Made by a program: the position numbers and the translations under genes. Below, piece by piece: positions 1 through 64,000 of a stretch of DNA of 64,000 nt. This stretch comes from Omnitrophica WOR_2 bacterium RIFOXYA2_FULL_38_17. GTDB lineage: Bacteria > Omnitrophota > Gorgyraeia > Zapsychrales > Zapsychraceae. The stretch lies in contig MHHG01000053.1 in the NCBI GenBank assembly GCA_001805965.1, positions 1,512-65,511 on the forward strand, given 5' to 3'. The notes under the pieces were generated by a model, which searched no databases, was not told where the DNA came from, and saw only the letters and a list, made by a program, of their open reading frames with translations. Positions within the stretch are counted from its first letter, which is position 1; every line of letters begins with the position of its first letter.

Positions 1-2895
1 GCCGCGCACAAACTTTAACACCGCCACTTGAGATAAAGGAATTTGGGCGCCTGTTTTCGTCGGAATAAGAACATCCTGTAAATCTTCTATTGAATCCCTT
101 AATTCTCGCGGGTATCGGGCTCTTACCGGATACCGTTCCCTGCCCTCAACCGTCGTGGTCAATTTGGCGCCGCCAATGGCGACTTCAATCACATCCTGGA
201 CATCCCGGATATTAATGCCGTATCGGGCGATTTTTTCACGGTCAATATTAAATTCGATATATGGCTTCCCTACAATACGGTCGGCAATAACCGCGCTTGG
301 CTCAACACCAGGAACATCTTTTAAAAATTTTTCAATCTGAAAACCAACATCCTCTATTTCTTGAAGGCTTTTGCCTAATACTTTTACGCCCATAGGCGCC
401 CTCATTCCCGACTGAAGCATGACAATCCTTGCAGCGATCGGCTGTAACTTCGGCGCCGATGTTGCCCCGGGAATATCGCCCGCCTTCAAAATTTCTTTCC
501 AGATGTCATCAGGCGTTTTAATGTGGCTTCGCCACAACCGCGGTCTTTTTCCTGTTTTAAGATCTTTTTCTCCGTATTCCGGTTTATAACTGATGACCGT
601 TTCTATCATAGAGATCGGCGCCATATCCAGAGGCGATTCAGTTCTTCCGAGTTTTCCCACAACCGATTCAACTTCGGGAATTTGACCGATGAGAATATCC
701 TGCTTTTGCAGCACGTCAAGGGCTTCTCCGATTGAGGCATGAGGCATAATTGTCGGCATATAAAGATATGACCCCTCATCTAACGGCGGCATAAATTCCT
801 TGCCTAGTCCTGGGAAGGCGTGATGAAGGAAACTGGCAGGCCATATCCGTAATACTGAAGATTCCTTGATACCAATACTGCCTAATGTCCCGGTAATAGG
901 TGAAATGACCTTCGCGAACCCCAGCCAAATAGTCATGCCGAAGATACATATCGACAAAGGAATCATCATAAATAAGCGTTTGCGGCTGAGGAAATACATT
1001 AAGATGTTAGGGTAGAACTTCATGAATTTGAAAAAGAAAACCATAAGCCCGGAAAGCAAGCTACCGACAAAGAGTAAGTTTAGAATAAAACCCTTGCCGA
1101 ATCCCAGCGGCATCCAGTAGTTGGTAAGAAAAATACCAACGAGTCCTATGGCAATCCAATTGGAATATTTTAAAAACAAATCTTTTATCCATGCGGGTAT
1201 CCGATTCTCAAAAATAAGATAAAAACTATATACCAAAATACCAAACCCGAGAATCAAAGACACTTTAAACCCAACAAAAGCGGCAACTGCGGCGATAATT
1301 ACTTTGAATTTTTGCTTTATCCCTTCAAGAGTTTTTTTTCTTTTGACAAAGAATATATGAGCCAATGCCGGAACAATTAAAAGCGCAATGATAACAGAGG
1401 CAAGGAGCGCGAAACTCTTGGTAAAAGCTAACGGCTTAAAAAGCTTTCCTTCCGGCCCGGTCATAGTAAACACTGCTAAAAACGAAACAATAGTCGTTGA
1501 AATCGCGGTTAAGATCGCCCCGCCAACTTCACTGGCTCCCCTATAAACAACAGCTAAAGGACTCTCTCCCTCTTTAGCTTCCTTCAAATGATTAATAATG
1601 TTCTCACACATAATAATGCCCATATCGACAATTGTGCCAATGGCAATAGCAATCCCGGCCAAGGACATAATATTGGCGTCGACCTTGAAAACCTTCATCA
1701 TGATAAAGGCCATAAGGACGGCTATCGGCAACGTAAATGAAATCACCAGAGAACTTCTCAGATGCATCAAAAACACAAGTATGACAATAATCGTAATCAG
1801 TATTTCCTGCGTAAGCGCTTCGCTTAAGGTTCCCAGTGTTTCTTTGATTAACCTTGTCCGATCATAAAAGGGGACTATCCTTACTTTTGATACTTTTCCG
1901 TCAGGAAGTATTTTTGTCGGTAACCCCTGTTCGATTTGGTCGATCTTTTTCTTAACATTTTTTATGGCTTCCATGGGATTGCCGCCATAACGCACCACAA
2001 CGATACCACCGACAGCTTCCGCGCCTTGTTTATCTAAAGCGCCTCTTCTTAACGCCGGGCCGAAGTTTACCTGACTGGCAACGTTCTTCACATAAATCGG
2101 AACGTTTTCATTTGTTTTTATAATAATATTTTCAATATCCTCAAGGCTTTTGACAAACCCGATACCGCGCACCACATATTCCGCCCTGTTAAATTCGATT
2201 GTCTTGGCGCCTACATCTATATTGGCTCTTTTAACCGCCATCATAATATCCTGTAACCCCACGCCGTAAGCGCGCATAGCATCAGGGTCGACATCAATCT
2301 GATATTCTTTGACATAACCGCCGACGGAAGCAACCTCGCTTATTCCTTCCGCTGATTGCAAAGAATACTTTACATACCAATCCTGAATAGAACGCAATTC
2401 ATCCAGGCTAAAACCTTCCCCTTCCAGGGTGTACCAAAATATCTGCCCCAGAGCCGTCGCGTCAGGGCCGATTACCGGGATAACTCCGTCAGGTAAATCT
2501 TTTTGCGCGCTGCTTAAACGTTCCAATAAACGTGACCGTGACCAATAGAAATCAACGCCTTCATTAAAGATCACGAAAATAGAGGAAAACCCAAAGGCCG
2601 AATAACTACGGATACTCTTAACACCCGGAATTCCCTGTAGCGATATCGCCAAAGGATAGGTTACCTGATCTTCCATGTCCTGCGGGGAGCGGCCCATCCA
2701 CTCGGTGAACACAATTTGTTGATTCTCGCCGATATCAGGAATCGCATCGACCGGAACTGGATCGCGGGGCATCAGGCTTTCAATTTTACCCGTCTCAAAG
2801 GGCATGACAGCAATCCCCCAAAGAATTATCCCGATGACGAACAACGCGGTGACTAACTTATTTTCCAGAAAATATTTTATAAGATTATTTAGCAT
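1..2895 (-). CDS. cusA: Heavy-metal efflux RND permease, CusA/CzcA family. Partial: the C-terminus lies beyond the window start.
   Basis: Not in the ORF track because there is no in-window stop. My own translation of the minus strand from ATG at 2895-2893 (SD GGGGAG 5 nt upstream) reads MLNNLIKYFLENKLVTALFVIGIILWGIAV... and stays open to position 1, ending ...IPLSQVAVLKFVRG. It is AcrB/CusA-like throughout. The start and the frame at the window end are consistent (codon starts fall on multiples of 3). Confidence 0.8.
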   Translation of the reverse strand, partial: MLNNLIKYFLENKLVTALFVIGIILWGIAVMPFETGKIESLMPRDPVPVDAIPDIGENQQIVFTEWMGRSPQDMEDQVTYPLAISLQGIPGVKSIRSYSAFGFSSIFVIFNEGVDFYWSRSRLLERLSSAQKDLPDGVIPVIGPDATALGQIFWYTLEGEGFSLDELRSIQDWYVKYSLQSAEGISEVASVGGYVKEYQIDVDPDAMRAYGVGLQDIMMAVKRANIDVGAKTIEFNRAEYVVRGIGFVKSLEDIENIIIKTNENVPIYVKNVASQVNFGPALRRGALDKQGAEAVGGIVVVRYGGNPMEAIKNVKKKIDQIEQGLPTKILPDGKVSKVRIVPFYDRTRLIKETLGTLSEALTQEILITIIVILVFLMHLRSSLVISFTLPIAVLMAFIMMKVFKVDANIMSLAGIAIAIGTIVDMGIIMCENIINHLKEAKEGESPLAVVYRGASEVGGAILTAISTTIVSFLAVFTMTGPEGKLFKPLAFTKSFALLASVIIALLIVPALAHIFFVKRKKTLEGIKQKFKVIIAAVAAFVGFKVSLILGFGILVYSFYLIFENRIPAWIKDLFLKYSNWIAIGLVGIFLTNYWMPLGFGKGFILNLLFVGSLLSGLMVFFFKFMKFYPNILMYFLSRKRLFMMIPLSICIFGMTIWLGFAKVISPITGTLGSIGIKESSVLRIWPASFLHHAFPGLGKEFMPPLDEGSYLYMPTIMPHASIGEALDVLQKQDILIGQIPEVESVVGKLGRTESPLDMAPISMIETVISYKPEYGEKDLKTGKRPRLWRSHIKTPDDIWKEILKAGDIPGATSAPKLQPIAARIVMLQSGMRAPMGVKVLGKSLQEIEDVGFQIEKFLKDVPGVEPSAVIADRIVGKPYIEFNIDREKIARYGINIRDVQDVIEVAIGGAKLTTTVEGRERYPVRARYPRELRDSIEDLQDVLIPTKTGAQIPLSQVAVLKFVRG

Positions 2896-2929
2896 AAATT
2901 CTCCCCATTAGAAGGCGTTCAATTCATAT

Positions 2930-4945
2930 TTAATGACCTTCATGGCCAGTTACAGGTTTTGTATCTATAATTTTTCTTCCAAACTCTTTTTTTATTTCAC
3001 CACACTTCAACATTTTGGCCCCAAAATAAGGATTATTAATTTCTTTTGAATCTTGAAGCCAGTATCCGCCTTTGTTATTAAAAGCCATCGAACAAAATAT
3101 CAAATACAATGTTGTATCTTCCTTGTATTCATATTTCTCAAAAATATTCATAAGATTGTCGGAAAGCCTAGAGAATTGGACTCTCAGAGAATCAAGATTA
3201 TGCTCAATCATGTCTAATCCTGCCTTTAATTGGTTTATATCTGCGGCAATTCCTTCCGTTTCGCCTTCCAATGAATTTCCTGAGATAATCCGGGAAATTT
3301 GGCCGCGGAATTTTTCAAGCTCGCCCGCCGCAACATGCGGATTATCCTCAGACAAGCCTTTTGCAGTAGATAAATAGTAAGGCAAAGCTGGGGCTAATAT
3401 ACCCGCGTTTTCACTTAGCGTTGCGCCGTCCTGAGTCAAAACATTTTCTGTCTCGCTGTAATATCCTGCCGGATTCATCATGCTCGGCTTTGCCTGAATC
3501 TGAAGAGCGCTGTCAATTTTAAAATTCCCCTTCGATACAACACGCTCTCCTTCATTTAATCCTGAAAGAACAATGTAATGATCGCCGGCGCGCGGCCCAA
3601 GAATTACCTCGCGGCCTTCATATCGTTTTGCAGTAGCTTTATTAGTTTTATTTTCAACATAAACAACAGCTCTCTTCCCTGTAATTAAAGGTGCTGTTTT
3701 CGGGATAACAAGAACCTGTCTTTTTACGGTCGGTTTTTCAGCAAAACCGAACTCGCTCGTTTTGATCAGATCCATACCGCAAATATCACATGGTTCCTGC
3801 TTCTCTTTTATAATATCCGGATGCATCGGACAGATCCACTTACCGGCTAAATCCTCTTCATAAATTTTCCCGCCTTCGCCCAAGACCGCCTGTATTGTTG
3901 TCCGCACAAACATGCCCGGCTTAAGCTTTTCCCCGGTATTATCCACGTTTACTCTTAATTTTATTGTTCTTGTTTTCTCATCAACGAACGGTTCAATGAA
4001 CGCAATTTTGCCATGAAAGACTTCTCCCGGAAAACTCCCTGCTTCGACTTTAACGTTCTGGCCGTAATGCAGCCATTGAATATCGCTTTCATACGCGTCC
4101 AGAAATAACCAAACCCTGCCTAAATCCGCGATAGTATAAATTTGGTCTCCCGTTTTAACATACATCCCTTCAAAACCGTTCTTATGAATAACAGTGCCTG
4201 TAACAGGTGAAGTTATGGTCATATGCTCATCCGGGGTCCCGCGCTTCACAATCTCGTCGATTTGCTGCTCATCGATACCATATAACCTTAATTTTTCTTT
4301 AGAGCTGTTAAGCGTTGTTTTTGCCGTATCCCGAATTACACTTAATTGGCTATCCTTGGAGTCCTGTAAATTTTTGATCGCCTGTAAATATTCTTCCTGC
4401 GCTGACAACAACTCCGGGCTGTATAATTTAGTGAGGTGGTCGCCTTTTCTCACCTTTGTTCCCGTAAAATCAACAAAGAGCCTGTCAATACGTCCGGAGG
4501 TCCATGCGCTGATGTAGTAAAGGCGCGTCTCATCATAATCAACTTTTCCAACCAGCCTGACCTCGTTTGAAACTTCCTGATATTTAACTTCTGTTGTCTC
4601 AATTTCAGCTAATTTCTGAGCGGATTCACTAAGCGTCAAAGAAACTTCAGATCCTCCTTCGCTTTCCAAGCCACCATCGTAAACAGGAATAAGATCCATC
4701 GCACAAATTGGACATAATCCTTTTTTGGGAAGCTTTATTTGAGGGTGCATAGAACATGTCCAATACAATATTTTCTTTTCCTGTGAACTCCCAGCCATAT
4801 TGTGCCCTGCATGAATATCACCTGATTTGGAGGAACGTCCTGGTAGTATATTAGCGATAACAAGACCAGCTATAATTCCAAGCGCAACTAATCTCCAATG
4901 TTTTTTGCTCTCATTTAAGATCTCATTTTTAAAATTCTTCAACAT
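2930..4945 (-). CDS. cusB: Efflux RND periplasmic adaptor (CusB-like membrane fusion protein) with two CxxHP...CPxCxMDL metal-binding motifs and an unusual ~190-aa C-terminal extension
   Basis: HlyD-like beta-barrel/lipoyl sequence. Two motifs: WTCSMHPQIKLPKKGLCPICAMDLIP and WICPMHPDIIKEKQEPCDICGMDLIK. Sits immediately upstream of cusA. Confidence 0.85.
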   Translation of the reverse strand: MLKNFKNEILNESKKHWRLVALGIIAGLVIANILPGRSSKSGDIHAGHNMAGSSQEKKILYWTCSMHPQIKLPKKGLCPICAMDLIPVYDGGLESEGGSEVSLTLSESAQKLAEIETTEVKYQEVSNEVRLVGKVDYDETRLYYISAWTSGRIDRLFVDFTGTKVRKGDHLTKLYSPELLSAQEEYLQAIKNLQDSKDSQLSVIRDTAKTTLNSSKEKLRLYGIDEQQIDEIVKRGTPDEHMTITSPVTGTVIHKNGFEGMYVKTGDQIYTIADLGRVWLFLDAYESDIQWLHYGQNVKVEAGSFPGEVFHGKIAFIEPFVDEKTRTIKLRVNVDNTGEKLKPGMFVRTTIQAVLGEGGKIYEEDLAGKWICPMHPDIIKEKQEPCDICGMDLIKTSEFGFAEKPTVKRQVLVIPKTAPLITGKRAVVYVENKTNKATAKRYEGREVILGPRAGDHYIVLSGLNEGERVVSKGNFKIDSALQIQAKPSMMNPAGYYSETENVLTQDGATLSENAGILAPALPYYLSTAKGLSEDNPHVAAGELEKFRGQISRIISGNSLEGETEGIAADINQLKAGLDMIEHNLDSLRVQFSRLSDNLMNIFEKYEYKEDTTLYLIFCSMAFNNKGGYWLQDSKEINNPYFGAKMLKCGEIKKEFGRKIIDTKPVTGHEGH

Positions 4946-4986
4946 GATTTTTCTCCCTTTTATTAGAGGATAAAATATTCACTTTA

Positions 4987-6348
4987 TTAATTATCCCTAT
5001 CAATTTTTCCTAACAAACTTTGCAATTCAGATAAACGCTGATGAAAATTTGCGTTAAAACGATAGTAAGCTAACTGAAAATTAAACAGAACTCTCTGCGC
5101 ATCTATCAAAGACAAAAACTCCACTTTCCCACTTTCATATCCGGATTGTGTAGCATTTAATGCCTGGGATGCCTTCGGCAATAATGCATCTTTATATAAC
5201 TGAGACTGTCTTAGCGCATCTCGCAACTTGTAATGAACAAGGGCCAATTGTGAAAACAGTTCATTCTCTTTATTCTCTAAATAATTCTCTGATGCATTTA
5301 ATGATGCCTTTGCATCTTGAACTCCAGCGTTCAAACGATTGAACCATATCGGTACGTTAACCGAAAACATTACCATTAAAGGATCTTTGCCACTGTCAAC
5401 AGTACTTGAATTAAGTGCATCTCCTGTATCGATCTGTGTAACCCCGACTGTAAGATCAGGAAAATATTCTCTCTTGGCAAGCTTTAAAGCATCTTTATTT
5501 TCCTCAACCTTGCTAGACGATGCTAAAATTTCCGGATTCTCTTCTTTTAGAACATCGTATAAGTCATCTACCTCTTTGTATCTTTCCTGCATCACAGCAT
5601 CTTCTAAAGATTCATTTGGCCAAGGTAAAAGATTATTTTTAGGCAAGTTCAATAACGCATTCAATCTAGATACCAACGGCAACTGCATATCCCTTAGGCT
5701 ATAAAGATCATTCTCGAGCCTGCCGAGCTCTACCTGCACTTTTAATAGGTCTTGATTTTGAGCTAAGGCTGATTTATATCTCGCTTGCGCAACGCTTTCA
5801 AAATTTTTCAAAAGCTTTATATTCTCTTCCATCAAAAGTATCGCCTTGCTTAAATAAGCATATTCATAATAAACATCCGTTATCTTGTAAACAAGCTCCA
5901 GCTGGTTTTTTTGGAAGTTATAATACGCTTCTTCCGAGGCTTTAAAAGCCTTACTTTTACGTATCCAAAGCTTATCTGGCAGCGGTAATTCTTGATTTAT
6001 AGAGAAGGTTCTTTCTTGCGGGACAACTCGGGTCTCTACTTCATAGGTGAACTGCGGATCAGAAAGAGAAGATTCTTTTGAAATCTTCTTAAATGAAGAT
6101 TTCCATTTATAGAATTCCGACCTGAGGCCAGGATTATTCTTAAGGCCGATCCTGATATAATCCTCCAATTTTGCATTCTTATCTATAATAAAGTTTTCAT
6201 TTTTTTCATTTTCATGCACTAAATGCTCTTCAGCTATTAGCTGTTTTTTTCTTTCTTTGATACTAACAACATCGGCATAAGAAAAACCTATTTGCAGGCT
6301 TATCAATGCAAAAGCTATGAAACTGATCTTAACTCTTTGTGAGAACAT
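4987..6348 (-). CDS. TolC-like outer-membrane efflux protein (OEP family)
   Basis: 453 aa with an N-terminal signal peptide, long coiled-coil alpha/beta repeats typical of OEP, and an operon position before cusB. Confidence 0.8.
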   Translation of the reverse strand: MFSQRVKISFIAFALISLQIGFSYADVVSIKERKKQLIAEEHLVHENEKNENFIIDKNAKLEDYIRIGLKNNPGLRSEFYKWKSSFKKISKESSLSDPQFTYEVETRVVPQERTFSINQELPLPDKLWIRKSKAFKASEEAYYNFQKNQLELVYKITDVYYEYAYLSKAILLMEENIKLLKNFESVAQARYKSALAQNQDLLKVQVELGRLENDLYSLRDMQLPLVSRLNALLNLPKNNLLPWPNESLEDAVMQERYKEVDDLYDVLKEENPEILASSSKVEENKDALKLAKREYFPDLTVGVTQIDTGDALNSSTVDSGKDPLMVMFSVNVPIWFNRLNAGVQDAKASLNASENYLENKENELFSQLALVHYKLRDALRQSQLYKDALLPKASQALNATQSGYESGKVEFLSLIDAQRVLFNFQLAYYRFNANFHQRLSELQSLLGKIDRDN

Positions 6349-6586
6349 TCATCTTCTCCTTGTTGAAATTTTTTATTCTTTCTAACTTATTAACTATGAT
6401 TGTGTTACAAACAAATTTTGTTTATTATACCCCCATATTATTAATAATCCTATTATTAAAACAATCCCGCTTTGTTGTTGTAATTTTCGATTATACTTAT
6501 CATTGCTGAACTCCTTGTTAAAAATTCCTTTTACTAAGAATTTTTTTTCAAAAGCAATAAACAGAATCAACAAATTTTTGAATTTA

Positions 6587-7000
6587 TTAAATGCGGAGTA
6601 CAGCGTTTTGCAGATAAATGGGGGGATCACTCTTGACTAGTAGATAAGATATCATAAAATAATGCTTATTCATAAATTCCGTGTTAGATATTATTGCTTG
6701 TACAGATAAAGAAAGCGTCTTATCCGAAAAGCTAACAGAAGAACTTCTGAAATTAGAAATACTAAATCCTTCATCAGCTAAAATACCTGCAACTTTTTCA
6801 CAACCACATTCTTTATGCTCTTTTGAATCTGCTTTGTTAGTTTTAGCAGAGCAGCATTTATTTCCATCAGTGCCATTTTGTCCAGTTTTATAATGTAACT
6901 CTGCTTTCGCTATTCCTGTTAAGCAGCAACAAAAAACAGACACAAAGGAAAGAAAAAGGATTAAAACAAAAACTGTCATCTTTTTCATGGATTTTACCAT
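6587..7000 (-). CDS. Small secreted Cys-rich protein, possibly metal-binding
   Basis: Signal peptide MKKMTVFVLILFLSFVSVF. Cys clusters CCC, CCSAK and CGCEK. Lies between the CsoR-family repressor and tolC. The C-terminal half is low-complexity and the real end is uncertain. Confidence 0.4.
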   Translation of the reverse strand: MVKSMKKMTVFVLILFLSFVSVFCCCLTGIAKAELHYKTGQNGTDGNKCCSAKTNKADSKEHKECGCEKVAGILADEGFSISNFRSSSVSFSDKTLSLSVQAIISNTEFMNKHYFMISYLLVKSDPPIYLQNAVLRI

Positions 7001-7001
7001 T

Positions 7002-7286
7002 TTAAGCCTTCCTTCTAAACTTTTTTATTAAAGCAAGCATTTCATTGATCTTTTTTTGCTTTTCATCCTCAGACTTTCCTTTCAAAGCATTTGTCACGCA
7101 CATGTTAAGATGCTTTTCAAGAATATTATCCTGAACTCTCAATAATGCCCCAACAACTGACGCAGTTTGTGTTAACACATCGACACAATATCTGTTCTCT
7201 TCTATCATCTTTTGGATACCGCGTATCTGTCCTTCTATACGCCTAAGCGAGTTCAACTGATCTCTGTGACAGGGGTTCTTTGACAT
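7002..7286 (-). CDS. csoR: CsoR/RcnR/FrmR-family metal-sensing repressor (Cys-His-Cys, copper-type)
   Basis: 94-aa all-helical protein with the candidate Cu(I) ligand set C (RYCVDV)...H...C (EKHLNMC). Heads the efflux operon. Confidence 0.8.
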   Translation of the reverse strand: MSKNPCHRDQLNSLRRIEGQIRGIQKMIEENRYCVDVLTQTASVVGALLRVQDNILEKHLNMCVTNALKGKSEDEKQKKINEMLALIKKFRRKA

Positions 7287-7314
7287 AGCTATTGTTCCTC
7301 AGAAAAAGAATAGC

Positions 7315-7331
7315 ATACCCCCCTAGGGTAT
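7315..7331 (-). promoter_or_regulatory. Candidate CsoR operator ATACCC-N5-GGGTAT, about 30 nt upstream of the csoR start
   Basis: Sequence atacccccctagggtat is a GC-rich pseudo-palindrome of the TACCC...GGGTA type described for CsoR operators. Confidence 0.5.
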
Positions 7332-7350
7332 GTCAAGGTGTAAATGTTTT

Positions 7351-7971
7351 TCAAATAACATAACCGTATTTTTCCTTCAAAAGTGTCAAGTCATCAAGAG
7401 TATCAACATCAAAACTCTCCTTTAAAACCCCGACACTCATTCCAATATCACTAGCATTACGCAGCACCTGTTCAAATACCTTGTCAGTGCTCCAATCGAT
7501 TTTCTCAAAGATCTTTTCGTTGAATTCCTTCATCCCTAAAAGGTAGTACCCCCCGTCAACTGAAGGGCCTATCACTAAATCATTATTTTCTAAAAACTGC
7601 ATTGCCTGATTTATCATATCATTGTCAATCAGAGGATTATCAGTACCAATTACAACCACTTTTCGTGCCCCAGCTTTAAAAGCCTCTTTAAAGGCATTAG
7701 CCTGCCGCGCTCCAAGGCACAAACCTTCCTGTGCAAAATACTTTTCATTTGTGCCTAGCCATTCTGAGATCTCTTTCCCTTTTTGTCTCGGAGTAAATAT
7801 AATTTGCCTAGTATAATTAAATGACCTTGTGTTTTTAATAACAGTTTCAACAAAGCCTTTATAGTAAAAAGCCGCCAGCTTTTCTCCAATTGAACTAGCA
7901 AGCCTGGTCTTAACCTTACCAGCTTCAGGATATTTTAAAAATATCATTAAAACATTATCTGTTGCTTCCAC
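7351..7971 (-). CDS. DUF2064 / TIGR04282-type rSAM-associated transferase-like protein
   Basis: N-terminal MIFLKYPEAGKVKTRLA matches the DUF2064 signature IFAKxPxxGxVKTRL. Adjacent to the ArsS-like radical SAM gene. Confidence 0.7.
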   Translation of the reverse strand: MEATDNVLMIFLKYPEAGKVKTRLASSIGEKLAAFYYKGFVETVIKNTRSFNYTRQIIFTPRQKGKEISEWLGTNEKYFAQEGLCLGARQANAFKEAFKAGARKVVVIGTDNPLIDNDMINQAMQFLENNDLVIGPSVDGGYYLLGMKEFNEKIFEKIDWSTDKVFEQVLRNASDIGMSVGVLKESFDVDTLDDLTLLKEKYGYVI

Positions 7972-8035
7972 AAATAATACCTTTATTTATTCAATAGCTA
8001 GCCCTATTGCAATACTTAACCTTAGCTTAAACTTA

Positions 8036-9013
8036 TTAATTCTCTTGTGTTAATACCCCCTGACAACTAGATCCACTTCCGGCCATACATGACAAACAAT
8101 GTTCACCTAAGATGATCTCATTTCCTTCTATAGAGTCAGATTCAAGACCTTTGATGGTCAAGCAAACCCCTTCATTATTCTTAAGAGATAAACCCAGGGC
8201 CTGATTAAAGTCACAATCATAGATCTTTCCATCGTAAGCAACGCTCAAATATGTCCTGCACATAATATTACCAATAATTTCAGGATTAAAACTATCTTTA
8301 AGCAAAGTCCTGTATTTAATGTATTCACCTTTAGATTCCAGATAATTTTTAAAACGCTTAATTGGCACATTGGTAATTGTTATCAATCTATTAAAATTGA
8401 CCCCATGTTCGCTGTTCAATATTTTCTTATAAGCTTTTTCAAGATCTTCCTGGCTTGGCGGCAAGATTGCCCCAACAGGATTGTAAACCAGGTCCAGCAA
8501 TAAACCTTTCTTATTCGCAAAACCCAGTTCATTAAGTATCTTTAAAGCAACTATGCTCTTCTTAAAAACATTGATTCCTCTCTGCGAATCAACGTTCTGC
8601 TGCAAATAACAAGGCATTGAACATATCAAATGAACATTGTATTTTTTGAAGAATTCAGGAAAATGCTTGTATTTCTCACCAATCAAAACTGTTAGGTTCG
8701 ATCGAACTATCAGCTCATCAACCAAGCCGCGGGCTTTCTCAACAAAATATTCAAAGTTAGGGTTCATTTCAGGTGCTCCCCCTGTAATATCCAATGTCTT
8801 CATTTTATGCCAGGATAAGAATCCCAGGATGTCATTTATCACTTCTTTAGACATAATGTTCTTTCCATCAGGTGACGCCTCAATATGACAATGAACACAG
8901 CTCTGATTGCATAGATTTCCCAGATTGACCTGAAGCGTCGTTATTTTGCCTCGCAACAAACTATCACTATGTTCAAGATCATGCTCTCTTAACTTATTTA
9001 TAAATGCATCCAC
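8036..9013 (-). CDS. Radical SAM protein of the ArsS / rSAM-selenodomain family (Cys form, not a selenoprotein)
   Basis: CNQSCVHCH (CxxxCxxC) near the N-terminus. Cys-rich C-terminus CLSCMAGSGSSCQG. Uninterrupted ORF with a TAA stop. Confidence 0.75.
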   Translation of the reverse strand: MDAFINKLREHDLEHSDSLLRGKITTLQVNLGNLCNQSCVHCHIEASPDGKNIMSKEVINDILGFLSWHKMKTLDITGGAPEMNPNFEYFVEKARGLVDELIVRSNLTVLIGEKYKHFPEFFKKYNVHLICSMPCYLQQNVDSQRGINVFKKSIVALKILNELGFANKKGLLLDLVYNPVGAILPPSQEDLEKAYKKILNSEHGVNFNRLITITNVPIKRFKNYLESKGEYIKYRTLLKDSFNPEIIGNIMCRTYLSVAYDGKIYDCDFNQALGLSLKNNEGVCLTIKGLESDSIEGNEIILGEHCLSCMAGSGSSCQGVLTQEN

Positions 9014-9026
9014 TAAACTTACCCCC

Positions 9027-9701
9027 TTATTGGTTCGATTTTGAAGTTGCAGATCTTATTTTTCTTTGCAGTTTGTACAAAACAATAAATATCAATATTC
9101 CTACTGCCACCATCCATAAATTTCTAGGGTCAAAAAGTGCTTTGATAAGCGACGACCCAAAAAACACAAAGGCAAATGAACCAGGCATAATGCCTATCAG
9201 CGTAGCAATAAAATAATCTTTGAAACTTACCTTTGTTAACCCCAAACTTAAATTCTGGACATCCCAAGGCAAATTTGGAATTAGCCTGATAAGCAAGACC
9301 GTTAGAAAGCCATGCTTCTCGATCTTTTCATCAAGATCATGCATCTTTCCTTTTAAATGTTTTTCAACTACCGCTCTACCTAAATACCTCGCAAATAAAA
9401 ACTCAACCGTTGAAGAAATATTTGCTGCGATCTGCAGATAAAGAAATCCGACTAAAGGTCCCCAAATAACCCCGGCTGAAGCAGATAGCACCCCTGCGGG
9501 AAAAAGTATCAAGGGCCTAAGGACGTAAACAAGCACATAGATAACAGGTCCCCAACCACCAAGGGTTTCGACCCAATGCTTAAATTCTTCCTCACTCACC
9601 TTTGAAAGATCAATATTAAGAAATCTAGAGCCCAAAAACAGTACCAAGAGGACAGCAATAATCAGTAAAATCTTTACCCAAGGATTTTTTAAAGCACGCA
9701 T
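9027..9701 (-). CDS. DedA / TVP38-family inner membrane protein
   Basis: Polytopic membrane protein with a DedA-like core ...LIRLIPNLPWDVQNLSLGLTKVSF... Confidence 0.75.
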   Translation of the reverse strand: MRALKNPWVKILLIIAVLLVLFLGSRFLNIDLSKVSEEEFKHWVETLGGWGPVIYVLVYVLRPLILFPAGVLSASAGVIWGPLVGFLYLQIAANISSTVEFLFARYLGRAVVEKHLKGKMHDLDEKIEKHGFLTVLLIRLIPNLPWDVQNLSLGLTKVSFKDYFIATLIGIMPGSFAFVFFGSSLIKALFDPRNLWMVAVGILIFIVLYKLQRKIRSATSKSNQ

Positions 9702-9705
9702 ATGC

Positions 9706-11178
9706 CTATTTCTTTCTCAGAATTTTTAATAGCAACTTTATTAATGGATTGTCCATCTTTTCTAATAATGGCTTTGCTGCAGTCTTTTTGACAAGCTCTG
9801 ACAATGTAGGATAGATGTACATGACCCGCGTCAATTTAGTAACAGGGATCTTAAGTGACTTTGCTATCAGGAATCCCTGAATCACCTCACCGGCATTGGC
9901 TCCCGCTATATGCGCTCCTAATAATATTCCTTTATTATCAGTAATAATCTTTACAAACCCTTGCTTCTCAATATCTGTAACAGACCTGTCAGAACCAGTA
10001 TACTCATTTGTATAAACTTTATATTTCTTGCCTGACCTAACAACCTCTTCCTCAGTCTGACCTAAATGGGCGATCTCCGGATCTGTAAATGTAGCCCATG
10101 CAACATTTGAATAATCAACTTTAGACCAGGCTACTCGTTTAAATAATGCATTACGCACGCTCACAGATGCCTGATAAGCCGCAACATGACTGAATTTATA
10201 TCTGCTTGCAATATCCCCGCATGCAAATATATTTGGGTTTGTCGTCTGCAGATAATCATTAACTTCCAAACCAGCTTGATCATACTTTACTTCTGCATTT
10301 TCAAGCGCTAGACCTTCTAAATTTGGCACACGTCCAGTAGCTACCAAAACCCTCTCTGCCTCTATTTCCTGTTTACTGCCGTCACTTGATTCTAAAGTTA
10401 CAACAACCCCTTTTTCAGTTTTTTTGAACTTTACCGTTTTTTTCCCAGTAAGTATTTTCACCCCTTCCTTCTTAAGGCTCTCTTCTAAAACCTTAACAAC
10501 ATCAACATCATCCCTTGGCAAGACCCCTTTGCTTCTTTTTACGATTGTCACATCTACTCCCAGCCTATTCATAGCCTGTGACAGCTCAAGCCCGACAGGA
10601 CCGCCTCCAAGAACTATCATACTTTTAGGAAGCGCCTCTAGTTCAAAAATGTTTTCATTGGTCAAATAATCTATTTCCCCCAAACCTTCTATGGGAGGAA
10701 TATCCGGACGCGAACCAGTACATAAAATATATTTTTTACCAGTTAAAATCTCATGATTTACTTTTATTGAGGTCTTATCTACAAATGCAGGAGGGCCAAT
10801 TATTATGTCTATTCCCCTTTTTTCGAAGACCTCGTGGGGATGATGTGTAGCAATTTCATCAACTATCCCACGAACATGACTCATAACCTTATTGGCATCA
10901 ACATCAACATTGTTTTTAAACTTGAGGCCGTACTTTGGAAGATTGTTTATATACCTATAAACTTGTGCAGATTTTAATAGTGCTTTTGAAGGGACACATC
11001 CAAACCATGTGCAATCTCCCCCCAATCTTGTTTTCTCAACGATACATGTTCTGGCTCCCAAGGCATTTGCAACACTTGCGGCAAACAATCCTCCAGCGCC
11101 TCCACCAATTACCACAACATCATATTGTTTGCTCATGATACCCCCCCAATATGAATTGTATTCTTCCATCATAAACAA
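9706..11178 (-). CDS. Class I pyridine nucleotide-disulfide oxidoreductase (mercuric reductase / dihydrolipoamide dehydrogenase-like, no C-terminal Cys pair). Likely true start at 11136.
   Basis: FAD motif VVVIGGGAGG and redox-active disulfide GGDCTWFGCVPSK. Internal ATG at 11136 is preceded by GGGGGG as SD. Confidence 0.85.
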   Translation of the reverse strand: MFMMEEYNSYWGGIMSKQYDVVVIGGGAGGLFAASVANALGARTCIVEKTRLGGDCTWFGCVPSKALLKSAQVYRYINNLPKYGLKFKNNVDVDANKVMSHVRGIVDEIATHHPHEVFEKRGIDIIIGPPAFVDKTSIKVNHEILTGKKYILCTGSRPDIPPIEGLGEIDYLTNENIFELEALPKSMIVLGGGPVGLELSQAMNRLGVDVTIVKRSKGVLPRDDVDVVKVLEESLKKEGVKILTGKKTVKFKKTEKGVVVTLESSDGSKQEIEAERVLVATGRVPNLEGLALENAEVKYDQAGLEVNDYLQTTNPNIFACGDIASRYKFSHVAAYQASVSVRNALFKRVAWSKVDYSNVAWATFTDPEIAHLGQTEEEVVRSGKKYKVYTNEYTGSDRSVTDIEKQGFVKIITDNKGILLGAHIAGANAGEVIQGFLIAKSLKIPVTKLTRVMYIYPTLSELVKKTAAKPLLEKMDNPLIKLLLKILRKK

Positions 11179-11187
11179 CTTATTATT

Positions 11188-11643
11188 TTATATTGCTGCC
11201 GCCACATCCTCTTGGACAACATAAATGTCATTACCTTCAATTTTAAGTTTAATTTCAGGTAATTTTGATTTTTCCGGAGCCGGCCTTGTCAAGGCTTCTC
11301 CTGTTAAAGTGTCAAATTTTGCGCCATGCCATTTACAAACCAATTTGTCATTAGATAGCGTCGTAGGCCCACCTTTATGAGTACATATATTCTCAAAAGC
11401 CCTGTATTCTCCATCGTTGTAAAGAAGTATCGATTGTTTGCCTTTATAAACAAACGGTATGGCCTTTTTTTCTGCTAATACCGCAATAGATGATATAAGC
11501 CTGGTTTCATCAACTTGAATTTCTTTATTATCTTGAGCAAAGGTAAACGGAGTTAATTTCCCGCACGCAGTAAGCGTGATAATTGCTGCAGTTGATTTAA
11601 AACACTTTGACAAAAATGCTCTTCTATTGATTTTTTCAGTCAT
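11188..11643 (-). CDS. Rieske [2Fe-2S] domain lipoprotein with a Tat signal
   Basis: RRAFLSK twin-arginine motif, lipobox LTAC, and Rieske ligands CTHKGG...CKWHGAKF. Confidence 0.8.
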   Translation of the reverse strand: MTEKINRRAFLSKCFKSTAAIITLTACGKLTPFTFAQDNKEIQVDETRLISSIAVLAEKKAIPFVYKGKQSILLYNDGEYRAFENICTHKGGPTTLSNDKLVCKWHGAKFDTLTGEALTRPAPEKSKLPEIKLKIEGNDIYVVQEDVAAAI

Positions 11644-11693
11644 TTACCCCTCCTTGATAATTAAATGATTTTCTACACAAATACAAACACTAT

Positions 11694-12362
11694 TCATCTG
11701 CTATTTTTATAAAGGCCCTTTAATTTAACCAATGGAACACCTAATACAAAGCCAACAGATACAAGCCAATTTATTAATGTTGTTCTTATTACCCCCTGCT
11801 TTTCCCATCTACGGGCTGAAACAAAAACCTTATTTTTCAATATGCAGCTTTTGCCCATTTTCTTAAGTGCTTTGGAAAATTTAACATCTTCAAATATATC
11901 CACTTGTTCAAACATGCCCAAAGCAAAAAAAACATCCCTTTTAACAAATATCGCTTGATCCCCATAAAATATCTTTAAAAGAGCTGCGCGTATATTCCCG
12001 GAGGTTTCAATAATGCGGTAGATTAATTTAGGTGATGCGATCTTGTGGGTCAAACAACCACCAAGGATGCCATTTGAAAGACACTTGTCTACTGCTTGAA
12101 GACTTCCCTTGTCCAAAAGACAATCCGCATGAAGAAATATTAATTTATCCCCTGTTGCGGCCTTTGCTCCAAGATTCATTTGAACTGCACGGTTCGCCTG
12201 AGACTCGATCAATTTATAACTGAACTTTCTGACAATTTCACGAGTCCTATCAGTACTGCCTCCATCAACAACGATCACCTCAGTCTCTTCATCAGAAAAT
12301 TGAGACAAAGCATTTTCAATTGTATCCTCTTCATTAAAAACTGGAATTATCACAGATGTCAT
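11694..12362 (-). CDS. Family-2 glycosyltransferase (small, TIGR04283-like rSAM-associated transferase)
   Basis: IIPVFNEE...VIVVDGGSTD...HAD GT2 motifs, 222 aa. Confidence 0.75.
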   Translation of the reverse strand: MTSVIIPVFNEEDTIENALSQFSDEETEVIVVDGGSTDRTREIVRKFSYKLIESQANRAVQMNLGAKAATGDKLIFLHADCLLDKGSLQAVDKCLSNGILGGCLTHKIASPKLIYRIIETSGNIRAALLKIFYGDQAIFVKRDVFFALGMFEQVDIFEDVKFSKALKKMGKSCILKNKVFVSARRWEKQGVIRTTLINWLVSVGFVLGVPLVKLKGLYKNSR

Positions 12363-12541
12363 TTATTCCCACTAAGCTCTTTTTTAAAATATTCATAGCA
12401 TTGACGACATAAACCATCCTTTTCTACCCACTTTGGATGTTTTATTTTTATCAGTTCAATAATATGTTCTTCCACGTGTTTAGAATATGGAAGAACCCCG
12501 CCTGAGATAATTTTTTGGCACAAATCACATTTGTATTCCAT
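12359..12541 (-). CDS. Small zinc-ribbon protein
   Basis: 60 aa with CDLC...CRQC. Overlaps the GT2 start by 4 nt. Confidence 0.4.
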   Translation of the reverse strand: MEYKCDLCQKIISGGVLPYSKHVEEHIIELIKIKHPKWVEKDGLCRQCYEYFKKELSGNK

Positions 12542-12553
12542 TTCAATTTCCTT

Positions 12554-13096
12554 TTATATGCTAAGAGCCTCAACTTTAGGAAAATCAATTGGTGTCTTAG
12601 CAATGTGATTAACATAATTTGTAAAAAGATTCAATCCAACAAAGCCAATTACCTCTAACAATGCACCCTTGCTATATCCGGCAGAAATAAATGCATCAAT
12701 GTTTCCTTCAGAAGGATTGCCATTTGTTGCAACAATATTCCTTGTCAGGTCTAAAAGAGCCTCAACCCTGCTATCTGTACTATCGCCTTTACGATTTCTC
12801 AAGATCTCTTCCTGTGATATTCCAAGCGATTTGCTGACAGCAGAATGTGCAGCCAAGCAATAATCACATTTATTTTGCTGAGCTACAGCCAAAGCAATAG
12901 CCTCCTGCTCATTTGATGTAAGTTCTCCCTTGGAAAGCGTTTCTTTGAAAGATAAGAATGCTTCTAATGTAGATGGCGAGTATGCCATTATCGCGAAAAT
13001 GTTAGGGATCTTGCCAAATTTTTTCTTTATTGATTCCAATGAATGCTTTGATTTTTCAGGGGCTTGCTCAAGTGATAAAACCTGTATTGCTTCCAT
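12554..13096 (-). CDS. Carboxymuconolactone decarboxylase (AhpD-like) family protein
   Basis: CDYCLAAH (CxxCxxxH) AhpD-core motif. Confidence 0.8.
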   Translation of the reverse strand: MEAIQVLSLEQAPEKSKHSLESIKKKFGKIPNIFAIMAYSPSTLEAFLSFKETLSKGELTSNEQEAIALAVAQQNKCDYCLAAHSAVSKSLGISQEEILRNRKGDSTDSRVEALLDLTRNIVATNGNPSEGNIDAFISAGYSKGALLEVIGFVGLNLFTNYVNHIAKTPIDFPKVEALSI

Positions 13097-13278
13097 GATT
13101 AACTCTCCTTTTAATTGCTGGTTATTCTCGGTGGAGGATTCTAAGCATTTACTGAAAACATACGCTATTAATTTATAAATGTTACTTTGACGATATTACA
13201 ATGGTAAAGAAATAGCAAGAGAATTCACAAACCAATAAAAATTAATTATATTCTCAAAAATTAGCTAACCCAAAAGCT

Positions 13279-13299
13279 ATGACACTAACAATGTGTCAT
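13279..13299. promoter_or_regulatory. Perfect 7-bp inverted repeat ATGACAC-N7-GTGTCAT in the 263-nt leader upstream of the AhpD/rSAM gene string
   Basis: Seen directly in the sequence. No T-run follows, so it is an operator candidate rather than a terminator. Confidence 0.3.
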
Positions 13300-13359
13300 T
13301 GCAGAGCAATAAAAAATAGCAGACTTTTTCAGCATTGAAAATAGCTGCCACTTAAGTGT

Positions 13360-14286
13360 TTATTCTCCAAACAGCCAAGTTGACAGATATCTTTCGCCAG
13401 AATCAGGCAAAAGAGCAACAATTGTTTTCCCTTTTGATTCAGGACGTTTTGCAACTTCCATAGCAGCCCACATTGCAGCACCGCTTGAGATCCCAACAAG
13501 CATGCCTTCCTGTTTCGCAAGAAGCCCTGCTATTTCACCTGCATCCGTATGTGCAACCTTTATGACCTCATCAATAACATCCATGTTAATAACACCTGGT
13601 ACAAACCCTGCTCCAATTCCCTGTATTTTATGTGCTCCTGGAGCACCCCCAGAAAGAACAGCTGACTCAACCGGTTCAAGAGCAATAATCTTAACCTTAG
13701 GATTCTTTTTCTTCAAGACTTCTCCAATACCTGTTATAGTTCCCCCTGTGCCAACACCGGCAATAAATATATCAACTTTACCATCCGTATCATCCCATAT
13801 CTCTTGAGCCGTTGTCTTTCTATGGATTTCAGGATTAGCCGGATTATTGAATTGCTGCGGCACAAAACTGTTCTTGATCGTCTTTGAGAGCTCATCTGCC
13901 TTATCAACAGCACCTTTCATACCCTTTGCACCTTCAGTTAAAACCACCTCAGCACCAAGAACTTTTAACAACTGCCTTCTCTCCATGCTCATCGTATCAG
14001 GCATTGTAAGAATCAATTTATAACCCTTTGCAGCTGCAACAAAAGCCAGAGCTATACCCGTGTTGCCACTTGTAGGTTCAATAACAACAGTATCCTTATC
14101 TATCAAACCATCTCTCTCAGCAGCCTCGATCAAGGCAACTCCAAGCCTGTCTTTAACACTTGACAGTGGATTGAATGATTCTAATTTAACTAAAATAGTC
14201 GCATCCAGATCCTTTGCAAGTTTATTGATCCTTACCAACGGAGTCCTGCCGATCGTTTTTGTTATATCGTCATAGATATGCGACAT
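13360..14286 (-). CDS. cysK: Cysteine synthase A (O-acetylserine sulfhydrylase)
   Basis: PLP-dependent fold II motifs: SVKDR (PLP lysine) and GTGGTITG loop. Confidence 0.9.
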
Positions 14287-14295
14287 TTTGCCCTC

Positions 14296-15615
<1,320 letters not shown>

Positions 15616-15673
15616 CTATTACCCATTTCCATGGGTTAATCAGCATTTTTAAAATAGATTAAAATACATTTTT

Positions 15674-16111
15674 TTATATTGAATAAGCTGGCAGATTCTG
15701 TTTACTCTTGAACTTTTCTACCATATCAGCAAAATTGGTTGACTCCAATGTTTGTGTTATCTTTTCTGATATATCCACCCATATATCTCTTGAAACACAA
15801 GTCTCTGATCTGCTGCAACAATCAGAGTTATCAACACAATCAACAATACACATAGATCCCTCAAGAACATATATAACATCCTTCAAAGATATCTGTTTGG
15901 GATTTTTAGCAAGTTCATATCCACCGCTTGCGCCTCTGGTTGACTTTATTAAACCTGCATTTTTTAGTGGAGCAATTAACTGCCACAGATATTTTTCCGT
16001 TATTTCTGTTCTTTTAGCAATATCTTTTAATAGTATTGGCCCTCTTCCATAATGAACGGAAAGATCCATTACTAATCTTGTTCCATATCTTCCTCTTGTT
16101 GATAACTTCAT
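15674..16111 (-). CDS. Rrf2-family transcriptional regulator with a Cys cluster
   Basis: N-terminal wHTH LSTRGRYGTRL plus CIVDCVDNSDCCSRSETC. First gene of the metY-cysK string. Confidence 0.85.
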   Translation of the reverse strand: MKLSTRGRYGTRLVMDLSVHYGRGPILLKDIAKRTEITEKYLWQLIAPLKNAGLIKSTRGASGGYELAKNPKQISLKDVIYVLEGSMCIVDCVDNSDCCSRSETCVSRDIWVDISEKITQTLESTNFADMVEKFKSKQNLPAYSI

Positions 16112-16201
16112 TCAATCCACCTCCAGCTATGACTACTATGTCTATTGCTTTAGTAGAGATTGTGCCATAAAAAATCATTTTTGTCAATACCCTTTTCGAT
16201 T

Positions 16202-16903
16202 TTAATCAATCCCCTTCAAATTAGATAATATAATTCTCATAAAATCATTATTTAAAACTGCATTATGGCAACCAGAATTGATACCTTCAAAATGTTGAAT
16301 ATATGGCCCTGAATCGATCTTGCCCGAATACTGTTCAAGCAGTCTTTTTATATTCTCTTGCTTAAATTCAAAATGGAACTGAAAACCAATTACTTTATCA
16401 CAGTTATAAGAGAATGCCTGGTTATAACAGGCGTCACTTTGTGCCAAATGGACAGCATCAGCAGGAATTTCAAAAGTATCCTGATGCCAATGGAAAGCAG
16501 TAACCTGTTTTGGAATACCTTTCAAAATTGAGGATTCTTTTATGTTTTTAAAACGAACTAGGAACCAACCGATTTCCTTATCTTTACATTGAAATACTTT
16601 AGCTCCTAATGCGTCAGCTATAAGCTGGGCTCCAAGACAAATACCTAAGACCTTTTTCCCTTCTTTTATTGCTTTCTTAATAAATTGCTTTTCCTGTTTA
16701 AGCCATGGATATTTATCCTCCTCATAAATATTCATAGGCCCTCCCAAAACAATAAGCCAATCAATATCATCTATATCCGGCAAAGATTCGTTTTTATAGA
16801 AAACTGTACGAGTTATATTAAAACCATTGTCATGTGCCCAATCTTGTATAACACCTAGATCTTCAAACCAAATATGTTGAAAAACATGCAACCGCAAGAT
16901 CAA
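16202..16903 (-). CDS. Class I glutamine amidotransferase-like protein
   Basis: Catalytic GICLGAQ Cys and FHFE His motif. Confidence 0.7.
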   Translation of the reverse strand: MILRLHVFQHIWFEDLGVIQDWAHDNGFNITRTVFYKNESLPDIDDIDWLIVLGGPMNIYEEDKYPWLKQEKQFIKKAIKEGKKVLGICLGAQLIADALGAKVFQCKDKEIGWFLVRFKNIKESSILKGIPKQVTAFHWHQDTFEIPADAVHLAQSDACYNQAFSYNCDKVIGFQFHFEFKQENIKRLLEQYSGKIDSGPYIQHFEGINSGCHNAVLNNDFMRIILSNLKGID

Positions 16904-17727
16904 ACTATTCCTCCCTGAATTCCAACGGTATATTCCTTAAGGACAATATTCTTTCCTGAAGCCTTTAATGCCTGCTCTGTCAATGATAAAGCTCCATAGC
17001 AGCAAGGTACTTCCATTTTAGCTACAGTTATTGACTTGATATTATTGTCACGAATAATAGCCGTTAATTTTTCAACATACATATCCATTGTAGTATCAAG
17101 CTTCGGGCAAAACATTACAAGCGCTTTTCCCTTCAAAAACCTTCTGTGAAAATCTCCAAAGGCAAAAGCCGTACAATCGGCTGCAACCAAGAGGTCCGCA
17201 TCAGCAAAATATGGCGCATGAGGATTAACAAGGTGAAGCTGTGTTGGCCATTGCCTTAATTCTGACTGAACAGCTCCCGTGGACGACTGTGCTTTTGCAG
17301 GAGAATCTTCTTTTCTAAAGTCCCTCATCATCGTTCCCGGACATCCGCATGCCATTGGTTTATCTGAAATATTTACTTCAGGTTCCTCTATATTGTTGTC
17401 CTTCATATATTCCTCCGCTATCTTAAGATAATCATCTTGATCATGTTCTTTTAAATGTTTAAGGTGTGCCGCTAAAACTGCTGGACCTGATCTGACAATA
17501 TTCCCCATTACTTTCTTCTCGTCATAAGCCTCAGCATCCCTCTCTTCAATAAGTATCGCACCTTCAGGACAATTGCCGATACAAGCTCCAAGTCCATCAC
17601 ACAATAGCTCTCCTACCAGGCGCGCTTTACCATCAATAACCTTAAGCGCCCCTTCTGGACAATTGGGGACACACAAACCGCAGCCCGTGCATTTATTCTC
17701 GTCAATTTTAATAATTTGTCTTTTCAT
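16900..17727 (-). CDS. 4Fe-4S dicluster (ferredoxin-like) domain protein with a C-terminal domain of unknown function
   Basis: CTGCGLCVPNCP and CDGLGACIGNCP. Overlaps the next gene by 4 nt. Confidence 0.7.
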   Translation of the reverse strand: MKRQIIKIDENKCTGCGLCVPNCPEGALKVIDGKARLVGELLCDGLGACIGNCPEGAILIEERDAEAYDEKKVMGNIVRSGPAVLAAHLKHLKEHDQDDYLKIAEEYMKDNNIEEPEVNISDKPMACGCPGTMMRDFRKEDSPAKAQSSTGAVQSELRQWPTQLHLVNPHAPYFADADLLVAADCTAFAFGDFHRRFLKGKALVMFCPKLDTTMDMYVEKLTAIIRDNNIKSITVAKMEVPCCYGALSLTEQALKASGKNIVLKEYTVGIQGGIV

Positions 17728-17885
17728 TATACCCTCTCTTTGTGAATTTACTTTTTTTAAATGATACCATGCCTGTATCCTTTGTCAAGAATTTTTATAC
17801 TTAAGTTTTGACAATTTTCCTCTTTTATTTATTGATATTTAATTTTGATTGATAGGCAAAAACACTTACAATGAGCAACAAAGAT

Positions 17886-18446
17886 TTATTTATCCAATTC
17901 CTGCAATTCACTTACTACAAATTGCCCCGCATGCAACGGAAGAGCATAACCGGCTTGAGACGCTTGCCTTTTTAATCTATCAGCTTCATCTATAAGAACA
18001 AATGATCTATATTCAAGACCATCCTCTTTTGAAACAAATATATCTTCTAATTCCTCACCAACCTTGGCATCTTCAGATTCAATTAACGCAGCCTTATCTT
18101 CCTCCTGCCACTTTCCTTTTACACGAATAATTTTCCCGACATGATCGCTAAGCAATTTATTAACATTATCGTCAACCACACCTAAGATCAAACTCTCAAT
18201 ATCCGACCCACCGCAATCCGATTTTTCTCCGCTTTTTATCTTAGCTATCTGCTTTTTATCAGTACACAGCTTATAATAGCTTCCACCAACATTATAAAAC
18301 GACTTTTTGACACTTCCCCACTTCTTCAGCAACAACAGGCCCTCATGGACTTCCTGTGCATATACATTCAAGGTTGACATTAAAAACATATAGGATATAG
18401 CTAAAATTAATTTCGTTTTCATATTATTCTCCTTTTTTCTTTGCAC
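17886..18446 (-). CDS. Secreted hypothetical protein
   Basis: Signal peptide. No recognisable motif. Confidence 0.4.
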   Translation of the reverse strand: MQRKKENNMKTKLILAISYMFLMSTLNVYAQEVHEGLLLLKKWGSVKKSFYNVGGSYYKLCTDKKQIAKIKSGEKSDCGGSDIESLILGVVDDNVNKLLSDHVGKIIRVKGKWQEEDKAALIESEDAKVGEELEDIFVSKEDGLEYRSFVLIDEADRLKRQASQAGYALPLHAGQFVVSELQELDK

Positions 18447-18569
18447 AATTAAGGATATCTTGACGAAAGAAACTAATTCTAAACTATAAATACACCTATT
18501 AAATTTTTTGTCAACAATTATACTTCTGCGTTATTTCATTTGGCGTATCCTGATTTTCATACAAAAAAT

Positions 18570-18630
18570 ACACAAAATAAAAAGGGACAGACACTTTTAG
18601 GAAAAAAATGTCTGTCCCTGTTTTATTTTT
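18570..18630 (-). terminator. Rho-independent terminator after pfk (bidirectional hairpin)
   Basis: 11-bp stem agggacagaca / tgtctgtccct with a 15-nt loop, flanked by an A-run on one side and a T-run on the other. Starts about 10 nt after the pfk stop. Confidence 0.75.
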
Positions 18631-18639
18631 ACCAGCTAT

Positions 18640-19980
18640 TTATTGCGAGCTATAACATGCATGCTCAACTTCAGTTGTGATCTCCCTGACTATCTGCCAA
18701 AGAGCACCATCAACATCAACCTGCTTGCGCTTATTGAGAGCGACTTTTAAAGGGACATGAATGAACTGATGATTCCAATATCCAACGAACATATCCGTCT
18801 TCCCAGCCATCCCTGCATGAACTGCATTTTGTGCAAGCATAAGACAAAATATTGAGTCATCTGCATTTGCAGGGCAGCTGCGGATCGTATAGCTCGGATC
18901 AATATATTTGATGCTGAATTCCATCTTCTCTTTTTTAAGATATTCTTTTATCTGCTCTCGCAGAAATATCCCTATATCAGAATGCAGCACGTTCCCCGAT
19001 TCATCTTTCTTTAAAACACCATTCTTACTAATAAGATTCTGACCGGCACCTTCAGCTATAACAATAACTGCATGCCCCCTCTTGCCAAGCCTTTTCTTTA
19101 ACTTAGCTAAAAATCCGTTTTCTCCTTCAAGGGCAAAAGGATATTCAGGAATAAAACAAAAATTCACATCGCTGTCTGCCAATGTCGACCTTGCAGCAAT
19201 AAAGCCTGAATCCCTTCCCATAAGTTTCACCAATCCTATTCCATTCCAGGCTGCTTTAGCTTCCTCGTGGGCAGAATATATTGACTCACGCGCTTTTTCA
19301 ACAGCAGTTGAAAAACCAAATGTCTTTTCACAACAGTAAATATCATTGTCAATAGTTTTTGGAACGCCAATAACTGCAATATCTAGCTTGCGCTTTTTTA
19401 TTTCCTGAACAATTGCATGCGCTCCTTTAAATGTCCCATCTCCTCCAATAGCAAATAATATTTTTACATCATTTCTAAGAAGAGTATCTACAATATCCTT
19501 AGGATCTTGAGGGCCTCTTGAACTTCCCAGTATAGTCCCCCCTTCATTTTGAATACCTTCAACTACTTCAGGAGTCATGTCCATAGGTTTTATTCTTGCA
19601 TTTGATGACAATCCTTCATACCCATACCTGAATCCCAGAACAGTCTTAACGCCATATTGCCATTTTAAAGAAAGGACAATCGTTCTAATAACATCATTGA
19701 GCCCGGGGCACAGACCTCCACAGGTAACAATTCCACAAGTCAAGTTGCATGGTCCAAAGAATAGATCCTTTCTTGGGCCTGCAGCTTCAAACATAGGAGG
19801 CTCTTCCTTAGACCCAAAAAACCGGGCAGCTTCCCTTTTTGTAGCATAAACAAGTATCTTATCTTCATCAGAAACATAATGATTTGGTGATTTTTTCAAT
19901 GTAGTCGGCACATTGCATTTACCTAAAGAGTCAACTCTTAGGTCCTGAAGTTCTTTAATATCCGGCATTTTCGAATCCAT
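18640..19980 (-). CDS. pfk: 6-phosphofructokinase (long PfkA-family form; GGDGT motif)
   Basis: TCGGLCPGLN and AIGGDGT motifs. Confidence 0.85.
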   Translation of the reverse strand: MDSKMPDIKELQDLRVDSLGKCNVPTTLKKSPNHYVSDEDKILVYATKREAARFFGSKEEPPMFEAAGPRKDLFFGPCNLTCGIVTCGGLCPGLNDVIRTIVLSLKWQYGVKTVLGFRYGYEGLSSNARIKPMDMTPEVVEGIQNEGGTILGSSRGPQDPKDIVDTLLRNDVKILFAIGGDGTFKGAHAIVQEIKKRKLDIAVIGVPKTIDNDIYCCEKTFGFSTAVEKARESIYSAHEEAKAAWNGIGLVKLMGRDSGFIAARSTLADSDVNFCFIPEYPFALEGENGFLAKLKKRLGKRGHAVIVIAEGAGQNLISKNGVLKKDESGNVLHSDIGIFLREQIKEYLKKEKMEFSIKYIDPSYTIRSCPANADDSIFCLMLAQNAVHAGMAGKTDMFVGYWNHQFIHVPLKVALNKRKQVDVDGALWQIVREITTEVEHACYSSQ

Positions 19981-20214
19981 AAACTACCTCCTTGGATTTA
20001 TTATTTCATTGGAATGATAATCAAAATCTGCTCAACTGCCTTTCTTGGCAATTAAAGTATTTATAATTAATAATACCAAATTTTCTGCAAAGACGTACTA
20101 ATTAAATTTAAAAATAGGCGCCATCAGAATTCCATTTAAATATTGCCTGTTCATATGCCATAGATATGCATAGAACTAATATGATATAAATCCAAATTTG
20201 GGCTCAAAAAAATA

Positions 20215-20997
20215 TTATATTGATATGGCTTGACCATCATGAGAGAATCTTTCTCCATATGACAATTTGCTTGCTGCAGGATTATCGAGAAGGAACAATA
20301 GCTCCCCGTTCCTAGGGGCCACTTTTGTTGCAGGCAAAAAACTGTTTTCTTCTTTTTCTTCAATAACCTTCTTAATTATCTCAGCTTTCTTATTTCCAGT
20401 AACCAAAACAACAACATGCCTTGCATTATTAATAACAGCTAAAGTCATGCTCATCCTTTTTGTATCTAAATATTCAGGCTGCGAAAATGTTACCAGATCA
20501 TCAATTTCATGCACTTCTTTTCCCCATGGAAATAAAGAAGCAACATGCCCATCATCTCCAATTCCCAGCAAGACAAAATCAAAGGAAGGAACACATCTAT
20601 CTTCCAGTTCAAAGAATTGCCTGATATGGTTTTCATAAAGCTCGCAAGAAAGGTTAATATCGCTGTTGTATGTCCCCATAGGATGGATATTTTCGTCAGG
20701 AATGCTTATATAATCAAGGATATTCTTTCTTATCATCCCCAAATTACTTCTTGGATCGTCATATGGGACATATCTTTCATCTGTAAGGAATATATGTGTC
20801 TTCTGCCAGATATCAAAATCATTTATTCCAGATAATCTGCAATAGAACTCAACTGGCGTTTTACCGCCGGAAAGGGCTGCAACAAAACGATTATTCTTTG
20901 ATATTGATTCATTTGCTATTTCTTTCCATTTTTTAATAAGAAAGTTGGTCAATTGAAATGAATCCTGAAAAATAAGAGTTTTTCTTTTTGGGAACAT
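20215..20997 (-). CDS. pgl: 6-phosphogluconolactonase (NagB/Pgl family)
   Basis: ALSGGKTP motif. Sits in a pentose-phosphate gene context. Confidence 0.65.
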   Translation of the reverse strand: MFPKRKTLIFQDSFQLTNFLIKKWKEIANESISKNNRFVAALSGGKTPVEFYCRLSGINDFDIWQKTHIFLTDERYVPYDDPRSNLGMIRKNILDYISIPDENIHPMGTYNSDINLSCELYENHIRQFFELEDRCVPSFDFVLLGIGDDGHVASLFPWGKEVHEIDDLVTFSQPEYLDTKRMSMTLAVINNARHVVVLVTGNKKAEIIKKVIEEKEENSFLPATKVAPRNGELLFLLDNPAASKLSYGERFSHDGQAISI

Positions 20998-21036
20998 AAT
21001 TATTAATTCTGGAACTAAATTAATAAGACAACATGC

Positions 21037-22179
21037 TTAAACAGCTGTATTAACGTCAAGGCCCTGTGATTTTTTTGCAATACTCTCCAGCAGCGATTCA
21101 AAAGCATTATTAAAAGCCTTAACCCCATCATCAAGAAGTTTTACACATACTTCATCAACTGAAATACCAAGAGAACCCAAAGATCTTACAACTTCAACTG
21201 ACTCCTTTGCATCATTCACAAATGCCTCTTTTACATCTCCATGATCAATAAATGCATTTAATGTGGCTTCGGGTACTGTATTTACCGTAGGTGCGGATAT
21301 TAATTCTTTAACATACTTAATATCGCAATATTTCGGGTTTTTCGTTCCGGTTGAAGCCCAAAGAACACGCTGGATATTAGCGCCTTTTTGCCCAAGAGCC
21401 TTGAACTCATTTGAAGCAAATAATGCCTTTGCTCTTTCAAAGATCAATCTTGAATTTGCAACTGCAGCTTTTCCCTTTAACGCAACAATCCTATTTTTAG
21501 TATTTGTATCTGTCGCTGAAAGGAGCTTCTCATCCAACAAATTATCAACAGCTGTATCAATTCTGCTAACAAAAACACTTGCAACAGACCTGACCTTACT
21601 GGGATCACGCTTTTTATTGATAAGACTGCTAATTCCTCTCAAATAAGCCTTAGCTACTTCTTCATATTGCCTAAGCGAAAAGATCAGAGTAGCATTAACG
21701 TTGATACCCTCGGATATAAGCGCCTCAATAACTTTATACCCGGCGGCTGTCGAAGGCACCTTTATCATTACATTAGCTTTAGATACTTTATTAAACAGCC
21801 TTTTTCCTTCTTGAATCTGTTCTTCAACTTTATCTGCTAAAAGAGGATTGATCTCGAGGCTGACATATCCGTCAAGGCCATTGGAGTCCTGATGAACTTC
21901 TTTGAATTCAATAGCAGCGCTGGTTATATCGCTAACCGTCAGCTCATCATATATCTCAAAAGTAGACCTTCCCTTATCTTTCAAATCCTTTATCAACAAG
22001 TCATAATCTTCACTTTCACTAATAACTTGATTGAATATCGAAGGATTAGAAGTGACCCCCTTTAATCCTCCTGCTATCATGCCTGTTAACTTTCCTTCTT
22101 CAACTAAAGACCTGTTGATATAATCCAACCAAACACTTTGACCTAAAACGGCTAAATCCTCTAAAATTGTATGCGACAT
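21037..22179 (-). CDS. tal: Transaldolase
   Basis: MSHTILEDLAVLGQSVWLDYI N-terminus, TIM-barrel transaldolase family. Confidence 0.85.
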   Translation of the reverse strand: MSHTILEDLAVLGQSVWLDYINRSLVEEGKLTGMIAGGLKGVTSNPSIFNQVISESEDYDLLIKDLKDKGRSTFEIYDELTVSDITSAAIEFKEVHQDSNGLDGYVSLEINPLLADKVEEQIQEGKRLFNKVSKANVMIKVPSTAAGYKVIEALISEGINVNATLIFSLRQYEEVAKAYLRGISSLINKKRDPSKVRSVASVFVSRIDTAVDNLLDEKLLSATDTNTKNRIVALKGKAAVANSRLIFERAKALFASNEFKALGQKGANIQRVLWASTGTKNPKYCDIKYVKELISAPTVNTVPEATLNAFIDHGDVKEAFVNDAKESVEVVRSLGSLGISVDEVCVKLLDDGVKAFNNAFESLLESIAKKSQGLDVNTAV

Positions 22180-22225
22180 ACAATGTCCTTATTTTTAGTA
22201 TTAAGAATAAATAGCCTTCTTCAAC

Positions 22226-23167
22226 TTACAGTTTCTTAACAACTAACCTCTTAACAGCTTCAGCAATATCTATATCTTTCAAATGATAGTATTTAAGCAG
22301 CTCCTGAGGTGACCCTGATTGCCCAAACGTATCATTAACAGCTATCATTTCCATTGGAACCGGACAATTCTTAACAACAACTTCAGCTACAGCACTCCCT
22401 AATCCACCATACATTTGATGCTCTTCAGCAGTAACAATAGCCCCTGTTTCTTTCGCTGACTGAATTATCATTTCCTCATCAATAGGCTTAATAGTATGCA
22501 TGTTAACGACTTTAATAGTTATCCCGTCCTTCTTTAATATCTCTGCAGCAGAAAGGGCTTCACTTACCATTATTCCGCAAGCAATAACAGTCGCATCTGA
22601 ACCTTTTTGCATAACTGTTGCTTTTCCTATCTCAAAAATATCACCTTCTGCGGTTAGAACTGGAAGAGCTGCTCGGCTGGTACGCATGTACATCGGTCCA
22701 AATTCATTTGCAAATACCCGAGTTGCTTTTGCAGCCTCAACAGAATCAACAGGACAAACAACTTTCATATTAGGCAATACCCTCATTAACGCAAGGTCTT
22801 CAAGACACTGCGCAGATGCTCCGTCTTCACCGACAGTAACACCAGCGTGCGAACAAATGACCTTCACATTACAATTATTATAACAAAGATCCAACCTGAT
22901 CATGTCATATGCACGGTTTGTCATAAAGACCGCGAAAGAATTAGTAAACACTATAAATCCCTGCAGGCTAAGGCCAGCTGCCATGCCGATCATATCCTGC
23001 TCAGCAATTCCAACGGTGAAAAACCTATCAGGAAACGCCTTTTTAAAATAGTCTGCACGAGTTGCATCTTCAAGATCCGCAGAAACAACAACTATTTTTT
23101 CGTTCTCTTCCCCTAATTTAACTAACTCTTTTCCAAAACCATCTCTTGTTGCGATCAGATCAGCCAT
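22226..23167 (-). CDS. tktB: Transketolase, C-terminal (Pyr/C-terminal domain) subunit
   Basis: Typical split-transketolase subunit of 313 aa. Confidence 0.9.
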   Translation of the reverse strand: MADLIATRDGFGKELVKLGEENEKIVVVSADLEDATRADYFKKAFPDRFFTVGIAEQDMIGMAAGLSLQGFIVFTNSFAVFMTNRAYDMIRLDLCYNNCNVKVICSHAGVTVGEDGASAQCLEDLALMRVLPNMKVVCPVDSVEAAKATRVFANEFGPMYMRTSRAALPVLTAEGDIFEIGKATVMQKGSDATVIACGIMVSEALSAAEILKKDGITIKVVNMHTIKPIDEEMIIQSAKETGAIVTAEEHQMYGGLGSAVAEVVVKNCPVPMEMIAVNDTFGQSGSPQELLKYYHLKDIDIAEAVKRLVVKKL

Positions 23168-23169
23168 TA

Positions 23170-24009
23170 TTATTCCCCTCCCAATTCAGCCAAAGCCTCT
23201 TTAAGTTGTTCATTATTAGGTGCTTTACCATGCCATTTCGCTTCACCTTCCATAAAAGAAATACCTTTTCCTTTTATCGTATGAGCAATAATAACAAATG
23301 GTTTACCTTTTTTTGTTCCAAATTGCGCAAAAGCCTCATGCAAGCTCTTTAAGTTGTGGCCTATTACTTCAACCGCATGCCATCCAAAGCTTCTCCATTT
23401 ATCCGCCAATGGCTCAAGATCCTTGATCTCATTTATAGGACCATTTTCCTGGATCTTGTTATAATCAACTATCGCACAAACATTATCAAGCTTGTAATGA
23501 GAAGCTGACATAGCTGCCTCCCAAACTGACCCTTCCTGAATTTCACCATCACCCATAAGACAATATGCCTTAAAATTTTTATTCAAAAGCCTCGCGCCCA
23601 AGGCAATCCCATTTGCCACTGATAGGCCATGGCCTAATGAACCCGTATTAAATTCTACACCTGGTACCTTTTTATGAACATGTCCCTGAAGTATCCCGCC
23701 AAATTTTCTATACAATTTGTACTCTTCTTTACTAAAGAACCCGTAATTTGCCAATACAGCGTAAACAGCCGGCGTAATATGTCCTTTAGAAACAATCAGA
23801 CGGTCTCTTTCTGCCCAATCAGGTTCATTTGGCTTCACATTCATCTGGTATTCATAAAGGCTTAATAATATCTCAACAGCTGATAACGACCCGCCAGGAT
23901 GACCGCAACCTGCAGAGTTTGTTAAATTAAGGATATCTTTTCTTACCTGATTAGCTTTAACTTTAATTGCTTCAAAATTTGGTATTTCAGACACAACTCC
24001 TCCTAACAA
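23170..24009 (-). CDS. tktA: Transketolase, N-terminal (TPP-binding) subunit
   Basis: GHPGGSLS and GDGE TPP motifs. 3-nt gap to the C-terminal subunit gene. Confidence 0.9.
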   Translation of the reverse strand: MLGGVVSEIPNFEAIKVKANQVRKDILNLTNSAGCGHPGGSLSAVEILLSLYEYQMNVKPNEPDWAERDRLIVSKGHITPAVYAVLANYGFFSKEEYKLYRKFGGILQGHVHKKVPGVEFNTGSLGHGLSVANGIALGARLLNKNFKAYCLMGDGEIQEGSVWEAAMSASHYKLDNVCAIVDYNKIQENGPINEIKDLEPLADKWRSFGWHAVEVIGHNLKSLHEAFAQFGTKKGKPFVIIAHTIKGKGISFMEGEAKWHGKAPNNEQLKEALAELGGE

Positions 24010-24119
24010 GTTTCATATTTTATAATTTTTTATACTGTAGATTGTACGTTTTAAAAAATTGGTTTGTAATGCTAAATATTTGCATCAAATTAATAGAAGA
24101 TTATTATGATGAAATTTTA

Positions 24120-24192
24120 TGGGCCATGCAGGAATCGAACCTGCTACCCACTGATTAAGAGTCAGTTGCTCTACCATGTGAGCTAATGGCCC
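24120..24192 (-). tRNA. tRNA-Lys (anticodon CTT)
   Basis: I folded it by hand: acceptor GGGCCAT/ATGGCCC, D arm GCTC-ACATGGTA-GAGC, anticodon arm ACTGA-CTCTTAA-TCAGT, T arm GCAGG-TTCGATT-CCTGC, discriminator A. 73 nt. Confidence 0.85.
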
Positions 24193-24435
24193 AAAATTAA
24201 AACCGTACCGATCAAATTTTTTGGAGTACTTGTCCTATGAGTATCGAAAGGACTATAAGTTACAATAATGAATTATTGTATTAAGAATTATAATAAATTC
24301 GATTTGTCTCTAAGGCTAAATCAGATGTATTTATATCAGACTTTAAATACAGTGTAAAGTAATAATGTGAAATTTTTAGGCATTTCCTGCAAAGTCCGAC
24401 AAAACAACCACCAGTTTAGGCCGCAAAACATTATG

Positions 24436-24494
24436 AGCATATGCTTATCCCAAGACATTGGTTTTACCTCTTCCCCTTATGAGCATTTGCTCAT
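24436..24494. promoter_or_regulatory. Pair of related palindromes, TTATGAGCATATGCTTAT and ATGAGCATTTGCTCAT, 46 bp apart in a long leader
   Basis: 10-bp perfect palindrome AGCATATGCT and a 7-2-7 inverted repeat, 280-340 nt upstream of the 24775 membrane-protein gene. Confidence 0.3.
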
Positions 24495-24774
24495 TTGTGC
24501 CCAAGCCATTGTCTCGTCGGCAAACAGCTATTCTTGGGATCTGGCCCTTCTGCTGCCCCCACCCCTTAAAACCACTGCCCTACTCACTAAAAGAACTTAT
24601 CCCTAAGATCTCAGGATCAAAATCGATACCACAAACCTTTTCATCGCTATCATCAGCCCCTGATTCCCCCAAAACATATTTATAACGCCAATCAACTTCT
24701 TGATCAACAGCCTGACTTAACAGTTCGACCACTTTTGATCACTCGGAATTTCGTTCAATTTAAAGAGGTTTCAT

Positions 24775-26406
24775 TTGACACAATATTCCCATGATAGTAG
24801 TATATTGACCATAATGAAAATCCTTAGAATAATTGTTATAACACTATTAACCTTGTCAGCTATTATCATCGTTCGTAACGCATGGCTTTGCGATGATGCC
24901 TACATAACCTTTAGGGTAGTGGATAATTTCATAAATGGTTACGGCCTCAGGTGGAATGTTGCAGAAAGAGTACAAGTATATACCCACCCTCTCTGGATGC
25001 TCCTATTATCATCTTTCTATTTTTTTACACGAGAGATATTTTTTACAAGCAATGCAATATCTGTAATCTTATCTCTGCTAGCTATAACATTAACCGCTTT
25101 TAAGCTCTCTAAAGACCATAGAAATGCGATTCTTGCAATAACAATACTGTGCATGTCCAAGGCCTTTATAGATTATTCTGCATCCGGGCTTGAAAACCCC
25201 TTAACACATTTATTATTAGCACTCTTTTTTATTGCATTTTTAAAGCCTGATACCTCAAGAAGGAAATTATTGGCATTATCTCTTTTCACATCCCTTGGCA
25301 TCCTAAACCGCATGGATACACTGCTACTTTTTGGGCCTTCTCTGTGCTATGCAATATTTGAGTATTTAATAACCTCATCTGACGTTAACCTGAGATCAAG
25401 ACTGATAAAAACTTTTTTCTCCTTATTGACCGGGTTCTTACCTTTTATCCTTTGGGAGGCTTTTTCAGTATTTTACTACGGATTCCCTTTTCCAAACACA
25501 GCATACGCAAAGTTAAATACCGGAATCCCAGCCATTATCTTGGTAAAGCAGGGACTTTATTATTTAATAGGTTCGCTCCCTAAAAAAACTGACCTTGTGA
25601 CACCTACTGTCATCTTATCAGGGACCGTTCTTGCAGTTTTCTCAAAAAGCAACCGAAACAAATCCATTGCAGCAGGTATTTTACTGTATGTTCTCTACAT
25701 AGTAAAAATAGGTGGCGATTTTATGATGAGCAGATTTCTTGCTGCGCCTCTTTTGTGCTCGGTTGTCATAATCAGCAGAAATAAAATTTTCAATAAATAC
25801 AAAATACTTGTTCCGGCGCTCGTTTCTATTATCATTCTTGGATCCCTGTCACCATTCAATCCTGTTCTTTCAGGCATTAATTATGAGAACACGAATGATA
25901 ATGTTTTTGTTTACAACAAAGGCATTTCTGACGAGCGCGGGTTCTATTACAAGCATTCCAGCCTTCTTAAAGCGCTAAAGGGTGAAAAAATGCCGGCTCA
26001 CCAATGGGTTGACCAGGGCATTGAGCTTAGAGAGAAGAGACCTTTTTCTCTTATTTACTACACTAGCGTAGGCTATTTAGGTTTTTTTGCAGGGCCGCAC
26101 ACAAGCATTATAGATGCTGTCGCACTTTGCGATCCCTTGCTTGCAAGGCTACCTGTGCCAAAGAAAAAATACTGGAGAATCGGGCACTTTGAAAGGATAA
26201 TTCCTTACGGTTATACAGGGAGCATGCATATTGCACAAAGCCAGTTCAAGGATAAAGACCTAGAAAAGTATTATTACAAGTTATCTCTAATAATAAGTGG
26301 GGATCTGTTAGATAAAAACAGATTTGTGGAGATCTGGAAGATGAATACGGGACAGTACAGGCATCTCCTTGAAAACTACAAAAGAGATATCAGCGATAAG
26401 AACTAA
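24775..26406 (+). CDS. Polytopic membrane protein, probable GT-C-fold glycosyltransferase
   Basis: About 12 TM segments. First-loop acidic motif WLCDDAYITFR after TM1, as in GT-C enzymes. Confidence 0.5.
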   Translation: MTQYSHDSSILTIMKILRIIVITLLTLSAIIIVRNAWLCDDAYITFRVVDNFINGYGLRWNVAERVQVYTHPLWMLLLSSFYFFTREIFFTSNAISVILSLLAITLTAFKLSKDHRNAILAITILCMSKAFIDYSASGLENPLTHLLLALFFIAFLKPDTSRRKLLALSLFTSLGILNRMDTLLLFGPSLCYAIFEYLITSSDVNLRSRLIKTFFSLLTGFLPFILWEAFSVFYYGFPFPNTAYAKLNTGIPAIILVKQGLYYLIGSLPKKTDLVTPTVILSGTVLAVFSKSNRNKSIAAGILLYVLYIVKIGGDFMMSRFLAAPLLCSVVIISRNKIFNKYKILVPALVSIIILGSLSPFNPVLSGINYENTNDNVFVYNKGISDERGFYYKHSSLLKALKGEKMPAHQWVDQGIELREKRPFSLIYYTSVGYLGFFAGPHTSIIDAVALCDPLLARLPVPKKKYWRIGHFERIIPYGYTGSMHIAQSQFKDKDLEKYYYKLSLIISGDLLDKNRFVEIWKMNTGQYRHLLENYKRDISDKN

Positions 26407-26420
26407 CGCCCATCAAAACC

Positions 26421-27743
26421 TTAAAGCGCCTCTACTGCAACTGAAGCAAGCTCTGACCTTTCGCTTTTCGACAATAGCATTGATCCAAAAATAGGATAGG
26501 CCTTCAGCCTGTCAACCGTATAAGATAATCCGTTGGAATTAGCATCTAGGTATGGATTATCTATCTGATCAGGGTCACCGGTTAAAACAATTTTAGTGCC
26601 CTCCCCTGCACGGGAAATAATCGTCTTAATTTCATGTGGCGTTAGATTCTGCGCTTCATCAACTATCAGGAACTGATTTGGTATACTTCTCCCCCGAATA
26701 TAAGTAAGGGCCTCTACTTCAATTATGTCTGACTTCATCATATTATCAACAGTAAGGTCGCTTGTTGAAACACCATTGGTCTTTGAAGATATAGACCTTT
26801 TCATAATAAATTCCAAATTGTCAAATATTGGCTGCATCCAGTAATTCAATTTTTTCTCTTTGCTCCCTGGCAAATAACCGATATCTTTTCCAAGCGGGAC
26901 GATAGGCCTGACTATGAGAAGCTTCTCATAAATACTGTTTTCACCTATGGTCTTCAAAAGCGCTGCAGCGATCGCCATAAGCGTTTTCCCCGTACCTGCC
27001 TGGCCAACCAGGGCTACCAGCTTGATCCTATCATCAAGCAAAAGGTCAAAAGCAAACCTTTGCTCAACATTTAGAGGGGAAATACCCATAGCACAGCATT
27101 TTTGTTCTACTGCAACTATGCTCTTTTCCTCATCAGAATACTTACCTATCGCATCATATCCAGGCTCATCTTCTGCCTGAACAAGGGCATACTCATTAGA
27201 AAGAAATGATTTTTCAGGGACAACCAATGGCACCCCTTTTTGAAGCTTAGCAACATCGTGCCTTGAAACTGACATTTTTTTCCAGCCTCTGTACAATTTG
27301 CCGTATTCAACCTTCTGGTTTTCATAATCAACCGCACTGATCCCAATGGCTTCAGCCTTGATCCTAACGTTCACATCCTTTGAAACAAAATACACTTTGT
27401 TCCCTTCTACTTGGAGCTTCCAAGCTACGCCCAAGATCCTATTGTCGTGCAGATCAGTATCAAGGTCCAGCGGAAGGCCTAGGTCCTTAACGTTCACATA
27501 AAGGATCAAAGTCCCTCCATTTATCATTTTTGCCCCTTTTTTCAGAGCACCTTTCTTTATAAGGGAATCTATCTCGCGCAGCACCTGCCTTGCATGCATA
27601 CCTTTTTTATCGGCGCTAGACTTAAAACCGTCAAGCTCTTCGATTACCGTAATTGGGATAATTACAATATTATCCGCAAATGAATAGATAGATTGTGGAT
27701 TGTGAATAAGTACATTTGTATCTAGAACAAAATGCTTTTCCAT
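26421..27743 (-). CDS. PIN-domain plus PhoH-like ATPase (YlaK family)
   Basis: N-terminal PIN (LDTNVLIH) and P-loop LVGQAGTGKT. Confidence 0.85.
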   Translation of the reverse strand: MEKHFVLDTNVLIHNPQSIYSFADNIVIIPITVIEELDGFKSSADKKGMHARQVLREIDSLIKKGALKKGAKMINGGTLILYVNVKDLGLPLDLDTDLHDNRILGVAWKLQVEGNKVYFVSKDVNVRIKAEAIGISAVDYENQKVEYGKLYRGWKKMSVSRHDVAKLQKGVPLVVPEKSFLSNEYALVQAEDEPGYDAIGKYSDEEKSIVAVEQKCCAMGISPLNVEQRFAFDLLLDDRIKLVALVGQAGTGKTLMAIAAALLKTIGENSIYEKLLIVRPIVPLGKDIGYLPGSKEKKLNYWMQPIFDNLEFIMKRSISSKTNGVSTSDLTVDNMMKSDIIEVEALTYIRGRSIPNQFLIVDEAQNLTPHEIKTIISRAGEGTKIVLTGDPDQIDNPYLDANSNGLSYTVDRLKAYPIFGSMLLSKSERSELASVAVEAL

Positions 27744-27782
27744 AAAAATACCTCCTGGCCATAGAGAGAAGAAACAAAGAAT

Positions 27783-29744
27783 TTATTTTTTATAATTATT
27801 GTTTGCCTCATAACTCTTTACTGCAATTTCCCTCATCATCCTGGCTTTCTCAAAACCAGGTTCCAATCTAAGTGCATGGTCAAACTCACGAACCGCAAGT
27901 TTAAATTCACCTAACTTCCCCAAAATCACGCCTCTCCAATAGAATGCCTTTTCATTTTTAGGGTCGATCCTAACAGCCTCGTTCAGATCATCTATTGCTT
28001 CCTTATACTGGCCCTTTGCACGATAAACCAAAGCCCTGTTCAAATATCCAAAGCCAAGATCAGGATTTATATCAATCACCTTGTTGAAATCCTTCAAGGC
28101 CAGATCATATTCGTTTAACTGCAAGTAAAGCGTCCCTCTGTTATTATATGCTCTAAGGTATTTTGGCTTCAGCTTTATTACATTTTTATAATCATCAAAA
28201 GCCTCATCATATTTTCCCGTCGCCATAAAAATATTGCCTCTATGAAAATAGGTTATATATGCCTGGGGAAAAGACCCATCTATGTCTAAAGCCATCTGAA
28301 AGTCTTTAAGCGCTTCATCAAACTTCTGCCTCTTGCTAAAAATTATCCCTCTATTTGTATATGCATAGCTGCTCGGAACTATCTCAATTGCTTTCTCAAT
28401 ATACATAAGGGCTTTATTCAGCTCATTATTTGCCAGATATGCTTTACCTAAATTTAAATTAGGCCTATATTTATTTGGTGATTTGCTACAAGCATCCTCC
28501 CATAAAGATATTTCGGTGCGCCAGACGTTATTACGGGCATAGGTCGTTACAGACAAGACCGCAACAATGACTGTTGTAACAGCCATTAACTTCTCTCTAT
28601 CCTTGATCGATCGCGATAGCCAGAAAGCTATTGCTATAAAGATCCCAACAGAAGGCAAATAAAGCTTATGCTCAAAGATCACATGACTCCTAGGGATCAA
28701 TTCACATGACAAAGTAATAATAATCCAAAAGACAGCAAAAGCAAAAACAGGATAAACACGCCTGATCCTATAAGCAAAAAACATAACCGTCATCAGCATG
28801 AAATAGCTAAACATAACTGCCGGCTCAAAAACATTAGAAGACAAGGCAAGATCATAATCAATATTCTGATTTATCGGAAAAAATACCAGCCTTAAGTAAA
28901 TGGCCCAGACTTTTAACTGAGTGATCAAATACTTCCCCAGGGTAATAATATCCCCGTCATGTGATCCGGACATCTTCTGACCCAGAAAAATGTTCGAGAT
29001 ATTAAAAGAAAATAAAAATGGAGATATAAAGCCTATGAATATAAAGCAAAACAACAAAAGCTTAAATATGGAAATCCCGGGACTATTTCCCTGCTCCCTT
29101 TTTGAAGCCAATAGTAATCTTTCTATCAATAAAATAGCCAAAGGAAGAGTTATAACTATCTCTTTTGTAAATAATCCAAATATCGCAGCAACAAGGGCAG
29201 CAACAGCATATCTGACATCAAATTTATTTCTTGATACAGAAAGCCTCGATTTCAAATAGAAACAAACGCTGGCAAGATAAAACATAGCAGCCATCGATGC
29301 GAATCGCTGAGTTATATACGTTACTGCCTGGGTCTGAACAGGATGGCTAACAAATAACAGCGCTGCAAAAAATCCGATATATTGTCCATCATCGTTGGCC
29401 TTCATTGTTTTCAGCCAGGGTGTTGAATAAACAAGAACTACTAACCACCACACAAGCAAAGCCGAGATTAAATGAATGCCCAAATTAAAAACATGATATC
29501 CAAGAACATTCAATTTTCCAAAATGATAATTTAAAGCAAAGGATAAAAAAGAGATAAAACGGGTAGGAGCAATGGTCCTTGAATAAGCGGCTATTTCATC
29601 AAAACTCCTAATATGCTCATTATTAACAATGAACTCAATATCGTCTAATTGGAATTCGGATCTTAGAGTATTGGAATATATTACGAGGCCAAGAAAGATC
29701 AGTATGGCTAACCTTGTTAGCAGATTTTTATCCTTTAAATTCAT
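27783..29744 (-). CDS. TMTC-like protein: N-terminal DUF1736/PMT_2 membrane domain plus C-terminal TPR repeats
   Basis: LDDIEF motif after TM1, about 10 TM segments, then at least 6 TPR repeats. Confidence 0.7.
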   Translation of the reverse strand: MNLKDKNLLTRLAILIFLGLVIYSNTLRSEFQLDDIEFIVNNEHIRSFDEIAAYSRTIAPTRFISFLSFALNYHFGKLNVLGYHVFNLGIHLISALLVWWLVVLVYSTPWLKTMKANDDGQYIGFFAALLFVSHPVQTQAVTYITQRFASMAAMFYLASVCFYLKSRLSVSRNKFDVRYAVAALVAAIFGLFTKEIVITLPLAILLIERLLLASKREQGNSPGISIFKLLLFCFIFIGFISPFLFSFNISNIFLGQKMSGSHDGDIITLGKYLITQLKVWAIYLRLVFFPINQNIDYDLALSSNVFEPAVMFSYFMLMTVMFFAYRIRRVYPVFAFAVFWIIITLSCELIPRSHVIFEHKLYLPSVGIFIAIAFWLSRSIKDREKLMAVTTVIVAVLSVTTYARNNVWRTEISLWEDACSKSPNKYRPNLNLGKAYLANNELNKALMYIEKAIEIVPSSYAYTNRGIIFSKRQKFDEALKDFQMALDIDGSFPQAYITYFHRGNIFMATGKYDEAFDDYKNVIKLKPKYLRAYNNRGTLYLQLNEYDLALKDFNKVIDINPDLGFGYLNRALVYRAKGQYKEAIDDLNEAVRIDPKNEKAFYWRGVILGKLGEFKLAVREFDHALRLEPGFEKARMMREIAVKSYEANNNYKK

Positions 29745-29750
29745 TTAGAC

Positions 29751-30614
29751 CTATCCGTAAAAAGAGATAATAAAAACCCCTATTATCATCACGATAACAC
29801 CAATTATTCTTTCTTTAAAATCTTTTTCTTTAAAAATCCAGAAACCAAACAAACTGCTCATCACGACGCTTGTTCTCTTTATTGCTATAACATACGGGAC
29901 TATTGTCATTTTAATTGCATTCATTTGGCTAAAGAATGCGACCGTCGTACAAATACCCATTAACAACATATAGGGCCAACCAAACTTGAACTGGGAAATA
30001 ATATTCTTTGACTTCTTTAAAACTATAATTAATAACACTAGGGAAACACAAGAATTCGCCGCGCACAAATAAGCGAACATAGAGTACTTAACAACCGCCA
30101 TTTTATCAAAGTTTGCACCAACGCTATAAAGGACAGCAACAACAAGCATGTACCTTGGGCCTTTTTCCCTCAACAAACTTTTAAAAGGCTCAAAATATCC
30201 TATTTTTCGATCTGAAAAATTAATAACATAGGCACCAGCAACAATTAAAATGATCCCTAAAAGCCCAACAGGCCGGGGAAATTCACCCAACATAATCGGC
30301 GATGTAATAAGAAGAAAAACCGGAGTGAAAGTGAGCATCGGCATAGATATCGACATATCAGATAACTTAATTGCCTTAAAGAAACAAACTGATGCAATAG
30401 TCAAAATGATCGTTACTGAACCAACATAAAACCAAAACAGATAATCAAGTTTTGGCCTGCCTTCAATAAACAACATTAAATACATAAATGGCAAAGTAAA
30501 AACCATCCAACCCAAAGCAGCTATTTCAGGATCCAACTTTTTGATTATTTTTCTCCCAAAAACATCTTTTAGGGAAGTAAATATCGCTGTTATTAATGCT
30601 AATATGACCCACAT
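29751..30614 (-). CDS. EamA/DMT-family transporter
   Basis: 10-TM duplicated EamA architecture. Confidence 0.7.
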   Translation of the reverse strand: MWVILALITAIFTSLKDVFGRKIIKKLDPEIAALGWMVFTLPFMYLMLFIEGRPKLDYLFWFYVGSVTIILTIASVCFFKAIKLSDMSISMPMLTFTPVFLLITSPIMLGEFPRPVGLLGIILIVAGAYVINFSDRKIGYFEPFKSLLREKGPRYMLVVAVLYSVGANFDKMAVVKYSMFAYLCAANSCVSLVLLIIVLKKSKNIISQFKFGWPYMLLMGICTTVAFFSQMNAIKMTIVPYVIAIKRTSVVMSSLFGFWIFKEKDFKERIIGVIVMIIGVFIISFYG

Positions 30615-30634
30615 AACTGATTCCTATTAAATGA

Positions 30635-31384
30635 TTAATTTTCTATCATTGGAACAAACCGGACGGGGATAAGTGATTTTTTTTGAATACCAGAACTTGT
30701 TTTGGTTATAAGCACCAGTTCCTGATCAAAAGAGCCTATGGGAACTATCATCCTGCCACCTTCCTTTAATTGTTCAACAAGAATTCTTGGTATTTGTGGT
30801 GGTGCAGCTGTGACAATAATGGCATCATAAGGCGCATGTTCTTCCCACCCCTGATACCCGTCGCCGCATTTAACTGAGACATTTTTGTATTTCAATTTAT
30901 TTAATAATTTTTCAGAGCTGCTACATAACTCATCGAGGATCTCAATTGTATAAACCGCATCAGCAAGCTCAGCAAGAACTGCCGCCTGATAACCTGAGCC
31001 TGTCCCGATCTCAAGAACTTTATCAAGCTTATCTAAATTTAGCTGTTCTGTCATATATGCAACAATATACGGCTGCGATATTGTTTGGCCATATCCGATC
31101 GGAAGAGGGTAATCTTCATAAGCAAATGGCCGCTGTTCTTCAGGAACAAAGAGATGTCGGTCCACTTTAAGCATGGCTTTTAAAACTTTACTATCCTTGA
31201 CGCCTCTGTTAGCAATTTGCTTTTCAACCATTGCCTCTTTTTTTAAAATATAATCATGCATTTTTGAGGTATCCGTAAAAACTATTTTATCAATAAAATC
31301 TTTTTCATATAAATGCGTACTGGCCTGATAAAAACCTATTATTAAAATAATGACAAATAATATAATTATAGAAACTCTTAGCAT
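30635..31384 (-). CDS. pcm: Protein-L-isoaspartate O-methyltransferase with an N-terminal membrane anchor or signal
   Basis: VLEIGTGSGYQAAVLAEL SAM motif and QTISQPY motif. Confidence 0.85.
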   Translation of the reverse strand: MLRVSIIILFVIILIIGFYQASTHLYEKDFIDKIVFTDTSKMHDYILKKEAMVEKQIANRGVKDSKVLKAMLKVDRHLFVPEEQRPFAYEDYPLPIGYGQTISQPYIVAYMTEQLNLDKLDKVLEIGTGSGYQAAVLAELADAVYTIEILDELCSSSEKLLNKLKYKNVSVKCGDGYQGWEEHAPYDAIIVTAAPPQIPRILVEQLKEGGRMIVPIGSFDQELVLITKTSSGIQKKSLIPVRFVPMIEN

Positions 31385-31420
31385 GAATTTTTTTACTAAT
31401 TTCCGATAAACTTACTTTTT

Positions 31421-31795
31421 CTAAATATTTTTACCAAATAAAACACCTAATCGAAGCACAAAAAAACCAACTATTAAACTTATAAATACATTTAAAAAAG
31501 CCCTGCTTGTTTCACCTTCCTTCATAAGGTCAGCAGTTTCCAGGATAAAAGCTGAAAATGTAGTAAATGCTCCCAAAAAGCCTACTATTAAAAGCAGCTT
31601 TAAATTTGGTGTTAAGCAATATTTAACTTCAGATAAGTTTGCAAGAACGCCAACAATAAAACACCCCAATAAATTGACAATCATGGTACCGTAAGGAAAA
31701 TCTGATCCAGCAGATTTTAAGATCATCGTTGACAATAAAGACCTTGATACTGTACCAAATGCCCCGCCAACACATAACAAAAGAATTTTTATCAT
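31421..31795 (-). CDS. crcB: Fluoride channel CrcB/FluC
   Basis: GGAFGTVSR and GFLGAFTTFSAF motifs, 124 aa. Confidence 0.85.
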   Translation of the reverse strand: MIKILLLCVGGAFGTVSRSLLSTMILKSAGSDFPYGTMIVNLLGCFIVGVLANLSEVKYCLTPNLKLLLIVGFLGAFTTFSAFILETADLMKEGETSRAFLNVFISLIVGFFVLRLGVLFGKNI

Positions 31796-31820
31796 AGAAT
31801 TTTTCCTCTCTAAAATAATA

Positions 31821-33125
31821 TTATATCAGAAGTGAACCTTGAGTAAAAAATATTCCTGCAACAGCTGCTGTCATTAAACATCCAAGCGTTGCAGCTATCA
31901 ACGCCCTTAGCGCAACAGACGCAATCACACCAGTTCTTGATGGCGCCAGTGCGGATATTCCTCCTACGAATATTGCCATTGAAGGCAAGTGTGCAAAGCC
32001 GCACAAAGCATATGAAGCAAGAACAAAAGACCTAGGGCTGGACAAAACATTCTCTCCCATAACCCTCGCAAGGTCCTGATAAGCAACCACTTCAGTTAAA
32101 ACAACCCTTTCCCCAATTATCTTCGAAATAATTCCGGCATCAGCGACAGGTATTCCTATCGCCAAAGTAAAAGGATAAAAAATGTGCCCGAAAATATTCT
32201 TTAATGAGAAATCAATTTCTGCACCAAATATCATGCAGATTTTGCTGCCGATATAAGCAAAACTTAAATCTATCAAAGCAACAAGCCCCAGGACTGCAAT
32301 AAGCAGCGCAGATATTCCTACTATCATCGTAACTCCGGAATTTGCTCCGTTAATAATTGCTTCAAATAAACTATTATCCCTTTCATAATAAGGCTTAATA
32401 TGCTCACCTAAAGTCTTTGGGACTTCGCTTTCCGGCATCAAGATCTTTGACATTACAAGAGCTGCGGGCGCTGAAAGAAAAGACGCCGATATCAGATGCG
32501 CCGCAATTGAAGGGAATTGATCCTGCAAAAATAATACATATAGGACTAACACGTTCGAAGCTACGGTTGCCATGCCGACTGTCAATACTGTACAAAGCTC
32601 AGATGCTGTCATGTCTTTAAGATGAGGCTTTATCGTTAAAGCAGATTCAATCCCGACAAAAATATTGCTTGCTGCAGAAAGTGATTCCGCGCCTGAGATC
32701 TTCATTAATTTTGTAAAAACATAAGCAAACCCACGTATAATTATAGGCATTATGTTTAAAAAATATAATATTGATATCAACGAAGAAAAGAAAATAATCG
32801 TCGGAAAAGCTTGAAAGGCTAAAATAAAACCAAGTGAAGTTTCGCCGCTTGCATTAACCTGCCCGGGACCCAACGCAAGCCTGCCAAAAAGAAAATGCGC
32901 GCCTGCTGTTGATGAGTTCAATATCTTTATTACAATATCATTCAAGAACAAAAAGATCTTTGAGCCTGCAGGCACAATAAATATAAATAAGGCCATCGCA
33001 AGCTGAATTACGATACCCCAAAATATCAATGACCAGTTCATTCTCTTTCTATCTGAAGAAAAACACCATGCAAATAAAAGTAAGGCTAACATTCCGCAAA
33101 AGCTAATAAAATTATAAATATCCAT
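31821..33125 (-). CDS. Concentrative nucleoside transporter (NupC family)
   Basis: C-terminal GFAHLPSMAIFVGG motif. Confidence 0.8.
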   Translation of the reverse strand: MDIYNFISFCGMLALLLFAWCFSSDRKRMNWSLIFWGIVIQLAMALFIFIVPAGSKIFLFLNDIVIKILNSSTAGAHFLFGRLALGPGQVNASGETSLGFILAFQAFPTIIFFSSLISILYFLNIMPIIIRGFAYVFTKLMKISGAESLSAASNIFVGIESALTIKPHLKDMTASELCTVLTVGMATVASNVLVLYVLFLQDQFPSIAAHLISASFLSAPAALVMSKILMPESEVPKTLGEHIKPYYERDNSLFEAIINGANSGVTMIVGISALLIAVLGLVALIDLSFAYIGSKICMIFGAEIDFSLKNIFGHIFYPFTLAIGIPVADAGIISKIIGERVVLTEVVAYQDLARVMGENVLSSPRSFVLASYALCGFAHLPSMAIFVGGISALAPSRTGVIASVALRALIAATLGCLMTAAVAGIFFTQGSLLI

Positions 33126-33147
33126 TTCTCAGCCTCTCTTGTAAAAA

Positions 33148-34146
33148 CTACTCTTGGGCCCCTTTTTCCTTTAAATAATCAATTATCCGCTGATCACCAG
33201 ATTTTACTGCCAGCATTAACGGGGTCATTTTAAACATGCCGGTCAAATAAACATCTGCGCCATTCTCAATCAATATCTTTACTATCTCAAGCTGGTTTAA
33301 AAAATCTTCATTGGCATTACTAATCGCCTCGGAAAGCGCTGTATAGCCATTTTCATTTATCAAATTAACTTCTGCCCCGCGTCCGATCAAAAATTTAACC
33401 ATGTCTGCCTGCCCCCACCAGCTGGCCTCCATCAACAAAGTCTTACTTTGATAAGGCCCTGGAGCATTGATATCAGCTCCATTCGCTAACAGATATTCAA
33501 CAACATCTTTGCGGCCGGACCTTGCTGATAAAAATATTGCACTTTTTGATAACTCTCCTCTTTTTTTCATTAAATATTTCAAAATATCCAAATTTCCCGA
33601 ATATGCTGCAATATCAGCAGCGGTCTCAGGCTCTTCTGGCAAACGCGACCACCCTTTTTCATTTACTTTGGCTCCTTTTTGTATCAGCAATTTCACAAGA
33701 TCCAGATTACCTTTATATACAGCAGTCATTAATGGCGTCCAGTTCCAGTTAACAGATATCCCGTGCATAATTAGCTGTAAACCCTTAACATTGACTTCCG
33801 CTCCTGCTTTAATTAAAACTTCTGCTGCTTCCATGTTTTCAAGGGCTATGGCATTGATAAGAACTGAATTTGAGAAAGAGCTGACATGATCAACATCAGC
33901 GCCTTCCTTTATCAAATATTCTATCATCTTGATCTTGTTACCAGCAACTGCTGCTCCAAGAGCTTGATCAAGCTTATGCTGATCAGACTCTTGAGCCAGA
34001 AGGGCCTTGACAACTTCGATATTTCCGCTTCTAGCTGCAGAAAACAAACCACCTTCTTCGTATTGGGCAATTACTGTCTTAGGCAAGTAAAAGAAAAATG
34101 TTGAAAATAAAATGGCCTGAATGAGTACAAACTTTGTTTGATGCAT
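33148..34146 (-). CDS. Secreted ankyrin-repeat protein
   Basis: Signal peptide plus at least 7 ANK repeats (TPLM.A...G...V.LL...GA.VN). Confidence 0.8.
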   Translation of the reverse strand: MHQTKFVLIQAILFSTFFFYLPKTVIAQYEEGGLFSAARSGNIEVVKALLAQESDQHKLDQALGAAVAGNKIKMIEYLIKEGADVDHVSSFSNSVLINAIALENMEAAEVLIKAGAEVNVKGLQLIMHGISVNWNWTPLMTAVYKGNLDLVKLLIQKGAKVNEKGWSRLPEEPETAADIAAYSGNLDILKYLMKKRGELSKSAIFLSARSGRKDVVEYLLANGADINAPGPYQSKTLLMEASWWGQADMVKFLIGRGAEVNLINENGYTALSEAISNANEDFLNQLEIVKILIENGADVYLTGMFKMTPLMLAVKSGDQRIIDYLKEKGAQE

Positions 34147-34184
34147 AAATGATTATTTCAAAACTTTATTAAATAATTAAAACC

Positions 34185-34628
34185 TTAAGGTGTGAAGGGC
34201 AAATTAATTGACTGATTGTTGTTAACAGCAATATTGATCTCTTTTCTGATCACGCTCAGTAATTTCCTTTGATGAAGAGGCTTTGCAAAGGCACGGAATA
34301 AACGGCCATCTACATCTATTTTTTCATCTCCCTTATCCATCTCAACACCCATTGTAACTGTTATACATACGATCGGAATGCCTTTTATCTCAGGATCATT
34401 AACTATCCGCCTTATTACCTGAACACCATTAATATCAGGTAGCATAAGGTCCATCAATACAAGATCCGGCTTTTCAGCTTTTGTCATATTAAAGCCATCT
34501 TCGCCGGTCCTTGCACATATAGAAACATAGCCATCCATCTTTAGCCATTTTTCCAGTACCTTTACCATGCTTGGGTCATCATCAACAATAAGTATTTTTC
34601 TTAGAACTTTAGGCATTTTGCGTCCCAA
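34185..34628 (-). CDS. Stand-alone response-regulator receiver domain (CheY-like)
   Basis: ILIVDDD...LVLMDLMLP... Confidence 0.8.
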   Translation of the reverse strand: MGRKMPKVLRKILIVDDDPSMVKVLEKWLKMDGYVSICARTGEDGFNMTKAEKPDLVLMDLMLPDINGVQVIRRIVNDPEIKGIPIVCITVTMGVEMDKGDEKIDVDGRLFRAFAKPLHQRKLLSVIRKEINIAVNNNQSINLPFTP

Positions 34629-34748
34629 AACAATTCATTAACTATCTAATACTAATAAAAATCTTAACATGGAATAAGTTCATCAGCCACTTCTTTTCAA
34701 GAATTCTACGTTAAGCCGTCTGAAAATCCCAACTATAATTCATCGCAT

Positions 34749-37700
34749 TTAATGCGCCAAAAGCATAGCGGCATTGGAAATCGGTACTATCTGAATTATC
34801 ATCGGAGAAAAACCCAATATCGTCATATTTTCATATCCATTCATATCAAAACTGAATTCAAATCCAAAGCCGTCTCCTCTTGTTTCAATCTCCAGATTCC
34901 TAGTATCAAGGTCAATACCGCCAACTCTTTTTTCTTCCACTACGTCAGTAACATTTCCTTGGACCAGAACTTCTTTTAGTCCTTGTTGCATAAACAAACT
35001 TATGGTATTTATAAAATCTTTTCTTGCTTTAAGCTTATCCCGGGAGTCTCCCCATTCCCTTCGTTGAAATTCGGTTCTATCAGCTAGCTCCACAGCAACT
35101 GTAGCAAGCTCCAAGGACATAGATGCATCTGTCATTCCAATTAAAATATACTCTCCTTCGACATTCTTGCTTCCCTGAGAAAAGAAAAATCCGAAATTAA
35201 TATCTTTAAAAGATAATTGATCGACCAAAGCATTTCTCATCATTTTATATTTTTGCCCACTTCCAACATATTCATCTAAGAAAAGCACTCTTTGATTATA
35301 TCTAATATCATCATAATCCAAGCCCTCTTCATCTAATGCTATTCTTAACACTTCATCTTTCTTCCACGCAGGCACAACCATATCATAAGAAACCTGATCT
35401 TTATAAAGTGTTTTGTTAACCTCTCCACTCAAAGCAACAACTCGCGGCCTTTTTTCGGTTGGGAACAAATTGTCCCATGTAAGTTCAAACATCGTTTTAC
35501 TTAACATGGAGCTATAACCAGAAATTAATACAATGTCCAAACCTTCCAGCTTATCATGAACCTGCATTACGAGACTCTTTGCAGCTCTAATTATTTTTAA
35601 TCCGGATTCCTCATCTATCCCTACCGAAGCTGCTAATGCAGCAAATTCTCCTCCTAAGATTGCTGAATCCTTATTTTCAACGACTGTAAATTCAACATCT
35701 ACACTAGAACCTTCAGCATAATTGACCCTTGATATCTTAGGTAAAGTAACAGTAAAAGTTGTACTATCCGGCTGGCTGTCTAAGCCTAATACCCCTCCCA
35801 ACTGGTCAACTCTTCCCTGGACTAATTGCAATCCATAGCCAGATCCACCCTGAACACCTGCACCTTTCTCTTCAGTCAACCCTCCCGTAGTTATAAGTTT
35901 TAATAGTCCAGCCTGAAGCTGTACAATAGCATCAACATCATTTTCTGATACAGGCTCAAATCCTTCCATAAGACCATAAAAATCGCCAAAATATAATTTC
36001 CCATCCTCTTTATTAGAAAATAATGTATTATTTCTTGCAGCTGCCTTTGCTTTTGAGATCAATTTATTCCAGTTTATCCCTCCAAGATTAGCAACTTTAA
36101 ACCTTACACCCTGGTCATCTGTCGGTTCAAAACGGACAATTATATCCCCTTCTTTCTGAGCCTCAACAGCATTATCAATAAGTTCATTTGCTATCTCTGC
36201 AAAAAGATATTTTATTCTTCCAGCCACATCTTTAGAAAAACTGCCCGTAATCGGATTAACATAAATATCCCCTTTGATAGAATAACGATTATTGACAGAT
36301 CCCCTTACTCCGCTTAAGATTGCATCCTTTGCACTAAATGATTTTATTGAATCACTATCCATTTTGTCATTCTCATCACCGAGAACTGAAGTGTCAGCAT
36401 AACCATCCCTCGATACCCTGTAATAGAACAAACGTCCTGCATACCAGGCTTCCGGTGAACTATAATTCTCTTCAACCACTCTTTGAGTCCTGAATTGACT
36501 TGAATCAATCGTAACAGGCCCAAACCCGCTAATTATGGTCGTTCTTATTTCACCGTCAGCAGATAAAATAGAAAACAGGTCTTCAAGATGCTGTGTAACT
36601 TCCGCTCTCGGACCATCCCTAAAGTAGTGGCTAAGACCAAGATTACTGTAAATCAAACCTATCTTTTTATTTATTCCTGCATCATTCATTAATTTCTCAT
36701 AAATTGCTTTAAAATTTTTTGGAGTATCTAATATAAAAGTCACGCTTTTCGGAGCATTATGCCAGCTTTCCGGGATCTGATTGGCGAAGGCAATTATCTT
36801 TACATTCCGAATCCCTTTGGCCTCTAGCTCTCGAGCTAGCCCAATCACCCCTACTGCATCACCCGCCCCCCAATCCACAACAACGATCGGCTCAGCATCA
36901 ACATCTGTGCTGGCGCCTAACTCATAAAGCTTACTCATTATTCCATATCTTCCATTGAGCGTTGCAAAAGATGTATCAGTCTTTGCCCAGCTCCTTCCTG
37001 TATCATGTATGGTAATAACACCATTTTCATCCCTGACCTCATAAAATGAACGCGTAGTTAATATTTTCTGGAAATCATCATCTAATAGAGTTGAATAGAT
37101 CTTTGCTCCTCCATCTAAGTCTGCCACTTTCACTTCAGACAACATAGATCTATCTGGCCTTAATCCTGCTTCATTCTGAATAACAGGAAGAGTTATTCTA
37201 AATATTGCACCAGCTTCAATCTCCCCGTTTTCCTTTGCTTGACTCCAGTTCTCAGCACTTATCTTCCCGCCATGATTCTCAATTATTCTTTTACTAATAG
37301 CTAATCCAACACCCGTTCCAAACTCACCTTTTGTAGAAACAAAATCTTCAAAAATACTATTAGGATCTTCTAATTTAATTCCTCCGCCAGTGTCCTTGAT
37401 AAACAATTCAACCATATCTTTATTCTGGGAAAGTCTTGATCCTAACTCAATTCGCCCCCCATCTTTCATTGTTTCATTTGCATTCTTTAAAATATTTATA
37501 AAAACTTCTGTCATCCTCAGATCATCAACTTCCAACGACAATCCATCAGCTTCAAGATTAACAAAATCCTTATTAATAACGATCTCACCTCTAGCAATTC
37601 TTTCAACCATTCTTTGTATACCAGAAGCAGAAGCTGGCACGGAATTAATAGAATGAGCAAAAATAAACTCAACATCAACTTTCCGCTTATTTAATTTATT

Positions 37701-39356
37701 ATCAAGCACCCTATTTAAGTACTCAACAAAATGTTCATACGAAGTAAGCATTGTGGAAATATATTTTTGATATATATTGCCCTTATCCTTTCCTTCAAAA
37801 ACAGTACTTAAACTTTTCAGAACAGCCTCTAATCCCTGTTTTTCCTCGTTAATCCTATTTCTAAATTGTTCGAATGCCCGATACATTTGTATATTATCGT
37901 GGATCCCATCTTTAGGCTTAAATATCCCCTGAAGATTCGGGTTTATTGATAACATAAAATCAAATGCTCTTTTAAAGTCTTCATTTCCATCAATAAGACC
38001 TTTGTTGTCCTGATAAATTATCTGTCTGAACCCAGCAATTGCCTGAGCGAAATTGTTCACTTCATGGAACAGATAATGTCTCATCTCCCACAAACTACTG
38101 CCCAAAGAATTCGCTTGCTCTGCGTTAAGCATTGAAGTGTCTTTTGTTCTATTAGAAGAATTCTGATCAACTTCCGGCACCACGTTGATCTGTGCAATTA
38201 ACGGCGATCTAGCATTTATATTTTCTGGTCTTCCATTTTCTTCAACAATATTACCTACTTTTGTAAGAACTGTTCCTCCTGAAAAATACTTTCTAGGAAT
38301 TATCTGTTGTGTTGTATAGTCATATTCTTCTTTAATGTAATCATAGACACCATCTTTGAATGCCTTTAAATACTCCTGGTATATTTTCTCTTTGACTTCT
38401 TTATCATCAACATCAACACCTTCTATCTTATTCTGATCAAGATAAATACGTCCGAACATGCTTTCTTTTAAGTTGCGCTTAAACCAGGTTGCCAATATTA
38501 GAGAATTATAAATTTGACGAAGAGCTGCAAAATTTTTGCCTTCATTTACTTCCTCTTCAATCGCAGGGATTACTACCTCCCTCAATATTTGAGTTGATAG
38601 CTTAACCTTTTCATCTTTATTTTCTTGGCGCTCTTCTCCCTGCTCATTTTCATTAGGTTCCCCAATACCTTTTTGATGAGACATGGCTAAATAGTCTTCC
38701 TCTAACATTACCTTCAGCCTGCTGTTGGTAACATAGGCAACCTCTCCATATTCATAGATCACAGCTCTTTCGGGTATGATCCATATCTTATTAAAGGTCT
38801 CAACCGGAATATCCGTTGTGCCAAACTTCTCCTGAGCTTCCGAGTAGACCCTCTCCCAGAACTTACTGCCAATTTCATCTTCCGGATAAAGCAAAGAAGA
38901 AGTTAATTGTTTTAAAATATAATCCTGAGCCAAAAGGTCCCGGCCCATCTCGGTTTCACCAAAAATTTTTGGGATTATGCGATCTTTTTCATATGGGGAT
39001 AAGTTGACCCAAAGATCATCATCCGGGATTGTTAATGAGGCAAGGAAGTATTTTACTAATTTTGAAACCTCAGCTTCAAGCTCATCACCTTGAACTGCAG
39101 AATCACCTTTATCGATAATAAAATCAAATTTAAAAGGTTCTTCTGGATAGATCTTTATTCCTTTTAAAATGACTGGAATATATGGAGGAGTTAAATAAAC
39201 CATGGAATTGGTCAAGGCCAATTCAGAAAAAACCTGGGCTTGCGCCTGACCGATAGGCACAACCATCAATTGAAGGGAAATTACTACAAATAAGATCCAT
39301 GTTTTAGCTCTACAAAAAATAGATCTCAACTTATTCATTTGTTTGGTAATAAACAT
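34749..39356 (-). CDS. 1535-aa multidomain protein: N-terminal signal/anchor, large N-terminal region, histidine-kinase-like core (H-box-like plus HATPase_c), Rossmann/MTase-like middle module, second GHKL ATPase module, unknown C-terminal domain
   Basis: MRHYLFHEVNNF (H-box-like). ILKNANETM...DTGGGI...GTGVGLAISKRII (first GHKL). VVVDWGAGDAVG (Rossmann). IANELIDNAVEA...ANLGG...GSGYGLQLV (second GHKL). Confidence 0.65.
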   Translation of the reverse strand: MFITKQMNKLRSIFCRAKTWILFVVISLQLMVVPIGQAQAQVFSELALTNSMVYLTPPYIPVILKGIKIYPEEPFKFDFIIDKGDSAVQGDELEAEVSKLVKYFLASLTIPDDDLWVNLSPYEKDRIIPKIFGETEMGRDLLAQDYILKQLTSSLLYPEDEIGSKFWERVYSEAQEKFGTTDIPVETFNKIWIIPERAVIYEYGEVAYVTNSRLKVMLEEDYLAMSHQKGIGEPNENEQGEERQENKDEKVKLSTQILREVVIPAIEEEVNEGKNFAALRQIYNSLILATWFKRNLKESMFGRIYLDQNKIEGVDVDDKEVKEKIYQEYLKAFKDGVYDYIKEEYDYTTQQIIPRKYFSGGTVLTKVGNIVEENGRPENINARSPLIAQINVVPEVDQNSSNRTKDTSMLNAEQANSLGSSLWEMRHYLFHEVNNFAQAIAGFRQIIYQDNKGLIDGNEDFKRAFDFMLSINPNLQGIFKPKDGIHDNIQMYRAFEQFRNRINEEKQGLEAVLKSLSTVFEGKDKGNIYQKYISTMLTSYEHFVEYLNRVLDNKLNKRKVDVEFIFAHSINSVPASASGIQRMVERIARGEIVINKDFVNLEADGLSLEVDDLRMTEVFINILKNANETMKDGGRIELGSRLSQNKDMVELFIKDTGGGIKLEDPNSIFEDFVSTKGEFGTGVGLAISKRIIENHGGKISAENWSQAKENGEIEAGAIFRITLPVIQNEAGLRPDRSMLSEVKVADLDGGAKIYSTLLDDDFQKILTTRSFYEVRDENGVITIHDTGRSWAKTDTSFATLNGRYGIMSKLYELGASTDVDAEPIVVVDWGAGDAVGVIGLARELEAKGIRNVKIIAFANQIPESWHNAPKSVTFILDTPKNFKAIYEKLMNDAGINKKIGLIYSNLGLSHYFRDGPRAEVTQHLEDLFSILSADGEIRTTIISGFGPVTIDSSQFRTQRVVEENYSSPEAWYAGRLFYYRVSRDGYADTSVLGDENDKMDSDSIKSFSAKDAILSGVRGSVNNRYSIKGDIYVNPITGSFSKDVAGRIKYLFAEIANELIDNAVEAQKEGDIIVRFEPTDDQGVRFKVANLGGINWNKLISKAKAAARNNTLFSNKEDGKLYFGDFYGLMEGFEPVSENDVDAIVQLQAGLLKLITTGGLTEEKGAGVQGGSGYGLQLVQGRVDQLGGVLGLDSQPDSTTFTVTLPKISRVNYAEGSSVDVEFTVVENKDSAILGGEFAALAASVGIDEESGLKIIRAAKSLVMQVHDKLEGLDIVLISGYSSMLSKTMFELTWDNLFPTEKRPRVVALSGEVNKTLYKDQVSYDMVVPAWKKDEVLRIALDEEGLDYDDIRYNQRVLFLDEYVGSGQKYKMMRNALVDQLSFKDINFGFFFSQGSKNVEGEYILIGMTDASMSLELATVAVELADRTEFQRREWGDSRDKLKARKDFINTISLFMQQGLKEVLVQGNVTDVVEEKRVGGIDLDTRNLEIETRGDGFGFEFSFDMNGYENMTILGFSPMIIQIVPISNAAMLLAH

Positions 39357-39467
39357 AATTAAACTAATTAAGATTAATAATAATAGAAAATAAAATTTAT
39401 ATAAAAAGTATACAATATATTATTTTTTATTACCAATTAACGGAAAAAAGAGGAAAAAAAAGAGTTT

Positions 39468-39950
39468 TTAGTCAAGCAACTTTCGCCATTGTTTTAGTTT
39501 CCAAGCAAGCGGTTTGGCAAAAGCAGGGCTCGTAGATGGCAGGTATTCAACAGGCATATTGATATGAGAAAAGTGCTTCTTGAACAATGTTAGTGATGTC
39601 TTGCCATTGCAAAACACCTTTTTGATATTTGGATAATCATTAAAATATGCCTCAAAATCATTCATTCTTGCATTCCTGATCATACTGTCAGAAGACGTTT
39701 TAGGCCTACGGCAACTATGAATTACATCCCACAATGCAACACGATTCTTTTGAAGAACTTTCACTCTTTCTTCATAGCTATCAGCAAAATCGGTTTTTGT
39801 TATTTTTGCAATGATTTTCCAAAAATGATTTTGTGAATGTCCATAATATTGGCTTAGCTCTAAAGACCTGACACCGGGCATAGAACCCAAAACAAGCACT
39901 TTTGATTTCTTATTTACAATAGGTGGGAAACCAACAATTATATCTTGCAT
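39468..39950 (-). CDS. UDG-superfamily DNA glycosylase (hypoxanthine/deoxyinosine-DNA glycosylase-like)
   Basis: LVLGSMPG...YYGHSQNHFW motif. Confidence 0.6.
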   Translation of the reverse strand: MQDIIVGFPPIVNKKSKVLVLGSMPGVRSLELSQYYGHSQNHFWKIIAKITKTDFADSYEERVKVLQKNRVALWDVIHSCRRPKTSSDSMIRNARMNDFEAYFNDYPNIKKVFCNGKTSLTLFKKHFSHINMPVEYLPSTSPAFAKPLAWKLKQWRKLLD

Positions 39951-39956
39951 TTTAAT

Positions 39957-41597
39957 TTATGATACAGCTTCAATATATAAGCCTTTAGGAATAGTAAAAT
40001 GAAACGCAGCACCTTTTCCTTCTTCTGAATCTATCCAAATAGTGCCACCATGAGAATCAACCACTGCTTTAACAATGCTCAAGCCGGCTCCGGAGCCAAC
40101 ATAATCTTTTGCACTATGCAGCCTTGCAAATATTTCAAAAACTTTCTCCTGATCTTCTTTTGCAATACCAATACCATTATCAGTTACTACAAATTCATAC
40201 GACTTTTCATGCTCAAAATGACCGACCGTGACAATTGGATGAATATCTTTGTTCTTTGAAGAGAATTTAATTGCATTGTTAATAAGGTTTAAAAATGCCT
40301 CTCCTATTTTTATCCTGTCGCAAATTATAGTAGGCAGATTTTCAGGAATAACCATTTCGACATTATATTGTTTAATATCAAATTCTAACCTCTCGCATAT
40401 ATTCACAACAACCTGATGAATATCAACTTTCTCATAAGGATTTTTGACCCTGGTTATTCTTGTCAAGGCAAGCAAATCTTCGATCAAATTATTCAATCTC
40501 GTAACTGACCTGCGAATACCTGAAATGCACTCCATCGCCTTATCATCTAATTTCCCCTTATAATGTTTTTCTAAAAATGCGCCATAACCTGATATTCCTG
40601 TGAGCGGGGCACGCAAGTCATGGCTTACCGTGTGGACAAACCCATCCAATTCTTTATTAACTTTCTGAAGGTCCTGCTTCTGACCTTCCGTCACTTTCAG
40701 ATTTTCTAAAAGCATAATCCTTTTTTCTTCTAGTTTATCGGTAAACTCTGTCAGCTTTTCACCCATAGTAACAAAAGCAGTAGAAACTTCGCCAATTTCG
40801 TCTTTTTGAATATTGTCTATTTCCACTTCAAACTTTCCTTTACCCACTTGCTGAGCAACATTTACAAGTTTCTTTAAAGGCCTGGCAATACTTCTTATAA
40901 GAGCAAAAGATATTATAGAACTGATCACTATGCTCAAAACAAAGCTTACCCATAAGACTTTCCTTGCAACCTTCTCTTCCTGATTAGCAATTTCCAAAGA
41001 CCTCTTTGAGAACTCCCTTATTTCCAACATCATTGATTCAAGCTTTAAAGAAAGTCTTTTTTCACTTCTTTTTATCTCGTCGATATCTTCAAATGACAAT
41101 TCATACTCAGTTTTTTCTATCATGCCAAATATTTTAAAGATAACCGCATCATAGCTAATAAGGGATTCTTCTATCTTTTTTATGATCAGCCTGGCATTCT
41201 CCAGTTCAACCTTCTTTTGTTCTGATAAAGTATTAGTGAATTCTTCTTCAATCATGTTCTTTGCATCAATAATATTAGCTGCTGCCTGCTCGCCAATTTT
41301 ATTAAATCCTTCTCGCAGTAGCCCAATATGTTCCAGCAAATACCTTTTGCGTATTTCCGTGACATTTTCAAATGCGACTTCTTCCGCGATCCTTAAAACC
41401 CTCTCGAATAAGATTACTTTTTTGTGCTGGTAATTATTTATTGAAGTAACAACTTCTGTTAAGGCCATGTCCCTTTTAACAACATTTCTCAGCTCAAAAC
41501 CTATCTTTGAAAGTTGACTCAAACCTATAATAGTGTTACATCCTAAAACTGTAAGAAGGAAGAGAATAAAGACTGAAATTTTATTGGATATTTTCAT
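39957..41597 (-). CDS. Sensor histidine kinase (TM-sensor-TM, HAMP, HisKA, HATPase_c)
   Basis: HDLRAPL H-box with N, G1 and G2 boxes. Confidence 0.85.
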   Translation of the reverse strand: MKISNKISVFILFLLTVLGCNTIIGLSQLSKIGFELRNVVKRDMALTEVVTSINNYQHKKVILFERVLRIAEEVAFENVTEIRKRYLLEHIGLLREGFNKIGEQAAANIIDAKNMIEEEFTNTLSEQKKVELENARLIIKKIEESLISYDAVIFKIFGMIEKTEYELSFEDIDEIKRSEKRLSLKLESMMLEIREFSKRSLEIANQEEKVARKVLWVSFVLSIVISSIISFALIRSIARPLKKLVNVAQQVGKGKFEVEIDNIQKDEIGEVSTAFVTMGEKLTEFTDKLEEKRIMLLENLKVTEGQKQDLQKVNKELDGFVHTVSHDLRAPLTGISGYGAFLEKHYKGKLDDKAMECISGIRRSVTRLNNLIEDLLALTRITRVKNPYEKVDIHQVVVNICERLEFDIKQYNVEMVIPENLPTIICDRIKIGEAFLNLINNAIKFSSKNKDIHPIVTVGHFEHEKSYEFVVTDNGIGIAKEDQEKVFEIFARLHSAKDYVGSGAGLSIVKAVVDSHGGTIWIDSEEGKGAAFHFTIPKGLYIEAVS

Positions 41598-41607
41598 TTA
41601 ACCTTGT

Positions 41608-42144
41608 TTATTTCCTTATTTCCTTTAAAACATCAGCATACTTATAGAAGGGGTCCCCTTTAGATTGCGAGAAAACATCAGAATACACCACAAGATCAAA
41701 GAAGCGGTTTATAACAACAAGATATGTTGTTCCTTCAAGCTCAGACTTGTCTTTTAACGGGTTAAAATGTACAAAAATATACCCTCTTGTTTCAGGCATT
41801 CCGATCGATTTATCTATCTTTGCTGATTTAAGCAAATAATCCATCTTGCGCTCTGATTCAGATAAAGTCTTTTTTGCCTTAATAATTGCAGCTTTTGCCT
41901 GTTTTTGATCTATAACCGGCTTATTCGCTCCAAGAATATCATATTTAAATTTTCTGCCAGCTTCTTTCATTTTTTCAGAGCTCAGCTCGTTCGCCTTAAG
42001 ATAATCATTACCTATCTCATCCATTGCATCGGAAATAGAATCTTCATAATAGTCATATGTATTAACTGTCTTGTCAGTGACCTTATCTACAGACGCACAA
42101 CCACTACATAATATGAAAATAGTAAACCATAGAATCTTTTGCAT
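41608..42144 (-). CDS. Lipoprotein of unknown function
   Basis: Lipobox ILCSGC. 10-nt gap to the sensor kinase gene. Confidence 0.45.
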   Translation of the reverse strand: MQKILWFTIFILCSGCASVDKVTDKTVNTYDYYEDSISDAMDEIGNDYLKANELSSEKMKEAGRKFKYDILGANKPVIDQKQAKAAIIKAKKTLSESERKMDYLLKSAKIDKSIGMPETRGYIFVHFNPLKDKSELEGTTYLVVINRFFDLVVYSDVFSQSKGDPFYKYADVLKEIRK

Positions 42145-42348
42145 AGTGAAAAACCTCTCTTATCCTTTAGAAAATTAGTCTTATGTAAATATAAAGAATA
42201 CATATATTCTATTGTATATAATAGGAAATAAATCCATATTTATCCAGCAATATTACTTTTTTTCAATCTTCATTTATACTGTATTCTGTTAGCTATAAAC
42301 GACAAAAGAACTATATGAATTTTGCATTCTAAATAATATACTGTAACT

Positions 42349-43053
42349 ATGCTAATTTTCAGAACTAAATCCATACGACAATCTTTTATTTTTATAATAT
42401 ACTTCTTGTTATTATCACAATATTGCTTTGCACAGGACTCTATAATAAATGATGTTATAAAATCAAAGCAATCTCTTGTCACCATTAAGGGATTTAAGTC
42501 TTCTCCCTCAGAACATGATGACACTGGTCAATACAAAATGGGCTCTGGAGTAATCATATCAAATAACGGTATTATCGTAACAAATCTGCACACAATAATT
42601 GATTGTAATTTCATTAACGTTAAACTGCATAATGATAAAATTTATAGTTCTGAAGTCTTGATGACCTTGCCTGCATTTGATATTTCCTTAATAAAGATCA
42701 AGGCTTCAACCCCGTTAATTCCTATAGAGTTTGGCGACTCAAATGCCATTAGCTTGGGGCAAGATATAATCAATGTTTCCAGCAGTAAATTATGGCAGCA
42801 AACCATTACCGGAGGGATTATTACTGGTTTGGGAGTGAGCAAGCAATTGGACGGACAGGATATAAAAGGCATTGAAATGATCGAAGTAAACTTAAATCTT
42901 GATGAAGGCGACAGCGGAGGTCCATTATTGAATAAATCCGGGGAGTTGATTGGAATGATCACTGCAAAAGATGTAACACGAAGCAGAAAAAGCTATGCAA
43001 TCCCATCAAGCAAGATACTTCTTCTTTATGAATATTACCAAAAATCCAAGTAA
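42349..43053 (+). CDS. Secreted trypsin-like serine protease (S1 family, small)
   Basis: Signal peptide and catalytic triad context TNLHTI / DISLIKI / GDSGGPL. Confidence 0.75.
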   Translation: MLIFRTKSIRQSFIFIIYFLLLSQYCFAQDSIINDVIKSKQSLVTIKGFKSSPSEHDDTGQYKMGSGVIISNNGIIVTNLHTIIDCNFINVKLHNDKIYSSEVLMTLPAFDISLIKIKASTPLIPIEFGDSNAISLGQDIINVSSSKLWQQTITGGIITGLGVSKQLDGQDIKGIEMIEVNLNLDEGDSGGPLLNKSGELIGMITAKDVTRSRKSYAIPSSKILLLYEYYQKSK

Positions 43054-43169
43054 GATCCAGGCAACAAACACGCTTATTGTCTCTTACGAAATAAGAAATA
43101 AACCCTAGGATACAGCTTTCTTTTTTGGTATGATACCACAATATTAAAATCTAATTAACTCGTAAGAAA

Positions 43170-45797
43170 ATGGAACCAGACAAAAAAACATTAAATGATA
43201 ATAGCGCAAAAGCTCGTTGCGTTTTAAATATTTCAAAAAAAAGCACATTCCTTAAGTATTTGCTTGTCTTTATACTTTCATCCTCCATAGGCATATATTT
43301 CCGCCTTTTTCCTTTAATAAACTACTCTCCTGGTGATTTTCGAGAAAAAGCTACTTTAATTGTTATTCATCAGCTTAGAGAAATTGTGATAAAAAATATC
43401 GAGGCCAATAATCCTGACCTTAGTCCTCAGGAGAAAGCTTTACTGATAAGAACACAATTTAACAGACTTTTAAATACAGAAAAACTGAAAGTGCGGAGTT
43501 CAATAAATTCAGTCACTAGGAATTTCGCCGAGCAATCTCTCGAGAAAAGAAATAGCCCTTATCTTTTAGCTTCAGATTCTTTTTATTATTACGGATTAAC
43601 AAAGAACATAGTAAAAACCGGGAAAATAGCCGACACTATTAAGGGAAGCAAATACTTAAATCCTCTTATGCTTGCACCAAACGGCCATTATGAGCCGTTA
43701 AACCTACATCCCTACATTGGCTTCTTTATCTATAAAATAATGCTGATCTTTAACCAAAGTACTGACCTGATGCATGCTGTTAGCTATACTCCGCTTGTTA
43801 TTGCAGCATTATCAGTGGTCCCATTCCTTGCAATTTGTTATTCTTTTGGAGTAAGCGCAATAGCTTCTTTTGTGGGAGCTGTCTTTTTCCTTCTCGCTCC
43901 GATTTATATTAAAAGAAGCACCTTCGGATGGTATGATAATGACCCCTACAATACCTTTTTCCCATTACTGATCTTATCAATAATTTTTTTGGGATTATCA
44001 AAAAAATCCCTAAAACAAAATTTGCTATATGGACTTTTAAGTGCCTTCTTGCTTATGCTTTATGCCTTTTTCTGGCAGGGATGGGTCCTAATCTTCTTTG
44101 TTATCTTTTCATCAGGCATATTAATAATTTTATATGACCATTTTATTTTGAAAGATAAGCTTGTGTCAAAAAATTCTTTTTCATATTTCGGTATTTTTTC
44201 AATTCTAAGCTTCTTTGCAGTGTCATTAGCTTTCGGTGCCGGTGAATTCTTTGTTCTATTTAAAGAAGGCTGGATAGCATTAAAGAATTTCTTAACACCC
44301 CAATTATCATTATGGCCAGACCTATACATGAGCGTATCTGAGCTTCACAATGCAACGCTTAGTTATATAGTTGAATACTCCGGGGGTAAATTCTTTATAG
44401 CTATAGCCTTATTGGGATTTATTGCTTCACTGATCACTATCCCAAGGCAAAAAAAGCCTGAAGACGTTCCAAAAATCATCATGATAACTGTCTTTCTATC
44501 GATATCCCTAATTATCGCTTCCGGAGCACAAAGATTTGTTATGCTTGTATTTGTCCCTCTTTCAATATTCTTTGCCATTGGAATTGAGAGGATTTACAGA
44601 TTTTTTTCTTTCATTATAAATTTAAAAATACCTGAATCAAGGAATTCAGCCAGCTTAAATCCTAAGAAATTAATTGCTAACATTTTATTGGCAATTGTTA
44701 TCCTAGTTACTGTTTTTATACCTATAAAATCTATTCACAATACAATTGAATCTCTGCTTAATCCTATATTTAATGAAACATGGGAAAGTGCTTTGCTCCA
44801 AATTAAGGAAAAAACACCCAAAGATAGCATTGTTACCACCTGGTGGCCACCTGGGCATTTTATAAAAGCTATTGCAGAAAGAAGTGTTACGTTTGATGGT
44901 GCTACAATAAATGTTCCCCAAGCATATTGGGTTTCCAACATATTCTTAAGCCAGGATGAAACTCAAGCTTTAGGTTTTATAAGAATGCTTAACAATAGTG
45001 GGAATAAAGCTGCTGATTTTCTAGTCCAAGAACGCGGCTTTGAACTATCAACGAGCATAGCACTTTTAAAACTTATTACCGCGTTACCTCCAATAAAAGC
45101 TGCAATCGCCCTATCAACTGTTTTTAATGATGCTGACTCCATTAACAGATTATTAGAACTAACTCATAAAACACCGCCTCCATCCTACTTACTGATATAC
45201 AATGAGTTTGTAGAAAATAATCTTCAGCTGAAATTCATTGGAAAATGGAATTTTACCGAGCTTGAGAAAATCAATAAGGACCCTGCCCTTTTAAAACAAG
45301 TCCCTGATAGGAATTCTGACCAGTATGTTCAATTCCTCTGGAAACTTGTTGGAGGCGCTTATAAATATAGCGGTATTCTTAATCAGCTTGACGCTAACCG
45401 AAATAGAGTGATCTTCGACGAAAATGTTATAATCGATTTAAAAACAAAAGAATGTATTGTAAATTCAAATACATACGGAAAAGGCACGCCTATAAGTGTC
45501 TTATATCTTGAGGATAATGAATTAAAAGAAGAACTGCAAAAAACCCCAACTCTCTCATATTCTGCACTACTAATAAAGGATCAAGATGCATATAAATGCA
45601 TCCTTCTTGATAGGCCTCTGGCAAGATCCCTTTTAGTTCACCTTTACTTCTTTGAAGGAAAAGGCCTAAGATATTTCAAGCCTTTCATAAAGGAATCTGA
45701 TCTGACAGTACGAACGAAGATAATGGTATACGAAGTTGACTGGAAACAATATTCAGAAGATACTCAAATGAAACTCCCTAATCTCCCGGGTTTATAA
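43170..45797 (+). CDS. STT3/AglB/PglB-type oligosaccharyltransferase homologue with a variant WWPPGHF motif
   Basis: 13 TM segments plus a periplasmic domain. EL1 DSFYYYG. EL5 SVSE motif (MSVSELH). WWPPGHFI where STT3/AglB/PglB-type enzymes carry WWDYGxx. Confidence 0.6.
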   Translation: MEPDKKTLNDNSAKARCVLNISKKSTFLKYLLVFILSSSIGIYFRLFPLINYSPGDFREKATLIVIHQLREIVIKNIEANNPDLSPQEKALLIRTQFNRLLNTEKLKVRSSINSVTRNFAEQSLEKRNSPYLLASDSFYYYGLTKNIVKTGKIADTIKGSKYLNPLMLAPNGHYEPLNLHPYIGFFIYKIMLIFNQSTDLMHAVSYTPLVIAALSVVPFLAICYSFGVSAIASFVGAVFFLLAPIYIKRSTFGWYDNDPYNTFFPLLILSIIFLGLSKKSLKQNLLYGLLSAFLLMLYAFFWQGWVLIFFVIFSSGILIILYDHFILKDKLVSKNSFSYFGIFSILSFFAVSLAFGAGEFFVLFKEGWIALKNFLTPQLSLWPDLYMSVSELHNATLSYIVEYSGGKFFIAIALLGFIASLITIPRQKKPEDVPKIIMITVFLSISLIIASGAQRFVMLVFVPLSIFFAIGIERIYRFFSFIINLKIPESRNSASLNPKKLIANILLAIVILVTVFIPIKSIHNTIESLLNPIFNETWESALLQIKEKTPKDSIVTTWWPPGHFIKAIAERSVTFDGATINVPQAYWVSNIFLSQDETQALGFIRMLNNSGNKAADFLVQERGFELSTSIALLKLITALPPIKAAIALSTVFNDADSINRLLELTHKTPPPSYLLIYNEFVENNLQLKFIGKWNFTELEKINKDPALLKQVPDRNSDQYVQFLWKLVGGAYKYSGILNQLDANRNRVIFDENVIIDLKTKECIVNSNTYGKGTPISVLYLEDNELKEELQKTPTLSYSALLIKDQDAYKCILLDRPLARSLLVHLYFFEGKGLRYFKPFIKESDLTVRTKIMVYEVDWKQYSEDTQMKLPNLPGL

Positions 45798-45863
45798 CGA
45801 AGCGACTGAACAAAAGTATTTGTGACTACAAGCTTGCTCGCTCGGGACGATATCGCCAAGAGA

Positions 45864-46787
45864 TCAAAAAGAATGTCCCGTCATTCCATAATAATCGCCA
45901 AAAATTGAACTTGCTGCGTCTTTTCTATTCCTTAATTCGCGAATACGCTCAGCACCTGTCATGTTCTCAAGGTCAGGCTTATCGTAAACAAGCGGTTTCT
46001 CTCTTAAACGAACTTTCATCCCTCCGACACCATCATCAAATACAGTCTTATTTTTCTCTAGCTCCAGGGGAAATTGCTTAATTAATGTTGATTGTTTGTT
46101 TCCCTTTGCTACAAGCGGAGCACCAAATTCATTTGGGTTTATCTGCTTTCCATTTCTAATCATGTTCTCAAGCTCTAACGCAAGGCTCTCATATTTTATT
46201 TTTCTTAATGAAGTAATCAGCTCCAAAACTTTATGGCTATCTCCCTGAAGATAATAAGCAATCCCAAGGCCTAAATATGCATAAGGAGGCTGGTTTGACT
46301 CCTTAGCAGTAACTTTTTCAAAATATTCAATAGCTGAAGAAGCATCTCCCATCCCGATCAAATAAACCCAGCCTAATGATATTTGTACAGAAACCATATT
46401 AGGATCGATCTCAAGAGCCCTTTTGCATGCTGCTTCAGCTTTCTCAAATTCACCTAAACTATAATATGTCTTTCCCAGATTTTCATAACCTGCAGCAAGA
46501 TTTGGGTCCAATTCGACAGCCTTTTCGAAATAATAAATAACATTGTCCAGCTCAAGCCCTTTGGCCCTATAAGCCATTCCAAGATAATTGTAAGAATGCG
46601 CAAATCCCGGATGTATCTTTAATGTTTCATCGAAAAGCTTTATTGCTTGTTCATAATTTCCATTGTCAAACTCTTGCGCTGCTTTTTCAAATATAGTTTT
46701 CAGGCTATTAACATCTATAGGCTCCGCCGCAACCATTGAAGACATGCATATAACAATTGTTATTATAAAAATTATTGGATTTTTCAT
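45864..46787 (-). CDS. Secreted TPR-repeat protein, possibly a pilotin-like accessory
   Basis: Signal peptide plus 5-6 TPR repeats. Lies just downstream of gspM. Confidence 0.6.
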   Translation of the reverse strand: MKNPIIFIITIVICMSSMVAAEPIDVNSLKTIFEKAAQEFDNGNYEQAIKLFDETLKIHPGFAHSYNYLGMAYRAKGLELDNVIYYFEKAVELDPNLAAGYENLGKTYYSLGEFEKAEAACKRALEIDPNMVSVQISLGWVYLIGMGDASSAIEYFEKVTAKESNQPPYAYLGLGIAYYLQGDSHKVLELITSLRKIKYESLALELENMIRNGKQINPNEFGAPLVAKGNKQSTLIKQFPLELEKNKTVFDDGVGGMKVRLREKPLVYDKPDLENMTGAERIRELRNRKDAASSIFGDYYGMTGHSF

Positions 46788-46840
46788 TTCAATTAAATAC
46801 AGCAGGAATGCTTTGATATGATTAAATTTACTGGAAGCTT

Positions 46841-47419
46841 CTATTTATTAGCAGCAATTTCTTTTGATGATCTTGAACCGATTGAAACTTTCACTACCGA
46901 CATCGACACATTCACCGTATTCTCAACGCCTCTTTTGGGAGACATATTGAATTTTACTACCTTTAGCAGCTCTTCTGTAGAATTTATTTCGTGCATAAAC
47001 GTTAAAACATCTTCTAATGTTCCTACACAGTCTAAATTCGCATAATATTTATCAAAATCTTTCTCGTGTTTTACTTCTGAAGGGTTGCTTTTAACCAGAT
47101 TGACTTTTGTCTTTGTTGCAAGCCTTTCAACCACGCTTAAAAAATCAGCATTAACGATATCAGCATCTTTCTGGTCCTTGTTAATATAATTCTCATAAAC
47201 CTTTAACTCTCTTACAATCTTATCCTTATATGCCAAAAATCTGATATCTCTAATAACGCTTTGCTCTTGTATAGAAATCTCATTATCAATGGTATAAAGT
47301 TTGCTTAATACCGGGCCCAGAAATAACCTGTCAAAACATGCTAACAGGACAAATAAAACAGTTACATAAAATACTTTTTTCTCGTTCTCAGATAAATTGG
47401 AAATAAATTTCTGAATCAA
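46841..47419 (-). CDS. gspM: T2SS GspM / PilO-like bitopic protein
   Basis: Single N-proximal TM, periplasmic domain, operon position after gspL. Confidence 0.5.
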   Translation of the reverse strand: MIQKFISNLSENEKKVFYVTVLFVLLACFDRLFLGPVLSKLYTIDNEISIQEQSVIRDIRFLAYKDKIVRELKVYENYINKDQKDADIVNADFLSVVERLATKTKVNLVKSNPSEVKHEKDFDKYYANLDCVGTLEDVLTFMHEINSTEELLKVVKFNMSPKRGVENTVNVSMSVVKVSIGSRSSKEIAANK

Positions 47420-47421
47420 CT

Positions 47422-48909
47422 TTACTCCTCCGTAGTTTCCGCTTGAACCACATCATCGTCAGCAAACGATTTTAATTTTAAAGTTATCTCAAAAGCAGAC
47501 ACATCTTTTCCCCTGTCCTTCTTTGAGGTAGTTGACTTTATCTCTACGCTTTTGAAAAGAGGTGACTCTTTTAGCGTTGTGCCTAAATTAAAAACAAGCG
47601 AAGCAATATCAGAAACCCCTTGGATACTTACGCTTCCGTCTTCATCAAGAAATACATTAGTCAAATAAACACTGTCGGGGATATTATAATACAATTCCTT
47701 TATTGTTTCTAAGCTAACCATTCTTCCTGCTAAATATTTTTGAATAATCTTTGTTTGCTTAGCATCTTCCTCAAGCCTTACAACTTCCTCCCTATTAGCC
47801 TTGTACTTTGATTTCAGATTGTTCAAATATGTGCTCTTAAAATAAATACGCAACCCTAAAGTTAAAGCCACTAAAAATAGAACAATAAAACCTGCCATTG
47901 CCGCCCTCAAAAATTCTACCCCTTGTTCCTCCAATGATCTTTGCATAAGGACTTCCTCGGGCATAAGATCAACTTGCATATCCTTAACAATCGATACAGC
48001 AGAGACTATATCAAGGAATGAAGTGTTTGAATAGTTATTGGCTATTTTCTTTAATGCTCCGCTTGCTACTTTAACATTATCAACATAAGGTATAAACTCA
48101 ACTACCCAATTAAGCTTTTCTTTTAAGGCCGTTTGAAGGGCTTTTGTATTTTCATCATCGGTTGTAATCAAATACTGTACCGGAGCAGGCTCAATATCTT
48201 CATTAATGTAAAGGTCCAAAGTCATTTTAATCTCATCAACAAGCTTGTTAATTGCATCTATACCCTCGCTAGCAAGCTGATTTTTACCGACAGGAATGCT
48301 CCTTGAAGAAATAGAGATTCCGCGGAAAGCTATAACAAAATTTGTTGAATTTTCATCAACATCAATGATTCCCTTTGGAGTTGCTTCTGCCTTCCATCCA
48401 AGCGCATCAGAATATAATCCGGCTATACCTTCTGGGGCAAAAAGCACTTTTTCGATCTTAATTCCAGCTTTTTCAAAAACCTCCAACTGGCTTTTAAGAA
48501 CATTTTTGTTGGCAATAACAAGCAGTATCTTTGAATAATTGCTCTTATATACTCCTATGTTCACAAAACCAACCTGGATTTCATCCCTTGAAAACGGCGT
48601 ATGCCTTCCTGCCTGCAAGCCTACAATAGACTTGATCTCTTCAGGATTAGTCGAAGGAACTTCAATATTCTTTGTTGTTACCATGCTAGGAGGGACAACA
48701 CAAACTGCAGTGTATTTCTTTGCATTAAAACTACTTAATGCAGATTGAACAGTTTTAGGAAGATCTGCTTCAGACATTCCCTTAATATCTTTTGAAAAAA
48801 CATTAAGAACTTTACATGCTTTTAACGAACCTTTGACCTGCGCTATTTTCAACAGGTCATCACCCAAAGAAATACAGATATACTCATTGATCTTATTAGA
48901 CATAAACAA
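47422..48909 (-). CDS. gspL: T2SS GspL-like protein (actin-like cytoplasmic domain, TM, periplasmic domain; PilM-PilN-like)
   Basis: N-terminal YICISLGDDLLKIAQV actin-fold start. TM at about residue 330. Periplasmic C-terminal domain. Confidence 0.55.
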   Translation of the reverse strand: MFMSNKINEYICISLGDDLLKIAQVKGSLKACKVLNVFSKDIKGMSEADLPKTVQSALSSFNAKKYTAVCVVPPSMVTTKNIEVPSTNPEEIKSIVGLQAGRHTPFSRDEIQVGFVNIGVYKSNYSKILLVIANKNVLKSQLEVFEKAGIKIEKVLFAPEGIAGLYSDALGWKAEATPKGIIDVDENSTNFVIAFRGISISSRSIPVGKNQLASEGIDAINKLVDEIKMTLDLYINEDIEPAPVQYLITTDDENTKALQTALKEKLNWVVEFIPYVDNVKVASGALKKIANNYSNTSFLDIVSAVSIVKDMQVDLMPEEVLMQRSLEEQGVEFLRAAMAGFIVLFLVALTLGLRIYFKSTYLNNLKSKYKANREEVVRLEEDAKQTKIIQKYLAGRMVSLETIKELYYNIPDSVYLTNVFLDEDGSVSIQGVSDIASLVFNLGTTLKESPLFKSVEIKSTTSKKDRGKDVSAFEITLKLKSFADDDVVQAETTEE

Positions 48910-48985
48910 TCCTTAACATTTGGATATTATATACGATTTAATTTTATTATATACTAATATAACTAACTGTAACAACAGAAAATCA

Positions 48986-50041
48986 TTATTTTTCTCTCCA
49001 ATATTCTATACGATTTTCTAATGCATTATACACGCAGACGGCTTCAAGAACCTCTTCTTTATTACGTATTCTAGCCCTACTTCCTATCAAATAAAAGGAA
49101 GAATTTGTTTTTATTCGTTGGGCTAAATTCAGAAGATCTATCTCTCTTATTTCAGATATTTCTAGTTTTGTAAAGGCAAGCATGTCAACGGCCATGTCAA
49201 AAGTTTTATGAAATATATGGTCATCAACGCTAAAATCTTTGTCATCAAATCCTCTTCGCACCATTAAAAATTTATCAATAACACTTTGGCTCAATCCAAT
49301 AGCATAGAGAACCTGATATGAAGCTGTATTTATATTTACCAAACCATCTCCGTAAACAGTAATGAATGGATACAATCTTTCATATACATCCTCGGTAAAT
49401 CCTTCGACAAGCAACAATTCATCTATAAGCTCAAACGGCTTGCTTTTGATCTCATAGGGAAATTCCAGGTTTGAGTAATATTCATTACTATAGAAACCCT
49501 CGGCATGCGATTGTCCGAATTCCCGCCAATCAATAATATTATTAGCCAACCACGCGGCATCTTCTTGATCAAGCCCCAGAACACTCATTATCAAACGCAC
49601 GATAACATCCTGAGGCGCCACATTAATATTTATTTTACTTTCTGCGTCGACAACTCCATACTTGATTTCAACTGCAGATGAACTGCTGCCATAATAGGGA
49701 TATGACACGTCAAAATACCCGTCTCCGACCACTATTCCCTTGAATTTATCCGGATTATTATGCCTATAATATTTCCCGTATGACGTATAAAGATCACCGT
49801 TCCTGCTGATATCCATCCTTATTGAAGCAATGGCTTTTTTTATTCCAGCATCAGCAATATAATGAAGCTTGCTTCTTGTTTCCAATCTCAAGAGCATTGT
49901 AGCTTTTTGCTGGATCTTCATTCCAATCTGAACAGCAAATACGCTCAAAAAAACAACAGTCCATAAAGCAAGGATCAGAACAGAGCCCGCTCTTTCACGA
50001 CTAATCAAATTTTTAAAATTCATATACAAAGCTCTCGCCAA
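48986..50041 (-). CDS. gspK: T2SS minor pseudopilin GspK-like
   Basis: RGSVLILALWTVVFLSV N-terminus, 351 aa. Confidence 0.6.
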   Translation of the reverse strand: MARALYMNFKNLISRERAGSVLILALWTVVFLSVFAVQIGMKIQQKATMLLRLETRSKLHYIADAGIKKAIASIRMDISRNGDLYTSYGKYYRHNNPDKFKGIVVGDGYFDVSYPYYGSSSSAVEIKYGVVDAESKININVAPQDVIVRLIMSVLGLDQEDAAWLANNIIDWREFGQSHAEGFYSNEYYSNLEFPYEIKSKPFELIDELLLVEGFTEDVYERLYPFITVYGDGLVNINTASYQVLYAIGLSQSVIDKFLMVRRGFDDKDFSVDDHIFHKTFDMAVDMLAFTKLEISEIREIDLLNLAQRIKTNSSFYLIGSRARIRNKEEVLEAVCVYNALENRIEYWREK

Positions 50042-50665
50042 TTATCCGCCTATAGGTATATCAATGAATTTTCTCATTGACCTTTCGCCACGGCTATCTT
50101 TAAACACAACCAATACTTCAATAGCTGAAGGAATATAATCTAAAATTTCATTCTTTGTGATTTCACCTTCAGGGGTTAGAACAAAATAGGTGAATTTCAG
50201 CCTTTCAACAGAGCCAACTATTTTTGATTCTCTAGAATATTGCTCACTTACTGCCTGGCTGTAATTAGCCTGCCTTCTATAAATACTGTCTGATATTGGA
50301 TCAAAATAATATTCTACTTTTCCTAACTGATCAACATATGAACCCTCCGGATGCCCTGATCCCTTATCTGCTTTTGTATAAACTATCGCAGGAAAACTAA
50401 ACCTAAAGACATCACCCTGTGGCTTTATCCTCGAATAAGAATAAACATTTCTCAGATCTTTACTTATTTTATCAAAAAACATTGCTATATCTTCCTCAAC
50501 AACCAGGCGGTTAGACTCCTGCCAAACCCTGATACCGCTAGATAAACAACTGTAAATAGCAACGCTAATTACTGCGATAAGGGATGTTACGATAAGTATC
50601 TCAATCAGCGTCATCGCTGATTTATTTTCCAATCTTTTAATGGACATTTTAAATTGAGTTCTCAT
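50042..50665 (-). CDS. gspJ: Minor pseudopilin (GspJ-like) with a prepilin N-terminal domain
   Basis: ...SAMTLIEILIVTSLIAV... Confidence 0.6.
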   Translation of the reverse strand: MRTQFKMSIKRLENKSAMTLIEILIVTSLIAVISVAIYSCLSSGIRVWQESNRLVVEEDIAMFFDKISKDLRNVYSYSRIKPQGDVFRFSFPAIVYTKADKGSGHPEGSYVDQLGKVEYYFDPISDSIYRRQANYSQAVSEQYSRESKIVGSVERLKFTYFVLTPEGEITKNEILDYIPSAIEVLVVFKDSRGERSMRKFIDIPIGG

Positions 50666-50697
50666 TTTCTTTATTAGTTGGGAAAAATCTAAAGCGG

Positions 50698-51165
50698 CTA
50701 TTTAAAATACTCGAAATCTGAAATATATGCTGAACGCGATAAGATCATTTCCTTCCCGCCAGAATCCCAAAGAAGAGAAAGGTCCAGTTCAAAAACATCT
50801 GCAAAATCTTCAACTTCTGAAATATTCATTCTTTGCCTAAACTCTATCTCTTTCGCTCCGACATTAAGCTTTTCTTTTCTGTTAAGTTCGAACGGTAACG
50901 TTTCATATACCCTTAGCATTCTTTCAATCGCAGTTATCCTATTATCAAGCAGCGTAGTAGCATAAAGCCTATTCGTTAAGTAATTCATGCGGTCTAAGGA
51001 AACTATAAATCCTTTAAAGATAATAACTATACCCAAAGACAGCACTGCAAGGGCAACCATAACCTCAACAAAAGTAAACCCTGAATCTGAAAACAAAAGC
51101 CGTCCTCTTCTCTTAGACAACTTCTCTTTCCTGTTCAGGGTATTATTTTTTCTCTTATGAAACAC
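50698..51165 (-). CDS. Minor pseudopilin (GspH/GspI-like)
   Basis: ...SGFTFVEVMVALAVLSLG... Confidence 0.6.
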   Translation of the reverse strand: MFHKRKNNTLNRKEKLSKRRGRLLFSDSGFTFVEVMVALAVLSLGIVIIFKGFIVSLDRMNYLTNRLYATTLLDNRITAIERMLRVYETLPFELNRKEKLNVGAKEIEFRQRMNISEVEDFADVFELDLSLLWDSGGKEMILSRSAYISDFEYFK

Positions 51166-51215
51166 TTATGTATTTTTGATTTTGCAAAAACTAATATTTA
51201 CAAGCTGGTAAGATT

Positions 51216-51659
51216 CTATTCTTCCCAATTATTTATATCATCACCAGAATTGCTTTTATCTCCGCCTAAAGAACTTAAATCATAGTCCGGCCTCTTCTTT
51301 CCCGGAGAGGTATAAACATAAGGCGAGCCCCACGGGTCAATTGGGTCTTTTTCAATATATGGGCCATTCCAATTGCGAGCCTCTGGAGTTGTGCTAGGCT
51401 TCTTTTTTAAAGCGGCCAATCCTTGTTCTGTAGAAGGGAAAGTCCCGTTATCAAGTTCATAGAGCTTTAATGCCGTAGCTAATTGAGAGTTGATATCTGA
51501 TTTTGCAACAGAAACTTTTGCCTGCTCACTTCTTCCCACAAGCCTGGGGACGACCATAGCAGCTAAAGCTGCAATAATAATAACCACCAGCATAATTTCA
51601 ATTAAAGTAAATGCCTTATTTCCTTTAAATAAAATTCTCATATCTCCTCCAAAGTTCAA
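51216..51659 (-). CDS. gspG: Major pseudopilin GspG (probable start at 51641)
   Basis: AFTLIEIMLVVIIIAALAAMVVPRL...AKVSVAKSDI...DPWGSPYVYTSPG...YDLSSLGGD...DINNW is a near-textbook GspG. Confidence 0.9.
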   Translation of the reverse strand: MNFGGDMRILFKGNKAFTLIEIMLVVIIIAALAAMVVPRLVGRSEQAKVSVAKSDINSQLATALKLYELDNGTFPSTEQGLAALKKKPSTTPEARNWNGPYIEKDPIDPWGSPYVYTSPGKKRPDYDLSSLGGDKSNSGDDINNWEE

Positions 51660-51705
51660 TAACTAATTAATCCATGTAATATCTATATATTATCATACAA
51701 CAGAT

Positions 51706-52557
51706 TTACTGTTTTTTCATATAACTTAACCATTTTTTTTCAAGGTCCTCAACACTATTTATCTTTAACACATAAGCATCTTTTAATGCGCTTTCAAAAT
51801 TCTTACCATCGCGCAAATTCCTGCATAAGCTTCCAAAACGTTGATTCCCATATTCGTCGATCAAGAACTTTACTATTGTATAACTTTCCAAATAAAAGAC
51901 AGTTACTTTTAAAGAATCCTCTTCATCCCTAATATCAACATTAAACAGCACATCAAAAGGGACATATTCATTCGCTTCGATCAATCCCTTCATTGCATGA
52001 CGAGCCCGTGCTGCTTTTTCAGCTTCCTGTAACTGCGCAACACCTTCTTCAAACCACATAGGTATTACTTTCTCAAAGCCAATAAAATCCCATAGAATTA
52101 AATGGCTGATCTCATGGGGAAGGGTCTCATCGACAAATGACCCTTCCTGAACAAATGAAATAATACTTCTGGTGTTTGATAATTGCTTATGCCCGACGAC
52201 ACCTCCCCTTGACCATTCAGGCTGGCCAGTCGCCTCGACAAACGCATCTCTGTCTGAATATATAGTAATAACCGCTCGATTATCCCAGGTCCAAAAATTT
52301 CTATACCGCGCATAACCTATATCTTGCGCTACCTTATCATAATAGATCTCAGACTTATTAAGGATATCTCTTGCCCACGATGCTGTTTCGCTAGATGGAT
52401 ATTTTATAATAAAATGCTTTCCTCTCTCCTCTCTCCATCCGGATGAATTCGCATCTTTAACAACAAGTACATTTTGATGTAAAAGAACAAAGAGAAACAT
52501 GTATAATATTTTCAGTCTTTTTTTCATCTCATCTTTAGTAAAACAATGCAATATCAT
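51706..52557 (-). CDS. Secreted HExxH zinc-metallopeptidase-like protein embedded in the T2SS operon
   Basis: Signal peptide and HEISHLILWDF motif. 4-nt overlap with gspF. Confidence 0.5.
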   Translation of the reverse strand: MILHCFTKDEMKKRLKILYMFLFVLLHQNVLVVKDANSSGWREERGKHFIIKYPSSETASWARDILNKSEIYYDKVAQDIGYARYRNFWTWDNRAVITIYSDRDAFVEATGQPEWSRGGVVGHKQLSNTRSIISFVQEGSFVDETLPHEISHLILWDFIGFEKVIPMWFEEGVAQLQEAEKAARARHAMKGLIEANEYVPFDVLFNVDIRDEEDSLKVTVFYLESYTIVKFLIDEYGNQRFGSLCRNLRDGKNFESALKDAYVLKINSVEDLEKKWLSYMKKQ

Positions 52558-53759
52558 GCAAATACATCAACCTGGAATATAGGCAATAACATGGCAAAAA
52601 CTATAAAGCCTACAATAACTCCAACAAGAAGGATCATCACGGGCTCAAGGAGCGTTGTAGTCATTTTTATCTTCTCGTCAATCTCCTGCTCATAAGTTTC
52701 AGCGATCTCAGCTAAAACATCATTAAGGCTTCCTGACTCTTCTCCAATTGATATCAAGTGCCCCATCATAGCAGGTATTTCGCTAGCAGCTTTTAACGAT
52801 TCTCCAAATGAACCTCCGGTTATAATATCCTGCTCACATTTTTTTAACTGGAGTACAAGCAAATCATTTTTAATTATTGGAGCTGCTATCCCTAAAGCCC
52901 TCACTAAAGGGATACCGCTTCTCATCAATAGTAAAAGGGTCGTCGAAAATCTTGTTAATTCACTTTTCAAAACCAGCTCGCCAAAAAAAGGCAGCCTCAG
53001 CATTGCCTTGCTTGATGCAAATCTACCAATCTTTGTTTTTCCCCACTGATGGAAAACCATAGCTGTAATTAATGACCCTATTATGACCCACGCCCACCAT
53101 TTTGACAAAAATGCGCTGACATTTATCAAGATAACAGTAACTAACGGTAACGCATCGCCCATTGATTCAAACAAGGATGACATCTTCGGCAAGACAAAAG
53201 TCAGAATGAAACAAATAGTCGCAACTCCCACAAATGCCATGAAAACAGGATACGCCATGGCCATTCTGATCTTAGACGATATCTCTTCTTGTCTCTTAAG
53301 ATGCTTTGAGACATTTGATAACATTTCCTGCAGATTGCCGCTTTCCTCACCAGCCCTTACCATGGTTACATATAAATACGGGAATATATTCTTGTATTCT
53401 GATATACATTCAGAAAAAGATTTTCCGTTCCTAACTCCCTGAACAATGTAATAAATAACTTTTCTGAAATACTGGTTAGCTGTCTGATCTTCAATAATCG
53501 TTAATGCCTTAAGAAGGGAAACACCCGCACGAAGAAGATTTACAAGCTGTTTACTAAACACATATAGCTCTTTCGTCCCGACTTTTCTTGCCAGGACGAT
53601 TTTCTTCCCTGGTTTGCCAACTTCTTCTTCCGTCACAGATACAGGGAGCAAACCTAGCTGATTGATAATATTTACTGCATCATCCTGGCTATTGGCATTT
53701 ATCTTGCCATTGACAGTTTCAGCATTTCTTTTTTTAGCTATATAGATGTATGTTTTCAT
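52554..53759 (-). CDS. gspF: T2SS inner-membrane platform protein GspF
   Basis: Two T2SF repeats, 3 TM segments, 401 aa. Confidence 0.85.
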   Translation of the reverse strand: MKTYIYIAKKRNAETVNGKINANSQDDAVNIINQLGLLPVSVTEEEVGKPGKKIVLARKVGTKELYVFSKQLVNLLRAGVSLLKALTIIEDQTANQYFRKVIYYIVQGVRNGKSFSECISEYKNIFPYLYVTMVRAGEESGNLQEMLSNVSKHLKRQEEISSKIRMAMAYPVFMAFVGVATICFILTFVLPKMSSLFESMGDALPLVTVILINVSAFLSKWWAWVIIGSLITAMVFHQWGKTKIGRFASSKAMLRLPFFGELVLKSELTRFSTTLLLLMRSGIPLVRALGIAAPIIKNDLLVLQLKKCEQDIITGGSFGESLKAASEIPAMMGHLISIGEESGSLNDVLAEIAETYEQEIDEKIKMTTTLLEPVMILLVGVIVGFIVFAMLLPIFQVDVFA

Positions 53760-53841
53760 TTTAAAAAACTAATTCTTTTGAACGCCTTAAAAGATCACAA
53801 ATAGCAGATTAATATATTTTCAGATTCGATATTTCGGAAGG

Positions 53842-56100
53842 CTACTCTGCTGCTGAATTCTCGATAAACTTCTTAATAGATGCACGGTCAGCACTTGATA
53901 GATCAAGATAATAATTTACCATTGTATAAATATTTTCCATGCTATCTTCTTCTACCCTGCAAACCTTTGCTAAACACTCGATAGCTTTTTGGCTATGATC
54001 GATATATATCTTTAACTCTATGATCGACCCTATTTGAATTCTTTCTTTTGAAATAAATCTTAATCCCCCGGCGCTAATATCTTCAGTAACTGTTGTATAT
54101 TCCACTCCGCTTGGTACCAAAAAGTTCGGATCAGTTGCATCGATCTTTAGCGGGCAATATCTGATTTCAACATGTTCGAACACCCTGGGAAAAACCCTGG
54201 CATCATATAAATTCTTCACTTCCCACGTGCTCTGCCTTTTTATTTTATCACTGCGTGTAACGCGCCTTACTGCCCCTAATCCTTCCGTTTTTGCATATGA
54301 CATCTGCTCAGTTTCAAAGGCCCTCGCGCCTAAATGCTTTCTGTCGCGCTCCTTTCTTATTGCCATAAGATCCTTTTCCTCATCCTTTACAGTAACATTC
54401 ATAATTTCGCTGGGAGTTGTTTGACCTTCAAGGACTACTTTCCAGCCATTCTGCCTAAGAGATACCATGCCTTCCTGCATAGCTATCCTCTTTATATAAT
54501 CTGCTCTTGGATGGTCTAACACTGCTGACCTTATAGCATCATTAACCCTTAGTATCTCATAAATAGCCATTCTCCCGAAATATCCTGTGTGATTACAGTA
54601 ATCGCATCCCTCGCCCTTAAAGATCTTTATATCTTTTTGCTGCTCTTCTGTGAGGAATAAAGATGTCACAATTTCTTTCTTAATTCCCTCAGGAACATCA
54701 ACAACTTCTTTTTTACATTTCGGACAATTAACCCGCACCAGCCTTTGTGCAACAAAAGCTTCAACGCTTGAAGATACTAAATATGGCTCGATCCCCATAT
54801 CTATTAGCCTTGTTATGCCACTTGCCGAATCATTGGTATGTAAAGTTGAAAAGACCATATGCCCCGTCAGAGCTGTTCTTATTGCAATTTCTGCAGTCTC
54901 CACATCCCTTACCTCTCCGACCATAATAATATCCGGGTCATGCCTTAAGATACTCCTTAAACCATTAGAAAAATTGAAATCAACTTTTGAATTGACCTGG
55001 ACCTGGGTTATTCCTTCCATTTCATACTCAACAGGGTCTTCAATAGTGATTATCTTTCTCTCCGGAGAATTTATTTCATTTAAGCATGCATAAAGAGTAG
55101 TGGTCTTGCCGCTTCCCGTAGGGCCGGTAAGAAAGACTATCCCATATGGATTCTTTATAATTTCCCTGAATTTCTCGACGGTATCCTGGTTGAACCCCAG
55201 CTTCTCAAGCGAAAAAAGCATGACCTTTGTAGGAAGTATTCTAATAACCATACTCTCGCCCATAGGCGTTGGCATTGTAGAGATCCTTAAATCAAGCTTT
55301 TGCTCCCTAGTTTTAACAACCGTGCTCCCATCTTGAGGAAGACGCTTTTCGGTAATACTTAAATTAGCAAGTATCTTTATCCTGGATAATATCTGCGTAA
55401 GAAAATGCTTTAGCTTATCTGAAACATTTGCATCTACTAGAACCCCATCAATTCTATATCTGAACCTAACTTTATCCCTGTATGGCTCAATATGAATATC
55501 CGTTGCGCGCTTCTTAAAGGCCTCAAGTATTATTTGGTTTACAAGATTTGATACCGTCGGGTCCTGCGTCTCCCTTTCAATATCCTCGATCCATTGAACA
55601 TCAGTTGCAGATACAGACGCCTTTCTGACAGGATCTTTTGAAATGATCTTATCTATCGTGTCAGATGTAAAGCCATAATACTTTTTTAATGCCTCATTAA
55701 TTTCACTTTCAAGTGCAAGACAAAAATTAACATTAACGCCCAAATTCATCCTGATCTCATCATTAAGTATTACATCGATAGGTTTTGCAGAGGCAACCGT
55801 TATAACATTATCCTCAAACTTAACAGGCATAATTTTATAATACCAGGCAAATTTAACAGGAACCTTGTCAATAACACCTTGCTCTACATGAATATTACCT
55901 AGTTCAACAGATTCTATATTTAGCCCTCTAGAAAGTGAAACCAGGATCTGCCTTTCTGTAACGATATGATTGGAAAGAAGGTATTCTTTTAAAGACAACC
56001 CTTCATCTTTAGCTATTCTAGAATGATCTTTGATTTCTTCATTGGAAAGGACATTATTACTTGCTAAATTTTCCTGCAGTATTTTATCAAATTGCTTCAT
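53842..56100 (-). CDS. gspE: T2SS/T4P assembly ATPase GspE with a C-terminal PilZ domain
   Basis: N1E domain, Walker A GPTGSGKTT, tetra-Cys region CPKCKK...CDYC. C-terminal RVFPR (RxxxR) ... EDISAGGLRF (DxSxxG) PilZ signature. Confidence 0.85.
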   Translation of the reverse strand: MKQFDKILQENLASNNVLSNEEIKDHSRIAKDEGLSLKEYLLSNHIVTERQILVSLSRGLNIESVELGNIHVEQGVIDKVPVKFAWYYKIMPVKFEDNVITVASAKPIDVILNDEIRMNLGVNVNFCLALESEINEALKKYYGFTSDTIDKIISKDPVRKASVSATDVQWIEDIERETQDPTVSNLVNQIILEAFKKRATDIHIEPYRDKVRFRYRIDGVLVDANVSDKLKHFLTQILSRIKILANLSITEKRLPQDGSTVVKTREQKLDLRISTMPTPMGESMVIRILPTKVMLFSLEKLGFNQDTVEKFREIIKNPYGIVFLTGPTGSGKTTTLYACLNEINSPERKIITIEDPVEYEMEGITQVQVNSKVDFNFSNGLRSILRHDPDIIMVGEVRDVETAEIAIRTALTGHMVFSTLHTNDSASGITRLIDMGIEPYLVSSSVEAFVAQRLVRVNCPKCKKEVVDVPEGIKKEIVTSLFLTEEQQKDIKIFKGEGCDYCNHTGYFGRMAIYEILRVNDAIRSAVLDHPRADYIKRIAMQEGMVSLRQNGWKVVLEGQTTPSEIMNVTVKDEEKDLMAIRKERDRKHLGARAFETEQMSYAKTEGLGAVRRVTRSDKIKRQSTWEVKNLYDARVFPRVFEHVEIRYCPLKIDATDPNFLVPSGVEYTTVTEDISAGGLRFISKERIQIGSIIELKIYIDHSQKAIECLAKVCRVEEDSMENIYTMVNYYLDLSSADRASIKKFIENSAAE

Positions 56101-56102
56101 GT

Positions 56103-57674
<1,572 letters not shown>

Positions 57675-58526
57675 CTATTTCATAGTCATCATTCTTGCAG
57701 AAAATGTTTCACGAAGACTTTTATCAATATCACCTTTTTTTGCCTTAATATATTTCATGCCGACTTTTGTTCTTTCCTTCTTCATTTTGTCGACACTATC
57801 CTCAAGGAAGCTTGATTGTGCAGAAGCTGAAGCAATGATCGTATCAATAAAGATCTCATATAATCTTGTAGATACCCATAGATTTGTCAGGATCCCGATC
57901 ACCTGCATTGGATCAGACTCTTCAATAACCTCATCAAAAATATCCACAAATTCATGCTGCTTTTTTAACAAGTCAACACATGGCAACAGCTGAACTACTT
58001 TCCTTAATTGTGTGTCAAATGATTTTGGCCATGCGTAAACGACTAAAACCTTGCCAAGCCTGTCATTCATGATCTCGTCAACAAGATAATCCTTGACCAT
58101 AATAACCGTCTCATAAATACCTATAGCCTCCATATTATTAAAGGCTCTAATGTTCTGATCAATCTCTCTAAAACGAGCTTCCGCCTTGTTTCCAACTGCA
58201 ATTAATTTTACATCTTCATATTTTTCTTTTTCTTCAATAGCTGTTCTAAGTATCTTGTTATTAAATTCACCTAAAAAACTACCTTCTATGGTTACGGCTA
58301 ATATTCCGACTTTCTTGTTATCATTTTCGATCATAGGATGCTTTTTCTCAGTTAAACTTATCATCCTAAAGAACTCAACAAAAGTCTGTCCAAACCTTCT
58401 GAATTTATTTTTCTCGTTCATCAAAGTAAAGAGCTTGTTGTCAGCAATATCCTTCAACGTTTGAACAAGTTCAACCATTTCCTTTACATCTAACAATTCC
58501 CCTTTTACTTTACTTGCTTTACCCAT
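57675..58526 (-). CDS. atpG: F-type ATPase gamma subunit (divergent)
   Basis: 283 aa, with N- and C-terminal helices resembling gamma. Position between the b-delta fusion and beta. Confidence 0.65.
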   Translation of the reverse strand: MGKASKVKGELLDVKEMVELVQTLKDIADNKLFTLMNEKNKFRRFGQTFVEFFRMISLTEKKHPMIENDNKKVGILAVTIEGSFLGEFNNKILRTAIEEKEKYEDVKLIAVGNKAEARFREIDQNIRAFNNMEAIGIYETVIMVKDYLVDEIMNDRLGKVLVVYAWPKSFDTQLRKVVQLLPCVDLLKKQHEFVDIFDEVIEESDPMQVIGILTNLWVSTRLYEIFIDTIIASASAQSSFLEDSVDKMKKERTKVGMKYIKAKKGDIDKSLRETFSARMMTMK

Positions 58527-58563
58527 TTACAATTACCTTATATTCTTTAACACAATATCATAG

Positions 58564-59304
58564 TTAAAAATCAGAGGCAGCTTGTTTTTGTAGGGCTAAA
58601 CCCTTCTCTAGTATTGACTTCTTTATGCTTCCATCTAAAGCCATACTACCAAATTTTAAAAGAACTCCTCCGCCAATTTTTTCATCTGTGACAAAATTAA
58701 TATCTATCTTTCTGTTCATTTTCTTTAAAATGACCGCAGTTAACTTTTCTTTTACTTTAGCCTCAATTTGAGAAACTGCAACAACATCAACACTTTTTAT
58801 TTTATCATCGATCCTGCTCATATCCGTCTCTTCAAGATTAGATAAGAACTCATTTATTAAAACTTCGCTTAAAGCCCCTTTTGCCTTTTCACTCAATATT
58901 TTATTAAGTATTTCCATACTAAAATTTATCAGCTTAACATCAAACTCAGCCTGAATTTCTTGACGTATCTTATCTTTTGCATTCTGAGCTTTAGTGATAA
59001 TTTCCTCACCTTCTTCTCTTGCTTTTGAAACGGTCTTGTCCCTTTCAGCTTTCATTTCTTCTTCTGCCTCTTGGCGCAATTTATCGGTCAACTCCTTAAC
59101 CTCGATTTTCCTTTTCTCAAGCTGTTCATCCGCGTCTTTGATTTTCCTGCTTAATTCCGCCTGTTTTGCATTAGCCTTACTGATCTCATCATTAAGACTG
59201 TCAATCGCTTTCTGCTTACTCATATCAAAGGATCTTTTAACAAAAAACAATATGGCCCCTAAAAGCAACCCTACTAAAATAAAAAATTTTAAAATCAATT
59301 CCAT
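58564..59304 (-). CDS. atpF: F-type ATPase b subunit fused to the C-terminal domain of delta (OSCP)
   Basis: N-terminal TM, a 150-aa charged helix, and a C-terminus ...VTDEKIGGGVLLKFGSMALDGSIKKSILEKGL that matches the delta C-terminal consensus. Confidence 0.65.
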   Translation of the reverse strand: MELILKFFILVGLLLGAILFFVKRSFDMSKQKAIDSLNDEISKANAKQAELSRKIKDADEQLEKRKIEVKELTDKLRQEAEEEMKAERDKTVSKAREEGEEIITKAQNAKDKIRQEIQAEFDVKLINFSMEILNKILSEKAKGALSEVLINEFLSNLEETDMSRIDDKIKSVDVVAVSQIEAKVKEKLTAVILKKMNRKIDINFVTDEKIGGGVLLKFGSMALDGSIKKSILEKGLALQKQAASDF

Positions 59305-59374
59305 ATTAATTAACTCCTTTTATAAAGCATTTTTAATACCAGTCAGAAAAAAGTCTTATATAAAGTACTATTTT

Positions 59375-59608
59375 TTAATGATGAAAAACATTATAAAACA
59401 TGATCAAAAGAACAAAAGTTATGATTTCTGTAACGATCAACTTCCATACAATACTCATTTGTATCGCAGGCGTTTTTGTTGGATATCTGCCCAGGTCACC
59501 TATCATCTTATTTCCCAGCAGGGCAACTATTATACAAGGAACAATGATTATAACTGCATAAACACATGCAAATACAAATGCCTCTCTCCATAAATCAAAT
59601 TCAACCAT
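59375..59608 (-). CDS. Divergent second c-type (proteolipid-like) hairpin subunit
   Basis: 2 TM segments, a loop GRYP (compare RQP), and the conserved carboxylate E exactly 20 residues after the loop Arg, as in c subunits. Lacks a Gly-rich helix 1. Confidence 0.45.
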   Translation of the reverse strand: MVEFDLWREAFVFACVYAVIIIVPCIIVALLGNKMIGDLGRYPTKTPAIQMSIVWKLIVTEIITFVLLIMFYNVFHH

Positions 59609-59630
59609 TATTAATAATCCTTAAAATAAT

Positions 59631-59849
59631 CTATTTCCCAAAAAGCTGAAATATGACCAAAATAGCAACTATAGATATACCCTCAACAAAAATAAGCATA
59701 ACCACCATACCCATAAATATTTTAGAAGCCGCCGAAGGATTTCTTGCTAATGCCTTTACAACTGCCCTGCCAAGGACAGCAATAACAATAGCCGGCCCTA
59801 AAACAGCAACTAACATGATACCGACTATAATGAATGTCTCTGCTATCAT
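59631..59849 (-). CDS. atpE: F-type ATPase c subunit (H+-type: E with no S/T partner)
   Basis: 72-aa hairpin with ARNP loop and E 20 residues after the loop Arg. Confidence 0.8.
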   Translation of the reverse strand: MIAETFIIVGIMLVAVLGPAIVIAVLGRAVVKALARNPSAASKIFMGMVVMLIFVEGISIVAILVIFQLFGK

Positions 59850-59871
59850 AAATTTATCCTATTTGTAATAT

Positions 59872-60159
59872 TTAAAATTCATCTTCCTGATCAACGATCT
59901 TCTTTTTTATCTGCTCTTCAACCATAATTGTGCACTCATTCGCAAAAAACCTGACAACTCCTCCATTTATTGGGATCCTTTCGTTCATATCAATAACAAC
60001 ATCACCTTTAACTAAAACACCTAACAAAGGATAATGATATGCTAAAAGCTCATACTCTCCTGTATCACCTGTGAGAAATACTGACTCAGCCTCCTTTTCA
60101 TATATCAATCTATATGGGCTTATAATAATGCATTTAAATTTTTGCGAAAATTGTACCAT
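59872..60159 (-). CDS. atpC: F-type ATPase epsilon subunit, beta-sandwich domain only (no C-terminal helical hairpin)
   Basis: ...FLTGDTGEYELLAYHYPLLGVLVKGDVVI...IPINGGVVRF.ANECTIMVE matches the epsilon N-terminal domain, 95 aa. Confidence 0.75.
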   Translation of the reverse strand: MVQFSQKFKCIIISPYRLIYEKEAESVFLTGDTGEYELLAYHYPLLGVLVKGDVVIDMNERIPINGGVVRFFANECTIMVEEQIKKKIVDQEDEF

Positions 60160-60164
60160 ATTAA

Positions 60165-61712
60165 TTACTCATTCTTGGATGTTGCTTCTTCCAGGATATC
60201 CCTGCCTATATTTGACAGGATATCGGTATCCTCTTCATCTTCAATTTCTGGCCTTATCCCAGATGTCTTATTGAGATATGCCTCTATAATTTCATTAAAG
60301 GCATTTTCTATTTCCTCATCCATTTTTTTCCTTGCACGTAATTTTGTGATAATCTCAGGATTAAGGTCTTTTGCAAATTCTAAAATATTAAGCTGAAACT
60401 GATTAACAGCTTCTAAAGTTGGCAATTTATGCAAATACTTTTTATTAAATGCATATAATATGAGCACTAAAGATTCCATCGCCACCGGGCTGTCTTTATC
60501 CTGCCTTAATACACATCTCAATATCTCTCCGCTCCTAAGCTGCTCTAAAACCTCGTCTGATTGAGAACCTGACCTTAACTTAGACAGTCTTTCTAACTCC
60601 CTAAACTGCAAAAATTCAAGTCGCAAAGGCCCGCTCAACTGTTTAATAATAGGCCACTGTACCTTAGTACCGACACGTGAAACAGAAAGCCCCAGATCCA
60701 GCGCAGGTTTTTGACCTTCACCAAAGAGGGCAGCATCAAGCATTATCTGCCCATCGGTCATAGAAACAAGATTAGACGGAACAAAAGCAGTCAAGTCTCC
60801 CTCAAGAATCTCAACAATAGGCAGGAATGTCATCGAGCCTTGACCATGATCTTCATCCAAGTAACATGCGCGTTCGATCATCTTGGAATGCAGATAAAAA
60901 ATATCGCCAGGATAAGAATCTCTACCTGGTGCCCTTCCTAATAATAGAGAGATCTCCCTATAACACCAGGCATGCTTGGTAAAATCATCAAATCCAATAA
61001 ACACATGTTTGCCTCTATGCATAAAATATTCACCGATCGAACAAGCAACATAAGGCGACAAATACTGCTGCCCTGGAGGGCTTGATGAAGGCGCCGCAAC
61101 GATAATAGTATAATCAAATGCATCATAATCCTGAAAAAGCTGAACAACTCTTGCAAGCTGCGACCTTGCTTTGCCTGTTGCAACATAAATACATATGACC
61201 CCGGTATCCTTCTGATTCAAGATCGTATCAGTAATAAATGTTGTCTTTCCAGTCATCTTGTTACCAAGGATCAACTGTCTTTGCCCCAAGCCAATAGGTA
61301 TCATTGAATCAAGGACCTTGGTGCCGGTTTCAAGCGTAAGACATAATGGAAGTCTTTCAAGAATAGCAGGAGCAGCCGGAAAAATTGGATAGTATGCATC
61401 TTCCTTTATCGGGCCTAATCCGTCAAACGGCTCACATAATGAAGTAACAATACGTCCTATAAAATTCTTTCCAACAGGCACCCTAAAAGGCTCTAGCGAT
61501 GCCCTTGCTTCATCACCCGTTCTGATCTTAGATGCTTCTTTTAATATCAAAACGTTTGCTTCCTGCTCATTAAAGCCTAAGATCATACCAATGGAACCAT
61601 AACCAAAATTGATCAGCTGCCCATTAATACAATGATTTAGCCCGACGACATTGATAATACAGCCACGGATACTTTTTACATAACCAACTTCTGTATATTG
61701 TAATTCTGCCAC
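60165..61712 (-). CDS. atpA: F-type ATPase alpha subunit
   Basis: GNKMTGKTTFITDTILNQK P-loop and ...YREISLLLGRAPGRDSYPGDIFYLHSKMIERA... Confidence 0.9.
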   Translation of the reverse strand: MAELQYTEVGYVKSIRGCIINVVGLNHCINGQLINFGYGSIGMILGFNEQEANVLILKEASKIRTGDEARASLEPFRVPVGKNFIGRIVTSLCEPFDGLGPIKEDAYYPIFPAAPAILERLPLCLTLETGTKVLDSMIPIGLGQRQLILGNKMTGKTTFITDTILNQKDTGVICIYVATGKARSQLARVVQLFQDYDAFDYTIIVAAPSSSPPGQQYLSPYVACSIGEYFMHRGKHVFIGFDDFTKHAWCYREISLLLGRAPGRDSYPGDIFYLHSKMIERACYLDEDHGQGSMTFLPIVEILEGDLTAFVPSNLVSMTDGQIMLDAALFGEGQKPALDLGLSVSRVGTKVQWPIIKQLSGPLRLEFLQFRELERLSKLRSGSQSDEVLEQLRSGEILRCVLRQDKDSPVAMESLVLILYAFNKKYLHKLPTLEAVNQFQLNILEFAKDLNPEIITKLRARKKMDEEIENAFNEIIEAYLNKTSGIRPEIEDEEDTDILSNIGRDILEEATSKNE

Positions 61713-61781
61713 GCTATCTTTCCTCCTAAAATAATAATCAAATTACACAACAGCATTTCAACACAATCCACGATACTATCT

Positions 61782-63098
61782 TTATTCTTGTTCCTCGCTC
61801 TCTTTCTCTTCTTCCTCCTCTTTACGCTTATCTCTCGAACGTTTTGCCCAGATAGAAAAATGAATAATTGTAATAATGGCAACAACAATGACGATCCCAG
61901 TAATTATGTGCCATGATGTGTCATATGTAGGTTTCTTAAATAAATTTTTTGCAAGTTCTGCAATATTTGCTAAAGATTTTATCTGCATTAGAACATTCTT
62001 CAGTTTACTTCTTTCAAGCTCTTCTCTGATCGCCGTTAAAAGATCTTCTAATGACTCAACATCACCCTTTGCCAACTCATAAAGTTTAGAATTGGCTTCA
62101 AAATCACTGATATGCTTATTTATATCTTTATCTTGGCTCTGCGATGCTTCGATAGATTCCAAATTGTTCTTAATAGCTTTAACCAGATATTGTGCACTAT
62201 CAATATATTTAGACTTCTCTAAAAGCTTATAAGTTTTTCTGGTTCGTTCCCTTAAATTTTCAATATCTGTGTTCTTTATATTCCAGATATCAAGTATTTC
62301 AATATTAAAACGTTTTTTCTCGCTAGGCTGGAACTCATCTTCTCTTACAATATAAGTCTGGCCTTTAACTGCATCATAATGAACTTCAAAACCTTCTGCT
62401 TCAATAACATGTTCAGGCCTTACATCAGTTGGCAAATAATGTTCATGCTCTTGTTTTGTAACATCAGTATCAGATTTATTTTGCGTCTCAACAACAAACC
62501 TTACTGTGCCAGTAGTTTCATCGGCCAGATCACTTCTCCAGTAAGTAACAGAAAGCGCTTCTTTCCTTATCTCATTAAGTTCTCGTTCATAAACCTTAAA
62601 ACTTTCAATCCTTCTTTTAACATCATTTTCATATCGTGCCTGCTGTGCTAAAACGCTTTCAACTCTTTTATGCAGGCTTTCTTTTTTTCTCAATCCTGAA
62701 TCATAATATTCGGTATCCTTCAAGTTCTCATAATTCTTATCAATTTGTGCTACTACATCAGCAACAACTTCTTCTTTGACCTTCCAAATGTCCCTTATTA
62801 CGACCTTGTAAGTCTTAGTTTCTTTCGGATTGAGAGTTACGTCACCATAAACAAAATAAGCGCCTTCTGCAATATCATAATCTATTTTTAGGCCAGCAGG
62901 ATCAACAATATCTTCGACTGAAACACCAAGCGGCAAAACAAACTTTATATTTTTATCTTTTGTTGATTCAGTACCATTAACAGCCAGTATGTTAATCGTA
63001 ACATCACTATAAACATGGCCAGCTATTCCAAAGATCATAATAAAGCTGGCCAAGAAGCTTAACACCTTCTGTCGATATCTACTTCTAATTTGGCTCAT
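61782..63098 (-). CDS. Hypothetical bitopic protein: signal/anchor, internally duplicated beta-rich plus coiled-coil domain, C-terminal TM and acidic tail
   Basis: Two repeats (...YDIAEGAYFVYGDVTLNPKETKTYKVVIRDIWKV / ...YDAVKGQTYIVREDEFQPSEKKRFNIEILDIWNIK). TM WHIITGIVIVVAIITIIHFSIW then KRKEEEEEKESEEQE. Confidence 0.5.
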   Translation of the reverse strand: MSQIRSRYRQKVLSFLASFIMIFGIAGHVYSDVTINILAVNGTESTKDKNIKFVLPLGVSVEDIVDPAGLKIDYDIAEGAYFVYGDVTLNPKETKTYKVVIRDIWKVKEEVVADVVAQIDKNYENLKDTEYYDSGLRKKESLHKRVESVLAQQARYENDVKRRIESFKVYERELNEIRKEALSVTYWRSDLADETTGTVRFVVETQNKSDTDVTKQEHEHYLPTDVRPEHVIEAEGFEVHYDAVKGQTYIVREDEFQPSEKKRFNIEILDIWNIKNTDIENLRERTRKTYKLLEKSKYIDSAQYLVKAIKNNLESIEASQSQDKDINKHISDFEANSKLYELAKGDVESLEDLLTAIREELERSKLKNVLMQIKSLANIAELAKNLFKKPTYDTSWHIITGIVIVVAIITIIHFSIWAKRSRDKRKEEEEEKESEEQE

Positions 63099-63100
63099 GT

Positions 63101-64000
63101 TTAATCACTTTCAAACCAGGTCTTAACAACTATGTCGTCAGCATCGACAGACTCCTTAATAGCCAATAGGACTGCATTCATTTCATTTAGCTTTTCTTTA
63201 ATAGTGTCGAGATCTGTTATCTCTGTCTCATTTAGAGTCTTGATCTCTAGCTCAAGGCCATAAATATCTGCACTTTGATTTACAAGTCCTGCTAACATAT
63301 CTATCATCTCGACAGCATAAGCCTCAGAATCACCTGTTGATGAAGACAGATCTGCTGTAGCCGCCCTAATATCTTCAACCATAGAGCTCAACTCCAAGAC
63401 CTTATCATACATCGGCGCCTTGCCATTGATCCCAAGATCATCCCTCATCGAAGTTACTATACCTAGAGCAGCATCCGCACTTTGTTTTCCGGTATTAGCG
63501 TTATCCTGAATATCATTTAGCTTCCCATACATAGTTGTATCTGTCGTTGCATCTGCTGCTGTGCCGATAAGATCAAGAGTCTCTTTGAGGTCTCCAAAGA
63601 CTGTAGACTGAGCAGATGTATCCGTCGGAGTTCCCAATCTTGTTATGATAGTATCAATATCCGTTCCTATTGTATCTAGGTCTGTCGTTCCTGACATTGA
63701 AGCAACAGCTTGGTCTATAACATAAAGTTTTCCAAATAATGTTGCATCTACATCTGTATCTGTTGACTCTCCGATCAAAGTATCTAAGGTTGCAACAGCT
63801 GTTACAATTGATGAAACATTCGTAATTAAAGTACCTGCATTGTCAGATAAGAATGCAATACCCTCCCAGTTAATGCCTGCATCTGACATATTCTTAAAAT
63901 CTAGCCAGTTAATACCGCCACCTGTCATTGAACCCATTCCATCCCAGTTAATGCCTGCCAATGTCATATCAGCCAAAGCATCCCAATTAATATTCTGACC
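63101..64000 (-). CDS. Hypothetical protein with N-terminal INW 12-13-aa tandem repeats. Partial: the N-terminus lies beyond the window end.
   Basis: The ORF stays open to the window edge (...GQNINWDALADMTLAGINWDGMGSMTGGGINWLDFKNMSDAGINWEGIAF...). The track's M at 63976 is a TTG codon. Confidence 0.45.
   Translation of the reverse strand, partial: GQNINWDALADMTLAGINWDGMGSMTGGGINWLDFKNMSDAGINWEGIAFLSDNAGTLITNVSSIVTAVATLDTLIGESTDTDVDATLFGKLYVIDQAVASMSGTTDLDTIGTDIDTIITRLGTPTDTSAQSTVFGDLKETLDLIGTAADATTDTTMYGKLNDIQDNANTGKQSADAALGIVTSMRDDLGINGKAPMYDKVLELSSMVEDIRAATADLSSSTGDSEAYAVEMIDMLAGLVNQSADIYGLELEIKTLNETEITDLDTIKEKLNEMNAVLLAIKESVDADDIVVKTWFESD

Follow-up and report, generated by a model that had tools for sequence, protein, structure and literature searches.

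An Omnitrophota protein with a predicted Sec-type signal peptide and conserved end modules carries kinase-, methyltransferase- and phosphoribosyltransferase-like domains

Results

A large intact gene and its surroundings

In the window, the whole 64,000-nucleotide stretch of Omnitrophota DNA analysed here, one ORF at 34749..39356 (-) starts with ATG and encodes 1535 aa followed by a stop codon. The frame is open without a break across 4.6 kb, no other long ORF occupies that place, and the same gene is called in the source assembly. The protein corresponds to cluster P0001 (12 member sequences) at 100% identity. The gene is real and maintained: its positional orthologue, P0121, is 64-81% identical and keeps the domain order of the shared units, with one extra kinase unit. 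The first-pass annotation had described a 1535-aa ORF with a signal peptide, two GHKL ATPase modules and a Rossmann-like domain; the ORF and all of these features were confirmed, and the features that it missed are a conserved N-terminal module (N-module), a conserved C-terminal module (C-module) and a phosphoribosyltransferase (PRTase)-like domain. A signal-peptide-bearing ankyrin-repeat protein is encoded nearby, and a type IV pilus/T2SS-F-ATPase locus lies 8 kb away from the gene.

Signal peptide and topology

On the basis of its sequence anatomy and of homologue comparison, the N-terminus (aa 1-40; 39237..39356 (-)) is a Sec-type signal peptide with predicted cleavage at AQA↓Q. The n-region, aa 1-18, contains five K/R and precedes a hydrophobic core of 14-15 aa, WILFVVISLQLMVV, which is followed by the c-region PIGQAQA and then by QVF. 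No K/R occurs in the 20 residues after the helix. This is the sole hydrophobic 19-aa segment of the protein: KD values exceed 1.6 only in windows starting at aa 13-22, and 19-aa hydropathy windows reveal no second hydrophobic or transmembrane segment in the 1535 aa. The same layout is present in all 109 homologues with a complete N-terminus, whose n-regions contain 3.95 K/R versus 0.30 D/E. The helix breakers and the small-x-small motif of the c-region are kept across the family, most often as x-A↓Q (A↓Q in at least 60 of the 109). The cleavable-looking signal noticed in the first pass thus has canonical Sec-type anatomy, and the ATG lies in a start region conserved across the homologues. We infer that the signal peptide is cleaved and that the mature protein resides outside the cytoplasm.

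A separate line of evidence for export is the cysteine content. All 1495 aa of the mature chain are free of Cys, against 0.92% Cys in the window's 45 other ORFs (P about 1e-6), and the only Cys of the protein, C15, is inside the signal peptide. Across the family, the payloads contain 81 Cys in 127,316 aa (0.064%), as compared to 1.83% Cys in the signal-peptide regions. This combination of a Cys-free mature chain and Cys-rich family signal peptides favours the exported reading. Proteins that pass unfolded through a second barrier, such as autotransporter and two-partner passengers, are typically depleted in Cys.

Conserved end modules define a family

The N-module (aa 41-365; 38262..39236 (-)) is 50-60% identical to 119 matches with otherwise unrelated payloads. 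Sequence searches of Pfam, NCBIfam and the PDB found no relatives of it. Its AF2 model, of moderate confidence (pLDDT 66), is mixed alpha/beta and has no fold match in the PDB or BFVD, nor did the fold search find a pore-forming or known translocation fold. The C-module (aa 1475-1535; 34752..34934 (-); VGGIDL...GFSPMIIQIVPISNAAMLLAH), delimited by family sequence comparison, is proline-rich and occupies the extreme C-terminus of the family members; the copy studied here lacks the acidic “...LSxx” tail found on most of them. AF2 predicts almost no regular secondary structure for it (pLDDT 70-83).

By sequence comparison, the protein is a member of a large, paralogous, Omnitrophota-specific family that is apparently undescribed. 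The family comprises more than 4,400 proteins, almost all of them from Omnitrophota, and the similarity of more than 4,475 matches to the query is confined to aa 1-365 and aa 1475-1535, their payloads being unrelated. Nearly all of the loci carry an Omnitrophota label or belong to auto-labelled MAGs; at least 592 lie in species-representative genomes, with several copies per genome. Each member consists of a signal peptide, an N-module of ~325 aa, a variable payload and a C-module of 60-70 aa, with one N-module and one C-module per ORF, and 11 of 80 loci contain two such genes in tandem. The divergences of the two modules are correlated (Mantel r 0.46, a value reached in 0 of 1000 permutations), and near-identical ends can coexist with payload differences of more than 1,000 aa. 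The payload domains are of cytoplasmic type, including PGK, PGM, PPDK, kinases, PP2C, GGDEF, REC, DnaJ and methyltransferases, and peptidases and helicases are also found behind the N-module. The domain combination that the first-pass annotation did not recognise is one payload among hundreds in a family with conserved ends. In this family, a secretion signal and a conserved piece at either end enclose enzymes normally confined to the cell interior. Across 80 family loci, no secretion gene recurred as a conserved neighbour.

The payload

The payload of the query begins with an H-box-like segment and an intact kinase ATPase domain; after these come a class-I methyltransferase-like domain, a degenerate GHKL domain and the PRTase-like domain. 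A motif search located the H-box-like FHEVNNF (His431) in a helical segment, aa 416-600 (37557..38111 (-)), which is possibly a long DHp-like region. His431 is aligned in 4 of 6 sequences (the query and its five closest same-layout paralogues), two of the paralogues being without it, and Pfam HisKA is undetected even at E <= 10. The following HATPase_c #1 (aa 611-725; 37182..37526 (-)) is a kinase catalytic domain by Pfam (E 5e-27 for the whole protein, 2.5e-18 for the segment) and by motif search, with the N box NILKNA at 621, the G1 box DTGGGI at 655 and the G2 box GTGVGL at 680; an apparent F-box can also be read off the sequence. These intact ATP-binding boxes suggest that the domain performs real catalysis. 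The best NCBIfam alignments of the kinase region are to AtoS, ZraS and FixL, with scores far under the family cut-offs (e.g. 86 versus 646 bits).

The class-I SAM-methyltransferase-like Rossmann domain (aa 745-985; 36402..37124 (-)) is assigned by profile and recurrence. The DxGxGxG segment noticed earlier is DWGAGDAVG at aa 828. The domain is 81% identical in P0121 and is found again in 12 further members of the family. When 14 of these segments were combined into a profile, most of its PDB matches, and all of the top ones, were methyltransferases (best E 9e-4 and 3e-3). The second HATPase_c-like module of the first-pass annotation is recovered by Pfam as a divergent GHKL domain (HATPase_c #2; about aa 1037-1191; 35784..36248 (-); E 6.3e-10, 39.9 bits, cut-off 26.4), with a G1 box that reads as degenerate in the sequence (ANLGGI) and a long insert in the lid.

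The PRTase-like domain (about aa 1236-1445; 35022..35651 (-)), with the PRPP-loop-like VLFLDEYVGSGQK, was delineated by a homologue profile. It has about 30 homologues, mostly stand-alone proteins of ~200 aa, and Pfam recognises none of the nine stand-alone homologues scanned. Against the PDB, a 19-sequence profile picks up mainly type I phosphoribosyltransferases, with the PRPP loop aligned (best E 1.5e-4). Like the methyltransferase-like domain, it recurs in other family members, and it also occurs in proteins of 3,189-4,428 aa.

The downstream receiver gene

A stand-alone receiver gene (34185..34628 (-); Response_reg, E 9e-20) lies 120 bp downstream of the big gene, in a conserved position. 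It is present, as first noted, but the link that its proximity implied is weak, because the receiver outlives the big gene. Both syntenic relatives have the receiver gene and one keeps the big gene, while in the other about 4 kb of the big gene is gone, leaving a broken remnant beside the retained receiver gene. Receiver genes adjoin family members in 7 of 80 loci. A functional link between the receiver and the big protein is doubtful.

Discussion

Comparison with known systems

Which known proteins resemble this family? Typical MARTX toxins have conserved N- and C-terminal arms flanking a variable set of enzymatic effectors whose site of action is the cytosol of another cell; they use type I secretion, lack a Sec signal peptide, and bear glycine-rich repeat arms and a cysteine protease domain. 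The likeness lies in the conserved arms around variable modules, and the MARTX-specific features were not seen in the query by Pfam. The passengers of type V secretion, namely autotransporters and two-partner TpsA proteins, are large exoproteins exported through Sec; they are markedly Cys-poor, their signal peptides are often long and conserved, and TpsA proteins bear a conserved targeting domain near the N-terminus. The query is similar in its predicted Sec dependence, size, Cys poverty and TpsA-like conserved N-proximal region; Pfam detected no beta-barrel or TPS domain in it, and its N-module, predicted to be mixed alpha/beta without a fold match, differs from those systems.

In type IX secretion cargo and TANFOR-type toxins, a Sec signal peptide, a conserved N-terminal domain (TANFOR), a variable payload and an extreme C-terminal sorting domain follow one another. 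This layout resembles that of the query family, in a different phylum, Bacteroidota (such cargo and polymorphic toxins are treated in PMC7073777). The type IX C-terminal domain is a beta-sandwich, whereas the C-module is predicted to be irregular, and no type IX C-terminal domain was matched by Pfam in the query; in addition, the family payloads are housekeeping-type enzymes, while TANFOR payloads are toxins.

The long or giant multi-enzyme proteins of Omnitrophota, the “Archaeovorins” and related proteins (bioRxiv 10.1101/2023.11.21.568195, bioRxiv 10.64898/2026.06.07.730766, PMC10066038), come from the same phylum and likewise combine signal peptides or transmembrane helices with a cytoplasm-type Pfam repertoire. 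Methyltransferase, HATPase_c, GNAT, HAD, PGM, starch synthase and receiver domains are common to both groups, and the topology of the giants is just as puzzling. Reports place them close to T2SS/type IV pilus loci, and the query gene has such a locus 8 kb away. In contrast to the 1,535-aa query with its one signal peptide, they have 10,000 aa or more and many transmembrane helices, and the conserved N- and C-modules are not described in the giant-protein papers, as far as full-text searches show.

A modular exported protein

The explanation that we favour, and consider reasonably probable, is that the protein is a Sec-exported, Cys-free modular protein whose shared end modules handle a swappable payload acting outside the producer's cytoplasm. 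The signal peptide would lead the unfolded chain through Sec and then be cleaved. The N- and C-modules would form a common handling device, for targeting, anchoring or the crossing of a further envelope barrier. The payload would act beyond the producer cytoplasm, either at the producer's own surface (envelope or coat) or inside an attached cell, host or prey, which would supply ATP, SAM and PRPP. With such a placement, the protein would not serve the downstream receiver as sensor in a normal two-component system.

Several observations count against export. The payload needs ATP, SAM and PRPP, the availability of which outside the cytoplasm is not known. The gene next door, in a conserved position, encodes a cytoplasmic receiver; the boxes of HATPase_c #1 are intact, and the 80 loci lack a conserved secretion-gene neighbour. 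The N-module model reaches only pLDDT 66, and the roles of both terminal modules are putative.

Within the favoured explanation, and as a part of its probability rather than an addition to it, lies the more tentative proposal that the protein is an effector, whose N- and C-modules carry the unfolded Cys-free payload past the outer envelope into an attached host or prey cell. Inside it, the victim's ATP, SAM and PRPP would serve the kinase-, methyltransferase- and PRTase-like domains. The Cys depletion fits unfolded passage across a second barrier, the payload repertoire would be of use only in the presence of nucleotides, and the decay of the gene between relatives is accessory-effector-like. 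The neighbouring ankyrin-repeat and pilus/T2SS genes point in the same direction, as does the biology of Omnitrophota. These tiny, probably parasitic bacteria are regarded as epibiotic parasites or predators (PMC10066038), and the RNA of one predator species was seen within dead prey (PMC13153191). Against this proposal, translocation into an attached cell is putative, the N-module model has no pore-forming or known translocation fold, many payloads are housekeeping-type without an obvious effector use, and no linkage to a secretion machine is conserved in the 80 loci.

Does the body instead remain in the cytoplasm? The first-pass annotation had posed an exported GHKL protein against a membrane-anchored cytoplasmic signalling protein, and the former is favoured by the signal peptide in every complete homologue, the lack of a second hydrophobic segment and the Cys pattern. 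We regard it as improbable that the N-terminal helix remains uncleaved as an anchor, or plays no part in export, and that the end modules assemble a membrane-proximal multi-enzyme lattice. Such a scaffold would give the domains their substrates and let the kinase signal to the receiver; it agrees with the cytoplasm-type, nucleotide-dependent payload domains of the whole family, with the recurrence of receivers beside family members, and with a 2026 preprint that reads many long Omnitrophota proteins as inner-membrane-anchored with cytoplasmic domains (bioRxiv 10.64898/2026.06.07.730766). The charge distribution nevertheless places the N-terminus inside and the body outside, the c-region has the features of a cleavage site family-wide, a cytoplasmic location leaves unexplained the Cys-poor mature chains beside Cys-rich signal peptides, and in one relative the receiver gene outlasts the big gene.

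The conventional sensor histidine kinase, with the N-module as periplasmic sensor, a cytoplasmic kinase core, the receiver as partner and the other domains as accessories, is very improbable, being largely refuted by topology and family context. As in NtrB/AtoS-type kinases, the ATP-binding domain has all four boxes, counting the apparent F-box, and an upstream HExxN motif, and the receiver gene and the AtoS, ZraS and FixL alignments fit such a kinase. Unlike in those kinases, the core is predicted to be extracytoplasmic, with no HisKA profile match and no second membrane span to separate it from the N-module. The histidine, missing in two of the five closest paralogues, lies about 180 aa from the ATP-binding domain, as compared to about 110 aa in typical histidine kinases. 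The NCBIfam scores are far below cut-off, and non-signalling outputs also follow the N-module, among them PGK, PGM, DnaJ, peptidases and helicases. The first pass had named one result that would overturn its reading, a mis-called start on a conventional hybrid kinase. This was not what we found: the protein has no fused receiver and no Pfam HisKA, and the conserved start region and the single hydrophobic segment speak against it.

Least credible of all is an artefact (a chimeric assembly, a sequencing-error fusion of neighbouring genes or a decaying pseudogene), which would account for the odd domain mix and the broken remnant in one relative, and against which stand the uninterrupted frame, the 12-sequence cluster, the colinear orthologue P0121 and the recurrence of the methyltransferase-like and PRTase-like domains elsewhere in the family.

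Signal peptide and reading frame

The gene at 34749..39356 (-) is a single unbroken ORF of 1535 codons that begins at the first ATG past the upstream stop, and the same gene is called in the source assembly, a 110-kb groundwater-type metagenome scaffold from ENA. The encoded protein—hereafter the window protein—consists of a signal peptide (aa 1-40), an N-module (aa 41-365), a multidomain payload, and a C-module (aa 1475-1535). The predicted signal peptide is organized in the following manner. First, the n-region carries five Lys/Arg inside aa 1-18, and this charge bias places the N-terminus inside. Second, the hydrophobic core, WILFVVISLQLMVV, is the sole segment of the protein above the transmembrane-like hydrophobicity threshold, and the hydrophobicity scan revealed no second segment able to return the chain to the cytoplasm. 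Finally, the c-region reads PIGQAQA, followed by QVF, with the cleavage motif AQA/Q at aa 38-41. The N-module follows immediately on this predicted Sec-type signal peptide and its small-x-small cleavage motif. A mis-called start, which the first-pass annotation had considered, was rejected: the signal peptide is encoded from the first ATG after the stop, the region is kept in the homologues, and its removal needs a start at Met31 or later.

This signal-peptide anatomy is a trait of the whole family to which the window protein belongs. All 109 matches with complete N-termini contain a hydrophobic core (12-aa Kyte-Doolittle mean >= 1.71) followed by a small-x-small site, which takes the form x-x-A/Q in at least 60, and their n-regions average 3.95 K/R versus 0.30 D/E. 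Since Gln directly follows the predicted cleavage site in at least 60 of these 109 members, an N-terminal pyroglutamate would be possible.

A family with fixed ends and variable payloads

In a search space of 5.8 billion proteins, 8,000 candidates were scored, and more than 4,475 of them matched the window protein significantly. The best 119 matches outside its own cluster share only two parts with it, namely aa 1-365, with 50-60% identity, and the last ~60 residues, with about 30-50% identity. Between these end parts, the sequence is unrelated from match to match. According to precomputed Pfam assignments, the payloads in between include phosphoglycerate kinase, phosphoglucomutase, UDP-glucose pyrophosphorylase, PPDK/PEP-utilising enzymes, phosphoglycerate mutase, and starch synthase, together with Ser/Thr kinases, PP2C, UbiB-type kinases with M48 peptidases, and M3 peptidase. 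Also found are DnaJ, GNAT, HAD, HD, GGDEF, receiver, and HTH domains, helicases, methyltransferases, PRTases, and WD40, TPR, and HEAT repeats.

The named sources of the family members are nearly all Candidatus Omnitrophota. When one genome per species was scanned, at least 592 family loci were confirmed, and single assemblies hold multiple loci; for example, five of the best 80 loci are from isolate OFTM38. Every complete ORF carries exactly one N-module, close to the start, and exactly one C-module, at the end. In 11 of the 80, two family genes stand in tandem on the same strand with differing payloads (L001, L021, L024, L030, L034, L037, L042, L049, L058, L064, and L080). At L021 and L064, one member seems to be divided between two ORFs, as would be expected after a frameshift or decay.

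The window protein is outside every named family. We found no description of this family in the searchable literature. The searchable texts on long Omnitrophota proteins likewise make no mention of conserved N- and C-terminal modules, of a mid-size family, or of the cysteine pattern described below. The window protein is no one-off kinase; it belongs to a very large family, so far uncharacterised, whose end modules are clearly delimited.

Cysteine signature and probable export

The mature chain (aa 41-1535, 1495 residues) contains no Cys; the only Cys of the window protein, C15, belongs to the signal peptide. Against the mean of 0.92% Cys in the remaining 45 ORFs of the window, the probability of a mature chain with zero Cys is about 1e-6. 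The same signature holds across 110 members. Their payload regions contain 81 Cys in 127,316 residues (0.064%), and 75 of the 110 are entirely without Cys, while the signal-peptide regions of the same members contain 77 Cys in 4,216 residues (1.83%). It is difficult to account for such a difference inside single proteins except by removal of the N-terminal segment together with a constraint on the remainder that is typical of exported chains. A similar scarcity of cysteine is seen in type V secretion passengers and in many exoproteins. Three agreeing lines—signal-peptide anatomy, topology, and composition—therefore point to export, and we infer, with good support, that the window protein is exported from the cytoplasm.

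Several other long ORFs of the window are Cys-free or nearly so: 1-2895 (-), which runs off the window start and has 2 Cys in 965 aa, 4990-6348 (-), 61785-63098 (-), and 63104-63967 (-). They may be further exported proteins, and none of them carries the N- or C-module of the family.

Payload domains of the window protein

At the domain level, the payload comprises an H-box-like segment with a first HATPase_c domain, a methyltransferase-like segment, a second, divergent HATPase_c domain of the GHKL type, and a PRTase-like domain. The first-pass annotation had described a signal-like N-terminus, an H-box-like motif, two HATPase_c modules, a DxGxGxG segment, and a downstream receiver gene, and Pfam, motif searches, and the sequence bear out all of these elements.

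The first HATPase_c domain (aa 611-725) matches Pfam with E 5e-27 on the whole protein. Its N, G1, and G2 boxes were confirmed by motif search, and inspection of the sequence shows an apparent F-box, IFEDFVST. Upstream, the motif search located HExxN at His431, while the HisKA profile has no match in the window protein at E <= 10. This histidine is aligned in four of six sequences, the window protein and three of its five closest same-layout paralogues. Overall, aa 416-725 looks like a histidine-kinase unit in which the helical part is unusually long. The second HATPase_c domain (~aa 1037-1191) lies over the curated Pfam cut-off (E 6.3e-10, 39.9 bits); its G1 box is degenerate (ANLGGI), and it contains a long insert.

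Between the two HATPase_c domains, the motif DWGAGDAVG (methyltransferase motif I, D/ExGxGxG) is located at aa 828. The surrounding segment, aa 745-985, has no Pfam match but is also present in 12 further members of the family. When a profile built from these segments was compared with the PDB, it retrieved mostly SAM-dependent methyltransferases, including all of the best matches; the matches are weak (E 9e-4 and 3e-3), and the aligned stretch comprises motif I and the strands that come after it.

An exhaustive search of aa 1001-1450 against 1.84 billion representatives yielded one close orthologue, P0121 (E 8e-182), and about 30 weaker homologues of aa 1250-1440, which are mostly stand-alone proteins of ~200 aa. 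No Pfam domain was found in the nine stand-alone homologues scanned or in this segment of the window protein. The loop VLFLDEYVGSGQK partly fits the PRPP-binding pattern (hydrophobic x4, D-D/E, x2, T/S-G, x-T). A profile built from the homologues matched mostly type I phosphoribosyltransferases in the PDB, the best matches among them (best E 1.5e-4), with the PRPP loops in register. The AlphaFold2 model of aa 1211-1535 is poor, with a pLDDT of 53 overall and below 50 over the PRTase-like part. We name the two regions methyltransferase-like and PRTase-like, and nothing stronger.

The N- and C-modules

The N-module (~325 aa) of the window protein carries the motifs LWVNLSPYE, GxTEMGRDLLAQDY, NTFNKxWIxP, EVNEGKNF, LRQIY, and IPRKYFSGG. 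The C-module has the consensus GGIDLNPxxLxLxxxGxGxxFxxP...GFxPVIxxIxPxTNLPLLLG, and that of the window protein, at the extreme C-terminus, is 27-47% identical to 44 other C-modules. Neither module has a match in Pfam, in NCBIfam, or among the PDB sequences. The AlphaFold2 model of the N-module (pLDDT 66) is mixed alpha/beta, and a Foldseek search of the PDB and BFVD retrieved no fold neighbour below E 0.1. The C-module is modelled with a pLDDT of 70-83 and almost no regular secondary structure; as modelled, it would fit better as a docking peptide than as an autonomous domain.

In most members, the C-module is followed by a short acidic tail ending in ...LSxx, and the commonest distance from GGID to the stop is 69-71 residues. 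The window protein, whose C-module is encoded at 34752-34934, ends straight after ...MLLAH, without this tail. The tail is also absent from the gene remnant in the syntenic relative L083 and from a minority of the other matches (57-63 residues after GGID).

Payload turnover between inherited ends

The N-module and C-module distances within the same proteins correlate (r 0.46), a value reached by none of 1000 permutations. Nevertheless, the payloads of some members differ by 500-1,400 residues when their N-modules are only 4-12% apart. The ends are therefore inherited together, and the payload is gained or lost between them in a cassette-like manner.

Two syntenic relatives were identified. In GCA_018896855.1, the order of genes around the positional orthologue P0121 (L084:1-3721) is as in the window: big gene, receiver, ankyrin, nucleoside transporter. 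P0121 shows 64-81% identity to the window protein over the methyltransferase-like, GHKL, and PRTase-like parts, the methyltransferase-like domain being the best conserved at 81%, and it has two tandem kinase-like units as compared to one in the window protein. The other relative, the metagenome scaffold region L083:1114-1866 (about 79% DNA identity), was reached via a C-module profile search, the matches of which are 31 short fragments. There, ~4.05 kb corresponding to window 39363..35318 is missing, from the start codon to about residue 1346 of the big gene, and an in-frame stop interrupts the leftover PRTase-like and C-module sequence. On either side, the UDG, receiver, ankyrin, and transporter genes have stayed intact. 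The retention of P0121 and the remnant at L083 indicate that the gene is maintained in some lineages and dispensable in others, and the intact receiver gene beside the remnant indicates that the receiver is independent of the big gene.

Exported carrier or cytoplasmic protein?

We consider the window protein to be probably an exported modular carrier and no conventional kinase. Its main rival is a membrane-tethered cytoplasmic scaffold, which accounts for the enzymology but leaves both the cysteine pattern and the conserved cleavage region unexplained, and which we judge to be improbable. The window protein shares with sensor histidine kinases an HATPase_c domain with N, G1, F, and G2 boxes. 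However, the core of those kinases is cytoplasmic, whereas the window protein, with its Cys-free chain, is predicted to have a cleavable-type signal and no second span. The conventional hybrid kinase that the first-pass annotation had allowed for is not what the gene encodes: the window protein has no internal Response_reg match, and the receiver is a separate gene. A role in anti-phage defence was rejected, as the window protein has no PADLOC match.

Is the carrier then a member of a known export system? The layout of the family resembles those of type IX cargo, TANFOR toxins, MARTX toxins, and type V passengers, but every defining feature tested is absent. Type IX cargo of Bacteroidota ends in a beta-sandwich CTD of 70-100 aa for which Pfam/TIGRFAM models exist, whereas the C-module, from Omnitrophota hosts, has no Pfam or NCBIfam match and is predicted to be irregular. 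Autotransporter and two-partner exoproteins contain a beta-barrel or TPS (haemagglutination activity) domain; the window protein has no such Pfam matches, and its N-module model is mixed alpha/beta without a PDB match. The closest published objects are the giant and long proteins of Omnitrophota. In those of at least 10,000 aa, the same Pfam repertoire occurs alongside signal peptides or transmembrane helices, and their topology is debated (PMC10066038; bioRxiv 10.1101/2023.11.21.568195; bioRxiv 10.64898/2026.06.07.730766). These giants (“Archaeovorins”) have payload types in common with the window protein but are >=10,000 aa long with many transmembrane helices, as compared to 1,535 aa and one hydrophobic segment. 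We place the family among modular, probably exported proteins whose conserved ends would serve in trafficking; unusual exported proteins with several enzyme domains are already on record for this phylum.

Proposed working of the family

Export: We propose that the chain would leave the cytoplasm by the Sec route and would be cleaved before Gln41.

Handling: The N- and C-modules would then be the common means by which members are handled, whether for targeting, for anchoring, or for a further translocation step.

Action: The payload would act outside the cytoplasm of the producer. Because its domains need ATP, SAM, and PRPP, the favoured sites are the cytoplasm of another cell or prey contents released at a contact site. 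Either site would fit the presumed epibiotic or predatory life of Omnitrophota (PMC10066038) and the report of RNA of one Omnitrophota predator inside dead prey (PMC13153191). Delivery into another cell is only one share of the exported-carrier reading, and we hold it to be rather unlikely.

The family might also represent a previously unrecognised protein-delivery scheme, in which the two end modules, as a universal carrier pair, would move entire cytoplasmic enzymes in Sec-exported, Cys-free form out of the cell and into attached host or prey cells, or would support nucleotide-dependent biochemistry outside the cytoplasm; we regard this as unlikely. If true, the cargo would comprise kinases, methyltransferases, PRTases, glycolytic and sugar-nucleotide enzymes, and chaperones, and the genomes would hold many interchangeable “cartridges”, of which the window gene is one. 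Omnitrophota are widespread, uncultured, and ultra-small, and are thought to live on other cells. Published work has focused on the giant genes, where the combination of signal peptides with cytoplasm-type domains was noted and left unexplained. Our analysis adds a compact, abundant family, the contrast of Cys-rich signal peptides with Cys-free mature chains, and the exchange of payloads between fixed ends. Together, the family-defined end modules, the cysteine signature, and the payload exchange open the puzzle of signal peptides on cytoplasm-type enzymes to testing. Candidate signals for sorting or translocation in an unknown pathway are provided by the end modules, and candidate surface or effector enzymes can be picked directly from the family.

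Gene surroundings

Across the best 80 loci, no conserved neighbouring gene family, such as a dedicated transporter, was found. The commonest neighbour is a stand-alone receiver gene, present at seven of the 80; in the window it lies 120 bp downstream of the big gene (34185..34628 (-)). Further downstream are an ankyrin-repeat protein of 332 aa (33148-34146 (-)) and a nucleoside transporter, and upstream are a canonical HAMP-HisKA-HATPase kinase and a UDG-family gene. The ankyrin gene adjoins the receiver gene in both syntenic relatives. Its product has a signal-peptide-like N-terminus and no Cys, and it appears to be a further exported interaction protein of eukaryotic style.

A type IV pilus/T2SS-like cluster with an F-type ATPase (47422-63976) is located 8 kb from the gene. 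It encodes a PilM-PilN fusion, GspK-like protein, MA-superfamily peptidase, GspF, and GspE (MshEN + PilZ), and runs directly into the F-type ATPase beta, gamma, and alpha genes, matching the “symbiotic F-type ATPase/T4aP locus” of Omnitrophota (PMC10066038).

The ORF at 43170-45797 (+) encodes an STT3-type oligosaccharyltransferase homologue, as identified by Pfam. The ORFs at 24775-26406 (+) and 27783-29744 (-), for the latter of which Pfam reports a TPR-repeat protein only, appear from their sequences to be large multi-span membrane proteins and might be glycosyltransferases. If so, they would hint at protein or envelope glycosylation near the gene.

Follow-up and report, generated by a model that had tools for sequence, protein, structure and literature searches.

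The gene block on the minus strand from position 64000 to 45864 of the 64,000-nucleotide stretch that was analysed (the window) is probably an Omnitrophota-specific 'symbiotic F-type ATPase / type-IV-filament' operon, in which an accessory rotary ATPase, likely to be ATP-hydrolysing, would work with a pseudopilus apparatus. The genes, as called from open reading frames, are co-directional and tightly spaced, and subunits were assigned by Pfam and NCBIfam profile matches. In gene order the features are as follows.

63101..64000, minus strand: INW-repeat protein, C-terminal portion of a large secreted protein whose ORF extends past the window end
61782..63098, minus strand: p438, a 438-aa bitopic envelope protein, Omnitrophota only
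60165..61712, minus strand: F1 alpha, PF00006 + PF00306, with an acidic C-terminal tail
59872..60159, minus strand: short epsilon (95 aa), PF02823 only, the beta-sandwich domain alone
59631..59849, minus strand: c subunit (72 aa), PF00137
59375..59608, minus strand: c' (77 aa), divergent c paralogue, by hhalign against c; no prior annotation
58564..59304, minus strand: b-delta fusion, with one TM, a b-like helix and the delta C-terminal region (OSCP domain)
57675..58526, minus strand: gamma, PF00231 over its full length, strongly divergent
56103..57659, minus strand: F1 beta, TIGR01039, with a variable Lys/Glu-rich N-terminal extension
56098..56112, minus strand: atpD-gspE junction (GAGG, TAA, 2 nt, ATG)
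53842..56100, minus strand: GspE/PilB-type assembly ATPase (GspE-PilZ), PF00437, PF05157 (N-terminal MshEN) and PF07238 (C-terminal PilZ)
52554..53759, minus strand: GspF platform protein, PF00482 x2
51706..52557, minus strand: HExxH metallopeptidase (Peptidase_MA_2), PF13485, hydrophobic N-terminus
51216..51659, minus strand: GspG, major pseudopilin, PF08334 + N_methyl
50698..51165, minus strand: GspI-like minor pseudopilin, N_methyl; TIGR01707 33.6 bits, below cutoff
50042..50665, minus strand: minor pseudopilin in the GspJ position, prepilin N-terminal motif only
48986..50041, minus strand: GspK-like minor pseudopilin, PF21687; NF037980 75 bits, below cutoff
47422..48909, minus strand: PilM-PilN fusion of GspL-like architecture, PF11104 + PF05137
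46841..47419, minus strand: GspM/PilO-like bitopic protein; NF040576 (GspM) 26.7 bits, below cutoff
45864..46787, minus strand: TPR protein, TPR Pfam families, the last conserved gene

The open reading frames, strand and gene order of the ATPase-T2SS block agree with the initial annotation. Its range of 46841-64000 was right in content but stopped short of the conserved TPR gene, which is syntenic in 51 loci. The 82-nt gap it described between gspE and gspF is present but is not the sole gap above 70 nt, since gspK and pilMN lie 76 nt apart when the longest ORF starts are used. At the atpD-gspE junction the sequence itself reads GAGG (56112-56109)-ctt-TAA (56105-56103)-ac-ATG (56100), as claimed. 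No terminator-like site lies between genes of the block (the number of sites was not above that in shuffles).

Alpha scores 505 bits against TIGR00962 (cutoff 484) and beta 521 bits against TIGR01039 (cutoff 463); that both pass the canonical atpA/atpD thresholds counts against an accessory role. Alpha is without about 20 N-terminal residues (PDB alignments start at residues 22-30 of canonical alpha) and conserves the P-loop and the SVSRVG arginine finger; beta conserves the P-loop and GERxREGN, and its PDB matches are to canonical beta at about 450 bits and to the G1 beta of Mycoplasma mobile (gliding G1-ATPase, PDB 9io5) at 356 bits. The scores of gamma, epsilon, c and b-delta are far under their equivalog cutoffs. 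Gamma reaches 70 bits against TIGR01146 (cutoff 194), and all source-named members of its family (n = 394 proteins) are from Omnitrophota. Epsilon covers model positions 2-90 of 130 in TIGR01216, a short form also seen in a 64-sequence alignment and in orthologues recovered by tblastn (median length 92 aa, n = 69). The best NCBIfam match of b-delta is the N-ATPase b subunit, over the full length but at 47 bits (cutoff 225). Within b-delta PF00213 spans residues 105-231, delta is recognisable in its C-terminal part only, and PDB matches are to mycobacterial b-delta (residues 9-194) and to delta C-terminal domains (residues 162-230).

In the membrane sector, subunit c keeps its RNP loop in 66/66 sequences and the TM2 Glu55 in 62/66 (I, S or V in the other 4 species), as a working ion-binding rotor would, which hints at an a-like partner somewhere. 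The neighbouring c' proved to be a real c paralogue, as first proposed: hhalign of the two alignments (66 c against 67 c' sequences) gave a probability of 97.9% and an E value of 3e-13, end to end and with the carboxylate aligned. Its VPC motif and loop Pro are conserved; the acid is present in 54/67 and absent in 13/67. Profile searches found ATP-synt_A (the a subunit) neither in the block nor in the rest of the 64-kb window, in line with the description of the gene set as a-less. The sub-cutoff gamma, epsilon, c and b-delta, the truncations, the carboxylate losses and the lack of ATP-synt_A in the window are all signs of a non-housekeeping enzyme.

Alternatively, the genes could belong to the housekeeping enzyme, an F1Fo ATP synthase or a proton pump, with atpB elsewhere and with T2SS-like neighbours that reflect shared regulation or history only. 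Split atp operons occur in other bacteria, and the above-cutoff alpha and beta, the catalytic residues, the RNP loop and the mostly conserved Glu55 would all suit such an enzyme. So would the F-type ATPase module scored in 37/39 Zapsychrales by Seymour et al. 2023 (Nat Microbiol, PMC10066038); Ca. Zapsychrus exili, with a beta of 83% identity, belongs to this order. We nevertheless regard this explanation as unlikely. Only a is missing while c and b-delta lie within the operon, the c carboxylate is gone in 4 species, epsilon is truncated and gamma very divergent, and the gsp synteny is invariant in both gene orders and across some 80 species. The distribution in the phylum is moreover patchy (the symbiotic type is found, for example, in 56/111 Velamenicoccia species), the alpha tree splits into separate 'respiratory' and 'symbiotic' clades (Seymour et al. 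2023, PMC10066038), and V/A-type ATPases are present in 70-99% of most Gorgyraeia (2026 preprint).

A dedicated pump, moving H+ or Na+ by way of an unrecognised a-substitute (e.g. c', the b-delta TM, p438 or GspF) and so giving a local membrane potential for the secretion/pilus machine, seems improbable. The function of T2SS depends on PMF as well as on ATP, and c has Glu55 in 94% of species, while no species lacks the acid in both c and c'. However, chance alone would give only about 0.8 double losses, so that their absence is not significant; the c' and b-delta alignments show no evident conserved Arg within the membrane, and no protein of the block resembles subunit a in Pfam or NCBIfam.

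The accessory ATPase reading draws on the conservation of the locus, examined in 80 GTDB species-representative Omnitrophota genomes/loci. The initial annotation had suggested looking for the adjacency in related genomes and had argued that it was not due to chance; both points are borne out, as it is common to about 80 Omnitrophota species in an essentially invariant order. Beta is followed directly by gspE in 71/72 loci with enough flank, the complete alpha-eps-c-bdelta-gamma-beta order is found in 51/51 loci and T2SS genes in 49/50, and in about half of 78 loci the beta stop and the gspE start are separated by 1-3 nt. Two loci (L081 and L086) arrange the ATPase genes in a second way, as delta-alpha-gamma-beta-(TPR)-GspE, with the same association, the TPR gene sitting between beta and gspE in L086. 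Given the conserved adjacency, the close spacing and the survival of the other gene order, a functional link between ATPase and pseudopilus is the sensible reading of these sequences. All loci come from a single phylum and shared ancestry therefore contributes to the conservation, but a frozen accident, inherited in one lineage without functional meaning, is very hard to credit when beta identity falls to 53-70% across loci, the link is kept in the rearranged order, near-zero intergenic spacing is maintained, and Seymour et al. 2023 (PMC10066038) infer that within the phylum the unit has moved horizontally and undergone losses.

The pseudopilus half shares with a canonical T2SS GspE, F, G, I-like, K, L-like and M-like components in the usual order, but GspC, the GspD secretin and a prepilin peptidase are found neither in the block nor in the 64-kb window. 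It also differs in that an HExxH peptidase gene is inserted (47/63 loci having gspF and gspG), PilZ is fused to GspE, and GspE (566 with the GspE model, 554 with PilB) and GspF (best match TIGR02120, 351 bits, cutoff 424) are under their equivalog cutoffs; GspG passes (150 bits against TIGR01710, cutoff 89). The PilZ domain is present in 38/73 GspE orthologues, all of these with RxxxR...D/NxSxxG, and the GspM/PilO-like gene is syntenic in 55 loci. GspE is already the canonical ATPase for pseudopilus assembly, and the sequences of the block give no sign of contact between ATPase and T2SS proteins; both observations count against an accessory ATPase.

At the other end of the block, the INW-repeat ORF stays open in frame as far as base 64000 and the protein has no Pfam match. 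Its orthologues carry repeats of about 13 aa (GINWxD); that of L070 is complete (868 aa, with a signal peptide), and 21 loci have an ORF of 1500 aa or more, the one in the L004 record reaching 3096 aa. The p438 protein has no Pfam or NCBIfam match, is syntenic in all loci extending far enough upstream, and all source-named homologues (n = 76) are from Omnitrophota. Its AF2 model (pLDDT 85) has a TM helix at either terminus and, between them, two modules of beta-sandwich plus 3-helix bundle; fold comparison gave no informative match.

The initial annotation knew of no such system, but the same pairing had been reported by Seymour et al. 2023 (PMC10066038): a non-respiratory F-type ATPase adjoins type-IV-pilus clusters in all Omnitrophota classes, the two being no more than 10 kb apart on 57/66 contigs, with attachment or motility on host cells as the proposed role. 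Their system and ours are the same thing, with the same phylum, the same ATPase/type-IV-filament pairing and orthologues including Ca. Zapsychrus exili. Their account is without a subunit inventory and says nothing of the lack of an a subunit, of c', of the b-delta fusion or of the shortened epsilon. It names the pilus half T4aP, whereas the major subunit here is a GspG pseudopilin and NCBIfam profiles find no PilT or PilA; it places alpha with Mycoplasma type 2/3, whereas here alpha and beta match canonical models best. The present analysis adds the subunit inventory, the canonical alpha/beta scores, the c' paralogy, the carboxylate loss, the secretin-less T2SS-like half and the second gene order.

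The Mycoplasma type 2 and type 3 F1-like X0 ATPases (Beven et al. 2012, PMC3369863) likewise form an additional alpha/beta/gamma/epsilon set of non-respiratory type, in bacteria that depend on a host and have small genomes, and are thought to power a surface machine and not to make ATP. Their clusters of seven genes (four F1-like and three unique proteins) have no c, b or delta, whereas the Omnitrophota block does have c, c' and b-delta. The subunits of the block also fall short of the NCBIfam Mycoplasma models (367/600, 426/850, 274/520 and 397/570). The N-ATPase, reportedly an alternate F1Fo with the gene order atpDCQRBEFAG (a description attributed to Dibrova et al., 2010), is also a second, laterally mobile F-type operon of unusual gene order, with a long b subunit and no separate delta. 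It differs in having the a subunit, AtpQ and AtpR, all three absent here, and the present alpha and beta stay under the cutoffs of TIGR03324 and TIGR03305 (459/750 and 455/752). A relative of the rotary ATPases that serves secretion has a precedent in FliI-FliJ-FliH of the flagellar/injectisome T3SS, where a hexamer related to F1 is attached to a protein-export machine and has a stalk resembling gamma and a tether (FliH) resembling b plus delta. FliI is however a homohexamer without a c ring, on an unrelated secretion system; the present block encodes a genuine alpha3beta3-type pair, whose two subunits reach only 160-195 bits on FliI/SctN models.

On the accessory reading, the operon would encode an F-type rotary ATPase of alpha, beta, gamma, short epsilon, a c/c' pair and b-delta, with no a in the operon. 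The F1 head appears catalytically competent, and we infer that it runs in the hydrolysis direction; epsilon is without the inhibitory C-terminal domain and the operon without an ion channel. The enzyme would be produced together with the pseudopilus apparatus, presumably in physical association with it, and act as its motor or energiser, with c-di-GMP input possible through PilZ on GspE in about half of the lineages. The apparatus itself may serve surface attachment or export, possibly exporting the INW-repeat protein.

ORF calling found co-directional ORFs on the minus strand running uninterrupted from the window end to 45864, and the co-directional block proposed in the initial annotation is borne out. 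The genes assigned are as follows.

Genes of the block (Pfam/NCBIfam assignments, followed by the TPR gene)
60165-61712, minus strand: alpha
59872-60159, minus strand: epsilon, 95 aa
59631-59849, minus strand: c
58564-59304, minus strand: b-delta fusion
57675-58526, minus strand: gamma
56103-57659, minus strand: beta
53842-56100, minus strand: GspE-type ATPase with N-terminal MshEN and C-terminal PilZ
after GspE, minus strand: GspF, Peptidase_MA_2 HExxH protein, GspG, two more prepilin-type proteins, GspK
after GspK, minus strand: PilM-PilN fusion (GspL architecture), then a weak GspM-like protein
45864-46787, minus strand: TPR gene, conserved end of the block

The TPR gene prolongs the conserved block past the range first given for it. 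The ATPase genes and the type-IV-filament genes are directly adjacent with 2 nt between them, and the sequence at the atpD-gspE junction reads exactly as had been described (GAGG, ctt, TAA, ac, ATG). The 82-nt gap said to be the only intergenic space of more than 70 nt is present but is not the sole exception, as a 76-nt gap precedes the PilM-PilN gene. Upstream of p438 (a 438-aa bitopic protein encoded next to alpha) lies the INW gene (63101-64000, minus strand), encoding a large secreted protein with GINWxD repeats of about 13 residues and no Pfam match; its ORF has no upstream stop and runs on past base 64000. Its counterparts in related loci, among them L070, L062 and L004, vary in length between roughly 870 aa and over 3000 aa (868 aa complete in L070, 2054-4660; 3096 aa in the record of L004), and 21 loci have 1500 aa or more of it. 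In most loci no more than about 6 nt separate the INW stop from the p438 start, or the two overlap slightly, which makes it probable that the start of the operon lies upstream, outside the window. A tandem-repeat search of the INW region within the window showed no DNA-level array. Many contigs have breaks or Ns inside the INW repeats. The predicted structure of p438 is a good model with two beta-sandwich plus helical bundle units between two TM helices, and a fold search with it gave no informative match. Promoter and terminator scans returned site counts not above those of shuffled sequence and are therefore uninformative about transcription units.

Convergent with the end of the block is a gene for an 875-aa STT3/PglB-type oligosaccharyltransferase (43170-45797, plus strand). 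Elsewhere in the window a 1535-aa ORF (34749-39356, minus strand) has HATPase_c as its sole Pfam match, in two stretches, the remainder being unannotated, and a transketolase is split into two genes for its N- and C-terminal halves (22226-24009, minus strand) which adjoin genes for a transaldolase, a 6-phosphogluconolactonase-like protein and PFK.

The distribution of the cluster was surveyed by scanning one genome per GTDB species, which yielded 80 loci, nearly all labelled Omnitrophota. Hundreds of Omnitrophota MAG proteins share 70-91% identity with beta, and all source-named homologues of p438 and of the divergent gamma are from Omnitrophota. The window locus is orthologous to that of Ca. 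Zapsychrus exili (L016). Searching these 80 loci by tblastn with all 19 window proteins gave a single fixed order, beginning with the INW protein, p438, alpha, epsilon, c, c', b-delta, gamma and beta and continuing with gspE, gspF, (peptidase), gspG, two pseudopilin genes, gspK, pilMN, the gspM-like gene and the TPR gene; the adjacency is thus not limited to one genome. The ATPase gene order is complete in 51/51 loci with sufficient upstream flank and the T2SS genes are present in 49/50. Of the 72 loci with 1 kb or more of flanking sequence downstream, 71 have the gspE start no further than 400 nt from the beta stop; the sole exception is L050, where a co-directional gene for a 1149-aa signal-peptide protein (L050 4984-8433) lies between the two. 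About half of the loci have just 1-3 nt between beta and gspE. The same arrangement occurs on independent metagenome contigs. The observation is right and robust. A second, more distant architecture is represented by loci L081 (1-6510) and L086 (83-14299), the only two found in a metagenome scan for it and both incomplete on the upstream side. Here the order is delta, alpha, gamma, beta, (TPR), GspE with or without PilZ, GspF, peptidase, GspG and on to PilMN and GspM, so that a canonical-like delta-alpha-gamma-beta order precedes the same T2SS-like genes as in the main architecture. As the atp genes are rearranged yet still stand beside the pseudopilus genes, the link between ATPase and pseudopilus survives reordering. 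The record titles of many cluster-bearing MAGs (L007, L010, L017, L077 and others) read "uncultured Planctomycetales" despite the Omnitrophota-specific cluster, with Lysobacterales in one title and Patescibacteria in another; such records are probably mislabelled or mis-binned.

The initial annotation held that no such system had been described. This is wrong, as Seymour et al. (2023; PMC10066038) reported it, with both systems within 10 kb of each other on 57 of the 66 contigs that carry both. The window locus is of the kind they defined, having F-type genes less than 10 kb from a type-IV-filament cluster in an Omnitrophota genome, and its orthology to the Ca. Zapsychrus exili locus is a sign, though an indirect one only, that its alpha may belong to the "symbiotic" clade of the alpha tree of Seymour et al. 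The ATPase-pseudopilus system is therefore already in the literature and our finding is a rediscovery; the functional association first suggested for it is reasonable and agrees with the published inference (PMC10066038). No later paper carrying this system further was found in the literature searched. The giant-gene "T2SS-like locus" of West-Roberts (2023) was considered as a prior description and rejected, being a different cluster with rcpC, gspD and rotamase genes; that paper never mentions 'ATP synthase' and its one 'ATPase' is the name of a histidine-kinase domain.

By gene content, the half of the cluster that encodes the pilus machine is of T2SS-like and not of T4aP type. GspG scores as a major pseudopilin above the equivalog cutoff (TIGR01710, 149.8 against 88.85), and GspI-like, GspK-like and GspM-like proteins together with a GspL-like fusion are present. 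GspF matches the GspF model best (351 against a cutoff of 424), and GspE likewise matches the GspE model best (566 against 630) with PilB nearly equal (554 against 676), all three scores being below cutoff. As to the features of a type IVa pilus, there is no PilT gene and no PilA-type major pilin, and PilB falls below its cutoff. Genes for the secretin GspD, GspC and a prepilin peptidase were found neither in the block nor in the 64-kb window, and may lie elsewhere. Fusion of GspE to PilZ occurs in 38 of 73 species, the other 35 having plain GspE (gspE orthologues L006-L085). The c-di-GMP motifs RxxxR and D/NxSxxG are present in all 38 PilZ-bearing orthologues (RVFPR...DISAGG in the window), which are predicted c-di-GMP receptors.

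Alpha and beta pass the canonical atpA and atpD cutoffs (TIGR00962, 505 against 484; TIGR01039, 521 against 463). They fail those for the N-ATPase (TIGR03324, 459 against 750.5; TIGR03305, 455 against 752) and for the Mycoplasma type 2/3 models (MMOB1660/1670 and MSC_0619/0618; 367 against 600, 426 against 850, 274 against 520 and 397 against 570). In the PDB the match of beta to canonical beta scores about 450 bits and that to M. mobile G1 beta 356 bits. With the P-loops, GERxREGN and the arginine finger of alpha all conserved, the catalytic head looks competent. The N-ATPase operon is atpDCQRBEFAG, with AtpQ, AtpR and subunit a, whereas the window order is alpha-epsilon-c-c'-b-delta-gamma-beta without a, Q or R, and the extra small protein is a paralogue of c. 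The Mycoplasma type 2/3 F1-like ATPase comes from a cluster of seven genes, three of which encode unique proteins, and has neither c nor b nor delta (PMC3369863); the window cluster, in contrast, has c, c' and b-delta. Seymour et al. placed the Omnitrophota alpha with the Mycoplasma enzymes (PMC10066038), a placement that the alpha and beta scores, which are HMM and PDB scores and not a tree, do not appear to fit.

Relative to canonical F1Fo, alpha and beta pass their cutoffs but the other subunits fail theirs (gamma 70 against 194, epsilon 44 against 67, c 23 against 44, delta 23.5 against 57.5 and b 21.5 against 65.5), epsilon is truncated, the c carboxylate is not invariant and subunit a is missing, no ATP-synt_A match being found in the block, in the 64-kb window or in the conserved block of related loci. 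In a 2026 survey (preprint) alpha and beta were counted in 125 of 176 complete genomes and gamma in only 30, and the complex was called incomplete; the divergence of gamma, epsilon and c accounts for this outcome and for the "incomplete F1Fo" that KEGG-style surveys score in Omnitrophota. Epsilon consists in all species of the beta-sandwich domain alone (95 aa in the window, orthologue median 92 aa), the C-terminal helical domain of the canonical protein being missing. The N-terminal residues of canonical alpha (about 20) bind delta, and the alpha found here starts about 20 residues later. Of delta itself the C-terminal part alone is detectable, following a b-like helix in the b-delta fusion, for which the top NCBIfam match is the model of the N-ATPase b, a long subunit that takes the place of delta (TIGR03321, full length, 46.7 against a cutoff of 224.7). 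Together with the low subunit scores and the short epsilon, the late start of alpha and the reduced delta suggest that the contact between stalk and crown may have been remodelled, and the last two suggest the same for the attachment of the peripheral stalk. Profile-profile comparison (66 c against 67 c') shows c' to be a genuine paralogue of c (97.9% probability, E 3e-13, full length, membrane carboxylate aligned), and this end-to-end alignment rules out AtpQ, AtpR or a remnant of subunit a. The RNP loop of c is strongly conserved (66/66). Its essential TM2 carboxylate, a Glu, is present in the window and lost in 4/66 orthologues, all from species close to the window organism (S in L007, I in L013 and L021, V in L082), while c' is without its acid in 13 species distinct from these four. 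No species lacks the acid in both, but with only about 0.8 double losses expected by chance a complementary pattern of loss is not statistically meaningful.

On balance we favour, with fair confidence, an accessory F-type rotary ATPase that is expressed with, and serves, a T2SS-like pseudopilus or surface apparatus and would probably run in the direction of hydrolysis. The sequences themselves give no sign of a contact between the ATPase and the pseudopilus machine. The main rival, in which this is a housekeeping enzyme and atpB sits elsewhere in the genome, is unlikely: the c carboxylate is lost in some species, epsilon is truncated, the distribution inside the phylum is patchy, and a separate "respiratory" alpha clade and V/A-ATPases are reported there (PMC10066038; 2026 preprint). 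No ORF in the 64-kb window matched a second ATPase. A dedicated ion pump acting through an unrecognised substitute for subunit a would be in keeping with the retention of Glu55 of c in most species, and has in our judgement only a slight chance of being the answer. A purely accidental adjacency of ATPase and pseudopilus genes is very unlikely. Within the accessory reading a more specific form can be proposed, tentatively and as a rather unlikely one, in which the a-less ATPase would generate torque instead of pumping ions. A ring mixed from c and c', with b-delta as stator, would be driven round by ATP hydrolysis, and mechanical coupling in the inner membrane would link its rotation either to the platform of the T2SS-like machine or to the export of the giant protein with INW repeats. 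We know of no characterised precedent for such a rotary-motor-assisted pilus or secretion machine.

The a-less architecture and the c/c' pair merit structural and biochemical study, and to take this cluster for the ATP synthase of the cell would be to misjudge the energy metabolism of Omnitrophota. If the ATPase truly works with the pseudopilus it would be the second F-type rotary enzyme recruited to mechanical or export work, after the Mycoplasma gliding motor, and the first such enzyme to keep the c ring and peripheral stalk without an ion channel; the system may then underlie host attachment or attack by ultra-small predatory or parasitic Omnitrophota.

Follow-up and report, generated by a model that had tools for sequence, protein, structure and literature searches.

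c-di-GMP is known to reach T4P/T2SS motors by three routes: through an N-terminal MshEN domain, through degenerate EAL/GGDEF proteins (FimX, for example), which may or may not work with a non-binding PilZ adaptor, and through transcription. A fusion that puts a canonical PilZ domain in cis on the motor ATPase would add a fourth route, distinct in structure, and we compared a candidate of this kind from Omnitrophota with the described systems. The MshE-type ATPases (V. cholerae MshE, P. aeruginosa PA14_29490 and T. thermophilus PilF GSPII) resemble it in superfamily, in job and in their MshEN-fold N-terminus, and share with it the logic that the motor protein itself bears the c-di-GMP receptor, here a predicted one. 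Their receptor is an N-terminal four-helix MshEN_N domain with a tandem 24-residue motif, whereas in the present protein this motif is missing and the candidate receptor is a C-terminal PilZ barrel. Binding in the MshE type is hydrophobic and Leu-based (PMC5013675), whereas Arg and Asp/Ser residues would serve here, as they do in PilZ domains. The PilB-PilZ-FimX system of Xanthomonas citri couples c-di-GMP status to pilus extension (PMC8389850) and likewise pairs a PilZ fold with a PilB that is unable to bind c-di-GMP through its N-terminal domain; the crystal structure of the Xanthomonas PilB N-terminal domain with PilZ is 7LKO (cited in PMC11656802). The Xanthomonas PilZ, however, stands as a protein of its own and no longer has RxxxR and DxSxxG, FimX being the real receptor, while here PilZ is fused, both motifs are present and no third protein is recognizable.

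Two further comparisons concern the PilZ domain itself. In BcsA cellulose synthase a canonical PilZ follows, on the C-terminal side, the catalytic domain of an export machine associated with the membrane (4P00 and 9FNN were matched), and its PilZ regulates in cis, as we infer for the Omnitrophota fusion. BcsA is a glycosyltransferase with its PilZ packed on the GT domain by a short hinge, in contrast to a hexameric secretion ATPase with a low-confidence linker of 40–60 aa. YcgR and MotI (DgrA), the best structural (5VX6, rank 1) and profile matches, act as PilZ receptors through which c-di-GMP controls a motility motor; unlike a fusion to the motor ATPase, they are stand-alone two-domain proteins that act in trans on the flagellar stator/rotor, a different machine.

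Omnitrophota loci in which a non-respiratory "symbiotic" type 2/3 F-ATPase operon lies beside T4aP genes are a published locus type, classed as T4aP (PMC10066038; Seymour et al. 2023). The locus studied here is of this type, and the fused receptor is an added observation, with 0 occurrences of PilZ or c-di-GMP in that paper. We found no description of the fusion in the reviews on PilZ diversity and PilB regulation or in the Omnitrophota genomics papers that the literature search covered; the architecture is already recorded in public databases by automatic Pfam annotation. The fusion apparently represents a conserved, undescribed way to put a pilus/secretion motor under second-messenger control, though the advance is incremental, both parts and the regulatory logic being well known. 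As a natural "Rosetta-stone" fusion it would support a direct functional link between PilZ and PilB. For the Omnitrophota pilus locus a role in attachment to host or prey cells has been proposed, and we know of no cultured, genetically tractable member of the phylum. Control of attachment by c-di-GMP could therefore be put to an in vitro test with the fusion as a single soluble protein.

Domain architecture and ATPase class

The gene lies in the window, by which we mean the whole 64-kb stretch of DNA that was analysed. Its product comprises an N-terminal MshEN-fold region, an N2 and ATPase core, a linker and, at the C-terminus, a PilZ domain, as follows.

53842..56100 (−): pilB-PilZ ORF, 752 aa in a continuous frame; Pfam T2SSE, MshEN and PilZ matches
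55921..56100 (−): ND0/MshEN_N-like four-helix region with degenerate c-di-GMP motif, aa 1–60; from alignment to Geobacter PilB and MshE N-termini
55669..55920 (−): MshEN_C/ND1 domain, aa 61–144; Pfam PF05157, 50.4 bits
54400..55569 (−): N2 and ATPase core, aa 178–567; Pfam PF00437, 426 bits
55102..55125 (−): Walker A GPTGSGKT, aa 326–333; invariant in the homologue alignment
54595..54726 (−): tetra-Cys zinc site CPKC...CDYC (C459, C462, C499, C502), aa 459–502; 4/4 Cys invariant
54211..54387 (−): K/R/E-rich flexible linker, aa 572–630; low conservation and low pLDDT
53848..54210 (−): PilZ domain, aa 631–751; Pfam PF07238, AF2 model and Foldseek
54184..54198 (−): RxxxR motif, R635-V-F-P-R639; both Args in 119/119 aligned sequences
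54064..54081 (−): D/NxSxxG motif, D674-I-S-A-G-G679; conservation and model position
53956..53958 (−): R715 in the CLAKVCRVEED strand; R715 invariant, strand conserved

The earlier note on this DNA had described a 752-aa protein with a tetra-Cys zinc site, both of which are recovered here, and the segment that it had set apart, 53842–54400, is exactly the part past the Pfam T2SSE match (aa 568–752). The same note had named the protein a T2SS ATPase GspE. Membership of the secretion-ATPase superfamily GspE/PilB holds, given the PF00437 T2SSE match together with the Walker A motif and the tetra-Cys site, but assignment to GspE proper does not. The best PDB sequence matches are to Geobacter PilB at 433 bits vs GspE at 359 bits, while both NCBIfam equivalogs score below their cut-offs (TIGR02533, GspE, 565.9 bits against 630.25; TIGR02538, PilB, 554.3 bits against 675.65). 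Judged from these matches, the ATPase core is closer to PilB than to GspE. The name "T2SS GspE" thus claims too much for a T4aP/T2SS-like system with a PilB-like ATPase.

Between the ATPase core and PilZ, the linker varies across the family from 23 to 60 aa, with a mean identity of 14%. In the full-length AF2 model its residues 591–628 have pLDDT below 50, and the ATPase and PilZ domains are both confident.

The PilZ and MshEN-fold domains

The C-terminal segment matches the Pfam PilZ profile PF07238 at aa 661–747 with 46.6 bits (E = 4.7e-12), about twofold above the gathering score of 22.5, and the ten further family members that we tested score 32.7–49.8 bits. Its AF2 model (pLDDT 87.9) shows a C-terminal helix (119–134 in model numbering) after six long strands and a short one in a hairpin insertion, that is, the six-stranded antiparallel β-barrel and C-terminal helix of a PilZ domain. 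When this model was compared with the PDB by Foldseek, the 43 best matches were all PilZ domains, with target-normalised TM-scores up to 0.8; they are mostly of ligand-binding types, several of them solved with c-di-GMP, and complexes of Alg44, YcgR, PP4397, BcsA, MrkH and MapZ are among them. A profile built from the PilZ domains of this protein family matched MotI/YpfA in the PDB at 2.6e-6, with D674-I-S-A-G-G679 aligned to NISAGG of MotI. MotI was reached only by this family profile; the TnsA/TnsB matches obtained with the tail by single-sequence phmmer against the PDB were rejected as chance only, and when the 129-aa PilZ tail was used in a word-indexed search for homologues, just five fragments came back, which was uninformative.

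The two c-di-GMP-binding motifs are where a PilZ fold would have them. In the model, RxxxR lies in a loop ahead of the first long strand and D/NxSxxG in the turn between strands 51–59 and 62–67 (model numbering). Both motifs had been pointed out in the earlier note and are present, RVFPR at aa 635–639 and DISAGG at aa 674–679, but the spacing that it gave, about 30 residues, is wrong: R639 to D674 is 35 residues, and R635 to D674 is 39. This gap is ~10 residues above the usual because an insertion of ~10 aa lengthens the first β-hairpin, and the same insertion accounts for the Pfam match beginning only at profile position 16; in family member P0186 the match runs from position 3 and takes in the RxxxR region. 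R635 and R639 are invariant in the 119 aligned sequences. Position 674 is Asp in 103 of these and Asn in 15, S676 is found in 117 and G679 in 119, and among the 118 sequences with a complete PilZ domain each of D/N674, S676 and G679 occurs in at least 116. The predicted binding residues are thus invariant or near-invariant in 118 homologues down to 54% identity. C709 and C714, in the CLAKVCRVEED strand, are each kept in at least 90% of the sequences. The profile score, the predicted barrel and the PilZ-only list of top PDB matches agree with the C-terminal PilZ first proposed for this protein, and the evidence supports the prediction that it is a PilZ of the canonical c-di-GMP-binding type.

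The N-terminal MshEN/T2SSE_N fold, an addition to the earlier description of the protein, was identified by the PF05157 match, by the PDB entry for MshE (5HTL, E = 1e-4) and by PilB N-termini. Four helices are predicted for aa 1–60 in the full-length model. A relaxed regular expression for the 24-residue MshEN c-di-GMP motif, which recovers the motif in Geobacter PilB, found it in 0 of 121 sequences, and the R/G/G/Q positions of the second Geobacter PilB motif are occupied in the query by S36, K38, H45 and G59. PilZ is therefore the sole recognizable c-di-GMP site, in line with the earlier suggestion of an alternative to MshEN-type control.

Genomic context

The gene sits between an F-type ATPase operon and a set of filament genes on the same strand.

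56103..61712 (−): atypical F-type ATPase operon (alpha, epsilon-like, c, 77-aa TM protein, b/delta, gamma, beta)
52554..53759 (−): GspF/PilC platform protein, directly downstream of pilB-PilZ; Pfam T2SSF
46841..52557 (−): rest of the filament cluster; Pfam matches, gene order as in loci L001–L004 and L032–L033

Only 2 nt separate the end of the F-type ATPase operon from the pilB-PilZ start codon. The order beta-ATPase, pilB-PilZ, gspF, pseudopilin and pilMN is conserved in the 17 loci examined; the beta gene precedes the pilB gene in 17/17 (16 with the PilZ fusion and the PilZ-less L001), and gspF follows it in every locus extending that far. The remaining filament cluster encodes a Peptidase_MA_2 protein, a GspG-type major pseudopilin, two minor pseudopilins, a GspK-like protein, a PilM-PilN fusion and a 192-aa protein of unknown nature. 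Neither an outer-membrane secretin (GspD/PilQ) nor a PilT retraction ATPase was found by Pfam among 51 ORFs of the window, which are all those of at least 120 aa minus seven antisense ORFs inside longer ones, a 137-aa ORF (6587–7000) and a 145-aa ORF (15674–16111).

Searches by Pfam and regular expressions found no GGDEF, EAL or HD-GYP gene in the window or in the fetched Omnitrophota loci, and among the 33 loci fetched such a gene occurs only in one from Polyangia. GGDEF domains and small pilZ genes have been reported in Omnitrophota (10.1101/2023.11.21.568195), and c-di-GMP is therefore plausibly present in the phylum.

Candidate c-di-GMP control, alternatives and distribution of the fusion

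Our main explanation, to which we assign a probability of roughly 0.65, is that the gene product is the assembly (extension) ATPase of a T4aP/T2SS-like filament machine and bears its own c-di-GMP receptor. The PilZ β-barrel would be tethered to the C-terminal end of the ATPase through the flexible, poorly conserved linker. On a rise in c-di-GMP, the ligand would be clamped on the barrel between the RxxxR loop and the D/NxSxxG turn; the RxxxR loop is predicted to lie exactly at the junction of linker and barrel, which the ligand would order, as in YcgR, PP4397 and BcsA. The barrel would then be shifted against the motor, either onto the ATPase ring or onto the ND0/ND1 domain contacting the PilM-like platform, and the altered activity or docking of the hexamer would in turn alter filament assembly. 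The MshEN-fold domain, which is the input in MshE-type ATPases, would have no such role with its motif lost, and PilZ would provide the only recognizable c-di-GMP input. High c-di-GMP might activate filament assembly, a guess from the analogy with MshE and FimX-PilB. Precedent for the main explanation comes from a PilZ protein that touches the PilB N-terminal domain and relays c-di-GMP status (PMC8389850). Counted against it are the lack of GGDEF/EAL/HD-GYP genes in the window and the fetched Omnitrophota loci, the PilZ-less orthologues P0100 and P0106, and the RxxxR-DxSxxG gap ~10 residues over the usual.

It is also conceivable, if unlikely, that PilZ binds c-di-GMP and serves as a ligand-dependent adaptor rather than gating the ATPase, with candidate partners such as the F1-like "symbiotic" ATPase encoded alongside, the PilM-PilN platform or a marker of the pole or contact site. 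A long, flexible linker of variable length would suit reaching a partner, each of the 17 loci examined has the gene tightly linked to that for the F-type ATPase beta subunit, in keeping with this, and many PilZ proteins work in such a way, MapZ-CheR1 and YcgR-motor being examples from the fold matches. The simplest implication of a covalent fusion, however, is regulation of the ATPase in cis; the current evidence fits the adaptor and cis-gating readings alike.

Rather doubtful is a wider circuit, taken as one joint claim, in which the fused PilZ would be the signal input of an attachment/motility machine of ultra-small, host-dependent Omnitrophota. A T4aP-like pilus would be welded to an F1-like ATPase of the Mycoplasma-gliding type, GGDEF domains of giant surface proteins would make c-di-GMP on contact with prey or host, and PilZ would switch the motor. 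If true, this would be a new c-di-GMP link from contact sensing to predatory attachment.

There is only a slim chance that PilZ works as a protein-protein module with no need of a ligand, as does the type II PilZ of Xanthomonas and Pseudomonas, which binds the PilB N-terminal domain but not c-di-GMP. Non-binding PilZ proteins are common, one of them being a dedicated PilB cofactor (PMC8389850; 10.1101/2020.02.11.943704), and the tetrameric Xanthomonas PilZ is among the weaker fold matches (ranks 35–41). But non-binding PilZ proteins are without RxxxR and DxSxxG (10.1101/814665), both invariant or near-invariant here in 118 sequences, and it is ligand-binding PilZ domains that head the fold matches. 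That an assembly, frameshift or gene-calling artefact joined a separate pilZ to pilB, for which nothing specific speaks beyond the generic risk of metagenome-derived sequence, is effectively refuted already by family-wide conservation, since the frame is continuous and the T2SSE-PilZ architecture recurs in 117 of the 120 best homologues (54–94% identity), in 12 GTDB species representatives and in five more full-length representatives from a 50%-identity protein library.

On this distribution across sequences, the fusion is a family trait and not an artefact. The assemblies behind the best 120 homologues come from NCBI, JGI, ENA and Logan, and the named best homologues are all from Omnitrophota. 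A related-locus scan built on an 8-sequence alignment found no T2SSE-PilZ fusion outside Omnitrophota, which is weak evidence because that alignment is biased to close relatives. P0100 and P0106 are close orthologues that do not carry PilZ (68–69% identity). P0100 is seen in the same synteny, and PilZ is therefore dispensable in some lineages. A split gene was rejected for P0100, in which gspF lies directly next with no separate pilZ, as was a functional swap in which the MshEN motif was regained in the PilZ-less orthologues, the motif being missing there too. Across the family, mean identity to the query is 74% in the ATPase core, 50% in PilZ, 41–49% in the N-terminal domains and 14% in the linker; the PilZ region is thus conserved on par with the N-terminal domains in a family diverging to 54% identity.

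Domain architecture and fold of the PilB-PilZ ATPase

The pilB-PilZ gene is a single, uninterrupted open reading frame for a 752-aa motor ATPase, and the coordinates of its features were confirmed by translating the frame.

Features of pilB-PilZ (window coordinates for the gene, residues for the protein)
53842–56100, minus strand: pilB-PilZ ORF, 752 aa
aa 61–144: MshEN domain (Pfam PF05157, 50.4 bits)
aa 178–567: T2SSE domain (Pfam PF00437, 426 bits)
aa 326–333: Walker A, GPTGSGKT (translation)
aa 459–502: tetra-cysteine site, CPKC...CDYC (translation)
aa 635–639: RxxxR motif, RVFPR (translation)
aa 661–747: PilZ domain (Pfam PF07238, 46.6 bits, E = 4.7e-12; gathering score 22.5)
aa 674–682: DxSxxG motif, DISAGG(LRF) (translation)

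The RVFPR, DISAGG and tetra-cysteine features described in the earlier note all lie where it placed them, and the C-terminal segment that it assigned to PilZ scores above the Pfam gathering score. Its spacing of about 30 residues between the two PilZ motifs was too short: R639 and D674 are 35 residues apart (39 counted from R635), the excess being due to an insertion of ~10 residues in the first PilZ hairpin. Because of the same insertion the Pfam match in the query begins as late as profile position 16, compared with position 3 in P0186, a family member whose match takes in the RxxxR region.

The protein had been called a type II secretion GspE. It is a T2SSE-domain ATPase, and GspE proper did not hold: the query scores 565.9 bits against the NCBIfam GspE equivalog (cut-off 630) and 554.3 bits against that for PilB (cut-off 676), and by sequence it is nearer to solved PilB structures than to GspE (433 versus 359 bits).

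An AlphaFold2 model of aa 618–752, built from a 45-sequence family alignment, has a mean pLDDT of 87.9; its N-terminal stretch is disordered, six long β-strands are accompanied by a short strand in the insertion, and a helix forms the C-terminus. When this model was searched against the PDB with Foldseek, ranks 1–43 were all PilZ domains, including MotI/DgrA, Alg44, YcgR, PP4397, BcsA, MrkH, MapZ, VCA0042 and PlzA. The majority belong to c-di-GMP-binding types, and for several the structure is a complex with c-di-GMP. The family profile matches the MotI/YpfA PilZ domain with E = 2.6e-6, aligning DISAGG of the query to NISAGG. In the model RxxxR occupies the loop preceding the first long strand and DxSxxG the turn joining two strands, so the binding-motif residues are placed canonically, as the PilZ assignment had supposed. 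Outside the classical motifs, the PilZ strand CLAKVCR (aa 709–715; window 53956–53976, minus strand) carries an invariant R715 and nearly invariant C709 and C714; by analogy R715, presumably comparable to Alg44 R95, may form an extra ligand contact.

Conservation, spread and loss of the fusion

A homologue search over 5.8 billion proteins provided the 120 best homologues (54–94% identity), of which 117 have the PF05157, PF00437 and PF07238 architecture at 713–760 aa, save one 650-aa sequence short at the N-terminus; all those with a named source are Candidatus Omnitrophota/Omnitrophica. This recurrence, with the further representatives described below, rules out an artefact of assembly or frameshift. 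With all 121 sequences aligned by MAFFT, R635 and R639 are kept in 119/119 sequences having the region, and S676 and G679 in 117 and 119, respectively; residue 674 is Asp in 103 sequences and Asn in 15.

Mean identity to the query by region
ND0, the N-terminal subdomain of aa 1–60: 41%
ND1, the MshEN_C-like subdomain of aa 61–150: 49%
ATPase core: 74%
Linker, 23–60 aa, variable in length: 14%
PilZ: 50%

These values indicate that PilZ is under purifying selection comparable to that on the N-terminal domains and that the linker behaves as a free-evolving tether between core and PilZ. The latter reading agrees with the full-length AlphaFold2 model, in which the ATPase and PilZ are confident and aa 591–628 fall below pLDDT 50.

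Among GTDB species representatives, a scan with peptide patterns specific to the family detected the fusion at 12 loci, 12/12 in Omnitrophota; matches from other phyla were stand-alone or two-domain PilZ proteins of 120–313 aa. With such patterns, fusions that arose independently elsewhere could escape the scan. An exhaustive HMMER search of 1.84 billion representatives with the PilZ profile gave 6086 matches at E ≤ 1e-3 and 21 at E ≤ 1e-30. Only five among the best 150 of the 6086 are full-length (about 730–765 aa), all of them further MshEN-T2SSE-PilZ representatives; the same 150 hold four shorter T2SSE-PilZ sequences without the N-terminus, one recorded as partial, and the two fusion representatives named to phylum are both Omnitrophota. 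Another of the stronger profile matches is P0206, a 939-aa protein of a Deltaproteobacteria MAG in which Hsp70 is fused to three PilZ domains; Myxococcus is known to have PilZ-DnaK fusions (PMC10313047).

Two orthologues, P0100 and P0106 (580–599 aa, 68–69% identity over the core), have neither the linker nor PilZ. For P0100 (599 aa, 68% identity; 6001–7800 of the related locus L001), gspF comes straight after the gene, keeping the ATPase-pilB-gspF synteny with no separate pilZ gene adjoining it in L001 as read. Such a PilZ-less orthologue in the same synteny indicates that the domain can be lost, and since P0100 and P0106 are nearer to the query over the core than most PilZ-bearing members, the loss was probably recent.

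Full-text searches of work on PilZ diversity (10.1101/814665, 10.1101/2020.02.11.943704), MshEN papers, Omnitrophota genomics papers and a 2024 review on PilB regulation (PMC11656802) turned up no account of a T2SSE/PilB-PilZ cis fusion. The MshEN-T2SSE-PilZ architecture is already visible in precomputed Pfam annotations, and the ATPase part, the PilZ part and the regulatory principle are each well known.

The degenerate MshEN domain and a proposed role for PilZ

The N-terminus of the query has the MshEN fold, matching the N-terminal domains of PilB, PilF, MshE (5HTL) and XpsE in the PDB. The 24-residue MshEN c-di-GMP motif, in its published relaxed form (PMC5013675), was recovered by regular expression in Geobacter PilB as a positive control and in 0/121 family sequences. 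In the HMMER alignment the second motif of Geobacter PilB, RLG..LI..G.......L...L..Q, corresponds to S36-L-K38 ... H45 ... I52 ... L56 ... G59 of the query, which retains the helical hydrophobic pattern and has lost the Arg, both Gly and the Gln. With the MshEN site of the motor degenerate and its motif absent, PilZ is the only c-di-GMP site that can be recognised; the proposal that PilZ offers an alternative to MshEN-type control is thereby supported.

In this PilB-type hexameric motor, a flexible linker connects the C-terminal domain to a PilZ barrel of canonical appearance. We propose that c-di-GMP would be clamped between the RxxxR loop, which would form the linker-barrel junction, and the D/NxSxxG turn. 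Once the ligand is bound, the junction would become ordered and the barrel would shift its position on the motor, with an effect on ATPase activity or on docking to the PilM/PilC platform; activation of the motor is the favoured direction, by comparison with MshE and FimX. Precedents are BcsA, in which PilZ gates a catalytic domain in cis, YcgR and MotI, PilZ receptors that act on a motor, and the Xanthomonas PilB-PilZ-FimX complex, in which a PilZ-fold protein binds ND0/ND1 of a PilB without c-di-GMP motifs and relays c-di-GMP status (PMC8389850). PilZ may instead recruit another partner, such as the adjacent F1-like ATPase. A ligand-independent adaptor is unlikely because the binding motifs are invariant.

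As to the ligand, Pfam and motif scans found no GGDEF, EAL or HD-GYP genes in the window or the fetched Omnitrophota loci. Many giant Omnitrophota proteins are reported to contain GGDEF domains, with small pilZ genes just downstream of the giant genes (preprint 10.1101/2023.11.21.568195); c-di-GMP signalling therefore exists in the phylum, and we infer it for the window's own genome.

The pilus locus and its neighbours

Genes around pilB-PilZ
56103–61712, minus strand: atypical F-type ATPase operon, upstream, ending 2 nt from the pilB-PilZ start codon
51706–52557, minus strand: Peptidase_MA_2 (zinc metallopeptidase-like) gene, between gspF and the major pseudopilin gene
47422–48909, minus strand: 495-aa protein, PilM_2 (N-terminal) and PilN (C-terminal)
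43170–45797, plus strand: STT3-family oligosaccharyltransferase, 875 aa, convergent to the pilus-cluster end

Downstream of pilB-PilZ lie genes for GspF/PilC, the Peptidase_MA_2 protein, a GspG-type major pseudopilin, two minor pseudopilins, a GspK-like protein, the PilM-PilN fusion, a 192-aa unknown protein and a TPR protein; no secretin or PilT was found in the window. The ATPase operon reads alpha, epsilon-like, c, a 77-aa TM protein, b/delta fusion, gamma and beta, with a V/A-type C-terminal domain on the beta subunit. The order beta gene, pilB, gspF occurs in 17/17 loci examined (the window, related loci L001–L004 and L032–L033, and ten GTDB loci), 16 with the PilZ fusion and L001 without PilZ. 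This locus type was published by Seymour et al. as a 'symbiotic' type 2/3 F-ATPase beside T4aP genes, with no mention of PilZ, c-di-GMP or GGDEF (PMC10066038).

The PilM-PilN protein, a GspL-like fusion, is kept in all related loci, and the Peptidase_MA_2 gene is in L001–L004 and absent from the more divergent L032/L033. The STT3 gene holds the same position in L002–L004 and L032–L033, a hint that glycosylation of pilins or surface proteins is linked to the pilus machine. About 5 kb past the pilus locus, counted from its distal (TPR) end, a signalling cluster (34185–41597, minus strand) codes for a 1535-aa protein in which two HATPase_c domains are the sole Pfam matches, a stand-alone receiver-domain protein and a HAMP-HisKA-HATPase_c sensor kinase. 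Across window positions 1–64000 the minus strand carries nearly all long ORFs, and each 2-kb bin has a negative GC skew, a pattern suggesting that the whole window belongs to a single replichore in which gene strand is strongly biased.
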